DNA of 63,876 bases, filler included, from Hausera hauseri (Eukaryota), in the NCBI GenBank assembly GCA_046269625.1. It is 9 parts of 9 records of this genome, joined end to end, with 100 filler letters (N's around TTAATTAATTAA, not from the genome) between each part and the next. Parts side by side here need not be neighbours in the genome. Positions count along the whole stretch, not along the records: positions 47,835 to 52,196 come from JBJURY010617109.1; 8 more parts are not named here. One strand, written 5' to 3'. Below the pieces are notes generated by a model. It had not been told where the DNA came from and made no database searches. It saw only the letters and a program-made list of their open reading frames with translations. Both the position numbers and the translations under genes were made by a program. Below, piece by piece: positions 1-63,876 of this stretch. Numbering within the stretch: the first letter of the stretch is position 1; each line of letters opens with the position of its first letter.

Positions 1-184
1 GGTTTCCTCCCACAGTCCAAAGACATGCTACCAGGTTAATTGGAGACACTGAATTGCCCTGTAATGAATGAATGGTTTCCTCCTAGATAGGGAGGGTTGC
101 GGCAGGAAGGGCATCCGGCGTAAAACTTGTGCCAAAACCAACTTGTGGCGACCCCTAATCGGGATTAGCCGCAAGAAGAAGAAG
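1..184 (+). mobile_element. 3' part of a SINE: V-domain end, Meta-like domain and RTE-type (GAA)n tail
   Basis: GGTTTCCTCCCACAGTCCAAAGACATGC (V-SINE core) at 1-28; GGGTTGCGGCAGGAAGGGCATCCGGCGTAAAAC at about 95-127; GTGGCGACCCCTAA...GCCGCAAGAAGAAGAAG tail. Confidence 0.7.
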
Positions 185-1225
185 ACTCCTGTTCTAGAGT
201 CTCTACACTGGATACCAGTTAAATTCCACATTAGCTACAAAATATTTTTGCTAACTTATAAAGCACTAAATGGTCTTGCTCCTCAGTATCTAAGTTCACA
301 AGATGCAGGTCTACTTATAGAACCTAGAATAGAAAAGATCAAAGCTCCTCCACTTTGGAAAAATCTTCCTGCCTCTCTTCGAGATTTGGATACAATCTTA
401 ACGTACAAATCTAGATTAAAAACATATTTATTCACTCAGGCTTTTGATTATGACTTCAAACTAGGAGTGTGTGGATCCAGTCCTGGGCTTCTGGGATCTT
501 GGTGATCTGGTGCTCTCATGTTTTTCAGATTTCCTGGCACCACATGTTTTTTTTGGCTGCCTTCGATTTTTTGCCTCAGGGTTGGGCTGCCCACCCAAAT
601 ATAGACAAAAGTGCAGAGCTTTGGAGGTTCTTGGTCATAGATCCTTATGGTGATCAAGGATGTTGGGTTGCTGTCGTTCTGCTTCGCCGGCTGATTATTT
701 CATGTTGTTATAGCTAGGGGTGTCGATATCTACTCTCCAAAAATGTTCACTTTTATTCATTTTTCTTTGGTTTAACTCCCAGGTGATGTTTCTGATGGTG
801 ACCTGTTCACCGCTCAAGTCTGCACGATTCGACTGACATGCCATCAATGCTGCTCCTGTTCGACGAGATGGGAACCAGGCATGCTTGCTGCAAGACATTT
901 CAAGATCTATACTGTTTCAGAAACTGGACTAAATAATTGGAACACTAAAGTTTCTCCTATTTATTCATTTAATAGATTTCATGCTTGCTTGCATGAACTG
1001 TATAAATCATGTTTATTTAAAATACTCTCCAGTCCACCCAAAGAAGGATGGGCCCCTGCTGAGTCCGGTTCCTCCGGTTCCTGTATTTTCAGGGAGTTTT
1101 TCCTTGCCACAGTCGCCCCTGGCTTGCTCAACAGGGGGTATTTGGTCTGGTGGTCTTAAACTCTGTAAAGCTGCTTTGTGACAATGTCTATTGTAAAAAG
1201 CGCTATACAAATAAATTGACTTGAC
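185..1225 (+). mobile_element. 5'-truncated, decayed L2 LINE (ORF2 C-terminus and 3' UTR)
   Basis: Translation TPVLESLHWIPVKFHISYKIFLLTYKALNGLAPQYL...LWKNLP...KSRLKTYLF is the typical L2 ORF2 end; tail AAAAGCGCTATACAAATAAA(TTGAC)2. Confidence 0.85.
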
Positions 1226-1760
1226 ATGTAGAAGCATGAACACCTTGCTTTTTCCCTTTCATGCCTTTCGTGTTGTCACCATTTTTATAGAGCTGTCTCC
1301 AACAATTTTAAAATGGAATGCCAAGCTCCTTCAACTTGTCTAGGACAAAAGTGGACTAATTAAGTCCACATGAAAAAATTCCAGAACATATTCTATAATG
1401 TCTGGTTGTAGCTGAAACAGACAATTTGCACAACAAATATCTTTTCCTTGTGATTCACATTCGGAGTACAATCAAAAATTTTGGAATATATTTTGCTAAC
1501 TGGATATTTCTCACAATGATTCTGAAAAGATAATCTGAATTAGCTTATTGTTTGTCTCATGACTGAAGTTGTAGTGTGTGTGAACATTCATCATTTATTT
1601 TGGCCTAGATAGCCAAGATTCCCCATTACAGGGTCATACATGTTGCCATAAGCACTACTTCCTTCAGGAAGTTGCCATTGTCTGGCTCATTAAGGTGGAC
1701 AGAAGAGCCCTTAAAAGACACATTTCTTGAAGCCAGAGAGAGTGTAGGTGAGAGTAAGCA
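1223..1760 (-). mobile_element. hAT transposase remnant, copy 1
   Basis: Highly similar to 11876-12380, which is continuous with recognisable hAT coding sequence. Confidence 0.7.
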
Positions 1761-1929
1761 TTTGAGAACATCTTTCCACCTTTTCTTTTATGCCTTTTTA
1801 AATAACAACTCCTTTTGATCTGTTGCCTTTAATTCTTTAGCTGTGTGTCCAGTTCTCTCTACTTACGCACACACTGTGAATGGTCTTGGTTACACTCATG
1901 ACCACTCAATCTGCTTTAATTGTTAGACC

Positions 1930-2178
1930 CATCAGCGTGGCCCTCTGCAGCCAGCTTTATATACTCCATACTTGAAAGCTTAAATGCAAAGCAGAACACA
2001 GCATTGTTCAATGAAGAGTACACCACCCAGAAAAAGCATTTAGCTGCCTACAGAGCTAAAAATGGTGCAGCTACAAGGCAAGCATCAAGGCTTTTCTCTG
2101 TACTTGCACTGAAGTGGTGGAACTTCTGAAATTCACTCTGTATAAGAGCTTCTGCTAAATGCTGAAAATGTAAATGTG
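1930..2178 (+). mobile_element. Decayed L2 3' end
   Basis: RLFSVLALKWWN-like coding remnant and tail TAAGAGCTTCTGCTAAATGCTGAAAATGTAAATGT. Confidence 0.6.
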
Positions 2179-3649
2179 TCTGCACTACACCACTTCAATT
2201 TAATAATTTGTTTCCTTGATTCAGAAAAGATTCATTTCAATCGATTCAGCAAAGCAAATCGATTGATTATAAAACATTTAAACAATTTATAATTCTTTAA
2301 CACATTAACACTGCTTCATTTATAGTTGCTTAAATGTTTACATGAATACACAGAGTTCCTTTAGCTTTGTTTAGTTTGTTTCACAGTTTTATCTCTAATA
2401 GAACATTAAATACATTATCATGTGTTGTGTGTTAAATGTATCACTCAGGTCATAAACAATTCAAACAAAACAGAATATTGCTCTTTAAATCAATTTGAAT
2501 TGATGAAACCTAAAAAAGATTTTAGGAGGTGGAATATTTCTGATTACAATATATTTATTTATATCTATTTAATTGCCTATGACATTTGAAGCGGTTGTGT
2601 GTATAATGCGTTTGGCATCTAGTGGTTCAAAACCACATTATGGTAGCAGAAATCATGTTTCTACCAAGTCACGAATAAAACACCAATCAACCATAGACGA
2701 CGGGACTTGTACATATTTTTTTGATGGCTTAAAGTAAACATTCAAAATCAACATTTTCGCTGATGATTGCTGTCCAAAATTGAACTTTCAGCTTCATTAA
2801 GTTAAATGTGTGCAATCATTTTCAATGATCACCTAGATTTAAATCCAGATCAAATAAAACTAAAGACACATATATGCTCCTAAAAATCCACATTTATGCT
2901 GATGTTGCTGCCAGATGTAGATTTGTAATGCAGTTTTAAAAGAAAAATTCTTTTTGTGGGGACAATCACCTTGTTATAGATGATGTGGTCTGTGGCTGGT
3001 TGAGTTGTTATTGCTCATATAGTTTTTGACTCCGAAACAAATGAATATTTACTGCAGCATGTTTTATTTATTTTCATGTTTAGTGTAATATTACCTGTTT
3101 TTGGAATGTCTATAATCTCTTCTCCACTTGCCACTATTGATTTGAAATTATATTAACAGTCGTTAGCTGTTAGTATGTTGTACAGACAGCTCTCCTTTTA
3201 GCTCTCATATGATCTATTCTACAGCTAAAACTATCTTTCAGTTTTTATGAAAAATGACTTCAGCATTTAGGATTTAGGATTATTTTACTTTTAGGGCATC
3301 TGGTCCTCCCAGTGAGGGTAATGGAGCCACATCATTTTCACCCTTAAGCCAAAAATGCATTTATCACCATAATAATTTGACAGTGTAATTATTAAGTAGA
3401 TAAAAAAAAGTTCTACATGTACGTGTGGGTGTAAATAAGACTGAACTGTGGTTCTTGTATAAGATAAATCATTTGACCCAAGATGGGATTCAATAATTAT
3501 GTAGGAGTTATACAAGTTGTCACTAATTTGCTGGGTTTGTGCCCAGTGTTTTCTAGTCACACCAGAATCACTTTGACTACAGGGATGCATACACAGCGTG
3601 TGTGAGATTAGAGAAAGAACGACAAGAAGCAGAATACCTGCAATAAAAC

Positions 3650-3655
3650 TTTATT
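3650..3655 (-). terminator. Candidate AATAAA poly(A) signal of the minus-strand orphan gene
   Basis: TTTATT on the + strand about 230 bp past the stop codon at 3883. Confidence 0.45.
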
Positions 3656-3882
3656 AAAATTTTAGACATTACATTAATTTAAATCTACTAAATGAACTAC
3701 TTGCCATATATTATCTACTAATATTCTAAATGAAAAAAATACTATTATTAACTATTTACAATGGAGCAGATGTTCAGCTTCCAGATGTTCTCCTGATCTT
3801 ACAGAACTTTGACCACCTCAGTAGGATCTCTACAATGCTCTTCTTGATCTCACTTCAGTGATGTTATCCTTTCAGGAACTTT

Positions 3883-5313
3883 TCACCTCGACCACATTCC
3901 CTCAGATCTTGCCAGCATGGCTTCAATCTCGTCTAGCAATAAATCCACACTGTTTCTCTGGAGGGATGCGGTGCAGATCCCAGTCTCAGCAGCCAGGTGC
4001 CCTTGGTTTGAGGAGCGTTCTTCTTTCTGGTCCAGCATGTCTTCCAGCTCGTCCAGTAACACATCTACACTGTTGATGTCGTAGGTTGCGTCACTGCCCA
4101 AGTGTGCAGAGACCACTTCATCCACCAGTGACATGCCTTCAAGTGATTCACCAGGACGATAGATGTCAAATGTCGCATTAGTGATCTGATCAGCATCCAG
4201 CATCGTCTGCACAGATGAAAGACTTCCTTCATCATCAGACCAAAACAGTGCAATGTCATCCTCACCCTGAGAGAAACCACTACTGCTCTGCTGAAGGTGA
4301 TCCTGAGAGCACCACACTGGTTCCACCACATCAGTCTGGTCCTGATTGATCGTCTCACAGGATGCACTGGAGATCCTGTCTGTCTGGGTTGAATCCAGAT
4401 CTTCCTCTGGAAAAGAGAGACAGCACATGAATAAATGATGTGCTCGTGACAATTTGGGCAGATTCTTATTGGTGTTAGTGTAAAAACCAGCCGAGCTATC
4501 TTTCTCAGGTTTCAGTGATATCTCCTTCACACGGCTCCTCCTAAAACCTGTATGAGAAAAGACACATTCTTATTTTGCAAATGAAATAGTTCACAACAGC
4601 AAACTGATTCAATGAGTGCTTTTTTAAATTGGAATCGATTCAGAGCGCTGTGTGTTTATATATGGTTAAGATTCATCCATGCTGCTTCATTACGGAGTTT
4701 TGTGTAAAGACTCCCTGAATTTAAAAATTAAATCATGATTTAAGCCTTGATAAGCAGCTGCATGAACCAATCAGAGCCAAAAATCAGATTTGGGGCGGAA
4801 TTTTAAAGGTTTCTCTAATAATCCAACGCAATATATGATCATTTGGAGGAAACATGTTTTATTTACGAGAGCAGGTAATTTATTAATTATTATTTTTTAT
4901 TTAAAACATTCTAGTTTACGTTTTTACTGTGAAACTGAATAAACTTGTTAAAGTTGGAAGGAAAATGTGTTTTAATTGTACAAATTTGTCAGAAAAGGAA
5001 ATAATTTTATTTGTGATTTATGATACATCTAAAATAATGTATATTCTGGCTTATTTAATGATCATTTGCCACCTATTTAACAGGACCGGACTTTTGTTTA
5101 CATTTGACGGAGGCAAGCTAGCGGTTAGCACTTAGCTAACGGGGCTCAAAGTTAGACAGCGAGGCTACGCAGAGCGTTACACCGCTCACCGAAACTGAAA
5201 CCCGGGCTGCGGGCAGCAGTCCGTTTCCCTCTGCCTCCTGCGTCTGAGGTCCAGCACTGTTGTCTGTCCAGCACCCTGGTGTGTGTCCGGTGCTTGGTGA
5301 TGTGTTGGCCCAT
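3883..5313 (-). CDS. Spliced gene of unknown function (coding exons 5313-5190 and 4547-3883; possible in-frame 81-nt intron 4487-4407)
   Basis: ATG at 5313 (MGQHITK...); donor G|GTGAGC after 5190; acceptor CATACAG|G at 4547 with matching phase 1 into the 215-aa ORF; second acceptor TCTCTCTTTTCCAG at 4407. Confidence 0.6.
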
Positions 5314-5411
5314 TCTTCAGCTGTTCTTCAAAGTTGAACTTCGTATATCAGCGGTTTTCCTGGAGCTCTTGCGCTTGTGTCCTCTCACCACGACGTCCTC
5401 TTCAGCACTGA

Positions 5412-5423
5412 TGGCTTTACAAT
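5412..5423. repeat. Target-site duplication of the RTE element (element 3' side)
   Basis: TGGCTTTACAAT, identical to 8714-8725. Confidence 0.9.
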
Positions 5424-5452
5424 TGCTTACTTGCTTAACGGCCGTTCCACCC

Positions 5453-8400
5453 TTAGAGGGTATTGGCCAAATCCAAGCTGATTGTTCTCCATTGGCCCCG
5501 ATCATTGGCTAAGGTTTCAAGGTGTTCCAGCCAGGTGGAGTCATAATTTTTTCGGCTCAGGCATAGCGGTTTCATAACAATAGATTCAGCGGCTTTATGG
5601 AAGTATCTCTTGAGGGTTTGTTTGACTCCTCCTTTTGGTCTCTTCCAGTGTGACGGTGTGTCAGCAAGAAGGCTCTGTTTCGGTAATCGATTGTTTTGCA
5701 TTCGCAGTACATGCCCTAACCATCTCCATTGCTTTTGAGTTATGATGCTTGCTATGGAATGGGTTATGCCGCACCTGATTCGTACCATTTCGTTTGATAT
5801 GAAATCAGACCATTTGACTTTAGCAATGCGCCTAAGGCATCTGTGGTCGAAGGCATTCATTCTGTTTAGATCTTGTTTTGTCATGGGCCATGTTTCGGCT
5901 GCATAAGTCAAAGTGGCGCGAACGGTGGCACAGTAGATTCTGGCTTTGGTCTTTATTCGTATGTTTTTCTGTTTCCAAAGTGTATTTAAGGATGTGAAGA
6001 TGGCTGAACCTTTACCTATTCTTATGTTTATTTCAGATTTTAATTCGCCAATTGGTGAAATTTGGCTACCTAAATATGTAAATTTTGAGATTTCTTCCAA
6101 TTCATCGTTGTTGATTTTTAGCTTTTTGTCATTTTGGGTTGGGTCCATGTTTGTTTTGAAGTATTTAGTTTTTGAGCAGTTTAACTTTAGACCAATTTTT
6201 GACGATTCTTTGGCTACTCTATCGATCATTTGTTGCATGTCGTCCATTGTTTCAGCTAGAAGAGCAATATCATCCGCGAAAGTGAGGTCCGTTATTTTGT
6301 TTCCATTGGAGCCAATCTGGCAACCTTCGGGCATATTGTCGAGGGCATTCCTTAACACATAATCTATGGCTACGTTGAAGAGGCTTGGTGACAGGATGCT
6401 TCCTTGGCGGACACCAGTTTTGGTCGTAAAGGCATCACTATACTCTCCATATGCCCTTAGCTTGCAGGTTGTGTTTTGGTATAAGGCTATGATGATACGG
6501 CATATTTTATGTGGTATATTTTCGGCTTCAAGTAGGGTCCAGATAGAGGATCGGTCTATACTGTCAAAGGCTGCTGCGAAATCCAAAAAAGCAACTACTG
6601 TAGGCCTGCGAAACTCATGTCGCTGCTCTAGAGTTTGCCTGAGGGCAAAGATTTGGTCACTGCAGCTTCGGCCTGGACGAAATCCAGCTTGCCCTTCTCT
6701 TATTCGTTTGTCCCTGGCTACTGATATCCTGTTCAGGATTATACGTTCCATGATTTTATAGGCGATACAGAGCAAGGAGATGCCACGATAATTGGAGCAA
6801 AGTTTTGTGTCACCTTTTTTGTGTATGGGTATGATAATGGCAGTTTGCCAGTCTGATGGGATTGATTCTTCGTTCCATATTCTAGCAAATAATCGTTGTA
6901 AGTCAGTGGTTAACTGAGGATTGTCTATCTTGAATAGGTCGGGTGGGATACTATCGAGGCCAGCAGCTCGCCCTTTTTTGAGGCTTTTGATGGATTGTGA
7001 GATTTCAGGTATTGTAGGCGGACCATCATTTATGTGTTCATAATCGTTGTTGGGGTCAGTTGGTGTTAAAGTGATGCGTGATACTGGTGGTTCTTTGTTC
7101 AAGAGTTGTTCAAAATGGGTGGACCAGTGTTTAATCAGATCAGTCGTTTGGGTGATTTTTTGGCCATTTTCATTCAGTAGGGTGTTGCTGACTGGCTTGC
7201 TAAATTTGTTGGCAATTCTATTGACAAGTTGGTAGAGTTTCTTCGAATTCCCGCTATTTTGGGCTTGTTCGAGCTCAGTAGCTTGCTTTAACCAATAGTT
7301 GTCTTTATCTTGCCTTGCCGAAGTCTTGATTTCTTTTGCCAGACTGGATGCTAGCGCATGTTGGTTGTTGTTTCTTGCTGTCTTCCTGGCATTTGCTAGT
7401 GCTATCGTCTCATTACTGAGCCAGCTTGGGGATTGTTTTTTAGCGTAGCCGATTGTGGCCTCGGCCGCTTTAGTAATGCTATTTCTTATAGCTAACCAAT
7501 CATCATTTACATTTTTGAATGTTGCATTATGTTTGTTTGATTCATGGCAGTAGGCATTGGTAAACTGGGCTCTTTTTTCTGGGACATTGAGGAGATTATT
7601 GTCAAATTTTCTGCATACTGGCATAGATTTTTTGAATTTTGGGTTGATTTTTATTTTAGTTGAAACTAATGCATGATCAGTCACTATGTCAATGCCCCAA
7701 TAGGCTCTTGAGTCAACTAGTGTCCTTATCCATCTCTTTCGTATGAATATGTAATCGATTTGGTTACGGGATTTACCATCAGGGCTAACCCAGGTTTGTA
7801 GGTGGCGTCGTTTGTGTTGGAAGTGAGTGTTGGTGGCATAAAGTTGGTGCATAACGGCCAGTTGGGATAGTTTATCACCATTGTTGCATAAGCTTCCAAC
7901 ACTGTAGTGCCCTATATCTGGTTGAATTCCAGGTCTTTGCCCAAGTTGTGCATTGAAGTCACCTGCTAGTATAAGGTAGTCATTTGATGGTACGTGAGTC
8001 AGTTCATCTTCCAGGGCCTCGTAGAAAGCATCTTTAGCTTCTTCTGTAGACGCATTTGTAGGGGCATAGGCCGATATGATGGTGACGTTTGCTGGTGAAG
8101 CTAGTAGGCGTATTTTTGCTAGGCGTTCGTTTATAGGTTTCCATTCAATAATGGATTTATTCAGTTTTTTTGTAATCGCTATTCCAACACCATGTTGGCC
8201 ATTGTGTCCAGATCCATTTGGCCCTGCAATTGGGCCACTGAAGTGTAAGTGATAAAAATCGTTCTGATTTGGGATATTCAGTCGAGTGGAGCCACAATCT
8301 GGCAAGCGTGTTTCCGATAGACAACAGATATCTACATCATTATTGTACAAAGTGAGTGCTAGAAGGCCCTGCTGGCCTGATTGCAAAAGTGTGCGGACAT

Positions 8401-8515
8401 TTAGTGCGCAAATGTTCATTGAGCAATGGTTCAAAAGGTTTGACTTTATAGCATGTATACCGCTTCCCGGGGTAACCGTAGCATTTAAAACTGGGATCTT
8501 TGGTTGTACTTTCAT
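5453..8515 (-). CDS. RTE endonuclease-reverse transcriptase (1020 aa from the first ATG; frame open up to 8632)
   Basis: APE motifs LNVRT, LSETR, YAPT, GDFNA, NQIDY, TDH; RT motifs NYRGISLL, FLDFAAAFDS, GVRQGSILSP, FADD; no stops or frameshifts. Confidence 0.95.
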   Translation of the reverse strand: MKVQPKIPVLNATVTPGSGIHAIKSNLLNHCSMNICALNVRTLLQSGQQGLLALTLYNNDVDICCLSETRLPDCGSTRLNIPNQNDFYHLHFSGPIAGPNGSGHNGQHGVGIAITKKLNKSIIEWKPINERLAKIRLLASPANVTIISAYAPTNASTEEAKDAFYEALEDELTHVPSNDYLILAGDFNAQLGQRPGIQPDIGHYSVGSLCNNGDKLSQLAVMHQLYATNTHFQHKRRHLQTWVSPDGKSRNQIDYIFIRKRWIRTLVDSRAYWGIDIVTDHALVSTKIKINPKFKKSMPVCRKFDNNLLNVPEKRAQFTNAYCHESNKHNATFKNVNDDWLAIRNSITKAAEATIGYAKKQSPSWLSNETIALANARKTARNNNQHALASSLAKEIKTSARQDKDNYWLKQATELEQAQNSGNSKKLYQLVNRIANKFSKPVSNTLLNENGQKITQTTDLIKHWSTHFEQLLNKEPPVSRITLTPTDPNNDYEHINDGPPTIPEISQSIKSLKKGRAAGLDSIPPDLFKIDNPQLTTDLQRLFARIWNEESIPSDWQTAIIIPIHKKGDTKLCSNYRGISLLCIAYKIMERIILNRISVARDKRIREGQAGFRPGRSCSDQIFALRQTLEQRHEFRRPTVVAFLDFAAAFDSIDRSSIWTLLEAENIPHKICRIIIALYQNTTCKLRAYGEYSDAFTTKTGVRQGSILSPSLFNVAIDYVLRNALDNMPEGCQIGSNGNKITDLTFADDIALLAETMDDMQQMIDRVAKESSKIGLKLNCSKTKYFKTNMDPTQNDKKLKINNDELEEISKFTYLGSQISPIGELKSEINIRIGKGSAIFTSLNTLWKQKNIRIKTKARIYCATVRATLTYAAETWPMTKQDLNRMNAFDHRCLRRIAKVKWSDFISNEMVRIRCGITHSIASIITQKQWRWLGHVLRMQNNRLPKQSLLADTPSHWKRPKGGVKQTLKRYFHKAAESIVMKPLCLSRKNYDSTWLEHLETLANDRGQWRTISLDLANTL

Positions 8516-8598
8516 TTTGGATAAGGTAGCTTGATACCGCGAGGGTTCGCCACTCCCAGGGGGTGCAGTTTTATTATCCTGTGTCCACACCCACAGTC

Positions 8599-8711
8599 GA
8601 CAGAGCCTTTTTGCAACAACAGGGGGCCCCACGTGTAGGCCAAGGCTGTCATTTGGAGGTGAGAGGCTATACGATGTACGTTGAGTTGCGCATCACACTC
8701 CCTTGCCCCCC
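8599..8711 (-). ncRNA. Putative HDV-like self-cleaving ribozyme at the RTE 5' end
   Basis: P1 GGGGGGC/GCCCCCU with G1-U wobble; J1/2 hairpin; P2 AGCCUU/AAGGCU; P3/L3 GCC-UACACGU-GGG (one G-G mismatch); J4/2 G-C-AAA; G1 lies 2 nt inside the TSD boundary. Confidence 0.7.
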
Positions 8712-8713
8712 AT

Positions 8714-8725
8714 TGGCTTTACAAT
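8714..8725. repeat. Target-site duplication of the RTE element (element 5' side)
   Basis: TGGCTTTACAAT, identical to 5412-5423. Confidence 0.9.
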
Positions 8726-8737
8726 GAGTTGAGCCTG

Positions 8738-8745
8738 TTTATATA
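8738..8745 (-). promoter_or_regulatory. TATA box of the interrupted minus-strand gene
   Basis: TATATAAA; in the reconstructed empty site it lies about 32-34 nt upstream of an initiator-like CCATCAGT. Confidence 0.6.
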
Positions 8746-9160
8746 GGGTTTCAGTGATGACGTTGCAGGGTTCTTGCTGCAGCAGCTCACCAGAGAGTGC
8801 AGCGTTAATACAGTGTTAAATCAAGCAGTGATTTAAACAGGATTGAAAGGATTTAAAACCTGAATTTAAGGCATATATATATATATATATATTAATCAGC
8901 ATTTTCAATGAAAAGTAAAGATCTAGTTTATATCAACAATCGTCCCATGAGAAAAATTAAAAGTGGTGTGAGTGCACCAAACCCACTTTAAGTAAGATAA
9001 ATAAAAAAAAAAATTAAAGTCCTTATAGAAATGGAAAATTCACCAAAGGCAAATGTTCATTTTTATCATCACTTATCATGGGCAGGGTAATAGTAAGATC
9101 AATTTCTATTGTACAAGATGTCACCATCATCTGTGGTTGGACTTTTGTGTGTTTGAACAG

Positions 9161-9353
9161 GTGGGAGTCCACTTCAGAGCTCAACTCCAGTGAACATCCC
9201 AGGATCCTTCAGCAGCCCCTCCACCTTCGATCCCTCCATGTCTCCTCCAAATCAGAGCTTTCTCCCTTTCCTCGCTTTTTCATTTCAATCCACCCAGCTG
9301 CCACATTCCAGCCAACCGGAGACCAGTTTTTGGGACGTTCTCACAGTTCTTTG
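9161..9353 (+). pseudogene. unk: unkempt-like exon, frameshifted
   Basis: Acceptor GAACAG|; GSPLQSSTPVNIPGS...HSSQPETSF/LGRSHSSL resembles vertebrate UNK GSLLQSSAPVNIPGS...SQSENTFLG..SHGSLG; T-run is one base short. Confidence 0.65.
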
Positions 9354-9395
9354 GTTTGTATTAGGGTTTTGTATTAAGTGTTTGTTATATTTTTT

Positions 9396-9716
9396 GGAGG
9401 CGGCATGGTGGCTTAGTGGGTAGCACTGTCCTGGGTTCGATCCCCGGGTAGGGCGATCTGGGTCTTTTCTGTGTGGAGTTTGCATGTTCTCCCTGTGTCC
9501 GCGTGGGTTTCCTCTGGGTACTCCGGTTTCCTCCCACAGTCCAAAGACATGCTGCCAGGTTATTTGGAGACATTGAATTGTCCTGTAAGTACCTTTCATG
9601 GATTGGCGCACCGTCCAGGGTGTTACCATAAGCCTTGCGCCCGTTGAAATGCAGGGATAGGCTCCAGCACCCCAACCCAACCCTAATTAGGATAAGGGTT
9701 AAAAAGAATGGACGGA
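9396..9716 (+). mobile_element. tRNA-derived V-SINE
   Basis: A box TGGCTTAGTGG, B box GGTTCGATCCC, V domain TGTGTGGAGTTTGCATGTTCTCCC...TCCCACAGTCCAAAGACATGC, ATGGACGGA tail. Confidence 0.85.
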
Positions 9717-10194
9717 TATATTTTTTGTTTATGAGGGTTCTTAAAAAACTTTCTGCACTTTTTCACTTGCTTGAATTCAAAAACATGTAAAACAAAAATT
9801 CCTCTATTTTACATTGTCGTCTTCCATTGTGATGCATTTTTTTCAGCATTATACAATTTTAATACCATAATCAACAATGTTGTCAGTTGAGCAGGTAGCC
9901 ACTGATGCTAACAATGTCTATTTTTATATTTGAAACCACAAGCATTCGCCCCAATCTGGAGCATCAGCCAATCAGCAGAAAGGAGAAATGAATAACACTT
10001 TTGGATTTGCTACTTCAAAACCTTTCACCTCTGTGTACAGGGTATTTCAACATCCGAAGCTGCGTTTTTGTCTACCATTGCTTGGTGTTAAATAATATCA
10101 ACAATATAAATTTTTATTTGTAAATGTAGCTGAATTTATGTTGCTATTCATGTTTCAAAAAGTAGTTTATTATATTGTTCTCAATAATTTTGGC

Positions 10195-10490
10195 GATCCT
10201 TGGTTTAAACCCCAGGTTGGGTGATCCAGGTCTTTTCTGTGTGGAGAGTGCATGTTCTTCCAGATGTTCTTGTGTCCTCCTACGTTCCAAAAAATGCCAC
10301 CAGGATTATTGAAGACACTAAATTGTCCTACAAGTAACTAGACACTGGGATCCATTAACGAGTGCATTGTAGTGCCGATACCAAACTCTGGTAAATAGGA
10401 AGGGTAGTTTCAGAAAGAAAATACATCTGGTATAACTATGCCAAGTTGATAATGCGGACCATGATCTACTGTGGCGATCAACAGAAGTAA
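10195..10490 (+). mobile_element. Degenerate SINE of the same family as 1-184
   Basis: Decayed B box, V domain, Meta-like segment and CTGTGGCGATC tail. Confidence 0.6.
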
Positions 10491-10826
10491 GTATATGGTT
10501 TTTAATCTTTTCAAACGCATGAAAAATTATGTAGCACTATCTCTTAACAGCAAGAAGGTCCTTAGATCAATACCCAGATGAAGCGCTCTAGGTCTGTATA
10601 GAGTTTTATTATATTTATTAGTTTTGTTCTTCAGAAAAGAATCAGCTTATCTTGTTGATGCATCAGTAGCTGTGTTCAAATATCCTTTATTTAAAATTAT
10701 GTTTGAATGAGATTAACAGCAGTACCTGAGAGCATTTTCCTCTTGGCAGCTTTCCAGTAGTAACCAAAGTGTGTAAAACACAGTGTTTCTATTTATAAAC
10801 TAATAATGTTTATGTTCTTTTAATAG

Positions 10827-11065
10827 TTGTGGGCGGTACTAAAGGCTGATGCTGAGGAGGCATGGTTGCTGGGTTTAGAGGCAGAGAGAGCATTCCAGGT
10901 TGACATGGAGGAGCAGGTGTCGGTCACGTGTCCGGAAGAGGTGCTGGATAGTCTGAGAACCCCCTCCTACAACTACACCAGCTTCAGCTCCTATACAAGC
11001 TTCCGCTGAGGTCCATGTGCAGTCAGCAAGCTCAGATCTGCACCAGTCTGCACACTGTGGAACAG
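10827..11065 (+). pseudogene. unk: unkempt-like coiled-coil exon, frameshifted
   Basis: TTTAATAG| and |GTCAGT boundaries; LKADAEEA... and ...LPLRSMCSQQAQICTSLHTVEQ resemble UNK WKKEAEEA and LSLSTLYSLQKQLRAHLEQVDK; 239 nt, one base short of frame. Confidence 0.55.
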
Positions 11066-11102
11066 GTCAGTCCTGCATTCATGCCAACCCACACTTCAGT
11101 TA

Positions 11103-11510
11103 TAGTGCTGTAAAAATTGCCCTCTTTACAGACTTCTTAGGTTTTTGCACATCTGTCACATTAAAATGGTACATATTATCAAATAACTTTGAATAATGAC
11201 TATCAGACAAAGATGACCTGATTGAATACAAAAAATAACTGGCAATGAGTCTTTCACATCTCTATGGAGGAATGTTGGCCCATTCTTCATTACATAATTG
11301 TTTTAATTCAGCCACAGTGGAGGGTTCTTGAGCATGCCTTGTCTGCCTAAGGTCATGCTACAGCATCGCACCCAGATTCAAGTTCTGCTATAGCTTTACG
11401 CCAAATGTAACGGGATGCTCACCTTTCAAAAAGTTCCATTTTGTTTGATCAGGCCACACAATATTTTCCCAAAAGTCTTTATTAAGATGTTTTTATGGTA
11501 AATGTTAAAA
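11103..11510 (-). mobile_element. Tc1-like transposon remnant, internally deleted
   Basis: Decayed TIR-like start TAGTGCTGTAAAAATTGCCC and Tc1 transposase-like pieces (GGAGGAATGTTGGCCCATTCTTC; AAAAGTTCCATTTTGTTTGATCAGGCCAC). Confidence 0.6.
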
Positions 11511-11589
11511 GGACACTTTGGGATTTGCTCGGTGGTCAAAACTACTCAATGTCTCACCCTAAATGGCTTGTCAAACAGATCACTTACAG

Positions 11590-12380
11590 CCTCACTTGCC
11601 TCCAGGAGAGCATCTCTTACCAATTTGTTTGATTCCAGAGAGCTGTTATACTCTTAAACCTGGTCTCCCACCTAATGTCACTTAGTATCAGCTTGACATA
11701 CTTTGTCAAAATGGCCCATTCCTGGGTTGCACCAGCGAATAAATTGAAAAGCTTCTGCAAATACACCAAATGGCCAATGGCATCTTTAGTGGACTTGGAA
11801 TCATCAGCAATGGCAAGATTCATCATGTGAGCTCCACAAGGAACACAAGGAATGCTCTAGGATTTAACTGTAGTAGACATGTAGTATCATGAACACCTTG
11901 CTTTTTCCCTTTCATGTTGGCACCATTGTTATAGATCTGTCTCCAACAATTTTCAAATGGAATTCCAAGCTCCTTCAACTTGTCTAGGACAAAAGTGGAC
12001 TAATTAAGGCCAAATGAATAAATCCCTTAACATATTCTTTATTGTGTGGTTGTAGCTGAAACAGACATTTTGCACTATGGATATCTTTTCCTTGTGATTT
12101 ACAATCGGAGTACAATCAAGAATTTTGGAAAATATTTTGCTAACTGGATATTTCTCACAATGGTATGTAATGATTCTGAAAAGATAATCTGAATTAGTTT
12201 ATTGTGTGTCTCATGAATGAAGTAATAGTGTGTGTGAACATTCATCATTTATTTTGGCCTAGATGGCCAAGATTCTCCAGTACAGGGTCATATATGTTGC
12301 CATAAGCACTACTTCCTTCAAGAAGTTGCCATTGTCTGGCTCATTAAGGTAGACAGAAGAGCCCTTAAAAGACACATTTC
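11590..12380 (-). mobile_element. hAT transposase remnant, copy 2, interrupted by L1
   Basis: VPCGAHMMNLAIAD...KLFNLF...SDIRWETR matches the hAT CxxH and TRW motifs; multiple disablements. Confidence 0.8.
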
Positions 12381-12512
12381 GGGATGGTCACGTGACCCAC
12401 TGGAAAATGGCTGCTTGAGTTTTTGCTCCGCTCCGTTAACTTTTCTTTTTCAGTGCTAGCCTCCTTAAAAATACTTTGAGCACCACTTACCAACTACTAA
12501 ATAAGATTTAAG

Positions 12513-13385
12513 ATGTCAGAGAATCAAAATCTGCAAGAATTTCCGCTGTTTTCAACTTCCCGACCGTCCAGGGGGGCGAAGAAAAAAACGCCCGAACAAC
12601 ACGAGGAACCCCCGCCGCCATCCGCGTCTATGGAGATTCTGTTATCAGAAATTCGCGCGGTTGGTTCTCGTCTTGACACCATTGACGGCCGTCTGGACAC
12701 TCTAACTTCTGGGCTTTCCTCGCTGTGTGCAGCCCTTAAAGACTTAACTGAGAAAGTCACCTCAAATGAGTCCAGGTTAACTGAAGCAGAGAACAGGATC
12801 TCGATCACGGAGGACTCCACAATTGCACACAGCACCCAGTTAGACATGATGGGTAAGAAGCTGGAGCAACTACAGGCTAAAGTTGACGACCTGGAGAACC
12901 GGGGACGGCGAAAGAATATTAAAATCGTCGGTCTCCCTGAGAGAGCGGAGGGCTCTGTGCCCCTCGCCAAGTTTGTACAGGATAACTTGCAGAGATGGCT
13001 CGATCTTCCATCGGACTTCACCCCCGAAATCGAACGAGCTCACAGATCCCTCGCGCCGCCACCATCGAAACAGGGTCCGCCGCGGAGTGTTCTGGTTCGC
13101 TTCCTTCGCTATCCAGATAAAGATACTGTTTTGCGGGCTGCATTGCAGAAACGCAAGGTGATGTATGAAGGAAAACAGCTTCTTTTCTATCAGGATCTGT
13201 CTGTTGAGGTTCTCAGGAAACGACGCGAGTTTGACGAGGTGAGGAAAGAGTTCTCTAATCGTCAGATGTTTCGAGGATTCGCCTATCCTGCAAGACTCCG
13301 GTGCTGTCATAACGGGAAGATCCATCTGTTCTCGTCCATCGAAACAGCCAGGAAATTCATAACTGATATGGATAAGGACAACTGA
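12513..13385 (+). CDS. L1 ORF1p (coiled coil, RRM, CTD)
   Basis: DDLENRGRRKNIKIVGLPE, IERAHR, PRSVLVRF, FYQDLS, YPARL motifs. Confidence 0.95.
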   Translation: MSENQNLQEFPLFSTSRPSRGAKKKTPEQHEEPPPPSASMEILLSEIRAVGSRLDTIDGRLDTLTSGLSSLCAALKDLTEKVTSNESRLTEAENRISITEDSTIAHSTQLDMMGKKLEQLQAKVDDLENRGRRKNIKIVGLPERAEGSVPLAKFVQDNLQRWLDLPSDFTPEIERAHRSLAPPPSKQGPPRSVLVRFLRYPDKDTVLRAALQKRKVMYEGKQLLFYQDLSVEVLRKRREFDEVRKEFSNRQMFRGFAYPARLRCCHNGKIHLFSSIETARKFITDMDKDN

Positions 13386-13838
13386 CTTCTTTGGTGATGC
13401 AACTACATTGGTGCTTATCTTAACTTCTTTATAGACGCTATCAGAGGTAGCCTTCTTTCCAGATCTCTCCTCTGACTATAAGTTGACAGAATCTATACCG
13501 TCTGTTTTTAGACGGCTCTCAGAGAACTGGTTAAGTACTGTTTACGTGTGAAGGTACGGAGTGGTGCTTGTTTTGTTTTACGTTCACTGCACAGCTTATG
13601 CTTAGTGTGGTTTTTTTTTCCTTCTTAGTAGCTCTTTTGCAGCTATTGCTTCAGGTTGACCGTGACCTAGCTGTGTTTGCTGTGTCCCACCGTTTGGGGG
13701 TGGGACTGGGGGAGGGTGGGAATGGGTGTTTGTGTTTTTTTGTGTTTGAAAACTTTAAAATGGTTGCGCTTAAACCTTCAAACTTATTTATGTTGACACT
13801 TTACGTTGCAGTTAAACATTGTTTAACTATTTCTGATA

Positions 13839-16800
13839 ATGAATATGGATGATTCCTTTATGTATATATCTTGGAATGTAAAGGGCCTAGGGCATGTCAT
13901 TAAGAGGAAGAAAATTTTAACTTTTCTCAAAAAGGAGAGAGCATCAGTTGCCATGATTCAAGAAACACATCTAAACGATTCTGAACATCTTAAGCTCAAA
14001 AGGGACTGGGTAGGACAAGTGTATTTTGCATCATGCAACTCAAATCCAAGAAAACGAGGCGTGGCTATATTAATCAATAAACATTTGCCATTCATTTTTG
14101 AAAAACAGATTACTGACCCTGAAGGTAGATATGTCCTAATCTCAGGCTTATTGTATGGACAACATATTACAATGCTAAACATCTATGCACCAAATGAAGA
14201 TTCCCCTAAATTTATGTCTAACCTAATCTTACTATTTAACAATAGTATCCAACATTTGGGTGTTATGGCGGGAGATTTTAACTGTACTCTAGACCAAAAT
14301 TTGGATAAATCCTCTGCTCTCTTAACCAACCCTAACACCTCCTTAGTAGTCAACGAGTTATGCAAAGAATCTGGATTGATTGATATTTGGAGGGAATTAA
14401 ACCCTCAAGTCAAGGACTATACTTTTTATTCCAACCCTCATGGATCATATTCACGCATTGACTACATATTTATACCCAGTAGCTCTATTCATCTCGTAAT
14501 AGACAGCAAAATAGGTCCCATTGTTTTGTCTGACCATGCTCCAGTCCACATGCGCATGAAATTAGGCATTCCAATAACTAAAAACAGGACTTGGAGATTT
14601 AACTCATCCCTGCTTGCCAACTCAGCATTTTGTGATTCTATGCGCCAAAGTATCCGATATTTTTGGGAGGAGAATAAACACTCCCCGGTGTCACCAGCTA
14701 CTCTATGGGATGCAGCCAAGGCCACGCTCAGAGGCGATATCATATCATTTTCTTCGTTAGTTAAAAAGACCCAGATTCAAGAACGTGTGGATCTAGAAGC
14801 AGAAGCCATTCGTTTGGAGCGGCTGCATAAATCTTCCCCCACGCAGTCAAATTGGGAGTTGCTGTGCCAGACGAGGGCTAAACTTAACCTGAATCACACA
14901 AATCATATTAAAAAACTGCTCCTCTTTTCAAAACAGAAATTTTATGAATTTGGTAACAAACCAAGCCGTATGCTGGCACACCAGTTAAGGAAGGAACAAA
15001 ACGACAGAACTATTAAATCTTTAAAAAATGCTGATGGCTCCGTCACGTATGATCCCTCAGTTATAAACAGTTCTTTCCAAAACTTTTACCAATCACTCTA
15101 TAAATCAGAAAACACATCATCAGAGTCAGATATTTCGGCCTTCCTCAATAAAATATCCCTCCCTGCTATACCAGACGAAGACCGGGTGGTTCTGAATGCC
15201 CCTTTCTCCCCTGAAGAGATTTTGCAGGCATTGCAGAATATGCCTTCTAATAAATCTCCTGGTCCAGATGGCTTCCCACCAGAGTTTTTAAAAACTTTTT
15301 GGCCAGAGCTTCACCCAATCCTTTTACCTGTCTTTCACGATCTGCTTGATTACGGTTCAATACCCGAAACCTGGAAAATGGCAACAATTTGTTTAATTCT
15401 TAAAAAGGGTAAAGATCCTGAAGACTGTGCATCCTATCGACCAATAAGCTTGCTAAATACTGACTGTAAAGTTTTTGCTAAGGTTCTTGCACGTAGGTTG
15501 GAAATGGTTCTGCCAAAGTTAGTTAAACCTGATCAAACCGGCTTTGTGAAAATGCGATACGCCTCTGACAATATACGTCGCCTAATAAATGTGGTGGACT
15601 CTGTCAACGCATCTAAACACCCTGCTATTATTGTATCACTTGATGCAGAAAAAGCATTCGATCGTGTTGAATGGGCCTTTCTCTTTGCCACACTGGAGAA
15701 ATTTAACCTAGGACCAAATTTCATTAAACTAGTTCAACTTTTATATGCTGATCCTCGAGCCACAGTCTTAACTAATGGACAATTGTCGCAAGCGTTACAT
15801 ATTAAAAGAGGCACTAGACAAGGATGCCCTCTTTCACCTCTGATCTTTACTCTGATCATTGAACCATTGGCTGAACTTTTAAGGATGGATGCCTCCATCT
15901 CAGGCATTAAGGTAGGAGATGAAGATCATAGAATCTCTCTTTATGCTGATGATGTTTTATTATTCATCTCCAACCCTATCCAGTCACTTCCGGTAATATT
16001 AAGCAATATTGCTCAATACAGCTCACTTTCCGGATATAAAATTAACCTTTCAAAGTCTATGGCCTTACCGCTTAATGTCCCCGCTGACTTCTCAGCATCT
16101 CGGGCATCCTTCTTTGGAGATACATTTCCATTTCATTTGGCCAATGAGGGGTTTGATTACTTAGGCATCTTCCTTTCACCAAATCTTAATAATCTTTTCT
16201 CTAAAAACTATCTGCCTCTTGTGAACAAAATTAAGACTGATCTTGGTGTGTGGTGCTCTCTCCCACTGTCCTTTTTTGGTAGGATAAATGTTTTGAGAAT
16301 GAATGTTCTTCCTCGTCTCCTATATTTATTTCAATCCCTCCCTTGTTATATTTCCAGCTCATTTTTTAAAGACTTAAACCGTCACTTTTCAAAGTTTATC
16401 TGGAATAATAAAAAACCTAGAATCAAAATAATCAACTTACTGAAGCCCAAAGAGAAGGGGGGGCCCGGGGTACCAAATTTGCATCTATATTATTGGGCAG
16501 CTCAGATCAAACACATGCTTAGTTGGTCCACCAACAGAACTGACTCCTTATGGGTTAACACAGAGGCGATGTCCTGTTCCCCTCTTCCCCTTCAATCTCT
16601 ACCATTCATCCACAATTTGAAACAACTGAAAAATGTTTCTGTTTCTTTCACTGTATCCAATACCCTGTCGGCATGGAGGGATGTTAAAAAATATTTAAAG
16701 ATACCTAGATGCCTTTCTCTGCTATCTCCATTTGCTCGTAACCCTGATTTTCCCTCCCAGCTGTATAGCATAGGACTCGCGGACTGGATTAGACGGGGGT

Positions 16801-17636
16801 TAACACATATTTCCTGCTTGTTTTCGGATGGAATCTTGATGTCTTTCTCGCAAATCAGGGAGAAATATAGTTTGCCAAAATCAGACTTTTTTAAATATCT
16901 CCAAATTAGACACTATATCAAGTCTCTTCTGGACAAGGGGAAGCTGCGATTGGACTTGACAGAGGTGGAACATCTTTTCACTAAACAGTGTGACTCAAAA
17001 GGTCTGATTTCTAAGATCTATATTCTGTTATCAGATGAATCTCCCTCCCCCATGACAAGCTTGAGGTGTGTCTGGGAAAAAGACTTGAAATCAGAGTTTG
17101 ACCAAGACCTGTGGGATTCTGTTTGTTCGAATTTGTATCCTAAATGCACCTCAATCAATGTGCATGAACTTAACTTTAAGTTCATATATAGAACCTATTT
17201 TACACCGGTGCGGCTAAACAGAATGTTCCCGGACAGATCTGATCTGTGCTTCAAATGTCAGGCACACAAGGGCACATTTGTTCACTGTTTCTGGACCTGT
17301 GATAGAATAAACTCGTTCTGGAGGGAGGTACATTCTAAAATAGAAGAGCTATTTGAGGTTCAATTCAACATGTCCCTTCTGTTGTACCTGTTAAATGGCC
17401 AATTGGACGCTCATTTCGACTACCAGCTGAAACAGGCCTTTATTTTGCTGGTCCATGTAGCGAAGAAGTGTATCCTGTCGCTTTGGTCCTCTAATCAAGC
17501 CCCCTCATTGAAGCAATGGGTTGCTCAGATCTCAACCCTACTCCCTCTGGAAAAATTATCTTTTGATATGCGGAGGCAATCAGAAAAATTTAGACGGGTC
17601 TGGTCCCCTGCCTTGGAGTACTTTGGGATTATTTAA
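13839..17636 (+). CDS. L1 ORF2p (APE, RT, C-terminal CCHC), intact
   Basis: SWNVKG, IQETH, GDFN, SRIDY, SDH; KSPGPDG, YRPISLLN, LDAEKAFD, GTRQGCPLSP, YADD; CFKC...HCFWTC. Confidence 0.96.
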   Translation: MNMDDSFMYISWNVKGLGHVIKRKKILTFLKKERASVAMIQETHLNDSEHLKLKRDWVGQVYFASCNSNPRKRGVAILINKHLPFIFEKQITDPEGRYVLISGLLYGQHITMLNIYAPNEDSPKFMSNLILLFNNSIQHLGVMAGDFNCTLDQNLDKSSALLTNPNTSLVVNELCKESGLIDIWRELNPQVKDYTFYSNPHGSYSRIDYIFIPSSSIHLVIDSKIGPIVLSDHAPVHMRMKLGIPITKNRTWRFNSSLLANSAFCDSMRQSIRYFWEENKHSPVSPATLWDAAKATLRGDIISFSSLVKKTQIQERVDLEAEAIRLERLHKSSPTQSNWELLCQTRAKLNLNHTNHIKKLLLFSKQKFYEFGNKPSRMLAHQLRKEQNDRTIKSLKNADGSVTYDPSVINSSFQNFYQSLYKSENTSSESDISAFLNKISLPAIPDEDRVVLNAPFSPEEILQALQNMPSNKSPGPDGFPPEFLKTFWPELHPILLPVFHDLLDYGSIPETWKMATICLILKKGKDPEDCASYRPISLLNTDCKVFAKVLARRLEMVLPKLVKPDQTGFVKMRYASDNIRRLINVVDSVNASKHPAIIVSLDAEKAFDRVEWAFLFATLEKFNLGPNFIKLVQLLYADPRATVLTNGQLSQALHIKRGTRQGCPLSPLIFTLIIEPLAELLRMDASISGIKVGDEDHRISLYADDVLLFISNPIQSLPVILSNIAQYSSLSGYKINLSKSMALPLNVPADFSASRASFFGDTFPFHLANEGFDYLGIFLSPNLNNLFSKNYLPLVNKIKTDLGVWCSLPLSFFGRINVLRMNVLPRLLYLFQSLPCYISSSFFKDLNRHFSKFIWNNKKPRIKIINLLKPKEKGGPGVPNLHLYYWAAQIKHMLSWSTNRTDSLWVNTEAMSCSPLPLQSLPFIHNLKQLKNVSVSFTVSNTLSAWRDVKKYLKIPRCLSLLSPFARNPDFPSQLYSIGLADWIRRGLTHISCLFSDGILMSFSQIREKYSLPKSDFFKYLQIRHYIKSLLDKGKLRLDLTEVEHLFTKQCDSKGLISKIYILLSDESPSPMTSLRCVWEKDLKSEFDQDLWDSVCSNLYPKCTSINVHELNFKFIYRTYFTPVRLNRMFPDRSDLCFKCQAHKGTFVHCFWTCDRINSFWREVHSKIEELFEVQFNMSLLLYLLNGQLDAHFDYQLKQAFILLVHVAKKCILSLWSSNQAPSLKQWVAQISTLLPLEKLSFDMRRQSEKFRRVWSPALEYFGII

Positions 17637-17882
17637 CTCCCTTTGTCATTTCACCACTATCATAAAAATCACTTTCTCTTTCCTTCTTCCGTTTATTTCA
17701 CCCATACTCTTTGTTATCCATGTATGTAACTGCCATGTATATACTTTCTATGTGTGTTAAGTGCAACTTCAATAAAGACAAAATTAAAAAAAAAAATGTA
17801 GATAAAAATACTACATGCCGAATGGTACTGTAATTTTAAAAGCATTATTAAACTGACTGTATATATCCAAATATACTCGAAA

Positions 17883-17982
17883 NNNNNNNNNNNNNNNNNN
17901 NNNNNNNNNNNNNNNNNNNNNNNNNNTTAATTAATTAANNNNNNNNNNNNNNNNNNNNNNNNNNNNNNNNNNNNNNNNNNNN
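17883..17982. other. Artificial contig linker
   Basis: N44-TTAATTAATTAA-N44, with stops in all six frames. Confidence 0.99.
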
Positions 17983-18454
17983 ACAAAGCCATGCCATCCA
18001 AACTGCAAAAATGGTTGTTTTCCAGAGGTTCCAGATAAAATTAATACAAAAGACAATGCTAAGAAATAATTAAAACAAATCTATTTGTTTGAAATGATGT
18101 TATAATAAATGTACATGATAATCAACTTTTTTTGTACTTCATAAAGTATTCCGCCGATTTGGTGAATATGCCATGATTCAATTGTTTATTTTATTAAAAT
18201 TATTTGAATAAAATTAACATTTAATTAATGTCTTGGTTTTAGTAAATCAGGCTTTTACAAATTCTACAAGTAAAATTTTATCATTATCAATAATGTGAAA
18301 GAAATTTTGGCAAATAAAATTAAGATAGTATAATATGGGCATCGAAATCTTACGTCACTTCGTACTTCTTCAATTTTCTCCTTGAAAATTCAATATTTTA
18401 CTAAAGTCAAATTTCCAGTTTGTCATTCATGTTATGTTAATGACCAATATGTCA

Positions 18455-20810
18455 AAAGGTCCGCCCGCTATCGCCTCGCCGCAGAGAGGCAGTGGAGGCT
18501 GAGTTTCTCGAACTGAAAAAATCAGGAATAATCAGAAGATCCAAATTCCCGCGGTCTTCACCTCTGCATGTGGTTCCAACAAAAGATGGTGCCTTTTGCC
18601 CATGTGGTGATTACCGCCAACTGAACATCATAACAACAATGGATTGCTACCCTCTACCATTAATCAACGATATCCTTTACAGTCTCCATGGTTCGACCAT
18701 TTTTCCCGCATTGATTTACACAAAGCATACCACCAAATTTCGGTGGCCCCAGCAGACATTCCGAAAACCTATGTCATTACACCTTTCGACCTTTTTGAAT
18801 ACCTTTTCATGCCTTTTGGACTCCGTAGCGCTCCCCAGACCTTCCAAAGGCATATTGATACAGTTTTCTCAGGTCTAGACTTTGCTTATCCCTATATCGT
18901 GATATGCTAATTGCATCATCTTCCTCGAAACAACACTCCGAGCAATTACGTTTAACCTTCCAGCGCTTGCACCAAAACAACTTTCAAATTAATTTCTACA
19001 AATGCACTTTTTTCAACATAAGGTCAACTTTCTAGGACATGTTATTAGCTCCTCCGGACATTCACCTCAGCCAGAGCGCATCACTTAGCTCAAAAACATA
19101 CAGTTACCACGTACATCAACAGAGATGCGTTCTTTTTTCGGAACATTGCACATTATTCATAAGTATATTCCACACTGCCTCACTCTAACTTCTCCATTTG
19201 CATCACTAAGCTCTGGAAAGAAAAAGCAGTCTATTAAATGGACCACCAAGCTAATCAACGCTTTCGATCACCTGAAAGATAATCTAAAAACCGTGGAAAT
19301 CCTGGCCTATCCAGACTCCGATGCAGAACTTTTCATAACCACGGATGCATCCACAACAGCTGTAGGTGCTATCCTCCATCAAGTCAAAAATGGATCACAC
19401 GAGCCATTAGAATTGTTTTATCGAAAATTTCCGACACAAGAGTAAAGATATTCCACCTTTGACAGAGAGTTGCTTGCAATGGTCCTCGCCGTAAAACACT
19501 TTAGGCATCTGCTAACTGCACGAATTTTTACAATACAAACGGACCACAAGCCCTTGCTTCAAATTCTCATCATGAAATCGTCTTCTCCACGTCAGGAGAG
19601 GTAAATATCGTATTTGTCCACATTTGGTTTTGAAATTAAGCACCCAAACGGATTCGACAATTTAGTAGCTGACTTTTTTCCCGATCGGTCAGCTTAATTG
19701 ATTTTACACCTATTTTCCCTCAATCCAAAGTTCAACAAAACCAGCCACCTCCTGACATCATTAAGTCTTTTAAATCGTGTGGCTTTTGACTCCTCCAAAC
19801 CTAATAATCCTAAAGTTATCCTTTCTCAATCGCTTTAAAAAGAAGCATTCAACAACATCCATTTGTTGCATTATCCCGGTGCCAAGGCCAATTTTCGACT
19901 CCTACAACGCCAAGCAGTATGGCCGTCGATACGCCCTGACGCGCAGGCATGGGTTATGCAGTGTGTGGCAGACTAAAAATACAAAGTTACTAAGCACTTA
20001 AAGTTACCACTATACCATTTTCCCTGCACGTCTCGTTTTGAATCTGTTTACATTGATCTTGTAGGCCCACTACTTTTAGACAACGGCTGTTAGTTTATCC
20101 TCACAATTATGAACCGTTTCTCGCGATGGCTAGAGGCTGTTCCGCTTCGGAGCACCAACAAAAAACAATCGCAGACGTTTTCATCCGCACTTGGATCAGC
20201 GGGTTTGGGTCACCTCGCCACATCATTTCGGATTAAGGCCCACAATTCAAATGCAACCTGTTTAAAGCTCTTGTCAATAGATTGGGAATTAACCACAGTC
20301 ACACGTCACCATATCATCTTTAATCGAATGGCCTTCTTGAATGCTTTCACCGAACGATGAAAACATCTCTCAAAATTCTTGCTGAGTCCAATCGTAGTTG
20401 GATTACACTCCTTCCATACGTTCTGCTTAGCTGGCGGAACACACTGTCTACTTCTACAGGCTGTTTACCTGCAGAAGAATTATTTGGTACTTCTATCAGA
20501 TCATTATTCGAACTCACTGAGCTGGACAATATTCCCACAAACGAAACCATACAAGCGGCCCCGAGACATTTCATTGCGATCAGCAAAGACTCATTTTGTA
20601 GACTATTGCACAAAAACAAATCTTACATACCCGACGATTTATATACTCCCAAGTTCATATGGTTAAAGAATCAGACGCCGTGTGGTTTTCGACCTTAGTA
20701 TGTTGGCACTTACAAAGTAATTCATTTACACTCTCACAACATCATCAATCTCAAGGACGACAAAGAAGTAACAGTCCAAATCAACAACGCTAAACCGGCC
20801 TTCTTCATTG
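18455..20810 (+). mobile_element. Decayed Ty3/Gypsy pol (RT, RNase H, integrase)
   Basis: SSPLHVVP, CGDYRQLN, IDLHKAYHQI, MPFGLRSAPQTFQR, TTDASTTAVGA, STFDRELLA, TDHKPL, NRFSRWLEAVP; many stops and frameshifts. Confidence 0.92.
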
Positions 20811-22922
20811 ACGATACGTCTCCCATCAAAACCACTTCTCTACCAACATCTTTACGCGACACGCAGCAATCCAAAAATTCACCCCCCATGTCTATTCAAT
20901 TTCTTAATCCACTTTTTCCTACGTTTTCTCCCAATACTTCGACTTCAATTTTTTCTGACCGTTCATCCCCTTTTCCCCATCCGATTTTGCACCCTCAATC
21001 TTTTTCACACCTCCTTCATTCCCTGCTGACAACCTTTTTTCTCCTTTTACAAGACCTCCTCCACCAAACACCACTTTGACTTCACCAATCTTTCTATCTT
21101 CTTGCTCTTTTTTATTTCATCCCTCTTCGCCGTCTTTTCTCTCTCTCGCATTCTCCTTTCACACCATCCTCATCTTCGGCGCTCCCTTCCTCCCTCTCTC
21201 TTCACACATCGTCTTTTAGTTCTTTCATTTCCGCTTCGCAACTTCCTTCTGCTACATCTATTTTTAATTCTCTTCTTTTCTCTACCACTCCCTCAGTCTC
21301 ATTTTCTACTTCTACTCTTTCGTCTAACACAATTCCAATTTCTACTTCACTTTTCGTCTCTCCTGCTTCATCCGTCACTACAATTTTTATCATTCCTTTG
21401 TCTTCCAACACTGTCTTGAATACCTTTAACCATCCGTCTTCAACAATCTCTCTTTCTTCTTTACCTTTTTCTCTTCATTCTGACTCGTCTTTGCACAACA
21501 CAACACTTACAACAAAATCAGGCAATTTTTCCCCAACTTCAAACTCTGCAAACAGACGCATTTCATAAAAACAAAACACAGTCATATTCAGCAAGTATAG
21601 CAGGGAAAAATTGGTAGAAGGCAGCAACGTCTTTTCACACTAAGACCAACTGACACACACACTATTTTGTTTAGCGTTTGTTTTCTTCCGTCTGTTTTAA
21701 TCTTTATAGTTTTCACTCTGCCACTCGGGGGTTGATGTGCTGCCCACAGCGGCCGGTGCCCTTTGGCCCATTTGGTTGGGCGTGGACGGGCGTCCGCTGC
21801 CGCCGCGTCGGGCCTGATTTTCTGCCTTGAAATTTCACAGTCTTTATTCTACTCAAAACATTCGTGCACAAAAAGTATTAATTGTCGTGAGAAAGCTGAA
21901 ATCAGTCTGTTAAATGCGCAGCATCACTTTCTCTCAAACAATCTCATCAATAATCAAACCCATTCGAATTCATCTCAATCTTCAATGACAAATTTTTTAC
22001 ACATTATACGATATTCCAGTCAAATACATCAATTTCAGCTCGAATTCTAGGTCAGGAACGCGGTTTGTAGCAGTTCAGAACAATAATCAAGAATAACTAA
22101 AACAGAAAACAATTCATGCTTCAGACAATCGCTATCTGTTGCAGATTCCCAGTAAAACATTCGACGCAATCATAAACATCATATTCATCTACTGATCAGA
22201 TTCACAAACAATTCCTTCTACAGCAAACCCTCCAAATGTAAAAAATTAATCTGTCAACATTACGAAATCAGATAAAGACAAATCTCAAAATCAAATGATA
22301 TTTCCAGAAGTCAGGAAATTTTGACTGATCTTAAAAATCATAACAGACTTCAAAGAACAGGAATTATCCAAAAACCGTTAGCTCAAAACTTATGTCTTGA
22401 AAATGTACTCAACTATTCTGATCATCGATTTCCCATGGAATATTTTGACATCGACTTTACAACACGGAATTAGCCAAGATACATGGAAAAACATGAAGAT
22501 TTTACATGAAGACGTAAAGGAGACTCATTGTAAAACCATATTTCACAGTGCAATGATGGAAGATAAAGACTGTAACAATTCGCACTATAATAATAATTGC
22601 ATTTCACCAACAAGTGCTCCATTGGAAATACTGAATAGTTACCGAGAACAAAATAAACTGATTCCTTACTCAGTGGTACAGAATTTGTTCATCAATAATT
22701 GACGATTTGTAATTAGTGAATTTGCATCTCATCAGACTGAATTCAATTCTATTTATCTGCGATTCTATTAATGCCTCTTTTTGTAACTTTGACGAAATGA
22801 ACTCCATCTGTGTATGTCGATTTTAGTACCTTTTGTATGAGAAATTAAAATTGTAGTAAAAAAATTGTTTAAATATTGTAAAAAACAAAAAAAGACTGAA
22901 ATTTGAATTCTTTGTTCCTGGC

Positions 22923-25536
22923 AGTAGTATAAAAATGCGGGTTCTGGATCACTCCCCTCCCCATGCAGCCAATCCGAAGCCTGCTTGATGCGCACACTCG
23001 CTCGGACGGATAGATTTGGCGACGTAGGTTCCAAAAAAGACGCCGTGCGCGGTGCACGGTGCACTCCGGAAGCAGCGGCGGTGCACGAAAAAATGCGGAT
23101 GTTAGAAGAAAGTGGTGCACGGTAATGTGTGGCACATAGAAATGATGGGGTACGGAAGACGCATCGAATGGTAAAGACCGAAGTCGATCGGATGTCGGGC
23201 GGAAGAAAGGGATCCGGGAAAAAAGTGATCCAGAACCCGCACATGGTTTGTGGGGAAGTGGGGAACGTTGGCGACCAACGGTTGATGGTCGTAAAACAGT
23301 GGGCCTGTGAGTAGCCAAACGGCACGGAAAAGACGGGTGTACGATGCACCGATGACGTAACAAACACCCGTGTGCGTGTGCACTGATGAAGGCGGCCGGC
23401 GTCGAGTAGCACAGCAAACAAAAGCTCAAGACGCGGGCTATCCGATAACGGTGTCAGAATGGAAATCGGCCCATCCGGAATAGCGGTGCGAAGAGAAACG
23501 TCGAAAATTGGCAGAGGGCATACCCTGTGGAAACGGAAAATTTTTTTATCGAAATCCATTGTGACTGGGTTCGATCGATCGGTCATCGGTTACTGATTAT
23601 AGATATATGTGTCGCAAAGTTTTTACGCATCTCCGTCAACGTACAGAAGAGGAAAACAAATTTTCTACGTACATGTGAACTTTGAACACGTGAACTTTTA
23701 TGCGGTTTTAGACAAATACCTTCGAAAAATATCGATTATTTATTTCAGGTTTATGGATGTCTTTTAAAGTGCATCGATTTTTATCACACACACACATTAA
23801 AGATTAAATGAAAGGTAATATAAGGACATAAAATGTGTGTGTTAAATACATATATAATAAGAAAACAAAATCAATTATTATTATTATATCGTAGCTTAAA
23901 CGTTTACAATGATTAAAGTAAGATTAATTTCTCCATTTGATAAATGTAAAAATATTTTTTTAGTGTGAAACGTATACCAAATATTGCAGTAACACACAAC
24001 ATGATGATCCGAAGATATGTCATTAAAAATGGGAAAATATTATCAGTCAAAAAAGGATATATATGTCCAGTATGTCGATCTCTAAACGACATACCATATA
24101 TGGAATTTTATGCCCAACATGAAGAACACATTAATCAATTTCAAGATATGAGCGAAAGGGAAATATTAGTGCAAATATCATCATCAAATAAACCAGATCA
24201 AATATCATCCACATTAAATGTATCATCATCATCATCATCATGTCAGTCGTTCAAACTCATGCCAAGCGGATAGCAGTACTATGGCATTAAACATTACGGA
24301 AACCAATATTATATCTGTCTCCAATGCCAAACATCCGAAATAACAACACACGGGGAATTTCTACATAAACATGGACTACACCTGGGTCAATTTCAGTCGA
24401 GAAAAAAACGCGAAATTTCCAACGAATCAATTAACATGATGATGACCAATGCAACAACAGCAGCAGAAACACAACCAATACCTTCAACATCAAATGGTAC
24501 AACGAAGTGTCGAAAAAGAAAAGGAGAAGGATCAACGCACCACCACCAAAAGGCACCACAAAAAAGGGTAGCAGAGAGACATGCCTTTAGTCGAAGAGTT
24601 CACGAATATACAATTGGACCGCAACAACACGAAGACGCTGCAGAAACCAGGAATATTAACCACTTTATGGGAAATCACAAATACGATATCGCTGGTATTC
24701 CTGAGGACGCAGTACAGGAGTTAAATGCGATCAAGGTGAATTATTGTCTTGAAGCCGTCTACACGAATGTTGATGGTGAAATCGCAAAACGGGCATTCAA
24801 GACAGTCGGAAAAGCCGTTTTGATGGACACAGATATCAAAGCATTTATTCAAAATGAAAGTAACAAAATCGTTCACGAAGCATATGAAAGTGAAGCAAAG
24901 AAAAGCGGATGGACATTACACCACATAGTACGACTGAACATTAGAATCAATAAGTATGTGCCAATCGGTGGTCATCCTATATACCACTGCCGGATTGGAT
25001 TGAAAGCACAAAGTCATGTATCAGTGTGATGAACTACAGCGACAAACTGTGCTTCAAATATGCCGTTTAAACAAAAATACTCATAGATGCAAATGAACAA
25101 AATTTAAACAGGGCAAATAAATATAACAATATACAGCACCCATATGATTTTTCCACAATCAGTCAATTTCCACCGAGCATGCACGAGATCAAAAAATTTT
25201 AAAATGGCAATAATAATATGTCAATAAATGTATTCGGTATAGAAGAGGAAACAAGGAAAATATATCCGTTGGAAATCTGGAAAGAAGAAAGGATAATCAC
25301 AGAGATTTGTTGTTGATAAGTGATGAAGAAAGAAGTCATTTTGTATACATTCGTCATTTCAGCAGATTGGTCGGTTCACAAATAACCAGACAACAACACC
25401 GTTTATTCATCTGTAAGAGATGTTTAATGCACTACTACAGTGAAACGAAATTGGAACAACATAAGCTATACTGTTCAGAGAAACAATCTGTTCGTGCTGA
25501 ATTTCCCGATGAAGACTACATAGAATTTAAGGAATA
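22923..25536 (+). mobile_element. Left end of a Polinton/Maverick-like element
   Basis: Sharp AT-to-GC transition starting at AGTAGT, about 700 bp of non-coding GC-rich TIR-like sequence, then a pPolB N-terminal region. Confidence 0.7.
23965..25536 (+). pseudogene. N-terminal part of a Polinton-type protein-primed DNA polymerase B (disrupted, cut by contig end)
   Basis: KSGWTLHHIVRLNIRINKYVPIGG, DKLCFKYAV, SINVFG, LLLISDEERSHFVYIRHFSRLV, FICKRCL...HKLYC. Confidence 0.8.
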
Positions 25537-25636
25537 NNNNNNNNNNNNNNNNNNNNNNNNNNNNNNNNNNNNNNNNNNNNTTAATTAATTAANNNNNNNN
25601 NNNNNNNNNNNNNNNNNNNNNNNNNNNNNNNNNNNN
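25537..25636. other. Artificial contig linker
   Basis: N44-TTAATTAATTAA-N44. Confidence 0.99.
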
Positions 25637-26004
25637 TTTTTGTTTTTTTGTTTTTGGGCTGGTTTCTTCACAATCGTGGCATATTTTGGCTGATTGGACG
25701 TGGATTAGAATATCATCGAAGGATGAAGAGTGCTGTGTGACTGGAGGAACACAGTGGAAGCAGCGGGGGGCCTGAAACCTGGCGGTGTCTAACAAAAAGC
25801 CCCTGTCAGTTGAAGTACACTGTGACAATCCTCATTAAGTTCTAGGTGGGCTGTGTTAAGAGTCTAAAACCTTCCCACTCTAAAGACTTACAATCTTTTA
25901 AAAGGTGGTAAGGGCCCGAAGGAGGCATTCTCTAAAAACACGCACACACACGTGTATATTGGTAAAATTAACAAGTGTAATCTAACCCAAACACATAAAA
26001 GAAT

Positions 26005-27477
26005 ATGGGGAACACTGAAAGCAAACAAACAGAATTAAGGGGGGATGCAAAATATATGCAGAAAAAATATCCCGAGACTGTAAAATGTTTAACAGACTGG
26101 AAGACAAAGTATGAGTTTAAAGGGAATCTCTCCCTCCCTGACTGTACTGAATTAGTTCGAAAAATACAACTAAAAGATCGAATTAAAAATAAAAAACAAC
26201 CGAGTGATGATTTGAAACAGGCCAAATTATGGTTAGAAGAAGCTCAAAAGAGAAAAAGGGGGGAGGAGAAGGCCAAAGAAGCGACAGTTGCTGTGGCCCG
26301 TCAAGAAGATAATGATACATGCGTGACACAAGGGCGTGGGCATGATAACGGACCTTCGTCACCTCCCCAACAGAGCGCTACTTCTCAGTCACAGAGTTCA
26401 TTGCCAACTTATTCTCAGGCTTTAAAAAGCCCCTCTCTTAAGAAAGTAGAAGCAACAGCTTCCTTATTACAAAATGCCTCCAACATGTACCCCAACCTAG
26501 ACGAGCTTACAAAAACCGTGATGCACCCAGGTACACCGCTAAATTCTCCTGTAGCTAGCAGAACCAGAAGTAAAATAGAAACTTGGGAAAATTCAGATAC
26601 TTTCCCCATGGTTGAAGTACCAAACCCTAACACAGCAGTTGGCCAGCCCCGCACAATATTGGTATATAGGACTTGGACACTTGAAGATGTTAAAAAGGCT
26701 GTGGAAGGGATCCCACATCCCAAGGCAGACCCGGCTGGATTTGTCTCTGGGATGACTATGTTGCAAACCACTTACTTTCTTAATGGTGTGGAAATGCAGC
26801 AGGCCTTCATGACTAAACTAGGAATAGATTGAGCCAGAGTTCAAGGAACCTGGAATCCCATGACACAGGTACCAAATCCAGTGGCACACCCACATACAGG
26901 GGGGGACCTACAGACTCAGATGACTGGTGTGTTTGACAGAGTTAAAACGATCTTTAAGAAAAGAGCTGACTATACTGCTGTAAATCAAGTTAAACAAAGA
27001 CCCGATGAATCAGTTACTGATTTTATGATAAGACCAGAAGAAGTTTTTAAGCAAAATAGTGGGCTTGTTGATGATAATGATGATTCTGGGCCTTACAGAC
27101 AACAGTTAAAAAATGCCCTCCAGGCCAATGTTAAACCCAGTATCTCTAATTGGGTCGCAAAACATTTTGTTGACCTCCCCACTTGCACTGTAGCACAGTG
27201 GCAAAACTGGGCCACCCATGCAGATAAAATCACTGCAGCTAAAAAGAAAACAGAAACAACTGCCAATACATTCTCAGTTCAAGAAGAAGAGGAAGTGTTC
27301 TTTGTGGGGGGTGGGCCCAGGGGACGAGGCCAGGGGCGACCCAGGGGACGAGGGGGCTTTAGAGGGAGAGGGGGGAAACAGAAAAGGGGAAAACAACTAA
27401 ATCGCTCTGATGAGTGTTGGACTTGTGGACAGACCGGACACTGGGCCAAAGAGTGCACACAAAAAACTCAACAATGA
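26005..27477 (+). pseudogene. gag: ERV gag with one in-frame TGA at 26830
   Basis: MGNTES myristoylation signal, YPNL late-domain-like motif, MHR-like VKQRPDESVTDF, RGG tract, CWTCGQTGHWAKEC knuckle. Confidence 0.9.
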
Positions 27478-30400
27478 CTAGATGCCAACTCTGCGGGCAG
27501 TCTTCCCTCACAGGAGGAATCTGAACTAGACGAACAAGAGGAAGTGCTTGATGAAGAAGTGTTAGATATTGCAGCTGCCTGCGTGAACAGAGATAACAAA
27601 CCAGAAATAACTCTGTATGTGAATAGTCAACCAGTTGTGTTTTTGTGTGACACAGGAGCATGTCGAACAGTGCTTCGCAATAACCTTGACATTAGAAAAT
27701 CTAAGCAAAAGGTTTTTGTCCGCTCAGCCAATGGAACAGTACAAGATCAGTCTTTGTCTGTTCCAATTTCTATTAAAGACCCGGTTTCTGGAAATAAAGC
27801 TTTTGGCTCTGTGATTTTATCACCATCTTGCCCATTTAACCTACTGGGAAGAGATTTCTTGGTGTGGTTAAACATAAGTATTAGACCTACTCCTGATGGA
27901 GGGATGGAGGCTTGCAGAGAACCAACCCATGATGTGCTTGTTCTAAAGGGACCAGGAGAGCCAAACTACTGGTGGTCTTTAGATATTTGTCAAGACCCAC
28001 TCAAAACACCTCAAAAGTTAATTGAAGTGGCTAAAGAGCATGTAAAACAAAACTCAGATGTGATGAAACCAGACTCATTACATAGATTTAAAAGAACTCC
28101 AGGACCTGATCACAGTTATGACAAAGAGGTTCATAAATTAGGTCCCCAAAAAGTGGTTTTGACTGATTTTTGTTGGAACAACAAAGGAAACAGTTTCTGT
28201 TTGGTCACACTAACACCTGCCGCAACAAAGGTGAAAGCTGATTTTAACCCTCCCCATGTTTCTTTAACAAAACTATGTAACTTACAGTGGAAAGATCTGG
28301 GGATGGAAGCTGCAAAGGTGGCTGGTGTGACCAGATGGGAGACTGAAAATGGTATCTGGACTTCTTCTTACACTGACTATAAAAAGATTAAACTTAACTG
28401 GGTAATAAAAACCACTCCCAATGTGCATCTGTTTGATCAAACAAAATGAGATGTGTTTCTGAGTCAGGAGGAGGAACAGAGTCTTTCTGACCTCCCTGAC
28501 TCCCTTTGGACTAAAGGTCCAGCTGATGTAGGACTTCTTAAAGGATGCCAACCTGTCCAGGTTAGGCCAAAGAGTGATTATCATCCCAAAGTAAAACAAT
28601 ATCCTTTAAAGCCCGATGCACAGGAGGGTATTAAGCCAGTGATCGAAGAACTAAAAGCAGCTGGTGTACTGATTCCATGTCCAGACTCTCCATGCAACAC
28701 GCCTATTTTTCCTGTAAAAAAGGCCTCCCCATCTGTAGGATGGAGGATGGTACAAGATTTAAGACCAGTAAACGATGCAGTCATCCAGAGAGCGGCAAAT
28801 GTTCCTGACCCACACACCCTGTTGAACTCTTTGAATCCTGATGCAAAATGGTTTTCTATAATTGACCTCAGCAATGCTTTTTTCTCAGTGCCCTTACACC
28901 AGGACAGTCAGTACTGGTTTGCTTTTACATTTATGGGGAAAAGATACACATACACCAGACTACCACAAGGTTATTGTGAGAGTCCCACCATTTTCTCCTC
29001 TGCTCTTCAAAATTGTCTAGCTGATTTTGACCCACCAGCAGGCAGTCAGATTTTGGTTTATGTAGATGACATCTTGATATCTTCAGCAAATCAAGATCAA
29101 TGTAAAACAGATACACTGGCATTGCTGAGATTTCTTGAAAAAACTGGCAGTAAAGTAAACAAAAACAAGTTACAGCTGTGGACAACTGAAGTAAAATATT
29201 TGGGTCATCAACTAACTGCAGAGGGGAGGAAAGTCAGTAATGACAGACAAGCTACTATTTTGAGTGCTCCTAAACCACTTACAAAGAAGCAAATGATGTC
29301 ATTTTTGGGTCTTTGTAATTATTGTAGAACTTGGGTCCCCAACTACGCTCAGGTCATTGAGCCTTTGTTTAAGATGATGTATGATAAACCACTGTCAGCC
29401 CAGGACTTGCTGGACTGGACTCCGGAAGGAGAAGCAGCATTTTGTGAAATAAAGACACTTTTATCAACTACAGCAACTCTTGCTCTGCCTGATTACACAA
29501 AACAATTTCTGCAAACCGTTGATTGCAGAGGTGGACACATGACATCTGTGCTCTTGCAAAAATACGGGGATAAAAACAGACCAATCGCCTACTTTTCCAC
29601 CAAGCTTGACGTAGTGACACAAGCTTTGCCTCACTGTGTACAAGCAGTGATTGCTGCTGCCTTGGCTGTAAAAATGTCAGCAGAAATAGTGTTATACCAC
29701 AAAATAACACTCTTGGTTCCTCATGCAGTTTCACTTCTCTTACTCCAAACAAAGATGACTTTTCTGTCACCCGCACGCCATCTCTCATGCATGGCGACCT
29801 TAATGTCACAGCCAAACTTAGAAGTGAAACGGTGTACTACTCTTAACCCCGCCACTCTGTTGCCACATTCTGAAGAAGGGGTAAAACATGACTGTGTTGC
29901 TGAAGTCCAGAAAGTCTGTCTTCCAAGACCAGATTTAAAAGACACTGAAATACCAGATTCCACCTTAGTTTTTGTGGATGGGTCAGCAAGTAAAGATGCT
30001 GTCGGGACTAACAGGGTTGGCTATGCTGTTGTCACTGTTGATGCTGTTATTGAGGCTAAACCACTTCCATCTTCATACTCTGCCCAAGCAGCTGAAATAG
30101 TTGCTCTGACAAGAGCATGCCAACTCTATGCTAACAAAACCGTGACCATTTACACTGACAGTCAATATGCATTTTCCACACTGCATGTGTTCAGTGCGCA
30201 ATGGAAAAACAGAGGAATGAAAACCTCTACTGGGAAACCTGTTACACATGCTGCATTGCTTGTGAAGTTGTTAGAAGCTGTGATGCTTCCTGCTGCTGTT
30301 GCTGTTTGTAAATGTCCTGCACATAAAAAACCCACTGATCCAATCTCTGCAGGAAATGCAAAAGCAGACATGACAGCCAAAATGGCTGCACAACAACCAT

Positions 30401-31572
30401 TCAGAGATGTAATGCTGTCTGACACAGAATCACAAATTCTTCTTAAAGACATGCAACAACAGGCTCCGCCCTCTGAAAAGAACATCTGGAGCAAAAATGG
30501 AGCCGCGATAAATGCTGATGGGTTGTTCATATCTTCGGAAAACAAACCAATCCTCCCTCGATCAATGTTTAAATGGGCTGCGTCTGTGAGCCATGGGCTT
30601 TGCCATGTCTCAACAGGGGGGATGGTGTCAATAATAAATAAACATTATACCACATATGGCTTCACCACCTATTCAAAAAATTTTTGTAACTCATGTTTAA
30701 TATGTCTAAAACATAATCCTCAAGGAAATCTGAGACCAAGACCTGGGAAATTCCCAACACCTCCTTACCCATTTCACGCACTACACATGGACTTTATTGA
30801 ACTAAATAGAGTGGGGCTGTACAAATACTGTTTAGTGATTGTAGATGCTTACTCTAAGTGGGTTGAGATTTTTCCATGTAAAACACCAGATGCTTTAACA
30901 GTGGCAAAGGCCATCTGTAAGTACATCATCCCAACCATTGGGGTACCACAAAGGTTGTATAGTGATAATGGGACACATTTTGTGAATAAAATCATTCAGG
31001 AGGTGGGGGAATGTTTTGACATACAACTAAAAAATCACTGCAGCTATCACCCACAAAGTGCAGGTCTGGTGGAATGGACTAATGGTACGATAAAAAATAA
31101 ACTCAGAAAGACAATGGAAGAAACAGGCAGAACTTGGGTTGACTGTCTTGAGCTGGTAAAACTCAGCATGAGAATAGTGCCAACACAGGGGACTGGGCTA
31201 ACTCCTTTTGAGATAATACATGGAAGGCCCTACTATTTGCCAAACATGCAATCAGATTGTACATTTACAAAAGAAGATGCTACACTTGCTGATTACATGA
31301 AAAGAACATTGCAAGCTAAAGAAATCCAACAAGCTAATATGTTGCCAGACATCTCTTCTGTTTCCCCGCAGAATCAACAGCAAGTTTCAGAAGGAGACTG
31401 GGTCCTGATCAAAGCAATAAAACGAAAGACGTGGTCCAGTCCAAAGTGGGAAGGTCCGTTCCAGGTGTTGCTGACCACACCAACTGCTGTCAAAATACAA
31501 GAAAGAACCACCTGGATCCACAAAACTCATTGTAAAAAGGTAAACCTGCCAGATCCCTCTCCAAGCCACTAG
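27478..31572 (+). pseudogene. pol: ERV pro-pol (protease, 2H phosphoesterase-like domain, RT, RNase H, integrase); in frame with gag, one TGA at 28447
   Basis: FLCDTGA, NLLGRDF, PHVSL, LPQG, YVDD, FVDGS, SAQAAE, YTDSQY, LHMDF/SDNGTHF/GLVE, WEGPF. Confidence 0.93.
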
Positions 31573-31819
31573 GGGGTGAAGTCTGACTTCAAAGGGGTTT
31601 TGTCTAATAGGGGCAATTCGTCTCAATGTCAGTGAAGAAATTAGAACCCTCTAATATTTAGTGGAGTGGGTATTGGAGGTGAACCTATTTTTACTGTCGT
31701 TATTGTTTTGGGAAAAATATATATATATATATTGTTTCTAAAAAAAAAAAAAAAAACTTTAACAGAAAATTTCATCTAAGTTTCATTTCAGTTTTCTAAG
31801 TCTTGATTAAGTTTTCATA

Positions 31820-33274
31820 ATGAGATCTTTTGGCTTAATGTGTGTTGTTTTGTGTTTGATGTTTTCTCTGTGTGATGCAAGTGAATCACGTTCCAGGAAG
31901 AAAAGATGGCTGAGAGAGGAAGAACAATGGGTATTGAGACAGGATGCAACCCACCTGTATCAAACCAATAGCTGGTACCAATATGTTCGATTCATGGCAA
32001 AAAACAAGAAATGTTTCTGACTGTTATGTTTGTAGTAAGATTCCTGTTTCCTCCAAACAACCACAGTTGAAGGCAAAACCACTCCGCTTTACTGAAAATG
32101 CTTGTCTCATGAAATATAGTAGCACAGGAAATGTCTCTACTGGCTATTTTGAGACTAGAAATGGAAATACGACTTATTTTGACTGTTCAAACTATCAGTT
32201 TAAGATGTTGAAGGCTGATAACCCAGTTCCTATTTATGCTGAACTATCTCCATCTGCTATGTTCCCTGCCTGTGTTAAAGGGAATGGAACTAAGTACCTA
32301 GGAAGGATGCCATGGAGAAGATGCAACCGCTTATGGGTGTCCTTCCCTGACACCACGAGTGCAGAATGCAGGAGGTTAAAATCCTAAGGTTTAGTTAAAT
32401 GTTTTGGTGTATTACCTGACTCTTTTCCAGGAAGAAGGGGCACCTATCCAACAGATGGAATCTACTGGATGTGTGGAACTGCCATTTACCTGAGCCTGCC
32501 ACGAGACTGGGCAGGAGTGTGCGCACCTGTGCATGTAACTGACCACACTGTTATCATTACAGTTTCCCCTCCTAAAGATTCTCCCCCTGAAACAGGCAGA
32601 GTTAAAAGAGAGCTTATAGAGGTAAAACCACATGACTCAGTCTGGGGTACTGATGTGCCAGATGAGTTCAAACACTGGACTGATGGACAGAAGACTGCTT
32701 TGTCATTATTTCCTTGGGTGGGAGTTGCAAAGAACATACTTCGCCTTGAAACTATTATAGACTAGAACTCTTTATTAATGCAACCACTAAAGCCCTTAGG
32801 GGTATCTCTGCAGAAGCATCAGCTATGAGAATAATGGTTTTACAAAATAGAATGGTTCTGGATCTCCTTACAGCGTCCTCTGGTGGTGTTTGCCGGATGG
32901 TGAACACATCTTGTTTCACCTACATTCCTGATGAAACCGGTGAGGGAGAGGGACACAGTGTTACTGAGGCTTTGTATCAGCTGGATGAACTGCAGAAGGC
33001 CATGCAGCAGGATGCTCACCCTGGCCGAGGAGACTTCTTTTCATGGTTTACCTCTGGAACTTGGTGGCAACTGCTCCTGAGAATTGGTACTCCAATTCTC
33101 ACTGTTCTGTGTCTGTTCTGCTTGTTTTCACTGTGTGTCCTCCCATGTATCCGTGCTATGATGTCACGTGCCGTTGCAGGAACTGTGTACCAGATGTTAA
33201 GTCTTGATTACGCACCACTGAGCAAGGAGGAGATGCAGGTTGACAAATATGATGACGTTGTTACTTCTGTGTAG
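31820..33274 (+). pseudogene. env: ERV env, frameshifted
   Basis: Signal peptide, CYVC, furin site RVKR, LQNRMVLDLL immunosuppressive domain, degenerate CX6CC (CRMVNTSCF), TM helix. Confidence 0.9.
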
Positions 33275-33408
33275 ATATTCATAACGGTGAAGTGGATTTT
33301 TGATAAGTTACTAATAATGATGTTTGTGTTTGAAACCCTCTTCTGTAGGAAAAACACAGATTGATAAATGAAAAGATTAAAGTAACATCAATCTTGAAAA
33401 AAAATGAT

Positions 33409-33422
33409 AAACAGGGGGGAAA
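33409..33422 (+). promoter_or_regulatory. Polypurine tract
   Basis: AAACAGGGGGGAAA immediately before TG. Confidence 0.75.
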
Positions 33423-33955
33423 TGATGGAAAAATGTTAAATAATGTTATCATCTATTTGCTTAAGAAGTTTGATGTTTTCTGTTTTAATAACATTACTTT
33501 CTTATTTACTCTTTCAGGTCAAAGGTCAAGGCCTCATAATATTAGTTGTGTTTTACTTCAGGACTTTAAGAAGTTGTTTTTATCTTGCTTCAAGCAGTCT
33601 TAGGAGTGGTTGGAGCTAAGCTGTCTTGAGAGGGCTGAAGGTTCGAGACAACGCCCACAGTTGTTCTAATCTTAGTTGAAAAGTTCCTCTTTATCTAAAG
33701 AAATGTCAACTGATGTCTGTTCTTGGGGAAAATAAGTTTCTGTGTTTTTGTTTGCTTATTGGTTGAAAACATGTAACCACCCATTTTGAGTGCTGTCAAT
33801 AAAAAGTTGCAAGGAGGGTTGTTCCTTTGGAGAAGTAAGCCGCTGTGTAGCAGAGAGGCTGTCTCCCCTTGTGCAAGTAAAACTTAACACTGGTGTTGTT
33901 TCTATTTTGTGTCTTCTCAGTTCTTCCGGTGGTTTAAAATGTTCTGAACCTGACA
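33423..33955 (+). repeat. ERV LTR (about 533 bp, TG...CA)
   Basis: Bounded by the PPT upstream and the PBS downstream; only one copy is in the contig, so the ends are inferred. Confidence 0.75.
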
Positions 33956-33961
33956 TTTTAT

Positions 33962-33979
33962 TGGTCCTTCGAGCTGGAT
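33962..33979 (+). promoter_or_regulatory. Primer binding site, tRNA-Tyr
   Basis: TGGTCCTTCGAGCTGGAT is complementary, with one mismatch, to the vertebrate tRNA-Tyr 3' end ATCCGGCTCGAAGGACCA. Confidence 0.8.
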
Positions 33980-34294
33980 CACGACATATCTGCCATCTGT
34001 GACTTGCAATTCGAGAAAAGCTGAAGTCTGTGCACAGCCTCCATTTAGAATGGGGATGAAAGTCCTGCGTAGTGGAATTCTGCGTTGGCCAGCCGATCTG
34101 TTCTGCGGTCCAGGCAACAGATTGACGTGATTCCGTACCTGAGAACCCGGAGGACACCAAATAGAAGGTAGGATTAAGTTTTCTTTGATTAATAAGGTTA
34201 GGGGGAATTTTTTTCTTAAAAACAATAACCTTTTAATGAAAGAAACCAAGATTATCTTTAATTGTAAGAGTATTAAAGAATACTCCAGGGATCT

Positions 34295-34507
34295 TGGCTG
34301 TAACGTAGTAGAGGACTAGGATTCTCCAGCAAGGTTGCCTGTTTTTAAGACCCTGGCCGTAACGTAGTTGAGGACAAGGATTCTCCGGGAGGGCTGCTCA
34401 GTTGAGCATGTAAAGGAAGGGACCCCGCCTACAAAGTGTTAGAGGACTGCGATCCTCCAGTGGGGTTGCCTGTTTTAGAATAATAGAGGATTGAGATCCT
34501 CCGGGGG
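34295..34507 (+). repeat. Four imperfect direct repeats in the ERV leader
   Basis: Core GAGGA-N6-T(T/C)CTCC recurring near 34310, 34370, 34441 and 34485. Confidence 0.75.
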
Positions 34508-34562
34508 CCGCCCGTAAAACTGGGAGCTAAAATAAGTGTTGCTGGTTATAGAATAAACGTTT

Positions 34563-34662
34563 NNNNNNNNNNNNNNNNNNNNNNNNNNNNNNNNNNNNNN
34601 NNNNNNTTAATTAATTAANNNNNNNNNNNNNNNNNNNNNNNNNNNNNNNNNNNNNNNNNNNN
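34563..34662. other. Artificial contig linker
   Basis: N44-TTAATTAATTAA-N44. Confidence 0.99.
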
Positions 34663-37600
34663 GTTTACAAGTAAGCTTTATTTTATAGAAGTTTAAATCA
34701 GGTTGGATAGCTATGACTAAGGAAGTGAGTGTGGGAGATATTGTAACATTTTCTAAGATAGAACGTTTTTGACGATGAGGTAAAGCGTGAGGTCGAATAA
34801 GGACGGTTATTTCTCCAATATTTATCTTTGTTTTATTAAACAGTGAAGATTTCGCAAGAGGTGTCGTGACACTTGGTTTCTGGTAGTCGTCATATTCAAT
34901 GACATTTTTGAGTTGAACATGTATCCTAGACCCTTGATGAGTTAGAGTCTTGATGATCTCTGGATCGTTTCGTACTAACATAAATTCTAAGTCATAGATT
35001 CTTCCTCGTAGAACGTTACAGCAAACTCGGAGGTGCCTGCAAGTCAACTGGCAATTTATTGCTATCTTTTGTTTCTTTTCTGCATCCGAAAGTCTTATAC
35101 TTATTGCTCTGTTCTCTTCCAGTTCTATCATTGTTCTAATTTCGATGCAACTTCGTCTACTTTTAAATCCTATTGGCTTAACAGTAAGTAGAGTTATTAT
35201 TATTTCATCCAATTTGGTTGCAACTATTGTTCGTCTATTAGAAACTTGTATAATACCTCGGCACTTGGTATATTGCCATTGATAGCGGTTCTTATGTCTC
35301 TTAGTCAAAGTATAGTATGAGATAATGGCCAGAGTCATCTACTGTACACTCCGTTATGTTTCGCCAATAAGTAAGACCGCAATCATACTTTCGTTTTTTC
35401 TGGTTTCGTTCGTAATTATGCTCGTGGATTACTTGAATTCCTATTATATACTGGTTGGGTAGCCTTTCAAATATCATAAATCTTATACATTTTGGCCTTT
35501 CCTTGTGTAGGTTTATCTCATGATAAATACTTTTCATCAGGCTACTTTCTAACGTTTCATGTGAAGGGAATGTTCTTATCCATAAATCAAGCGGTTTTGT
35601 CGTTTGAGCTAACAGGCCTGGTATCCCTATAAAAACCAATAGACATAAATATTTGAATATTTCATAATTCGGAGTTTTATTACTTCTCTTTTTATAGTCG
35701 ATGGCCCGTACTAGCTTCTGTTCGTCGTTTCTTAATTCGCTCTCCTTAGACGCCGGTTTACATCTGTTGACATGTACTTTAATTCTAGTGTTATTTTTCT
35801 TTAAACATATGTTACGTAAATCCACTTTTTCTACTTCGTACGGTCCCTTATAAGGTTTATCCAGCTTGGCTGTCTTGCCTTTCTTATTTAACGGCGTGTA
35901 TAGCATCATTTTATCTCTCAATTTAATTATCGGTTGCTTTGTCTTTTCATCATAATACTTTTTGTATTTCATTCTGTATTCCTTCTGATTATCCTTTATT
36001 ATTGCATACGCTAATTGGAAACGTTCTTGCATTAACTGCTTATGTTCCTCTACTTCCATTAACTAAGATATACGCCGTACATTGAAATCCAAATAAATTG
36101 GTAATCTGGCATCTCTTAAATACATCATATAAAAGGGTGTCTCTTTAGTAGCTTCATGCACAGACGTCCGATTCACAATGACACACGCATTAATGTACTC
36201 ATCCCAGTCATCCTGTCTTACATTAACTACTGTTTGTAGCTTTTCTTTCAGATCTCCTATATACCTTTCAACCATTCCGTTGTTCTCTGGATGACCCGGG
36301 GTTGATCTCAACTTTAATATCTTTATAATATGGCATATTGCTTGCATTGCATTGCCGGTTAATTTGGATACTTGGTCTGTTAACACAATTCGAGGAGCTC
36401 CATAATTAAATATGATGTTTTCTACAAATTTTTCGGCTATTGTTTTAGCTTTCATATCTGGCATAGGCAGTGCAACGACCCATCGTGTGAAATAATCTAT
36501 AAACACTAAGATATATTTGTTCCCGTTTCTTGTCAATGGTAAAGGTCCTGTTATATCCATTGCTGCAAATTCAAACGAGGCAAGTGGATTGTCCCATACC
36601 TTTAGAGGAGCTTTAAATTTGGATCCCGTATTCTTTCGTGTGACACAAAGTTTGCAGCTGTAACACCAATCTTCGACATCCTTTGCTATAGTAGACCAGA
36701 AGTATTTCTTTTTAAATTTGCTTATCGTTTTTTTGCTGATTGATGTCCTCCTAGTAATCCGTCATGATACTGGGTCATTAGAACCGCTCTATTCTTCTTT
36801 GGAATTACTAGTGCAAGTCCACTTTGACGAATATAGTATAGGTATTTATCGTACGCATCACTAAATCTGGTTAAATGACGAGCCAATTCTCTATCCTTTG
36901 GTATAATTTTGTTTTGTATATAATTTCTAATGGCTGTTATTTCTTCATCTTCTCGTTGATTGCCTTTTATCCTTTCTACGGATCCATCCATACTCCATAC
37001 CGCTGCAATTATCTCTTTCTGTTCTACCTCTTCCTGCGGCATTTTTGATAAATAATCCGCGTTTGCATTTCGTGTGCCGGGCTTGTACTGAAAATCTAGC
37101 GTATAAGATTGGAGTTTTAAAGCCCATCGTGGTAACCTACTATAAGGTTTCTCATGTTTCTTTAGCCATTGCAGTGATCGATGGTCTGTTTAGATTATTA
37201 ATGGTTTATTCTCACTAATATACGGTGAGAATACTTCTAAGGCGAACATCACCGCTAGTAATTTGTTTTCAATAACGACATATTTCTTTTGGTGTTTATT
37301 TAATTTTCTCGACGCATAAGCAACTGGATGTTCTTTGCCATCTTCGTCCTTTTGTAATAATACCGCTCCTACTCCATAATCTCTTGCGTCCATTGCCAGT
37401 ATGAATGGTTCAGTCATATCTGGATAAATCAGAATGGGGGCATTCAATAACCTTGCTTTCAGGTCTTCGAAGGCCCTTTTACACTCGCCTGTCCATATTA
37501 CCTTTTCTAAATCTTCACTTAATAATTCATATAGTGGTTTGGCTATTTTACTAAAATTCTTTATGAATCTTCGATAATTTGTCAGTCCTAAAAATCTGAG

Positions 37601-38962
37601 TAATTCATTGACAGTAGTGGGTTTTGGAAAATCTTTAATCTTATTCAATAATCTATTTTGAGGCTTTACACCATGCCTATCAAATCGATGTCCGAGAAAA
37701 TCAACTTCTGTTTGAGCAAATTAACATTTCTTCGGGTTTATTTTTAAACACCTTACTTCACATCTATTAAAGAGGTCTTGTAAGTCCTTCAAAAGCTGTC
37801 GGAAATCCGAAGATGTTATAATTGCGTCATCGATATATGCCATAACATGTGGTGCATCTGGAAGTAGTAATTCTGTTCCTCTTTGAAAAGTCTGGGGCCC
37901 ATTCTTTAATCCAAACGGCATTCTATTTAATTCCCGCAATTTTTCTCCTATGGAGGAGGCCGTTTTCGGCTTATCTTTCTCCTTTACTTCTACTTGCCAA
38001 TATCCTTTTGTAGGTCAATTGTGGTGAATATGGTGGAGCCATGCAATTTATCTAATATTTCGTCAATCCTTGGTAACGGGTACGTGTCTGTTTCCGTTAT
38101 TTCATTTAACGCTCTATAGTTTATGCAGAATCTCATAGTTCTATCTTTCTTTTAACCATTACTACCGGAGCCGTCCATGAGGGGGGGGGCAGTTGGGTGG
38201 TATTATTTTGTTTTCCCCCATTTCATTTATAATTTTACGAGCTTCTTACTTTTTGTCGTATGCCAGTCTGTGTGGTCGCTTCTTTATAGGTTTATTTTGA
38301 CCCTCCTCCAACTTGATCACACGTTGTATTACGTTTATTGTTCCTAAATCATAGTCATTTTGAGCGAATCGGTTGTTGTTTTTCTCCAACAGCTGGATGA
38401 GCATTCTTCTTCATTAGATATATTGCAATTTCGTAATTTTTCTTCCCAATTAATGTGAGTAGTTTCCTATCAAATTCTTCGTCATTAATTTCTCGATCTC
38501 ACCTACTTCTGAGATTACTGAATTAATCTTTTCTTTTGGTACTTCTTCAACATCTGTTGCTTGCCCAAGTCTCATATTCTTTTTCAACTACTTCTCGTTT
38601 GATCCCGTATTACAACTTCGTAAATTAATTTTTCCGTCTCTTATCCTGTCTATGCGTGGTGCGACAAGGATGTTATGTTTCGCCGTTATTTGTAGAAACG
38701 TCTCAAAGTGCACATAGCTCGTCAAAGATCTGTATTTTATTTTACCGGGCACTACTATTTGTGAATGTGGCGGAATTATAACGACTGTGGTTAATGAGAC
38801 TGATTCTTCATACAGATTTTCAAACGTTTAGAGTTGGCCAGTTTTGACATCTATATACGCGTTATTCAATTGATGCAATACATCACACTCTTATGGTATG
38901 GTTTATTACCTGGCCACAAATTTTGATTTTTGAATCCAAAACCATCTTTATCTCTTTCTCAA
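34663..38962 (-). mobile_element. Decayed Ty3/Gypsy pol (RT, RNase H, integrase) with a long C-terminal extension
   Basis: MPFGLKNGPQTFQR, AYIDD, MDARDYGVGAVL, PVAYASR, MDITGPLP, DYFTRW, NGMVER, YKGPY. Confidence 0.92.
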
Positions 38963-39062
38963 NNNNNNNNNNNNNNNNNNNNNNNNNNNNNNNNNNNNNN
39001 NNNNNNTTAATTAATTAANNNNNNNNNNNNNNNNNNNNNNNNNNNNNNNNNNNNNNNNNNNN
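38963..39062. other. Artificial contig linker
   Basis: N44-TTAATTAATTAA-N44. Confidence 0.99.
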
Positions 39063-39470
39063 CACTTGCGAATTATTCGAAAACCAATCAATCGATTTAA
39101 ATTCTAACTGCACATTCACATACAACATCAAGTGCACTATCGATTTACCCGGTCCCGAGTGCTAATGATCGATTTTTAAAATCTCGAAAATCCAATATTA
39201 TTGATTTTTCCACACTTGCACGTGTTGCACACTTGCACTGTGCACCAATCGATGCACCTCGATGTGCTTTATCGATTAACATGTTGTCCCGATCGATTTG
39301 ATCAATAGTGCACTGTGCAGCGATCGATATGTGAAAAGTGCAGAAATGTGCATAGCAACGGTGCCTAGCGGCACCGTTGCTAGGCACTTTTTGGATCGAT
39401 AGTGCACAGTGCGCACTACCGATCGGCACATGTGCAAAATCGACTTATCGATTACCCCCCCGGGGGGTGG
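39063..39470. repeat. Palindrome- and inverted-repeat-rich block
   Basis: Dense ATCGAT and GTGCAC motifs in both orientations, overlapping hairpins at 39354-39387, C7-G6 hairpin at 39455-39467. Confidence 0.6.
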
Positions 39471-39789
39471 ACTATAACCGCCATTTTCCCCCTACTGTCG
39501 TGTCTAAAACCTTATTTGAGTAAGTGTTGTTGTACAATGATTTTACTGAAGATACAAGATCGTGAGTAATGACATTGAGCTGTGACTGACTATCCACATT
39601 GTCCTTTGACAGCTTACGAGGTAAAACGTTATAGTTAAAAGAATTAGGATGTTGTATTGACTGTTTTAAGATTGATTGCCTACTTACCGTTAACCGTGCG
39701 CTCATCGGGGTGCTGCTTATTTCTGTACTACAGTCTTCAGGTGTATTTGATTTCAGGCATCGTTGGTTACAATTGACTAGCAAATTATA

Positions 39790-41377
39790 GTAGTATAGGA
39801 AATCGGAGCCAAGTATTGCCGTCTGGACGTTGGCGATTGTAAACGTCCAATTTAATTAGGAGGAAAATTTTGGGAGAGTGAGAGGTAGTTTGCAAGTTCC
39901 GGCAATATGAAGAGGTTGACCGGAGGCGATGTATAACGGTTTTGTTTTAAGTGAAGAATGCTAAACCGGAAAACAAAGTGGTAGTAAGGATATCGCTGCA
40001 CCGGTATTGATGAGAAAGTCTATGGATTGAATGTTAGAAGTGGGGATAGCAGCTTTTAGTGTAAAGACTGCAAAAGAAGTGTGTCGGCAAGAAGAATTAG
40101 GTAGGTTGCGTTTGCCAGATTCTGCCGTGAATACTGGCGGCGAAATCAGTTTTTTGGATTGGTGAGTTGGTACGGTTATTGTTATGGAAACTGGAACGTC
40201 TAACAATGGTGTAGTTATAGTTAGTTTTATAGTTACAGCCTGAAATACAATTCTGAGCATTAAATCAAAATTTTGCATGATAGATGCAAATTATGTTTTC
40301 TGAGTGTAGATGCGAGGAATAATATCTACAACCTAAACAACATTTGTTTGCTTTGTTATTAAATTTGTTATGATAATAACATATAAATGATCACGTTGGT
40401 GACGGTGTTCGATTTCTTGAGACAGAACGCATTCGATGATGGGAAGAAGCATTTCGTTGATGTGAGGAAAGGTCATTCAGCTTATCATTTATGTTATTGA
40501 TTGCATGTTGTAGTGCCGCATTTTCGGAGCGTAAGTGGTTCAATTGGTGTTCGATAGATGTATGTCGTTGACTGTCATCGTTCGTGATTGCGGCTGATAT
40601 GATGGGTTGTTATTGTATTTGTAAAACTTTGTGTGCTTTATCGGCCAATTCACCTAGTTTATCTAAAGCTGTAGAATCCTCAACAACAGTAAGTAAAGCC
40701 GTAATTTGTATGGGTAAAGCATTAAGAAAATAACGGCGAAGTAGATTCGGATTGTGTTCCATGGTGACACCCAGGGTACGTAAGTGGGCCAATGAGGTGC
40801 GTAAGAAATCACTAGGTTTTTGTGTCCCCATTGCGTTTTCATTAAAGAATCGTTGTATTATCGAGTCAATTGATGGTTCTGTTAGCATTAATACAGAATT
40901 GAACAATTGCGAATAAAGGTGAGGATGTCCAGTAAATTGAAAGATGTCCAGTAAGTTATGGATTGAGGTCTTTATGGAGTATGGTAGAAGGTAGAGTAGA
41001 TTATTAGCTTTGGTTAACGAGTCGGTAATGACGTTGTATTGTGGCCAAAATGGTGGTAGTATGTTAAACACATTTTCAGTCATTCTGGCGAGCGGATCAT
41101 TCATTTCGATAGCTAATTCCGTCGGTTTCGACTTATCCGATCTGACAATACTTACGTTTTCAATTATAATTTCATTGCTAGAGGTAAATACATTGACATT
41201 ATTCGGTACTTCTTTTTCTGAACTACAATCAGATGCTTCTTTCAACACTGGGTCTGTAACAGCGACTTCTTCCGTTAACAATTTGGTTGACTCGAGCCGA
41301 TTGACAATACCCTTCGTCGCCATGAAAATGCAGATATCGGTCGCTGCATCGACAATATCCAGTTGCTGATTATTCAT
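39790..41377 (-). mobile_element. Decayed Gypsy gag (DUF7041-type) and protease
   Basis: LPPFWP, MGTQKPSDFLR, FLNALP, LDKLGELADK, YHNKF...ANKC knuckle remnant, FLINTGAAISLLP (DTGA changed to NTGA). Confidence 0.8.
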
Positions 41378-41379
41378 TT

Positions 41380-42581
41380 GTCATATATCCTGTAAAATAT
41401 GAAACAGTCGACGGAGAATTTCCTTCTCATCCTTTTCAATTTGGCACGTCGCAAAACGCATATAATGATTTTTAATGCATCCAACAATCTGAAATCATCT
41501 GATATTTTGTCATCTTATGTTTCGAAGTCTAACAATTGCTTCGGTACATCGTAAAATGTCCGCGGATTTGGTAAAACAGTACGAATCCATTTTCTCTGCC
41601 AGCAGTAGAAGGGAATGATTGCATAATAACAACTCTTTAAACAAGTTATCATTGTTATTTACGAGATTTAATTCAGAAAATATTGATTTAGAGTGAGGAC
41701 CTTGACGATTCTCCAACAGCCAAATAAACAAACTGGCAACGATATTCCCCTTCGTATCATTGGACAGACAACTAAGAACACCAAGGACCGCATGGTTTTT
41801 TAGCAAGGTCTGTGCGACGTGTAAATAATCACTGTCGACCGACTCAAAATTTACAACAGCTTCCACTCCGTCTCCATCCAATTTCCTCCTGATCGGATCC
41901 TTTTCCCCTATCTGTGACACATCGTTGGTATCACAAAGTCCAATATGAGATTTTATAAACCCAGGCGTCGGATTGAGTTTAACAAGTCGAATGAATATCC
42001 ACTGCAATTTTACGGGATTAGTTCGTGCCATTATCTGTTACTCGTAAAATATTCAAATAAACAGATAAAAATTGTTTGATAAATTGATCAATAGACGGTC
42101 GAAGTTTGATTGTGTTCAATAGTGAATTATGGAGATTTAAACATTTTAAAATAGTTTCTGAGTTCAACAGGATAATATAAAATTGAGTAATTTCGGAGTC
42201 CAATAAAAACAATTTACGAAAATCTACAAACATCGGTGTCAAGAGAAACTCATCTGCAAATTGTTTGTTACTGACAGTCAACAAATGAACGCATTCCAAC
42301 GCAACATTGTAACTGAACCGGAAATATTGTTCCCGATCTGCATCAGTTTTCCTCGCCAATAAAATTTTATCAATCGACGATTTATCCAATAAGTCCAAAA
42401 TCTGATGAGACAAACCGGCATAATGCAATAGTTCGTCGACATTATTCAGCGATGGTCGACAAATACTGCATGACATTGCGTACACGGCTTGAGTTGGACA
42501 GTTCGTGCTAATGCGATCCATGAGTGTCAGTACAACGTGACAAAGTCCACTCGGTTTCATCTTTATTTGCTGAATCACCAT
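41380..42581 (-). pseudogene. Disrupted non-TE, helical protein-like coding sequence of unknown identity
   Basis: Two overlapping ORFs (187 and 173 aa) with protein-like composition running into the gag ORF; no motif recognised. Confidence 0.4.
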
Positions 42582-42719
42582 GTCAAATGTGCTGCGTTTC
42601 CATTCTAGATGAGTTATTACATTATTTGGACTAAGTCAAAAATATCGCTCAATAAATAAAAGCACGCATTGCAACTTAATAATGCTTGGATAACATTATA
42701 CATTTCTTGAGAAATAACT

Positions 42720-42890
42720 AAATTTTTGGCCAAACATGCTTCAGTAGAATCATTAAAGTCAGAACATCGAACTCGAGTGCAATCGAGTCCTGGAAATAAA
42801 TTTTGAACAAGACCCAAAAATAAGTGTACGTCTTCAAAAATAAATCTTGGTATATGAAATTTTAACATCAGTTAAATTGAGGCATAGAAA
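42720..42890 (-). pseudogene. Axonemal dynein heavy chain fragment (DNAH10-like, AAA1 lid region)
   Basis: IPRFIFEDVHLFLGLVQNLFPGLDCTRVRCSDFND resembles DNAH10 [35 protein letters not shown]. Confidence 0.75.
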
Positions 42891-43483
42891 ACAACTATAG
42901 GGTGCCCCAAAGACAACAACCAAACTCACCCGTATAATTCTGTACTGGAGATCCAGAGAATCCATGCATGTAATACAAAAGAATCTGCACTGTTATTCTT
43001 CTGACACCAATTGTGGTTTTGTTGTAGTATATTCGTATCGGCCATTGACCCTTCGACGTAAATGATAAGGTTAAAAAGCTCAAAATTTTAACCACATTTT
43101 GTTGGTACATCGAAATTTCATCTACCAAACTTCTCTGCACCGACCAAATATCACACTATGTTGAACTCGGGGAATTTTGTGATACACTATCGCTAATAAC
43201 ATATCTTTTTGTTCGACGGTTTATTGTGTATTACCAAAAAAAATCATGTAAAAGTTATTATTATTTATTTGAGACATTCAGTTAATCCTTTTTATTTCAT
43301 TCTGAGTTATATTGCGATTCAAACAAAATCCATTACATTGCAAAATTGTGATATCAAGAGAATTTTGTTGCTATCTAGGAACCCTCAACAGTTGTCTCAA
43401 AAATAACTTTCACATTATAAATCAACCTTATCAAACATAAACAAAATTACATATGTTTATATACATATTAATGTGGGAAATCA

Positions 43484-43583
43484 NNNNNNNNNNNNNNNNN
43501 NNNNNNNNNNNNNNNNNNNNNNNNNNNTTAATTAATTAANNNNNNNNNNNNNNNNNNNNNNNNNNNNNNNNNNNNNNNNNNNN
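43484..43583. other. Artificial contig linker
   Basis: N44-TTAATTAATTAA-N44. Confidence 0.99.
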
Positions 43584-43642
43584 CCCGCCCTCTGGTATGT
43601 CTGCTGAATCAGAATTGGATCGTTTGAGATTACTCATTGAAA
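43584..43642 (+). CDS. Partial exon of an unknown host gene
   Basis: PPSGMSAESELDRLRLLIE followed by |GTAAGC donor. Confidence 0.4.
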
Positions 43643-44232
43643 AGTAAGCACCAGTAGAAATTTTTATTATAATCCAAATGATATATTTTGAAACAAATTT
43701 TCCAAATTCAAATCAGATTTTCATTAAAAGTTTAATTAATTAATTTTAATTAAATTGTTTAATTAATTCCGAATTAAAATCTTAATTTAAATTTAAGTGT
43801 TTCTGATTTAAATTTAGAACTTCTGTTCTCAATTATATCCTCACATTGGCTATACACACGAAGGACTAAACTCTATAGATCGAAATAATTTACTTTGACA
43901 GAACATCTAGAAAGTATTATAAATTTAATATTAAAAGTACATTAGTTAGAGAAAAGTAGTGAAAATTTTGTCAAAGTTCGAAATTTTTATGTAGTAGGGG
44001 AGTCTTAAACAAGTGCAAAATGCTGTCATATTTTGATTTTGTTGGTAAAACGTTTTTGCATGTTACTAATCATCATGCTTTTTCGTACGTCTCTCTGACT
44101 ATTTGTTAAAAAAATTGAGATTTACAGTTAAATTCGTTGACTTGTTATATACTTTTGGTTTAATATTAATTTGACAGAGAGAGAAAGTTTACAACATTTA
44201 TTGAAGAGTTCAAATAACACAATGAAACTCAC

Positions 44233-44460
44233 CACTAGTTTCCAAAAGTAGAGCTTTTACTGCACCACCCAAAGGACCACTAACGCAAATAAATGCACGA
44301 ATGAACTTTTCCTTCCATGTTATTGGAACCCAATTGAGAAACCATATGGAATAAAGACAGCCGAAACTGTGTCCAAGTACAACAACTTTTCTACCATGAG
44401 AATTATTGTATGTGTCTTCGATTAATGTTTTCAGATCATTCTTTAAATACTCAATTTCAG
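44233..44460 (-). CDS. Exon of an LCAT / group XV lysosomal phospholipase A2 family gene
   Basis: TTTTAG| and |GTGAGT boundaries, 228 nt phase 1-1; LKTLIEDTY...KVVVLGHSFG...WKEKFIRAFICVSGPLGGAVKAL...SG with the GHSxG nucleophile. Confidence 0.88.
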
Positions 44461-44719
44461 CTAAAATAATACACTAATTACATGTACAAATTTTATTTCA
44501 TAAACATTCATGAAAATTTCAGTAATAATCACAACGATATTTTACTATTTTTGTGCGTGCACGTGATTTATTATATCGAACTTTATACAATTGAAAATCA
44601 TTGAAAGCCAAATTTATTTCAAAACTTAAATTTGCGTTTTGGCAGGCTGTGTAGATTTTAGTAAATTGACACACACACACACATACAGAATATATGTATA
44701 TATATATTGCATGTAAAGG

Positions 44720-45533
44720 ACTGTTTTCATGTTCCACCACTTACATAATCCTTCATCACTACCAAAGACATTCTGGTCTTTGTTAAAAAAACGGCAACAG
44801 AAACAGTAGAGCACTGTTTGTTGGAGAGAAAAGCATCCATGATCGTGAAAGTTTCTCGCCTTTCTTCAGATACTTGTAGAACCAGTCTTTCGACATAGAT
44901 CCATTATTTTTGACAATGGGCAATGGACCGTATTTATTTCACAATCCAGATGGCCAATGTTTGACAAGCTCAATGCGCAGATCGTCTGATACATGTACAG
45001 TCCATGTACCCGCATCATAAATAATACTGTCACACACGGAAGATGCTTCGTTCATTTAATCACTTGTTGAACTAGATAGAGTATTAGCGTCCAGATGCAG
45101 CGCAGTAGAAAATTATTCGCAGCATTGTTTAGGAATATAATAAACTTCTAAAGTAGAAGGAGAACTGTCTGATAGTGAAATGGAAAAAGGAGTAGTGCAC
45201 AGAGACTGGACGACGGATACCATTGCTGTGTCAGTAGAACTTCCTATACCATTGCTGTGTCAGTAGAACTTCCTGTCAGTTTTGAATCTTCTTGGATTGC
45301 ACAAACCGTTGAAACACAGCGGCACTTTTTTTATCTACACGTTCACGTTTTTCTCGCTTAACCTTGTAAGGGTGACCACTTGGGCGACTTCTTTTCGTGA
45401 CTGTAAGAAGTGCAGATAAAAATGCAAAAAAGTAAAATAACTAAAGTACGTTTGGATAATGCTTATTAATTGCCGCCCTTATCCAGTGCTGCTCGGGCCA
45501 ACCGCCTCGTCCGTCCCTGTTACTACGCCTGTG
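44720..45533 (-). mobile_element. hAT transposon 5' portion (ZMYM1/TTF-zinc-finger type)
   Basis: SKDWFYK...RSWMLFS...LYCFCCRFF...GLCKW...EHENSPLH; terminus CAGGCGTAGTAACAGGG...GGCGG near 45531. Confidence 0.8.
45217..45274. repeat. Perfect 29-bp tandem duplication
   Basis: ATACCATTGCTGTGTCAGTAGAACTTCCT twice. Confidence 0.95.
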
Positions 45534-45935
45534 TTCATGTTATACCTTAGCACATTATATTTGTTACATTTTCAGTTATGCCGATAATATTTCTTCGTTT
45601 TTGCATACATTTTGGCTTTGTGCATGAACTACGACAGATTATCAGGCAAATATTTGATGGATCTATAATATTTCGACACAACATAAAAAACAAAATCTCA
45701 AAATTCTTCTAGAAATTGGGGGATTTGAAATAAGTGCAATATGATGTAACATTTGAAAACTCTCATTGCATTATTTGAGCTTTGCTGGTGAATTTTCCAT
45801 AAAATTATTAATCTTCACAAAATTTTGAACTTCTATCACATTTTTTTCACAAAAACCCCTGAATACCAGTAAAGCCCGTACTTTGTTAAAACAAGATCCT
45901 TTATCTGACACTTTACACTGAGTTACATTATTCAG

Positions 45936-46325
45936 ATGTATATTCTCCCTTCAATTCTGGTGCTGCACTACTAAATCATCAGAAATCTTTTGACGCAGAC
46001 TCAGTTCCCGTAAATAGACAAATATTCAAACTACGCCAGGAAGAAAACAAGTCAACCAGTCGTCCATCCAGTGCAAACAGGGTTCTGTTAGAGAAGCATT
46101 CACCAGAAAGAGTTTTCCGTGACAGGGAAATATCAAACGATTTAGATTCACACTCCGTGCAATCGTCTTCAACATTTTCTACCAACCTATCACCAATTTT
46201 ACCCGCAGTCCAAATCAATAATACTGGTCCTGCTGAAAGGCCAATAGATGGGCATAAACCGGTCACAAATGAAATATTTAATCTACCTTCGCCAGATAGT
46301 GGAAACAGTCACAACTTTGATGCAG
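45936..46325 (+). CDS. Internal exon of an unknown host gene (S/P/N-rich)
   Basis: TTATTCAG| and CAG|GTATT boundaries; 390 nt open, phase 1-1. Confidence 0.6.
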
Positions 46326-47734
46326 GTATTTTGTTTTTAGAATTCCGAAATATTTATAAAGCACGATTTTAACAAATAAATGTAATAGTATATAACACGT
46401 TTTGATACTTTTTCACTGCCTTTTCTTCTTTTTTCAATTTCGACTGTAGTGCGTTACAGTGCATTTGGCACACGAACTACAACACACCAACCACCGGATA
46501 ATCACTGTGAATTTCTTAATTCAATGGACTAGTGACGACAATCGATTATTTATCATTTTGAGTTGAAGGCATTTTTGTGTGTATTGTACTTTAAATTCCG
46601 AACTGGATTCGTTTCCCGTTAAACTTATGAAACTCAAGACTATAATCGATTTTTTTCTGTCGCTAGTAATTGATTTTCTGTGAAATTGTAATATCTGTTT
46701 GGATTTTGATATTTTTGTTTCTTACATTGTGTTCAAAAGGGTTTTGTTTTGGAAAGATTGGGTTTATTTAAATTAGTCCAAAATGTTTGTGTAAAAGAAT
46801 TGTAAACATCTATAAACTGTAAAGTTAATTTCAGTCCGGATGTTGTGCGCCCTAAAGATTTTCTACAGAAATAAAATAAAAATATTGACATCAACATTTG
46901 AGAAGTGGCAGTTACACCACACACGTAAATTTTAAAATGCATCTTTCGTTTTTTTTTTCACTCATACGCACACATCAACAGTATTTTACATTCACAACAT
47001 TGCTAAGGGTCCATGGCTTTCTTAAAACCATTACTCAAATAAGAATGACATATTTCTTATAAGCTTCGTACAATTCAGTTTTATGTTAATGACCCTTGTG
47101 ATACTCATTTGAAAGATGTGACGCAATTTGTGACAAAAGTAGCTGCAGAAAATAACCGTGAATACAATTGGTATGGCATAACTTTTTAAAGTTGATGAGT
47201 GTTTTAAAAATTTATTATTTTTTCGAAAATTATACTATTTCAGTATTTTTCTGTTCCGGATTTTAATGCAATGCATGTAATAAATATAATGAAATGTGGG
47301 AAACGGTAATCTAGAAGGCAAGTGTAACGTAAGCGTATTACATAGTTACTTTTATTTGACATTTACTAACTGGTAAAAGCGGTACATATTTATCCTGTTT
47401 TGAGCCATAGTTACAAATAAGCCAATCAAATTTTTGTTTAATTTGTTTTGTCTTGTGACATCAGATTGACTGAAATATTTCATTTATATCTACATCCTTT
47501 CACGTTTAATCAAAACTAAAGCTCTAAATTGGATAGAAAAATTAACTTTTTGTTTAGATTCGACCAATAAAATCTAACCAAATGTATTATATATTAAAAC
47601 GTAGCTTTTATATAAAGACATCAATACCACGCATACATACAAATGTATGTGTATGCCTATCTACAAATTTAGACATGGCGAAATTAGCTATTCAGAGTCA
47701 ATTTTAATGCACAATTTATGTAAACAGTATACAA

Positions 47735-47834
47735 NNNNNNNNNNNNNNNNNNNNNNNNNNNNNNNNNNNNNNNNNNNNTTAATTAATTAANNNNNNNNNN
47801 NNNNNNNNNNNNNNNNNNNNNNNNNNNNNNNNNN
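47735..47834. other. Artificial contig linker
   Basis: N44-TTAATTAATTAA-N44. Confidence 0.99.
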
Positions 47835-48183
47835 TATTTGTTCAGTCGTTTATTGTTATTGTGTTAATACACTTTATTCAGGTATTAATTTGTTTTTCTT
47901 TGGTTTATTAATCTGAGTGATAACCTATTGATTTGGTGAAAATTGAAGAGAAATTTTTGGAACGAATAGCTAATAGACTTGATTACTGAAAATTTTGTAT
48001 AAAAGAACGTTTAGAAATTTATTTCTCAAGACACAGAAAACAGCATCAAGCTGGTATTAAACTACTTGAGCAAAAAGCTAACTCAAAAGTTCAACCCTCA
48101 GATAATATTATATAAGGCTAATTTAATAGCACAAATATAATATTAAAACTTGTTTCAGTAAAATTCTATTTAGATAAAACCGT

Positions 48184-50385
48184 ATGTACGATCCAGAACT
48201 AGGGAAATTAAATTCTTTTCTGAAAACAAACCGTATAAGCCCGCAATCCTATGTTGCTTTAACCAATAATGAGAAGCGTATTGTTAAAATTGACGATATT
48301 AATCAGAATTTGCAAAGATTAATATATCAAATAGTCGTTGGCATTATTATAAAGTCTGTTAAACTTATCACTAACCTTAAGTGGGACTATTTGGAGTATA
48401 AAGAAGCAGTGTATGCCAATAAGGATGATATGTTTAGACGCGTGGACAAAGCCAAAGAAACAGAACTAATTGATGAAATTCTAATCGCCATTCAAAAGAT
48501 TGGGTTGATGATTCAAAATGGTATGAAAGTGATCGCTAAGAATATAAGGAAAAGAAACCAAAAGGTGCTAGATGACAGTTCAAGAAAAGTAGGAACTGAA
48601 GGACGACAAGGTCTAGATAACGTCATGAATCATGATGGTCGATGCGGAGAGAAGATAAAAAAGGAAGAAACGGAAAGAGGAAAGATAAATTTGGAAAGTG
48701 AAAAAGTGGAGTTCGAGGAGTCACAATTGAAACAAATTATTATAAAAATAAATCAAAGTCTACCGGTGGTCATTGACATTAGCGGGATGGAAACTATTGC
48801 TGTATTAAAGAAAAAAATATCCGAAAAATGTCACATAAGGGTGGAAGATGTTGTGGTCATATACAATAATAGAAAGTGGAACGACGATGAAATAATACAA
48901 AAGATCCCACATGGAACAACAATAAATTTCAATAGTGGGTTGAAAGGAGGGAGCACTACCGAAAACGAAGACTTCGAAAATCGACTATTAGCAAAAGACG
49001 AACTAAGATATGAATTAACAATACAGAGAAAATCATTAATGAATGGAAGATTAACGGAAGAGGAATTTCAATACCAAAACACCAAGTATGACGAAATCTT
49101 CAAGAAGTTATCCATGAAGATTAGCGCCTTAAAGCTACTCGCCAGGAAAGTAAAGAAGAAAGAAGAATTAGCGGAACTTATCGATGAGTCAAAAGGCGTC
49201 GAGGCACAAAATGAAGATGTAATAAAAATGATTCAGACGAAAGGTCTTATAATGTTAGAAGACAAATCCGACATGAAGGCTCGAAATGAATATCTGGCAC
49301 CGAAATTAAAGCGGGTTGAGCTTCCAAAATTTGGCGGGTATGTGGCAGAGTTCAAGAAATGGCGACAAATATACAAAACGTGCGTAGACAAAACATCACT
49401 TTCCAGTATAGATAAACAGATCCAATTAGAAAATTGTTTATATGGAGAAGCAAAACGTTTAGTACAAAGTTACGATCTCTCAGAAGAGTCCTATAAAGCA
49501 GCACTAGAAAAACTGGAACGATATTATGGAGGAAATCAGAGGAACTACGCTTCCCTTATGTCAGAAATTATGGAGTTTCAGAAAATAAGTATACACAATA
49601 TTAAGGAACTGGATTCGTTTGCCACGTTGTTGGATTCAGTCATCGTTAGGTTGAAACATTTAGATCGTGAAGTGGAATTAGAAGGTGGGTTACTATATCA
49701 AAATCTGATCCAGAAATTACCTGAGATTATGGTACTATCATGGGAGAGATATCGTGAAGACAAAAATAAGAAACGAAATGTACACGATTTGAAAGTATGG
49801 GTGGAAAAAGAAGCTGAATTAAAACGTATTGCTGCGGAAGGAGTCCACGGAATCAAGGTTTTGATGCCGAACAAATATAGATACTTTGAGCGATCAACGA
49901 GGAATTCGTTTTTCACTAATAAAAAAGAAGATATAAATAAGTTAACAAACAAGACTGAATTTGATGTTAAAGAAAAAGGCAATGGAAGAAATGATAGTTG
50001 TCTGAAAAATAAAGAAAATTACCAAAAGCCATGCAAATACTTTCTATCAGGTAATTGTCAATTCGGTAAGTGGTGTAAATTTCAACATGAAAAAGAAGAT
50101 CTAAAAGGAGGATCTAATAGTTATAAAAAGTTATCTCAAATGCCTTGTATATATTTTCAAAACGGAAATTGTAGATATGGAAAAAGTTGTCGATTCAAAC
50201 ACGGAGACATCGATTACTCAAGGAATCTCAAGAAAAAATTGGATAAAGACGAGGTGTCTAAAACCCCTACCGGAGCTGAGAAAACAAAACCACGATCGAA
50301 CGATAATTCCAGTCAGACACATGATAAAGATCATTCAGAAAAGCGATCTTATATGACAAAGATGGAAAAAAGTCCAAAACATTAG
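48184..50385 (+). CDS. gag: BEL/Pao Gag with a ubiquitin-like domain (48730-48951), DUF1759-type capsid region and two CCCH zinc fingers (50032-50088, 50146-50202)
   Basis: KQIIIK...ETIAVLKKKISEK...VIYNNRKWND...SGLKGG; LKRVELPKFGG...KQIQLENCLYGEAKRLV...YKAALEKLERYYG; C-x7-C-x5-C-x3-H twice. Confidence 0.88.
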   Translation: MYDPELGKLNSFLKTNRISPQSYVALTNNEKRIVKIDDINQNLQRLIYQIVVGIIIKSVKLITNLKWDYLEYKEAVYANKDDMFRRVDKAKETELIDEILIAIQKIGLMIQNGMKVIAKNIRKRNQKVLDDSSRKVGTEGRQGLDNVMNHDGRCGEKIKKEETERGKINLESEKVEFEESQLKQIIIKINQSLPVVIDISGMETIAVLKKKISEKCHIRVEDVVVIYNNRKWNDDEIIQKIPHGTTINFNSGLKGGSTTENEDFENRLLAKDELRYELTIQRKSLMNGRLTEEEFQYQNTKYDEIFKKLSMKISALKLLARKVKKKEELAELIDESKGVEAQNEDVIKMIQTKGLIMLEDKSDMKARNEYLAPKLKRVELPKFGGYVAEFKKWRQIYKTCVDKTSLSSIDKQIQLENCLYGEAKRLVQSYDLSEESYKAALEKLERYYGGNQRNYASLMSEIMEFQKISIHNIKELDSFATLLDSVIVRLKHLDREVELEGGLLYQNLIQKLPEIMVLSWERYREDKNKKRNVHDLKVWVEKEAELKRIAAEGVHGIKVLMPNKYRYFERSTRNSFFTNKKEDINKLTNKTEFDVKEKGNGRNDSCLKNKENYQKPCKYFLSGNCQFGKWCKFQHEKEDLKGGSNSYKKLSQMPCIYFQNGNCRYGKSCRFKHGDIDYSRNLKKKLDKDEVSKTPTGAEKTKPRSNDNSSQTHDKDHSEKRSYMTKMEKSPKH

Positions 50386-52196
50386 ACAGAATAGCATTAA
50401 GGACTGTGTCAGTTTACTTAATTAATGGGAGTAAAAAAATCAAAGTGAATATGTTATTGGATGATGCCAGTACTAACAGCTTTCTTGAAGAGGGTATCGT
50501 ACAACAATTAAGACTTAGTGGAGAAGAAGAAGACGTTACTGTGTCGGTAGTTAGAGACATACAACAAAAACAGAAGATGACTAGAGACCATATAATCTTA
50601 CAAAGTTTAGACAACAGTGTTTGTGAACAATTTAATGTATTGTCTATGAGGGAACCAACCGGAAAAATGAATGTTGTCAACTGGACGATAGAAAAGAGGC
50701 GATGGCCACATTTACGGAATATTAAATTTATAGAAACAGAGAAGGAAGAACATGTAGATGGAATCATACATGCTAACTACATACATCTTTAAAAATCCAT
50801 GATGGAAATTTCGGGAAAACCAGGAGAACCAATAGCTCGATTGACCCATCTTGGTTTGACGTGCGTTGGGACCTTAAATAATAAGAAAAATGAGATAATA
50901 TGTAATAACTTAGTACGGACGTTTTGAACAAGAGTCGATGAAATGAATGATGACATGAAGAAATGGTGGGAAATCGAAAATTCAATCGAAGAAAGAGAAA
51001 TGTGGTCGAAATTAGATAAAGAGATTTTTCAAAGTACTAAAGAGAAAATGAAGAAGACTGAAGATGGAAGATATGAAGTCAATCTACCTTGGAAGAATAG
51101 GACAGAAGAAATACTAGGATCTAAACAAATAGCAGAGAAACGTCTTGTATATTTGGAAAGAAAACTAAACTTGAATGATCCAGCAAAAATGGCTTATGAA
51201 CAAGTAATTAACGACCACATCAAAAAAGGGTACGTAGAACCAGTAAGAGAGAAAGAAAACGAGACAAATTACTGGATGCTACCACACTTTCCCATCCTAA
51301 AACCGGACAGATCCACTACTAAAGTGAGAGTAGTTTTTGATGCTGCTGCAAAGGTAAAAGGAAAGAGTCTGAATGACTTATTACATCCAGGACCGAAACT
51401 ACAACTAGACCTAATAGAGATCTTAATACGTATGCGACGTTATAGAATTGTATTGATCTGCGATATAGCAGAAATGTTTTTACAAATTGGAATATCTCCA
51501 GAGGATAGAAAATTTACGCGATTCTTGTGGAGAACAAACGGGAAAATCAATACATATCAATTCACGAGGCTAGTGTTCGGACTAAATGCCTCACCTTTCC
51601 TGGCACAACTTGTAAGTCAGGTAAATGCGGACACATTCGAATGCCTATATCCACGAGCAGTCGAAACGATAAAACAGTCTACATATATGGATGACTGCAT
51701 AGATTCTGTGGAATCAGAAGAAGAAGCTATTGAGTTGTACCAACAACTAAAAGAAATTTGGGCTGCAGCGGGAATGAAAACGCATAAATGGCTGTCAAAC
51801 TCAAAACAATTGAGTCGGAGGATCCCAGAAGATGAGAGAGCAAAAGAGTACACCTTCAAGAGTGAAGTCAACTGTATTTCGAAAACTTTAGGGTTAAAAT
51901 GGAACGTCAAAGAAGATCGATTGACCTTCGATGGAGGGGGAAACTATGAAAATAGACTGACGAAAAGAAGTATTTTAAGTGCCTTAGCAAAAATTTTTGA
52001 CCCTTTGGGATTATTGAGTACCATCACTGTAACAGGCAAATGTTTGTTACAAGAAATGTGGTTAAAGGGATTGATTGGGATCAAGATATTCCCGAAGAGT
52101 TACAACATCGTACCAAGATATGGTTAGACCAGTTAACTGAGATTAACGAAATAAAAATAGAAAGATGGTTAGGAATGAGCAAAGCTAATGACAAAG
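50380..52196 (+). pseudogene. pol: BEL/Pao pol (protease, RT, start of the RNase H region), frameshifted and cut by contig end
   Basis: LLDDASTNSF, GRYEVNLPWK, LPHFPILKPDRSTTKVRVVFDAA, CDIAEMFLQI, FGLNASPF, YMDD, TKRSILSALAKIFDPLG. Confidence 0.93.
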
Positions 52197-52296
52197 NNNN
52201 NNNNNNNNNNNNNNNNNNNNNNNNNNNNNNNNNNNNNNNNTTAATTAATTAANNNNNNNNNNNNNNNNNNNNNNNNNNNNNNNNNNNNNNNNNNNN
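52197..52296. other. Artificial contig linker
   Basis: N44-TTAATTAATTAA-N44. Confidence 0.99.
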
Positions 52297-52460
52297 TCCA
52301 TGATAGGGATGTCATCTGGATGCTCAACCCACTTGAAATTGTCATATGGCAATGGGGCGCTCATTGCCCATCCGTATATGTTGTTAGCATCCAGGTAGGT
52401 TATATATGATGACTCCTTTGTTGAGTCATATTCGACCATATATTTGTTACTGTTGGAACA
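52297..52460 (-). pseudogene. Polinton-type pPolB fragment (motif A)
   Basis: NKYMVEYDSTKESSYITYLDANNIYGWAMSAPLPYDNFKW. Confidence 0.85.
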
Positions 52461-52479
52461 AAAAGAAAAGTTCCATTAC

Positions 52480-55067
52480 ATGGCAGTGACCAATTTAGAC
52501 CGACTATTGAACATTGATCACCATCAGTTTGTTCAAAAGCGTATACAATGTAAATAGTGTCCTGTATGTCTGAATGGTTTCAGGTGAAAAACAACATGGG
52601 AGAACATGTGGCGCTGTGCAAGCAGAATTCAACGGGAACAATCATGTACGTTATTCTACTCAAAAATGAGCTCCGATTCAGTGACTGGTCGAAAACGGAC
52701 AGTCGAGCATATGTGGTATATGCCGATATTGAGGCAATTCTACCACAGCACAATGAGTATGATCAAAAACACGTTCCAATTGCCGTTGGTATGTGGTTGT
52801 CCCAATAAAAGCGGTCGGTCAGCCGCAATATTAAGCCTTTCACGGCTGGAACTGTATACGTGATTTCCTGCCGCGTTTAGAAACGATAGTAGAAACGGAA
52901 ATAGATCCGTGGTATTGCAATAATTCTACGAAACCATTGATTTGGACAGATGAATATGAACCACTGATGTTCGCTGCGACTGAGGAATGTTACCTGTGCC
53001 ACAAATTATTACCGTTTGACGCACTGGAACGGCTCGTACCGGATCACAATCATTTCACTGGTCAATACTTGGGAGCAGCATGAAACGCATGCAATTTGGC
53101 AAAACGGATGCGGCCATTCCAGCCTGTGATATTTCATAACTTCAGGGGTTGTGACTGTCACCCTATTCTGAAATAGGCCATAAATGGATTTCCGCACTGG
53201 CAGCTATCCATAATCTCAACAACGATGGAGAAGTACCTGTCCTTATCGGCACGCATAAACCGGTTTCAGGTACGATTTCTTGTCTCATTGCAGTTCTTCA
53301 ATGAGTCTCTATCAAAGCTCGTAAATGCCTTGCCGGATGTGACGCTAACACTGACGCAGTTCTCCGCAAATATTGCACGCAGCAAATGCATATTTCCCTA
53401 TGACTTTGCTGTGTCGTACGAGCAGCTTCAGACAACAGATTAATTGCAGCCACAGTGGGTCGGAAGCACAGAGGACGAGTATCACAGCACACAGGAAGCG
53501 TGGACAGAGCTCGGTTGCAGAAACATGTTGGAGTATATTCTTCAGTACCTGAAACTGGATGTTTGCTTGTTAGCCAATGTGTTTCAGACATTTTGGACTC
53601 AGGCGTTGGAGGAAGATATGTTGGAACCGCTCAACTTTTACTCAATACTGGGAATGAGTTTGGCATTGCACTAATGTCGCTGGACAGAAAAATTGAGCTG
53701 TTGCAAGACAAGGAAATGTACCGACTATTTGATGTTGGTATTCGTGCTGGCATGATATTTGTCAACAAACATCACGTAACCAGTGATGACAAACGTCAAT
53801 GTTGTACATCGATATTAATAACCTGTACGGATGGGCGCTTTGACAACCCTGCCGTACGGTTCATTGGAATGGATAGTTGAAAAACAGGACCTGGGACACA
53901 ATACTGGAAAATCTGCAGAGGGCGCCAGACTCGACAACAGCAGAAAACAGATCAGTCGAATACCTGATGGAGGTCGATCTCATGGTACCAGATGAGCTGC
54001 ATGACTTTATAGATGAACTGTCGGTCGCAGCAATTAGCCAATGTTCGCCCGGCGGTTCAACAAAAGTAAAGAAGCTTCTCATGACACATGAACCCAAATC
54101 AAATTACGTGGTTCATTGGCGTCTACTGCAGTTTTACATGCAGCTCGGTGTACGCGTCACACAGCTTCTTCGTGCAATCCGCTTCAATCATTTGACGATA
54201 TTCAAGGCGTACATGGATGGAAATTCAGAAAAATGAGCCGCAGCTTGTACAAAGTTCGGGAAGAACTATTACAAGCTCAAAAACAATTCACTGTACGGGA
54301 AACAGTGGAAAATCTGAAGAAGCGGCTCAATGTGCGCTTGTGCAAGAACGAAAAACAACTGGTTACGTATACCAGCAAGGCTCAGGTCATGCGGTCATTG
54401 CACATTGCCGATCAATTGGTCGCCGCGCTTCTAAACAAAGAAGTCGTACTGGACCGGCCAAGTTACATCGGACAAGTGGTATTTGACCTGAGCAAGTTGC
54501 GAATGTACGAGCTCCAGTATCGCAACTTGGCACGTTACCGGCAAATGTTCGGCGGCGGCGGAGGCTGTGAGATTAGTATCGTTGCCGGTGACACAGACAG
54601 CTTCTTCCTTGAGCTGAAAAACATCGATCGAGACAAGCTGCTTTGACAAATGATGTCAGATGGACTACTGGACACGTCCAACTACCCACCGGATCATCCA
54701 CTGTACAGCAGCGCGATAACAAACGAAATCGGCTGCTTTAAGGACAAAAGTGAAGGCCGGGTTCAATACAGGGAATGGATATTTTTGAGCCCAGTGTTAC
54801 AGTCTTGTGACGGACTTTGGGCCGAAAATGCGGGCAAAAGGCATCCATCTGAAACAGACGGAAATAAATCACGGTCATTATCGCCGTGTCTACGATGGAC
54901 AAGAAGAAGATGTACAAGGAAAGGCTGTTGTGTCTCAAAGGACCATACGATCGATTGAGCACAAGCTGTATACTATCACAAACAAAAAGTTTGCTTTGTC
55001 ATGCAACGATGACAAGCGAAAGTGGGTGGGGGAAATAAGAGTTGGGCGTGTGGGCACTGGTGTTTGA
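52480..55067 (+). pseudogene. Decayed protein-primed DNA polymerase B with an endonuclease VII-like insert (Polinton/adintovirus type)
   Basis: VVYADIEA, CYLC...DHNHFTGQYLGAA.NACNL, IFHNFRG, IFPYD, YLKLDV, YIDINNLYGWAL, KLKNNSLYG, GDTDSFF, ALSCNDDKR. Confidence 0.9.
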
Positions 55068-55411
55068 AATAAAACATGTACCGACAGACCAGTTCAAATA
55101 CGCAATTCAGTCCAGCCAGATTATTGACAATTTGTGATTTGTTTTCTTTCTATTGTACATGTTGTATTATATTCCAATAACGTATTTTGTACATTGGTTT
55201 TTGTCTTTTGTTTCACGTAGGTAGTTTTAAGTTAACAAGAGAGTGAAGCTTAAGTTGGGAGGAAATATTACAAACGGGTTACGTGATACACATCATTGTT
55301 CATGACCTGTAATTAACAACATACAGTTACAAATGCAGTATTACTAACATACAAAACCTAAACTCAAATACTTTTATTAATCATAATTAAAAAACACACA
55401 CAATGAGTAAG

Positions 55412-55790
55412 TCAAATGAAACTAAACATCCCCAGTTCCCACATTGGGGATTTAACGCCACACAGTACTTTATAGCCTTTCAGTTTCAGCCTCAAGCAGC
55501 CTTTAGCACTTTCGGTAGGCAAAGTCGTCGCTTTTGCTTTGGTTGTTGTTGTTGTTGTTTCATCACCACTTGAACGGACAATATTTTTATATTGCCCTTG
55601 AGAAAAAGAGATGATGTGTCCCAAATATCACTGGACAACACTAAATTACTGTCGACGTCTTTCAGCCTACGTTCCATCGTATCCAAATCACTGTCACTGA
55701 TTTTCTTTGCCAACAAACCGTATTTCACCTGTTTTAGTTTGACCGGTTGTGCCAATGATAATTCAATGGGCGTTCATAGGTAGTTCAATC
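55412..55790 (-). pseudogene. Small frameshifted ORF, probably viral or Polinton accessory
   Basis: Two overlapping ORFs that join into one protein-like sequence, convergent on pPolB. Confidence 0.35.
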
Positions 55791-55872
55791 TGTAGCCATT
55801 GTACAACCGAGACGGTCTAACTGAATACTGATTGTATCGTGGTTAACTTGCAGCAGCAGCTTCACTAGAATT

Positions 55873-55903
<31 letters not shown>

Positions 55904-56403
55904 TTGTAGAGGCAGAGTAAGAGAGTCGGAGTGAAATGAAATTATACCGTTATATATATCTGTCTGACACGTTGTTTTGTTTATAATACAAGCGTGTCAA
56001 CATTGAGAGTCATTGTAACAGATTGCCCCAATAAACTCCACGAAGCTGTTGAGTTACATATTACAATAGTCAGTGTATTTATTTCTTTATTCATAAATGT
56101 GTACAATTTCCACTATAGCACATTTACATTCTAGACATTGATGGTGGTGGAACACAACGAGATGGCCGCACATTAAAAATACAGTATCCACTTTTCTTTG
56201 TTTACACAGTACACACATAAACTCCCCATTATTTTCTCTTTCAAGCTCTTTAACTCACCGCATACCCGTATTTATAGTTTTGATAAATATTCAATTGACC
56301 AATACGAACCTTGTTTAGAGAAAGAAAGAAATAAGGAAACAGAGAAATACGCATATATTTATTTGCATGAAATATAGTCAATACAAAGCCGTAGACATTT
56401 TTT

Positions 56404-56846
56404 CTAAGCACAATTCGGTCTGTGATCACGATATAGGCATATAATATTGTCAGGTACCATCGCCAGCGAGCTATTTGATGTTAAATACGTCGTCATTCGC
56501 AGCTCGAGAAACTGTGAATGGGGTTGTGTAAACTTTTGTCCGTCAATTTGATCTTTAATGTAAAATATGGTATTTTCAATGTCAAAACGATCACAAATAT
56601 TTCCCATAATACACGTCACACAGAAAATTGAATTGCCTTCATACCACTGAAGTCCATGACGATGTCGAAAGACAAATCCATTTGTAATTTTCGCTTTTTC
56701 CGTTAGGTCTTTTCACACAATACTGGGCTTGAATATGTACAGAAACGGTTCGAAAATGTTGCCGACGTCCATAATGCATAATTCCTTTATCAGATACCAG
56801 GCATTATCATCTTGGAAAGCTTCAATACCTATAAATCCTTTCGCCA
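56404..56846 (-). pseudogene. Polinton-associated exonuclease-like protein, disrupted
   Basis: IGIEAFQ...LIKELC...YIFKP...NGFVFRHRHGLQWYEG, a pattern recalled from Polinton accessory ORFs. Confidence 0.5.
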
Positions 56847-56934
56847 TTACTTATTATTTTTTACAAAATCATTTTTTGTTTATAACACAAGCAAACAACT
56901 AACTATTATTATTATTATCATCACAATAATTAAA

Positions 56935-57408
56935 CATAGGTGGTTTCGTCCATATCACCAAAGCCGAATTCTTTGTTGCGTTCATTTCATGCTGATTCAT
57001 TGACACAAAACAGTCTCCATTGTTCCGGTGATATTACATTGAATTCCGCCTCTTTACAGCGAAGAAAAACGATTTCTGCGATTGCACTGCCTGTGGAAAA
57101 AGCGTACGGTTCGCCGGTTGGTTTTCCAACCACACCTTAATTTCACCACGAAAATCTCAATCAGTTACACCGCCTCCGCCCGCAACCGTCAGTCCGAGCT
57201 TTGCCAGTCCGCTTTTCGATAAAAGTTGGCCGTAATAATCCGGTGGAATCTCCAATCGAATCCCAGTCGTTACGCATTTGATTGTGCTGTCCGGAATTGT
57301 CGTACTGACATTGGAAAACACATCGTAGCCTGCACTGTTTGCTGTAACACGTCTCGGTGCAAAGGCATTTTCGTCTGTTAAGATAATCTTTACGTCATTC
57401 ATTATCAT
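56935..57408 (-). pseudogene. dut: dUTPase, disrupted
   Basis: SAGYDV, VTTGI, YGQLLSKSGLA, GGVTD*DFRGEI, AIAEIVF, RNKEFGFG (motifs 1-5). Confidence 0.88.
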
Positions 57409-57436
57409 TATTCTTATGACTATTTTTTTTAAAGTT

Positions 57437-57536
57437 NNNNNNNNNNNNNNNNNNNNNNNNNNNNNNNNNNNNNNNNNNNNTTAATTAATTAANNNNNNNN
57501 NNNNNNNNNNNNNNNNNNNNNNNNNNNNNNNNNNNN
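57437..57536. other. Artificial contig linker
   Basis: N44-TTAATTAATTAA-N44. Confidence 0.99.
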
Positions 57537-57639
57537 TGTTGCCTAGGTCAGAAATACAAAAAGGCGAAATGGCTATTTCCTTACCCTGGTTAAATAAAGA
57601 TTTCGTTTCATTTCATGTCATAAATGTAATGATTTTTGG

Positions 57640-57865
57640 GAACCTCTGTGGCATAGTGGCTAATTAACTCATGGATAGACAGTCAAATGTTCAATCCTAG
57701 CCGTAGCCGGTTAAAATGTTGTTCCCACCCAGCCTCAGAAATTGAGTACCATGGACATTCTCTGAGAAATTAAAGGCGACATGGCTTTTTGCTGACTAAA
57801 TTATCAAAGACTGTGTCGGTGGTCAAGGAATGTGTAAAAACTAACTGCACATTCCCCAAAAGACA
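57640..57865 (+). mobile_element. Degenerate tRNA-derived SINE with a Nin-like domain
   Basis: A box TGGCATAGTGG, B box GTTCAATCC, CCCACCCAGCCTC...TGAGTACC...TAAAGGCG...GCTGAC. Confidence 0.55.
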
Positions 57866-57889
57866 TCAAACACAAACTTTATCATCCAC

Positions 57890-58260
57890 GGAATCATCAT
57901 CACTATCATCATGAGCCACGCTGTGAAGCGTAGGTCGTCCTTGATTTCCATCTCTAGCGATTCCTCGTTCCCCAATCTTCTCTGTCGTTGTCTGTCTTTC
58001 GAGCCATTCACTCAAACCATCTAGACACTTCATTCTCTGTCGTCCGCTAACTCTACCTCCTGATATTTTTGCCTGTGATGACCAAGTTCTCCAGACCTTT
58101 TCTTTTGAGAACATGGCCAGTCACTGATGGTTTGGCTCTTTCTGAGCTTACTGATAAGCGTTCTTTCTGCTTCATGTAAAACATTTTCATATGTTCTCTT
58201 AGCTGTCCATGGAAATTCCAATATCCTTCGGTTGCCATATACCAAATAGCCTTCTTATCC
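57890..58260 (-). mobile_element. RTE (BovB-like) 3' fragment
   Basis: RRILEFPWTAKRTYENVL, GHVLKRKGLENLVITGK, GRQRMKCLD; (GAT)n-like tail. Confidence 0.8.
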
Positions 58261-60499
58261 GGAAGGTGTATCGTGAAAGGTGCTGCACGGGCGGTACGGA
58301 TGTAAGATTAAAAAGAAAACAACGGTATAGTTGGTTCGGGATGCAATACGGTATTTGCGTTGTCCCCAAGTTAAGGCAACCCAATGCCAAGCATGGCGTG
58401 TATTATTTATACTATGCGTATTCTGTCTTCGAAACTGCCGTCACCGTGGTAAACGCCATTTGTTTTTACATAATGTTACCTATTTTAATTATTTCATTAA
58501 ATTCTCTTTGCGCCGAATGTGAAGTCCCTACAACCAGGATCACCTTGTTCACAAGGTCATTCTTTAGGTAACGAGGACACTCGGTGGAAGTATGAATGTG
58601 ACACAGACTCGTCTAAGCTGGCGGGGTTAACGACCCTTACACTGTGTGCCAGGTTTATTTAGTTAGAGGAAGAAAAACATATTAAAGCTGGTAAGTGTAG
58701 TTTTAATTAGCAAAGAGAGATGAACATTGTACATTATTACGAAACACAAAAGACAAGAAAAGTGAATGGAAAGAAACGTAGATCACGAAATCAAATTTTG
58801 ACTGGGACTTTGAGTGTGTTTACTCTCCGGTGGCTGTTGGAGCAAAGAGCGGAGCATTTATGGGAATGTCCCCTGTGCTGTGATGCTGGTTCCTAAGAAT
58901 CAAGAATCAAGAACAGCAATTACATGATGTATGCTAGAAGAAACAAAGAAAAACCTAATTAATAATAATAATGACAACGATGATAATAATAATAATGATA
59001 TTAATAAGGTAGTAGAAATTAATAAGGCATCGATTGCGATGTTAGAAACCAAAATTAACAAACTGAAGAGAACAACACAAATTATTACAGATTGGAGAAA
59101 TCGATACCTATACAGAGATAATGATTTAAAAGAAGATGGCGGAAGTTACTGGACACCTTGGCACCGTTCACTGCAGACGGATGGCCTGCCATGTTTAAGC
59201 TTCAGGGAAACCCTCGCCTCTCCCCAATAGTACACACACCATCAGGGACAGTTTTTCTTGTATATCACGAAATGTTATATAGAATATCATTATCAAGCAA
59301 TGTGACTAGATTTACGTGGGTGAAATAGGTCGTAAACTTGGGGACAGATTTCTCGACCACCTCAGTGACATCACAGTCCAACTTGTGTTTCATTTCTCGT
59401 GATCACTAAGGGATAATGGATACCCAAGTCACAGCCAAAAGACTCTTCTCTTCTGATAATGTTCCCCTTTTGAGGCTGACATTGTCCTAATCTTTTCCGT
59501 TGCTGCACTTACCAGAGGGTTTAAACACGGTCAACTCTTTTGCATGAAATCAACTATTTCTGCAATACGTCCGTGTGACCTTTCTCCACTTTGATCTCAC
59601 TCTACACACACCCTTTCTTTTGCAAACTTGTCTGTTTCCAAACACGAGCCCAGATTCCTTCCATGCAACCATACCCAAAATTACTGGCACCTAGTGTACA
59701 GAGATAGAATGAATTAAATGCATTATTCATACCTTAGCGTCAGCCCAAGTCAACTGTTCGGAACTAAACTTATAGCAAGAATCTCCAAAGTAAGTAAATT
59801 CTTGCTGACATCTGGGACCTAATGAACCTATTCCAGATGAATATAATTTGTGTGAATATTACATCAATTAACAATTGTAATATTTTTTTTTCTTTACAAT
59901 GATGCCCTTCAAAATATGTAGGAAAACAAACAATATCCATCAACACTTGTAAATTACAAAGAAAAAATCGAATCACTGCAAGAAGCTAAATCAGCAACGC
60001 GGATTGATAACGTGATATGGTGTATAACAAAGTATGCAAAACTGGCCTCCAAAATGATGCAATAAGCAAACGACGTTTGTCTTGAATTTGTCTAGATCTG
60101 TCATTGCATTCACGACATTCTCATGTATATTTCAGCACTCGTCTCTGCAGTTAATGACGGGTTCTCAATGTAATCTTTCCTGATTAACAATTTGTCTTCC
60201 GTGCGAACTGTAGATTACACACATATTCAATCACCTTATTAAATGCTGTATTTCCAGTTTAATCCATAATCAGAGCAGAGACATGAAAACTAATACGAGA
60301 TCATTGCGACATAATCTATACTGTGCTGAGTAGAAATATGCAAACAGAAATGTTACTACGCCAGCCATATACACGTTTGCTCTTGGCAGTTCCAATTCTA
60401 TTAAAGTGTACACCTGGACTATAAGGTCCATCTTACCTCCCCTTTTTTTGGTACTACGTTAGGATGTATTCGATAGGTACACTGAATTTTTCTTTACCT

Positions 60500-61050
60500 T
60501 TTGGTAACCGCCCTTAAGTAAAGGAGATACTAAATCGTGACTTCGTACACAGTGTGGTGGGAAATGCGAACCACGATAATAATAAAATCGAACTCAAACA
60601 GTAACGAAGATCAACGATCTTCAAAAAATGAGAAGAAGCTTGTTGGTCATTGCTGAAGGTGAGCGTTTGTTTTGCAGCTGGCAAGATAAAGTTTGTCCAT
60701 CCTGAATTTGGATGAAGTAGAAGAGTTATTTCTACTAGTAAGGTTAAGCTATATTGTCCAAGTCACAAAGAAAGTGATGTTTTTTATAAATATTCGATCG
60801 TATATATCGATAGGAGATCGTTTACAATTGTGACGTTCTAAATGAAGGAAATCCAGTCCAACTTTGCATATTATTTGATTGCTTTCAGAAGAGCAAGGAT
60901 CAATGCTTCTGTTGTGTATTTCATTAGTATTTATTCTGAAGAATATGGTTGATTTCTATTTGGCAGTGGAGCCACAAGCCATCTACTTTGTATTGAAACT
61001 GGTAACATTTTGACAAAAGTTAGAGTGAGCACTTGTCGATAAACGAACTT
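60500..61050 (+). mobile_element. Possible Copia gag/protease remnant
   Basis: FLFGSGATSHL resembles Copia W.LDSGATSHM; highly decayed. Confidence 0.35.
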
Positions 61051-61649
61051 TCAATGAGGGTTATTTGTATTTTCATGTATCATCAGTCCATCGACTACCA
61101 TGGAAATGGAAACCATTAGAGAACACACCACATACACAGGAAGAACATTATCAAATTGTAAACTAATAACCCAATAAAGACAAACAAGATGCCACTGGTA
61201 AACTTAAATTAGAAATGCAGCCAAAAGATATAATATAGCTCCAGATCCAGTAAGCACATAACCAGTTTCTGCCGAAATCCTTTCTGACAATAACAAAGGT
61301 ATTAGTAGTATAGTATGTGTAAAACACAGCGCATTTGATTCCAGTTATAAGGATTATATAGCAAAAAACATTGTGCAAGATGGCGCCGAGTATAATTTCT
61401 TTTTTTTTTGAGGGTGGGGGGCGGAGGGGTGGTGGGGTTACATATTAGTTTTTCTTAGGTAATTGTTATATGTTTCACAAATATTTTGTGTATTTGTTAT
61501 GTAAGAATGGCACCCGGGGGCTACCATTTTCTTCTTCTTCTTCATGTTGTAATCCTTGATAAGGGGGGTTGCTGTTAGGTTACCTGGGTAGGTAAAGGAA
61601 AGCAACATTTGTATAATTGTATGCTTTGATAGCTAACTGTATTTCTGTT

Positions 61650-62000
61650 TTGTGTATTTGTTATATAAGTCGAGTAGGTAAGGGGAGACAATATATATTT
61701 TTTTTAATTTGTGAGATGACGAGTGATATTTATGTAGGTAATTGCAATGTCAGCATATTCTTGTTCAATACATGAATCCTAGATAAGGGTCAGTGTCGTC
61801 AGCAGAGGTGGTTAAAGTGGGTTCTCTGGTGGTAGGGGAGAAAATTTATTCTTTTATGGTAGTAACTGATATAATAGTCATTATAGTAAGCATTGATAAG
61901 GGGTTGACTGGGTACTTCTTTAGGGTGTTGTTGGCAGGTAGGTACCTGGATAGTAAGGGGAGACATCCATTGATGATATCATTTTGATGACGTAATATAT
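61650..62000 (-). mobile_element. Possible decayed LINE reverse transcriptase fragment
   Basis: ADDT-like motif near 61795-61805 in A/C-rich minus-strand sequence. Confidence 0.3.
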
Positions 62001-62029
62001 TTTATGTAGTTAGATGTTTTTAAGCACAA

Positions 62030-62340
62030 GCGTCTCGGCTTGTCCAGGTTGTTAAGGGATGGGTCTTTGGGGCATCTTCAGAAGTCAAAGACTCGCCTTG
62101 TCTGGGTTGTTAAGGGTTAGGTCTTTGTGTCATCCCCCGAGTGCAGGGTCTTGTCTTGTCCATGTTTTTCAGAGATGCATCTTCGGGTCATTTTCAGAAG
62201 TCAGGGCCTCGTCTTGGGTTAGCGTTAAAGGTTAGATCTTCGGGCCAACCTCCAAGGGCAGGGCTCGGATGGTCCAGATTATTAAGGGGTGGGTCATTCG
62301 GTCATACTCAGAGGTAAGGATCTCGTCTTGTCCATGGGTG
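62030..62340. repeat. Degenerate minisatellite, about 57-58 bp unit, about 5.5 copies
   Basis: Recurring CTCGTCTTGTCC...GTTAAGGG...TCTTCGGGTCAT...CAGAAGTCAG. Confidence 0.75.
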
Positions 62341-62479
62341 TTGTTTATGGGTCTCTGTTGTCTGCATAGGTATTACCCATGCTTGTTGAGATGTGAATTA
62401 GATCCTCAGATCATTTTGTTTCCCAGGTGTTGGAAGTAGATCTCGGTGAGTCCATGGGAGTTGGGGTTATTTTTTAATT

Positions 62480-62725
62480 TGTCTTTTTTTCAGGAGGCCA
62501 TTTTTACCATGCCGGCAATTTTCCGTGGCGGCAAGTTTTTCGGTCGGCCATTCGTTTCATGTTGGCCATTTTTTTCAGGTCGCTATTTTTTCTTTCATGT
62601 TGGCCATTTTTTTCATATCACCATTTGTTTTCATGGCATCCATTTTTTTGGGCAGCAACTTTTTTAGATCGACCATTTTTTCATGGCGACCATTTTGTTT
62701 CATGTTGGCCAATTTTGTTCATGTC
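62480..62725. repeat. Degenerate short tandem repeat
   Basis: About ten copies of TTCATG(T/G)(T/C)GGCCATTTTT-like units. Confidence 0.7.
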
Positions 62726-63799
62726 AGTCTTCCAATACGTACGCGACACTTTTAATCTATATTTTGCGGGTGACCTTTCTATCTATGTGAGACATCTTTG
62801 TTAGTCTTTTGACAACCTTTTACTCCCTAGTATCATGTTTCAGTCATTCATATTTATCTTTCCTCTATGAATCTCGGTGTTTCGTATGTGCTGCAGTTAT
62901 GTTTATTTTGGTTTTTTCTTGGTAACGTGTTTTGTGTTGTAAACAGCCATAGATATTTTCTTTTGCAGTCGAACATTTTAAATTTCCTTTCACGCGGGTG
63001 ATTTTCTGTATTTCATTTCAGTCGCTTGTATTACGGCTGCACTGTTTAGTCCTCTTGGTATTATTCACATTATTATTCACATTCCTGAGTTTTGGCTTTT
63101 GTATAGCTTCTAGAAATGTTGTGTTTTTACCAGTTGTGCTGTTTGAATCATATATTTGTCCTGCCCAAGCGATTGCTTCGTGTCTAACCGGCGTTTGTAT
63201 ATTTTCTTATTTGCTTCAATCCGTTAGATACATCATAATACATGCGACGTGTCCAAGTCTCGCGATAGTTTCAAACCGCGGAAAACAGCAAAATCTCACC
63301 GCTTGACCTTATATAACTGACCAGCGATACGCCCACTTGTTGAGTGTTGCAAATAATTTCTATTCAAACGGCAAACATGTTGATTGTACTCTTACAATTA
63401 AATTGTAAATACTTGTACGATTACCACGTTCTCATACCAAACGACTGAAACAGCTAATTGACTGTGACCACTTAATAAGCTGTCTTTTTGTCACTGGCTT
63501 ATAGCACAATCATTCTTCAGTGGCTGTAATGTAAGGACGTTAGCTGATATCTTTAAAATTATGTTTGCATTCTGTTCTACTATCTGTAAGTTTCTTGTGC
63601 ACATGAGAGAATACAAAAAGTACAGTGACATACACGAAACTCAACCTGCATGATCTGTTTCTTTTACGGGTGGAGACATGCTTCCCAATTCTGGTCTGAA
63701 GTATAAAGCCATGCATATATTTAATCAAAACGGCAAAACAAATGATTGAATGAATACATGGTCATAAGCTAATACCACGTGAAAGCTTTACAGATGGGT

Positions 63800-63800
<1 letters not shown>

Positions 63801-63876
<76 letters not shown>
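63801..63876. other. Terminal poly-G run, likely a sequencing artefact
   Basis: 76 uninterrupted G at the contig end, typical of two-colour chemistry no-signal calls. Confidence 0.9.

Follow-up and report, generated by a model that had tools for sequence, protein, structure and literature searches.

The question at this locus is how a retrotransposon of Hausera hauseri (assembly GCA_046269625.1) acquires its 5' end. We analysed a stretch of 63,876 nucleotides (the window), a chain of contigs in which positions 1-17,882 are one contig. A preliminary description had placed an HDV-like ribozyme fold on the minus strand of this stretch, with its predicted cut site at the 5' end of an RTE element. 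We conclude that positions 8711-8599 are probably an HDV-like double pseudoknot lacking P4, which heads the element and likely cuts immediately before G8711, thereby setting the 5' end. The fold itself, the junctions found at 8711-8713, and related elements support this reading.

The element and its insertion

The element and its boundaries comprise the following parts (coordinates are those of the window):

5412-5423, unstranded: target-site duplication, 3'-side copy, 12 bp, at the empty-site joint
5424-5452, minus strand: 3' UTR, 29 nt, with a TAAG-containing short tandem repeat at its end
5453-8515, minus strand: main ORF, 1,020 aa from AUG 8515, encoding an AP-type endonuclease and a reverse transcriptase
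8712-8713, minus strand: two additional bases separating G1 from the duplication, either non-templated or due to chance; the identical pair occurs in one other junction
8714-8725, unstranded: target-site duplication, 5'-side copy, 12 bp

An empty site, in which 5411 is joined to 8714 and 3,302 bases are skipped, was found in three of four public runs (X1, X2, and X6). This joint and the 12-bp duplication set the length of the element at 3,290 bp. The predicted G1 (8711) lies 2 nt from the target duplication, as the preliminary description had stated; the 12-bp duplication and the empty-site joint bear this out. The junction in X1, X2, and X5 is identical, with no variant letters, and reads as one insertion; these runs therefore give no support to target-site specificity.

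The insertion lies inside a repeated host unit (3883-5411 and 8726-9300), over which the depth of the X5 contigs is very high. The left flank has four other matches, and the match in locus L157 is linked to a frame of 228 aa that falls in no known family. A 16-nt inverted repeat (4841-4856 and 9237-9252) flanks the insertion.

The minus-strand frame is open from 8692 to 5453 and contains the domains PF03372 (AP endonuclease) and PF00078 (reverse transcriptase). RTE elements are described as about 3.2-3.9 kb long, with a single ORF, a short 3' UTR carrying A-rich short repeats, and a target duplication (PMC1291365). The ORF of 1,020 aa agrees with the RTE pattern of a single ORF, about 900-1,070 aa long, that encodes both enzymes, as do the 29-nt 3' UTR with short repeats, the length of 3,290 bp, and the 12-bp duplication. 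The TAAG-containing repeat unit of the tail is 8 nt long, which exceeds the 3-5 nt typical of RTE.

The top protein matches were P0001 and P0002 at 55-56%, and the top named match (P0008, 36%) came from a trematode. In a tree of 44 reverse transcriptase regions (one of 45 rows was dropped for short overlap), the element grouped with P0001 and P0002 (100/98) and then with P0004 (98/95), separate from the remaining families in its genome. Since no named RTE reference is among the rows, the clade label rests on the architecture and on the C-terminal motifs of the ORF, which we take to be of RTE type. Searches of the element's own genome with the DNA of either end, and with the core pattern allowing two mismatches, returned the window copy only, a result that does not equate to rarity. 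A search of prokaryote-genome and viral collections did not recover the DNA of P0001 or P0002. The element is an intact retrotransposon of RTE type and apparently young.

Other mobile elements are present in the window. An L1-type element occupies 12501-17636 (plus strand) with both frames open (ORF1 with PF02994, ORF2 of 1,269 aa). Frames at 25999-33274 (plus strand), split by stops, resemble endogenous retrovirus gag, protease, polymerase, and envelope. Fragments on other contigs (34607-37720, 48178-52127, and 53404-54646) resemble what we take to be Gypsy-type, BEL/Pao-type, and Polinton-type elements.

The predicted HDV-like fold

The predicted parts of the fold, in 5' to 3' order, are:

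8705-8711, minus strand: P1 5' strand; G8711 is G1, with the predicted cut immediately 5' of it
8655-8701, minus strand: P1.2 domain in J1/2, an 8-bp base helix with an interior of about 30 nt, folded with P1 enforced
8642-8650, minus strand: P2 5' strand and 3-bp extension, pair probabilities 0.40-0.99
8628-8641, minus strand: the extra G8641, P3, and L3 (8637-8631), with two C-G pairs and one purine-purine mismatch
8621-8627, minus strand: P1 3' strand
8614-8620, minus strand: J1/4 (G8620 and U8619, the P1.1 partners) and the 5-nt linker replacing P4
8599-8613, minus strand: J4/2 with the candidate catalytic C8613, and the P2 3' strand

The features expected of an HDV-like ribozyme were taken from PMC6326823. 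P1 has 7 bp (8711-8705 with 8627-8621), six of them Watson-Crick and one the wobble G8711·U8621, where 6-7 bp with a first pair of G1·U or G1-C are expected. P2 has 6 bp (8647-8642 with 8609-8604) plus a further 3 bp (8650-8648 with 8601-8599), where at least 5 bp are expected. P1.1, for which 1-2 bp are expected, has two Watson-Crick pairs, C8635-G8620 and A8636-U8619. The equivalents of U20, C24, and G25 in L3 are present as U8637, C8633, and G8632, and J4/2 has the expected C-R-R-A in the form of C8613 followed by three A's, within GCAAA. P1.2 (8701-8698 with 8658-8655 and 8696-8693 with 8662-8659) is seen when P1 is enforced. The elements follow the order of HDV as a complete set, and the positions that the preliminary description had assigned to P1, P1.2, P2, and C8613 were all correct on the minus strand.

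The fold departs from the standard core in two regions. P4 is replaced by 5 nt (8618-8614); its reduction had been recognised before, with a length of about 6 nt that is one too many. Of the three pairs expected to stack on P2, P3 has two (C8639-G8629 and C8638-G8630), with G8640 opposite G8628 and G8641 extra, just as had been described. A P3 mismatch is known in one R2 ribozyme (PMC3774820). The A at the second position of L3 had also been counted as a deviation; A8636 is not a defect, because it stands opposite U8619 and completes P1.1 with a Watson-Crick pair. U:A pairs are found in P1.1 of fast natural HDV-like members (PMC13635239).

An alternative P3 pair, U8642 with 8628 (U·G or U-A) across a two-G bulge, may form. 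We rejected a register with 8641-8637/8629-8625 as P3, since P1 would then shrink to 4-5 bp and the A8628 of runs X8 and X10 disrupts that register. L3 contains an ACGU palindrome at 8634-8631 (minus strand), where the X8/X10 contigs differ.

Significance of the fold and competing structures

We wrote a descriptor after the motif had been seen, one that tolerates a single mismatch in P3 and a single extra base. Scanned over the window on both strands, it gave one match, whose G1 is 8711. When the first 200 nt were dinucleotide-shuffled, any match arose in 4 of 20,000 cases, with none at the 5' end and none equally good. Shuffled pieces of the window yielded 8 matches in 1.26 Mb, again with none equally good. 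The descriptor gives about 0.8 loose matches per window-size stretch.

The covariance-model check proposed in the preliminary description gave no support: an Rfam search of the window at E <= 10 returned four matches, none of them to a ribozyme family (HDV_ribozyme, CPEB3, drz-agam, or twister). Plain folding (z = -0.25) gives the fold no support either. P2 dominates the ensemble computed by a program that excludes pseudoknots, and P1, P1.2, and P3 have probability 0.00 there. They are displaced by a 5-bp hairpin (8641-8637/8629-8625) and by 8659-8655, with which the G run pairs. P1 is present in the lowest-energy fold of a transcript ending at 8621. For the window allele, misfolding is a real risk.

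Junctions and natural variants in public runs

Eleven public runs contained the stretch or part of it, six of them at half or more of its words, and one is possibly the source of the window; no RNA run was among those listed. For 8440-8750, contigs were obtained from three of four runs (X5, X8, and X10) and none from X7; those described here are the displayed ones, 32 further pieces being left aside. Loose ends behind 8711 occur in X5 (one contig, alongside contigs with the window's junction) and in X8 (two contigs, mutually unlike), and loose ends behind 8713 occur in X8 and X10 with one common flank. Together with the window, this gives five junctions that lie no more than 2 nt from G1. Their printed flanks are mutually unlike, and the identical two bases precede G1 in two of the five. 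One X8 contig departs from the element at 8660, and a break at 8707 is present in the main contigs of X8 and X10. The preliminary description had named copies that continue well beyond G1 on the 5' side as evidence that would count against the ribozyme; none was found among the run junctions.

At a joint in X8 and X10 (8693-8707), roughly the first 20 bases of the element stand in tandem at its 5' end. Some X8/X10 contigs are short of 4 bases at 8466 and of 1 base at 8509.

The runs also contain sequence variants of the fold, found in contigs whose depth does not equal copy number. C8624U (minus strand) occurs in shallower contigs and retains its P1 pair as G·U. In the deeper X8 and X10 contigs, 8628 and 8633 are both A (minus strand). 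By inspection, A8628 leaves P3 mismatched (G·A) while it breaks the competing hairpin, and A8633 alters the C24 equivalent. In an inactive sow bug R2 ribozyme, L3 carries a C-to-A change of this kind together with a G-to-A change, losing the L3 G (PMC3774820). Letter counts imply two more substitutions in X8/X10, at 8634 and somewhere in 8635-8663; the second of these might affect P3. No double-sided changes were seen among the run variants, which are separated by a small distance.

Related loci with HDV-like folds

Related loci were fetched by protein likeness, and most of those with upstream DNA gave no convincing descriptor match. The six tabulated, which are the best of those scored, reached 18.8-22.5 with a looser descriptor, compared with 21.9 for the window. 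The score was reached by 0 of 200 shuffles for the window, L036, L050, and L052, by 1 of 200 for L031 and L065, and by 6 of 200 for L027. The extra base is absent from all six, and P3 consists of three Watson-Crick pairs in five of them.

L031 and L114, from the same genome as the window, belong to a multi-copy RTE-like family with a canonical HDV-like fold that includes P4 and a 120-nt J1/2 (G1 at 1402, minus strand). Among 39 other matches to this family, 21 start between -2 and +5 of G1, one starts 8 nt earlier, and the rest start further in. The P1 of L031 differs from that of the window by two double-sided changes, G-C to U-A, and motifs flanking P1.2 and P2 are common to both. L036 (10-178, plus strand) shares with the window the GU of J1/4, the 5-nt linker, and the missing P4, and its P3 is intact. 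It stands at 45% in the reverse transcriptase region, groups with trematode proteins, and matches Rfam drz-agam-1 at 31.6 bits (E 0.0078), below the cut-off of 37. L161 (871-934, plus strand), again from the same genome, scores 47.2 bits on drz-agam-1, above the cut-off.

HDV-like folds also lie upstream of the endonuclease-reverse transcriptase ORF in L050, L052, and L065. L004, L008, L022, and L029 form a second RTE-like group that has a conserved 5' UTR and low descriptor scores; this 5' UTR may contain an HDV-like variant with another L3.

Comparison with known systems

The principle of a retrotransposon headed by a ribozyme has reportedly been in print since 2009-2011, with Webb in 2009 and Ruminski in 2011. 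HDV-like ribozymes are described at the 5' ends of the non-LTR retrotransposons RTE, R2, R4, Ingi/L1Tc, and Baggins (PMC6765202, PMC5786205). In these, as in the window, G1 lies at the element's 5' end before an endonuclease-reverse transcriptase ORF; the fold predicted here differs in lacking P4, in its A-U second P1.1 pair, and in the P2/P3 mismatch with an extra G. A ribozyme from mosquito, drz-Agam-2-1, resembles it in having P1.2 in J1/2, short linkers, and an extended P2, although the mosquito P2 has 12 bp, against 6 plus 3 bp with a bulge in the window, where P1.2 is short. P1.2 with the extended P2 is described as quickening cleavage of drz-Agam-2-1 (PMC4908430).

The CPEB3 ribozyme has in common with the window a 7-nt L3, the G and U of J1/4, the G1·U wobble, and ACGU in L3. 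The two L3 loops (U20-U26 in CPEB3) are the same at six of seven places, differing at position 2, in line with the resemblance that the preliminary description had noted. P1.1 of CPEB3 consists of C-G and U·U, the second pair being A-U here; CPEB3 differs also in possessing P4, and in residing in a gene intron rather than a mobile element; its ribozymes dimerise in crystals through the ACGU palindrome of L3 (bioRxiv 10.1101/2022.09.22.508989).

Loss of P4 has precedents. Minimal HDV-like and theta ribozymes (PMC10879173) and silkmoth R2 ribozymes (PMC3774820) lack it, and P4 is described as dispensable in minimal ribozymes (PMC10879173, PMC6326823) as well as in silkmoth R2 (PMC3774820). Theta ribozymes are phage-borne and adjacent to tRNAs (PMC10879173), and the silkmoth ribozymes head R2 in rDNA (PMC3774820). 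The window fold, by contrast, has a P1.2 domain and heads an element with an AP endonuclease. Its context is not that of theta ribozymes, whose cleavage site is at a tRNA 3' end: the genome is eukaryotic, and what G1 adjoins is the target duplication of a retrotransposon.

Among retrotransposons, the schistosome elements SR2 and SR3/Perere-3 are similar in having about 3.2-3.9 kb, one long ORF, a TAAG-type tail, and 10-12-bp duplications (PMC1291365, PMC8501958). This likeness is by description only, and Perere-3 has a twister ribozyme where the window has an HDV-like fold (PMC8501958). No description of this element was found in the literature searched, which concerned HDV-like ribozymes with RTE or fish and lay outside most subscription journals, Repbase, and supplements. 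The ribozyme-headed RTE arrangement is already known; the P4-less core with a loose P2/P3 junction is particular to the window.

What sets the 5' end

Two other readings of the fold have to be weighed against a ribozyme that sets the 5' end. That it arose by chance in a G/C-rich 5' UTR is very improbable. The folding z of -0.25, the missing Rfam match, the writing of the descriptor after the motif, and the rate of loose matches per window-size stretch (about 0.8) are what such a chance fold would lead one to expect, but no equally good match arose in 1.26 Mb of shuffled sequence, none of the 20,000 shuffles matched at the 5' end, G1 coincides with the junction position, and the layout is common to related elements.

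It is unlikely that the fold derives from a ribozyme and is now slow or dead, with the 5' end produced by an internal promoter or by the reverse transcriptase stopping at the G run. The P2/P3 purine mismatch with its extra G and the competing hairpin point in this direction, as does the L3 change (A8633) in the deeper X8/X10 contigs. The 5' end of L1Tc is both promoter and ribozyme (PMC3383444, PMC3185411), and extra G's before G1 in the X8 loose-end consensus could reflect copying of a cap. All other core positions are nevertheless retained, and the P1 variant C8624U still pairs; moreover, the ORF is intact, and X5 has a further junction at 8711 with exactly the sequence of the window. We lean, with some reservation, towards the window allele being measurably active. 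As for the claim that the cut site is the RTE 5' end, the position of the fold at that end holds, given the junctions at 8711-8713 and the related elements; the cut itself stays a prediction.

If the ribozyme does set the 5' end, the cycle would follow that of the known family. Read-through transcription would yield a longer RNA spanning the element, and self-cleavage before G8711, with Mg2+ and C8613 as general acid, would release the element RNA with a 5'-OH; the general-acid C and Mg2+ belong to the cleavage chemistry described for HDV-like ribozymes (PMC13635239, PMC6326823). The element's endonuclease-reverse transcriptase would then copy this RNA by target-primed reverse transcription, and new copies would gain a 12-bp duplication along with 0-2 extra bases. 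The 5' junctions of R2 elements whose RNA is cut at the element's own 5' end also carry 0-2 added bases (PMC3774820). Retained on the RNA, the fold would shield an uncapped molecule and aid ribosome loading.

Translation of the ORF

One further feature overlaps the fold:

8512-8652, minus strand: upstream ORF (uORF) of 46 codons, with its AUG in the linker before P2 and its stop overlapping the main AUG as AUGA

The preliminary description had noted that the ORF stays open through the 3' half of the ribozyme and had considered this compatible with non-AUG initiation. The open frame is there: it extends 59 codons upstream of AUG 8515, and 1,770 of 20,000 shuffles are equally open. Non-AUG initiation is unneeded for the window copy, because AUG 8515 is in frame and stands 37 codons ahead of the endonuclease motif. 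A variant at 8585 in X8 and X10 closes the frame upstream of 8515 (codon by inspection). Direct use of AUG 8515 is the most likely start of translation.

The uORF begins inside the fold, at AUG 8652, and ends at 8514-8512. Ribosomes terminating there might reinitiate on the main ORF at AUGA, instead of loading directly at 8515 or starting at a non-AUG codon; we regard this as possible but doubtful. In its favour, the uORF stop overlaps the main AUG, and a Met lies 28-37 codons before the endonuclease motif in 15 of 26 frames, all 15 of which have AUGA. The RTE-1 element of C. elegans has a possible first ORF of 43 aa overlapping the main ORF (PMC1291365), and SART1 and viruses use stop-start coupling (PMC10275272). 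Against reinitiation, an upstream AUG is present in the closing frame of just 7 of the 15, giving lengths of 4 to 46 codons; the 15 frames come from related loci, and AUGA may merely mirror a second residue that is conserved. In L011, L035, and L052 no Met precedes the motif, which also counts against it and makes a non-AUG start possible for some relatives. A literature search by title or abstract start found no report of RTE reinitiation.

Rather unlikely, in our judgement, is the combined arrangement in which a P4-less, CPEB3-like ribozyme doubles as coding sequence, with the uORF running through the catalytic core and ribosomes handed over to the ORF at AUGA. If true, the AUGA overlap motif common to many RTE-like frames would link the ribozyme uORF with the retrotransposon ORF.

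Implications

The locus adds an RTE-type element whose 5' end is, by prediction, likely ribozyme-made. Because its natural alleles differ in the active-site loop, the element offers a compact way to test to what extent the HDV core withstands losing P4 and having a loose P2/P3 junction. Gene insertion already makes use of RTE elements and ribozyme 5' modules (PMC13708176), and the overlap with the uORF offers a direct handle on the translation of uncapped retrotransposon RNAs.

What the first reader, a model, noticed from the sequence alone, without database searches (positions are those of the whole stretch)
48730..48951. BEL/Pao Gag with an embedded ubiquitin-like domain ending in a di-glycine site (LKGG|S)
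Seen: residues 183-256 of the intact 733-aa Gag ORF align by eye, with a single 2-aa gap, to ubiquitin (KQIIIK vs MQIFVK; ETIAVLKKKISEKCHI vs DTIENVKAKIQDKEGI; VIYNNRKWND vs LIFAGKQLED; TINFNSGLKGG vs TLHLVLRLRGG). The domain lies directly upstream of the coiled-coil and DUF1759 capsid region. Established: host DUB/ULP proteases cut after LxGG, and pestiviruses use captured ubiquitin-like inserts as polyprotein processing signals; typical BEL Gag has no such domain. Inference: this retrotransposon may use a host protease to release capsid with a defined Ser N-terminus, freeing an N-terminal domain-UBL-GG product that could be conjugated or act as a decoy. The UBL is very divergent yet keeps GG, which suggests long retention rather than recent capture. 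I do not know this architecture from a described BEL lineage, but could not search.
Basis: partly seen in the sequence, partly recalled or inferred. Interest (0 to 1): 0.88.

Follow-up and report, generated by a model that had tools for sequence, protein, structure and literature searches.

The report
Ubiquitin domain inside a retrotransposon Gag
This BEL/Pao retrotransposon carries a much-diverged copy of host ubiquitin inside its capsid (Gag) protein, inherited from one old capture that marks a whole lineage of such elements, and it probably lets a host ubiquitin-cutting enzyme split Gag after Leu-x-Gly-Gly.

Summary
Window 48730-48951 (Gag residues 183-256) encodes a diverged ubiquitin-fold domain ending in LKGG, followed by Ser.

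- **Sequence and fold:** Pfam ubiquitin scores E 2.9e-4, below the curated cut-off. All PDB sequence hits are ubiquitin, NEDD8 or ISG15. An AlphaFold model overlays ubiquitin (TM 0.85-0.88).
- **Relatives:** seven related BEL/Pao Gag proteins from metagenomes carry ubiquitin at the same place. In those with enough of the domain, Pfam E runs from 4e-28 to 7e-7.
- **Single origin:** a tree built on the capsid region alone puts all eight in one clade (support 99). Forty-seven Gags without ubiquitin all lie outside it.
- **Conserved residues:** in ubiquitin numbering, Leu73 and Gly76 are kept in 8 of 8 and Gly75 in 7 of 8. The next residue is never Pro.
- **Window copy:** it is the most diverged. 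All 14 core positions stay hydrophobic, but most of the Ile44 patch, Arg72, Lys48 and Lys63 are gone.

Best reading: a host-deubiquitinase cleavage module between a variable leader and the capsid core. Cleavage itself is inferred, not shown. Conjugation of the released product looks unlikely for this copy. The copy's pol is broken. No paper describing this architecture was found, though one UniParc entry already carries both Pfam domains.

The parts
48184..48729 (+). N-terminal leader of the Gag ORF (aa 1-182), of unknown origin
   Evidence: The frame is open for 182 codons in AT-rich DNA: P about 9e-8, 0 of 20000 shuffles stay open, and the other two frames carry 20-21 stops. There is no Pfam hit, no PDB sequence hit and no likeness to any of the 151 related Gags. 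Leaders of other clade members are unrelated to it and to each other.
48730..48951 (+). Diverged ubiquitin-fold domain (aa 183-256), the finding itself
   Evidence: It sits in register with bona fide ubiquitin in related Gags. All 14 of 14 ubiquitin core positions are hydrophobic.
48940..48954 (+). L253-K254-G255-G256 | S257: the putative deubiquitinase cleavage site
   Evidence: DNA read. L73 and G76 are invariant in 8 of 8 clade members and G75 in 7 of 8. The residue after GG is S, G or M. AlphaFold pLDDT is below 50 for residues 82-86 of the modelled piece, which are aa 254-258.
48952..49299 (+). Acidic then basic helical linker and coiled coil (aa 257-372)
   Evidence: A helix is modelled from about aa 262. 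The region aligns with the post-GG region of all clade members at 19-28% identity for relatives outside the window's family.
49300..49863 (+). Capsid-like DUF1759 region (aa 373-560)
   Evidence: Pfam PF03564 at aa 383-527, E 5.6e-18. This region was used for the tree.
50029..50205 (+). Two CCCH zinc fingers (aa 616-636 and 654-674), in the nucleocapsid position
   Evidence: Pfam zf-CCCH_4, zf-CCCH and zf-CCCH_2, E 1e-10 to 2.5e-7. The same pair is present in P0002.
50365..50385 (+). A6 run followed by the Gag stop codon: the gag/pro boundary, where the reading frame changes by -1
   Evidence: DNA and frames. P0002 and P0028 read Gag and protease in one frame.
50340..50792 (+). Protease region (frame -1 relative to Gag), ending at an in-frame stop at 50790-50792
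   Evidence: Weak DUF1758 and Asp_protease_2 hits. The LLDDAS motif is shared with 36 of 39 motif matches in the set, counting LLDD[GA]S. Translation.
50943..52127 (+). Reverse transcriptase and start of the Peptidase_A17 (Pao) domain. It is preceded by a second in-frame stop at 50925-50927 and followed by a frameshift between about 52040 and 52127
   Evidence: RVT_1 at 1.8e-12 and Peptidase_A17 at 6.2e-9. Frames.

Best explanation
The segment is a ubiquitin monomer that an ancestor of one BEL/Pao (Belpaoviridae-type) retrotransposon lineage captured from host ubiquitin mRNA. It was fixed in frame inside Gag, between a variable N-terminal leader and the coiled-coil, capsid (DUF1759) and zinc-finger core. 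It most likely acts as a cis cleavage module. Host deubiquitinases, which process all natural linear ubiquitin fusions, would cut after Leu-x-Gly-Gly. That would release leader-UBL and a Gag core starting at Ser257, without needing the element's own aspartic protease. In the window's sublineage the domain has diverged strongly. It keeps the fold and the LxGG tail but has lost the surfaces used for E1 activation, chain building and most ubiquitin receptors. So here it would serve as a cutting signal only, if it is still recognised.

Shown: homology, fold compatibility, single old origin, conservation of LxGG.
Inferred: cleavage, the enzyme, and the benefit to the element.
For: - Homology and fold.
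- Same-position ubiquitin in relatives, with Pfam PF00240 E 4.4e-28 (P0003), 1.3e-25 (P0021), 3.5e-22 (P0052), 3.8e-11 (P0028) and 6.9e-7 (P0124), each together with DUF1759. All are aligned in register with GG in one column.
- Single origin: an IQ-TREE tree on DUF1759 columns only puts all 8 ubiquitin-bearing Gags in one clade with SH-aLRT 99. The clade holds 3 N-truncated rows of unknown state and no ubiquitin-free row. Forty-seven ubiquitin-free rows lie outside.
- Selection in the clade: ubiquitin is the best-kept part of Gag in other members. P0003 against P0021 is 67% identical in ubiquitin, 35% in DUF1759 and 15% in the linker.
- Site conservation: L73 and G76 in 8 of 8, G75 in 7 of 8, while positions 72 and 74 vary. 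The residue after GG is never Pro.
- Window copy: 14 of 14 core positions are hydrophobic, against a 28% background frequency. The tail is modelled as flexible between the beta-grasp and the next helix.
- Precedents from papers: linear ubiquitin and UBL fusions need the di-glycine for endoproteolytic cleavage, and FUBI, only 36% identical to ubiquitin, is cut from eS30 in a USP36-dependent way (PMC8354635). The diverged SDE2 UBL is cut by USP5 through ubiquitin mimicry (PMC13572447). Ubiquitin inserts sit at the N-terminus of NS3 in cytopathic BVDV (PMC2850149, PMC13517609).
Against: - No cleavage data exist.
- The window's UBL is only about 23% identical to ubiquitin and lacks L8, H68, V70 and R72, which many deubiquitinases contact. 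Recognition may therefore have been lost.
- Its identity to other clade ubiquitins (22-27%) is lower than for DUF1759 (26-37%), which would also fit relaxed constraint.
- No close sister copy with a UBL could be found to test selection.
- The copy is degraded in pol.
- One clade member (P0124) has E at position 75.
Confidence: 0.55

Rival explanations
1. The domain is not cut. It works as a permanent ubiquitin-like module of Gag, for instance to dock on proteasome, ESCRT or other ubiquitin receptors, or to aid folding and solubility of Gag.
For: Integral UBL domains are common in cellular proteins, by established knowledge. The fold is kept in the window copy. The ubiquitin surface is well kept in P0003, P0021 and P0052.
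Against: A conserved L-x-G-G followed by a non-Pro residue is the mark of processed ubiquitin-type proteins, not of integral UBL domains (established knowledge). Linear ubiquitin fusions with intact GG are cleaved in eukaryotic cells (PMC8354635 and references there). In the window copy, three of the four positions of the receptor-binding Ile44 patch are changed while LxGG remains.
Confidence: 0.2
2. In the window's sublineage the UBL is a decaying relic. It was functional in the ancestor, but here it drifts under relaxed constraint in a dead copy, and the retained GG is a leftover.
For: It is the most diverged ubiquitin moiety of the clade: 21 bits in Pfam against 29-97 in the others. Its identity to the others is below that of DUF1759. 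The pol of this copy has two stops and two frame changes.
Against: There is no stop or frameshift in 733 codons of AT-rich sequence. All 14 core positions remain hydrophobic while surface positions changed, which is the pattern of selection for fold rather than neutral decay. The 42%-identical relative P0002 also keeps F-K-L-K-G-G-S at the same place.
Confidence: 0.17
3. Ubiquitin was captured several times independently at the same spot, rather than once.
For: P0003 and P0021 are each close to canonical ubiquitin. Their mutual identity (67%) is about what two independent descents from canonical ubiquitin would give. Recurrent independent ubiquitin captures are documented in BVDV (PMC13517609).
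Against: The carriers form one clade on the capsid tree. The junction and the post-GG linker align across all members. By my eye on the rows, derived states relative to ubiquitin are shared: I67 in 6 of 7, G64 in 4, and I17, A24, D53 and K60 shared by the window and P0003.
Confidence: 0.07
4. The likeness to ubiquitin is a chance resemblance.
For: The Pfam score is below the curated cut-off.
Against: all point the same way.
Confidence: 0.01

Closest known systems
Ubiquitin-coding inserts in cytopathic pestiviruses (BVDV Osloss and others)
   Same: A host ubiquitin monomer sits in frame in a viral polyprotein, directly upstream of the N-terminus of a mature protein (NS3), so that host enzymes create that N-terminus (PMC2850149, PMC13517609). 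BVDV polyprotein fragments are among the structural matches of the model in the viral library.
   Different: The pestivirus inserts are recent, sporadic, independently recurring and tied to an attenuated dead-end biotype. Here the insert is old, fixed and defines a clade. It lies in Gag of a reverse-transcribing element, not in a replicase.
Natural ubiquitin and UBL fusion precursors: polyubiquitin, Ub-eL40, Ub-eS31, FUBI-eS30, SDE2
   Same: A UBL ending in Gly-Gly is fused head-on to an unrelated protein and removed by deubiquitinases. FUBI (36% identical to ubiquitin) and the SDE2 UBL show that diverged UBLs can still be processed (PMC8354635, PMC10611586, PMC13572447). FUBI-eS30 is among the sequence hits.
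   Different: Those are host genes with the UBL at the very N-terminus. Here an upstream leader of up to 182 aa precedes the UBL, which resembles the laboratory reference-protein-Ub-test-protein design (my knowledge). The carrier is a mobile element.
Ordinary BEL/Pao Gag (coiled coil, DUF1759, zinc knuckles)
   Same: It has DUF1759, a downstream LLDD[GA]S protease, RT and Peptidase_A17, and it falls within the BEL/Pao Gag tree.
   Different: It carries a ubiquitin domain plus a leader upstream of the coiled coil. In the window's sublineage, tandem CCCH fingers stand where relatives have C-x2-C-x3-H-x4-C knuckles.
Free-standing viral ubiquitins (baculovirus v-ubi, giant-virus ubiquitins)
   Same: They are captured host ubiquitin kept by a virus, and they are top structural matches in the viral library.
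   Different: Most are separate genes or fusions of another kind, not embedded in a capsid polyprotein.

Membership tests
Ubiquitin family (Pfam PF00240, beta-grasp, type-I processed UBL) | Sequence match to the family profile above the curated cut-off | tested here: not met
   The window scores 21.0 bits (isolated piece) and 17.7 bits (whole Gag) against a cut-off of 25.4. Clade relatives pass with 29-97 bits.
Ubiquitin family (Pfam PF00240, beta-grasp, type-I processed UBL) | Beta-grasp fold | tested here: met
   The AlphaFold2 model has pLDDT 64.6, with a core of 70-80. Foldseek matches ubiquitin with TM 0.85-0.88 and rmsd 1.1-2.0 A. Caveat: the alignment fed to the model contained true ubiquitins. 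The single-sequence model was poor, with pLDDT 42.8.
Ubiquitin family (Pfam PF00240, beta-grasp, type-I processed UBL) | C-terminal Gly-Gly at the end of the fold | tested here: met
   G255-G256, aligned with G75-G76.
Ubiquitin family (Pfam PF00240, beta-grasp, type-I processed UBL) | Conjugation competence (E1 recognition through Arg72, acceptor lysines) | tested here: not met
   Sequence only: G72, K48R, K63H, K11L. The biochemistry is not testable here.
BEL/Pao (Belpaoviridae-type) LTR retrotransposon | Gag with DUF1759, followed by protease, RT and the Pao peptidase_A17 region | tested here: met
   PF03564 at 5.6e-18, RVT_1 at 1.8e-12, Peptidase_A17 at 6.2e-9, and weak DUF1758. LLDDAS motif.
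BEL/Pao (Belpaoviridae-type) LTR retrotransposon | RNase H, integrase and flanking LTRs | not testable with these tools
   The piece ends at 52196 inside pol and begins 349 bases before the ORF. No long repeats were found within it.
Deubiquitinase-processed linear ubiquitin fusion | UBL followed in the same ORF by an unrelated polypeptide, with GG at the junction and a non-Pro residue after it | tested here: met
Deubiquitinase-processed linear ubiquitin fusion | Actual GG-dependent cleavage by a host enzyme | not testable with these tools
   This needs expression and mutagenesis.
Pestivirus-type ubiquitin insert | Recent, sporadic, independently recurring insertion | tested here: not met
   A single deep clade with long branches.

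The most novel reading that the evidence does not exclude
An old, monophyletic lineage of BEL/Pao retroelements uses a captured ubiquitin as a natural, host-operated '2A-like' separator. It would let a freely exchangeable N-terminal accessory protein be made in equal amount with Gag and then cut off by host deubiquitinases. That accessory protein differs between sublineages and includes an HSP90-derived fragment in one of them. Gag maturation in these elements would then depend on the host ubiquitin system rather than only on the retroviral-type protease.
Probability: 0.35. Interest if true: 0.8.

Novelty: new variant of a known kind. Interest (0 to 1): 0.62.

Why it matters
Reverse-transcribing elements are thought to mature Gag with their own aspartic protease. 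Stable gain of a new protein domain by LTR retrotransposons is regarded as rare (PMC9289625). A lineage that has kept host ubiquitin inside Gag over deep divergence, with the cleavage-defining LxGG as its most conserved feature, would be a long-lived natural counterpart of the short-lived ubiquitin inserts of pestiviruses. It would also tie retroelement assembly to host deubiquitinases. The idea can be tested directly with a tagged construct. The series from near-canonical ubiquitin (P0003) to the window's 23%-identical form shows which ubiquitin features such a role needs.

Tried and rejected
**Searches for close sister copies all failed.**
- Word-indexed protein searches found only the fragment P0001, which starts after the UBL, and P0124. 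All three searches are used.
- Two metagenome scans found nothing confirmed.
- Two viral-contig scans found nothing.
I therefore could not read the DNA, start codons or LTRs of P0002, P0003, P0021 and the others, and no dN/dS could be computed.

**Other dead ends.**
- The single-sequence AlphaFold model was too poor to use.
- The idea that the protease is unusual (LLDDAS instead of D-S/T-G), and so might need a host enzyme, was dropped. LLDD[GA]S is the norm in this whole BEL/Pao group, in 36 of 39 motif matches.
- The idea that the intact Gag beside a broken pol shows selection on Gag was dropped. With four lesions in about 1.8 kb of pol, zero in 2.2 kb of Gag is not unlikely (roughly P 0.1, my estimate).
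- A canonical -1 slippery heptamer at the gag/pro boundary was looked for by eye and not found in frame.
- The second LKGGS is not a DNA duplication of the first.
- Ten literature searches found no description of ubiquitin in a BEL/Pao Gag.

No N stretch was filled. Nothing here looked human.
Full report
**1. What is in the piece**

The piece 47835-52196 holds the 5' part of a BEL/Pao-type LTR retrotransposon on the + strand.

- A 733-codon ORF (48184-50385) is Gag. Pfam finds DUF1759 at aa 383-527 (E 5.6e-18) and two CCCH zinc fingers at aa 616-636 and 654-674.
- Downstream, in the -1 frame, lie a protease region with the motif LLDDAS, then reverse transcriptase (RVT_1, 1.8e-12) and the start of Peptidase_A17 (6.2e-9).
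- This copy is degraded in pol.
  - The frame changes at an A6 run (50365-50370) just before the Gag stop. Relatives P0002 and P0028 read Gag and protease in one frame there.
  - There are in-frame stops at 50790-50792 and 50925-50927.
  - There is a further frameshift between about 52040 and 52127.
- Gag itself has no lesion.

**2. The observation**

Residues 183-256 map exactly to 48730-48951. The junction is L-K-G-G | S at 48940-48954.

- The isolated piece hits Pfam ubiquitin at E 2.9e-4. That is 21 bits, below the 25.4-bit cut-off.
- Against PDB sequences the hits are almost all ubiquitin, NEDD8, ISG15 or FUBI-eS30.
- By my count on that alignment, 17 of 74 positions equal ubiquitin.
- A single-sequence AlphaFold model was poor, with pLDDT 42.8.
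- With an 8-row alignment the model reached pLDDT 64.6, with a core of 70-80. It showed the beta-beta-alpha-beta-beta order, a low-confidence tail at aa 254-258, and a helix from about aa 262.
- Foldseek against the PDB returned only ubiquitin-type folds: TM 0.85-0.88 normalised to ubiquitin, and rmsd 1.1-2.0 A.
- Against predicted viral structures it matched viral ubiquitins and the ubiquitin-bearing polyprotein fragments of BVDV. No Gag appeared among the 50 matches listed.

**3. Relatives decide the matter**

An exhaustive HMMER search of 1.84 billion cluster representatives with the whole Gag gave 3443 hits. Most cover only DUF1759.

- Seven of the best 150 also align across or up to the UBL: P0002, P0003, P0021, P0028, P0052, P0124 and P0129.
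- They carry ubiquitin at the same place. Pfam PF00240 gives E 4.4e-28, 1.3e-25, 3.5e-22, 3.8e-11 (N-truncated) and 6.9e-7, each with DUF1759.
- P0129 and P0002 are cut off and show only the tail (LRLKGG-M and FKLKGG-S).
- In the multiple alignment the Gly-Gly falls in one column. It is followed by S, G or M, then an acidic stretch, then a basic helical linker that aligns in all members.
- An HMM made from these ubiquitin moieties finds no other carrier among the 151 proteins held.
- All carriers are singletons from ENA or JGI metagenome assemblies on contigs of 1.2-4.4 kb. The exception is P0124, a UniParc entry (UPI000604C4AE) whose precomputed Pfam domains are PF00240 and PF03564.

The host animal of the window and of the relatives remains unknown.

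**4. One old capture**

I built a maximum-likelihood tree on the DUF1759 region alone, so that the trait's own columns play no part. It has 131 rows and used IQ-TREE with LG+C20 in quick mode.

- All eight ubiquitin-bearing Gags fall in one clade with SH-aLRT 99.
- The clade also holds three N-truncated fragments whose state cannot be read (P0001, P0004, P0005).
- The 47 Gags that have at least 170 residues upstream of DUF1759 and no ubiquitin all lie outside the clade.
- Branches inside the clade are long (0.6-1.35 changes per site), so the capture is old.
- By eye on the rows, several states derived relative to ubiquitin are shared: Ile67 in six of seven, Gly64 in four, and I17, A24, D53 and K60 between the window and P0003. 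This fits vertical descent of the domain.

**5. What is conserved**

Among the other clade members ubiquitin is the best-kept part of Gag. P0003 against P0021 is 67% identical in ubiquitin, 35% in DUF1759 and 15% in the linker. The elements have therefore kept more than a fold, which implies recognition by host ubiquitin machinery.

In ubiquitin numbering, Leu73 and Gly76 are invariant in 8 of 8 and Gly75 in 7 of 8, while positions 72 and 74 vary. The constant feature is L-x-G-G followed by a non-Pro residue.

The window copy is the extreme of the series.

- It is 22-27% identical to the other ubiquitin moieties, less than in DUF1759 (26-37%).
- Its tail reads S71-G72-L73-K74-G75-G76.
- All 14 core positions are hydrophobic, against a 28% background.
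- The Ile44 patch reads N8/I44/N68/N70, and K11, K48 and K63 are L, R and H.

That pattern, with core and tail kept and surface replaced, is what selection for fold plus cleavage site would give. Neutral decay would not give it. I could not test selection directly, because no sister copy with a UBL was retrievable.

**6. The leader**

- The 182 codons upstream of the UBL are open with P about 9e-8. The other two frames carry 20-21 stops.
- The leader has no Pfam, PDB or in-set relative.
- Leaders of P0003 and P0021 are unrelated to it and to each other.
- P0021's leader contains an HSP90 fragment (PF00183, E 1.1e-11) that ends nine residues before ubiquitin.
- In P0003 a Met stands at ubiquitin position 1, so ubiquitin may be N-terminal there.

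The constant module is therefore ubiquitin-GG-linker-capsid, and what lies upstream varies.

**7. Mechanism**

Established knowledge: eukaryotic cells cut linear ubiquitin fusions after Gly76, unless Pro follows. Changing the di-glycine blocks this.

The same holds for diverged UBLs. FUBI is 36% identical to ubiquitin and is removed from eS30 in a USP36-dependent, GG-dependent way (PMC8354635, PMC10611586). The SDE2 UBL is removed by USP5 through ubiquitin mimicry (PMC13572447). Cytopathic pestiviruses carry ubiquitin inserts at the N-terminus of NS3 (PMC2850149, PMC13517609).

By analogy, the clade's Gag would be split by host deubiquitinases into leader-ubiquitin and a Gag core with a fixed N-terminus, Ser257 in the window. 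I put this at about 0.85 for members with near-canonical ubiquitin and about 0.45 for the window's diverged form.

A released product that is conjugated to other proteins is plausible only for members that keep LRLRGG, not for the window copy, which has G72.

The rivals, which section 8 of this report does not repeat, are:
- an uncut interaction module;
- a relic under relaxed constraint in this sublineage;
- multiple independent captures.

**8. Comparison and novelty**

In function the closest known things are the pestivirus ubiquitin inserts and the cellular ubiquitin and UBL fusion precursors. In membership the element is a BEL/Pao retrotransposon with an extra domain.

Ten full-text searches found no description of ubiquitin in a BEL/Pao Gag. 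The architecture does exist unremarked in sequence collections. I rate it a new variant of a known kind.

**9. Limits**

- The tree is a quick search with SH-aLRT support only.
- The AlphaFold alignment contained true ubiquitins.
- Residue comparisons with canonical ubiquitin were made by eye.

Noticed in passing
window 50101-50115: A second L-K-G-G-S lies in the 19-residue spacer between the two CCCH fingers (aa 641-645). It uses different codons from the first (cta aaa gga gga tct against ttg aaa gga ggg agc), so it is not a DNA duplication. It is absent from the relative P0002. By my rough estimate a given 5-mer recurs by chance in a protein of this size about once in 700. It remains unexplained.
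   Followed up: partly
window 50029-50205: In the nucleocapsid position the window and P0002 have two C-x8-C-x5-C-x3-H (CCCH) fingers. Clade relatives P0028 and P0052, and the ubiquitin-free P0011, have C-x2-C-x3-H-x4-C knuckles there. This looks like a second domain swap within the same lineage.
   Followed up: partly
protein P0021, aa 76-141 (metagenome relative; no locus held): The leader directly upstream of ubiquitin contains a diverged HSP90 fragment (PF00183, E 1.1e-11, profile positions 283-348). It ends nine residues before ubiquitin. This suggests that host sequence has been captured in the leader slot.
   Followed up: partly
protein P0002, aa 920-993 (metagenome relative; no locus held): After Gag and protease, the gene model runs into a long coiled coil that matches CFAP58 (E 1.7e-18). 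This is probably an insertion into, or an assembly or gene-model chimera with, a host gene. P0002 also starts at a Met only five residues before GG, so its UBL is missing or disrupted upstream.
   Followed up: no
window 50365-50385, 50790-50792, 50925-50927, about 52040-52127: Gag (2.2 kb) is free of lesions, while the 1.8 kb of pol that is visible has a frame change at an A6 run, two in-frame stops and another frameshift. By my rough estimate (P about 0.1) this is not significant, but the Gag of this copy could still be expressed on its own.
   Followed up: partly
window 50340-50480 and 38 related proteins: The protease active-site region reads LLDD[GA]S in 36 of 39 motif matches in this group, and LLDSGS only in the three repeats of one protein. 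D-D-G/A-S is therefore the norm here rather than D-S/T-G.
   Followed up: yes
window 47835-48584: G+C is 27-31% and purine skew is weak over the 5' flank and the first part of the leader. Both rise to 33-39% and a strong purine excess from the UBL onward. The leader's composition differs from the rest of the coding region.
   Followed up: no
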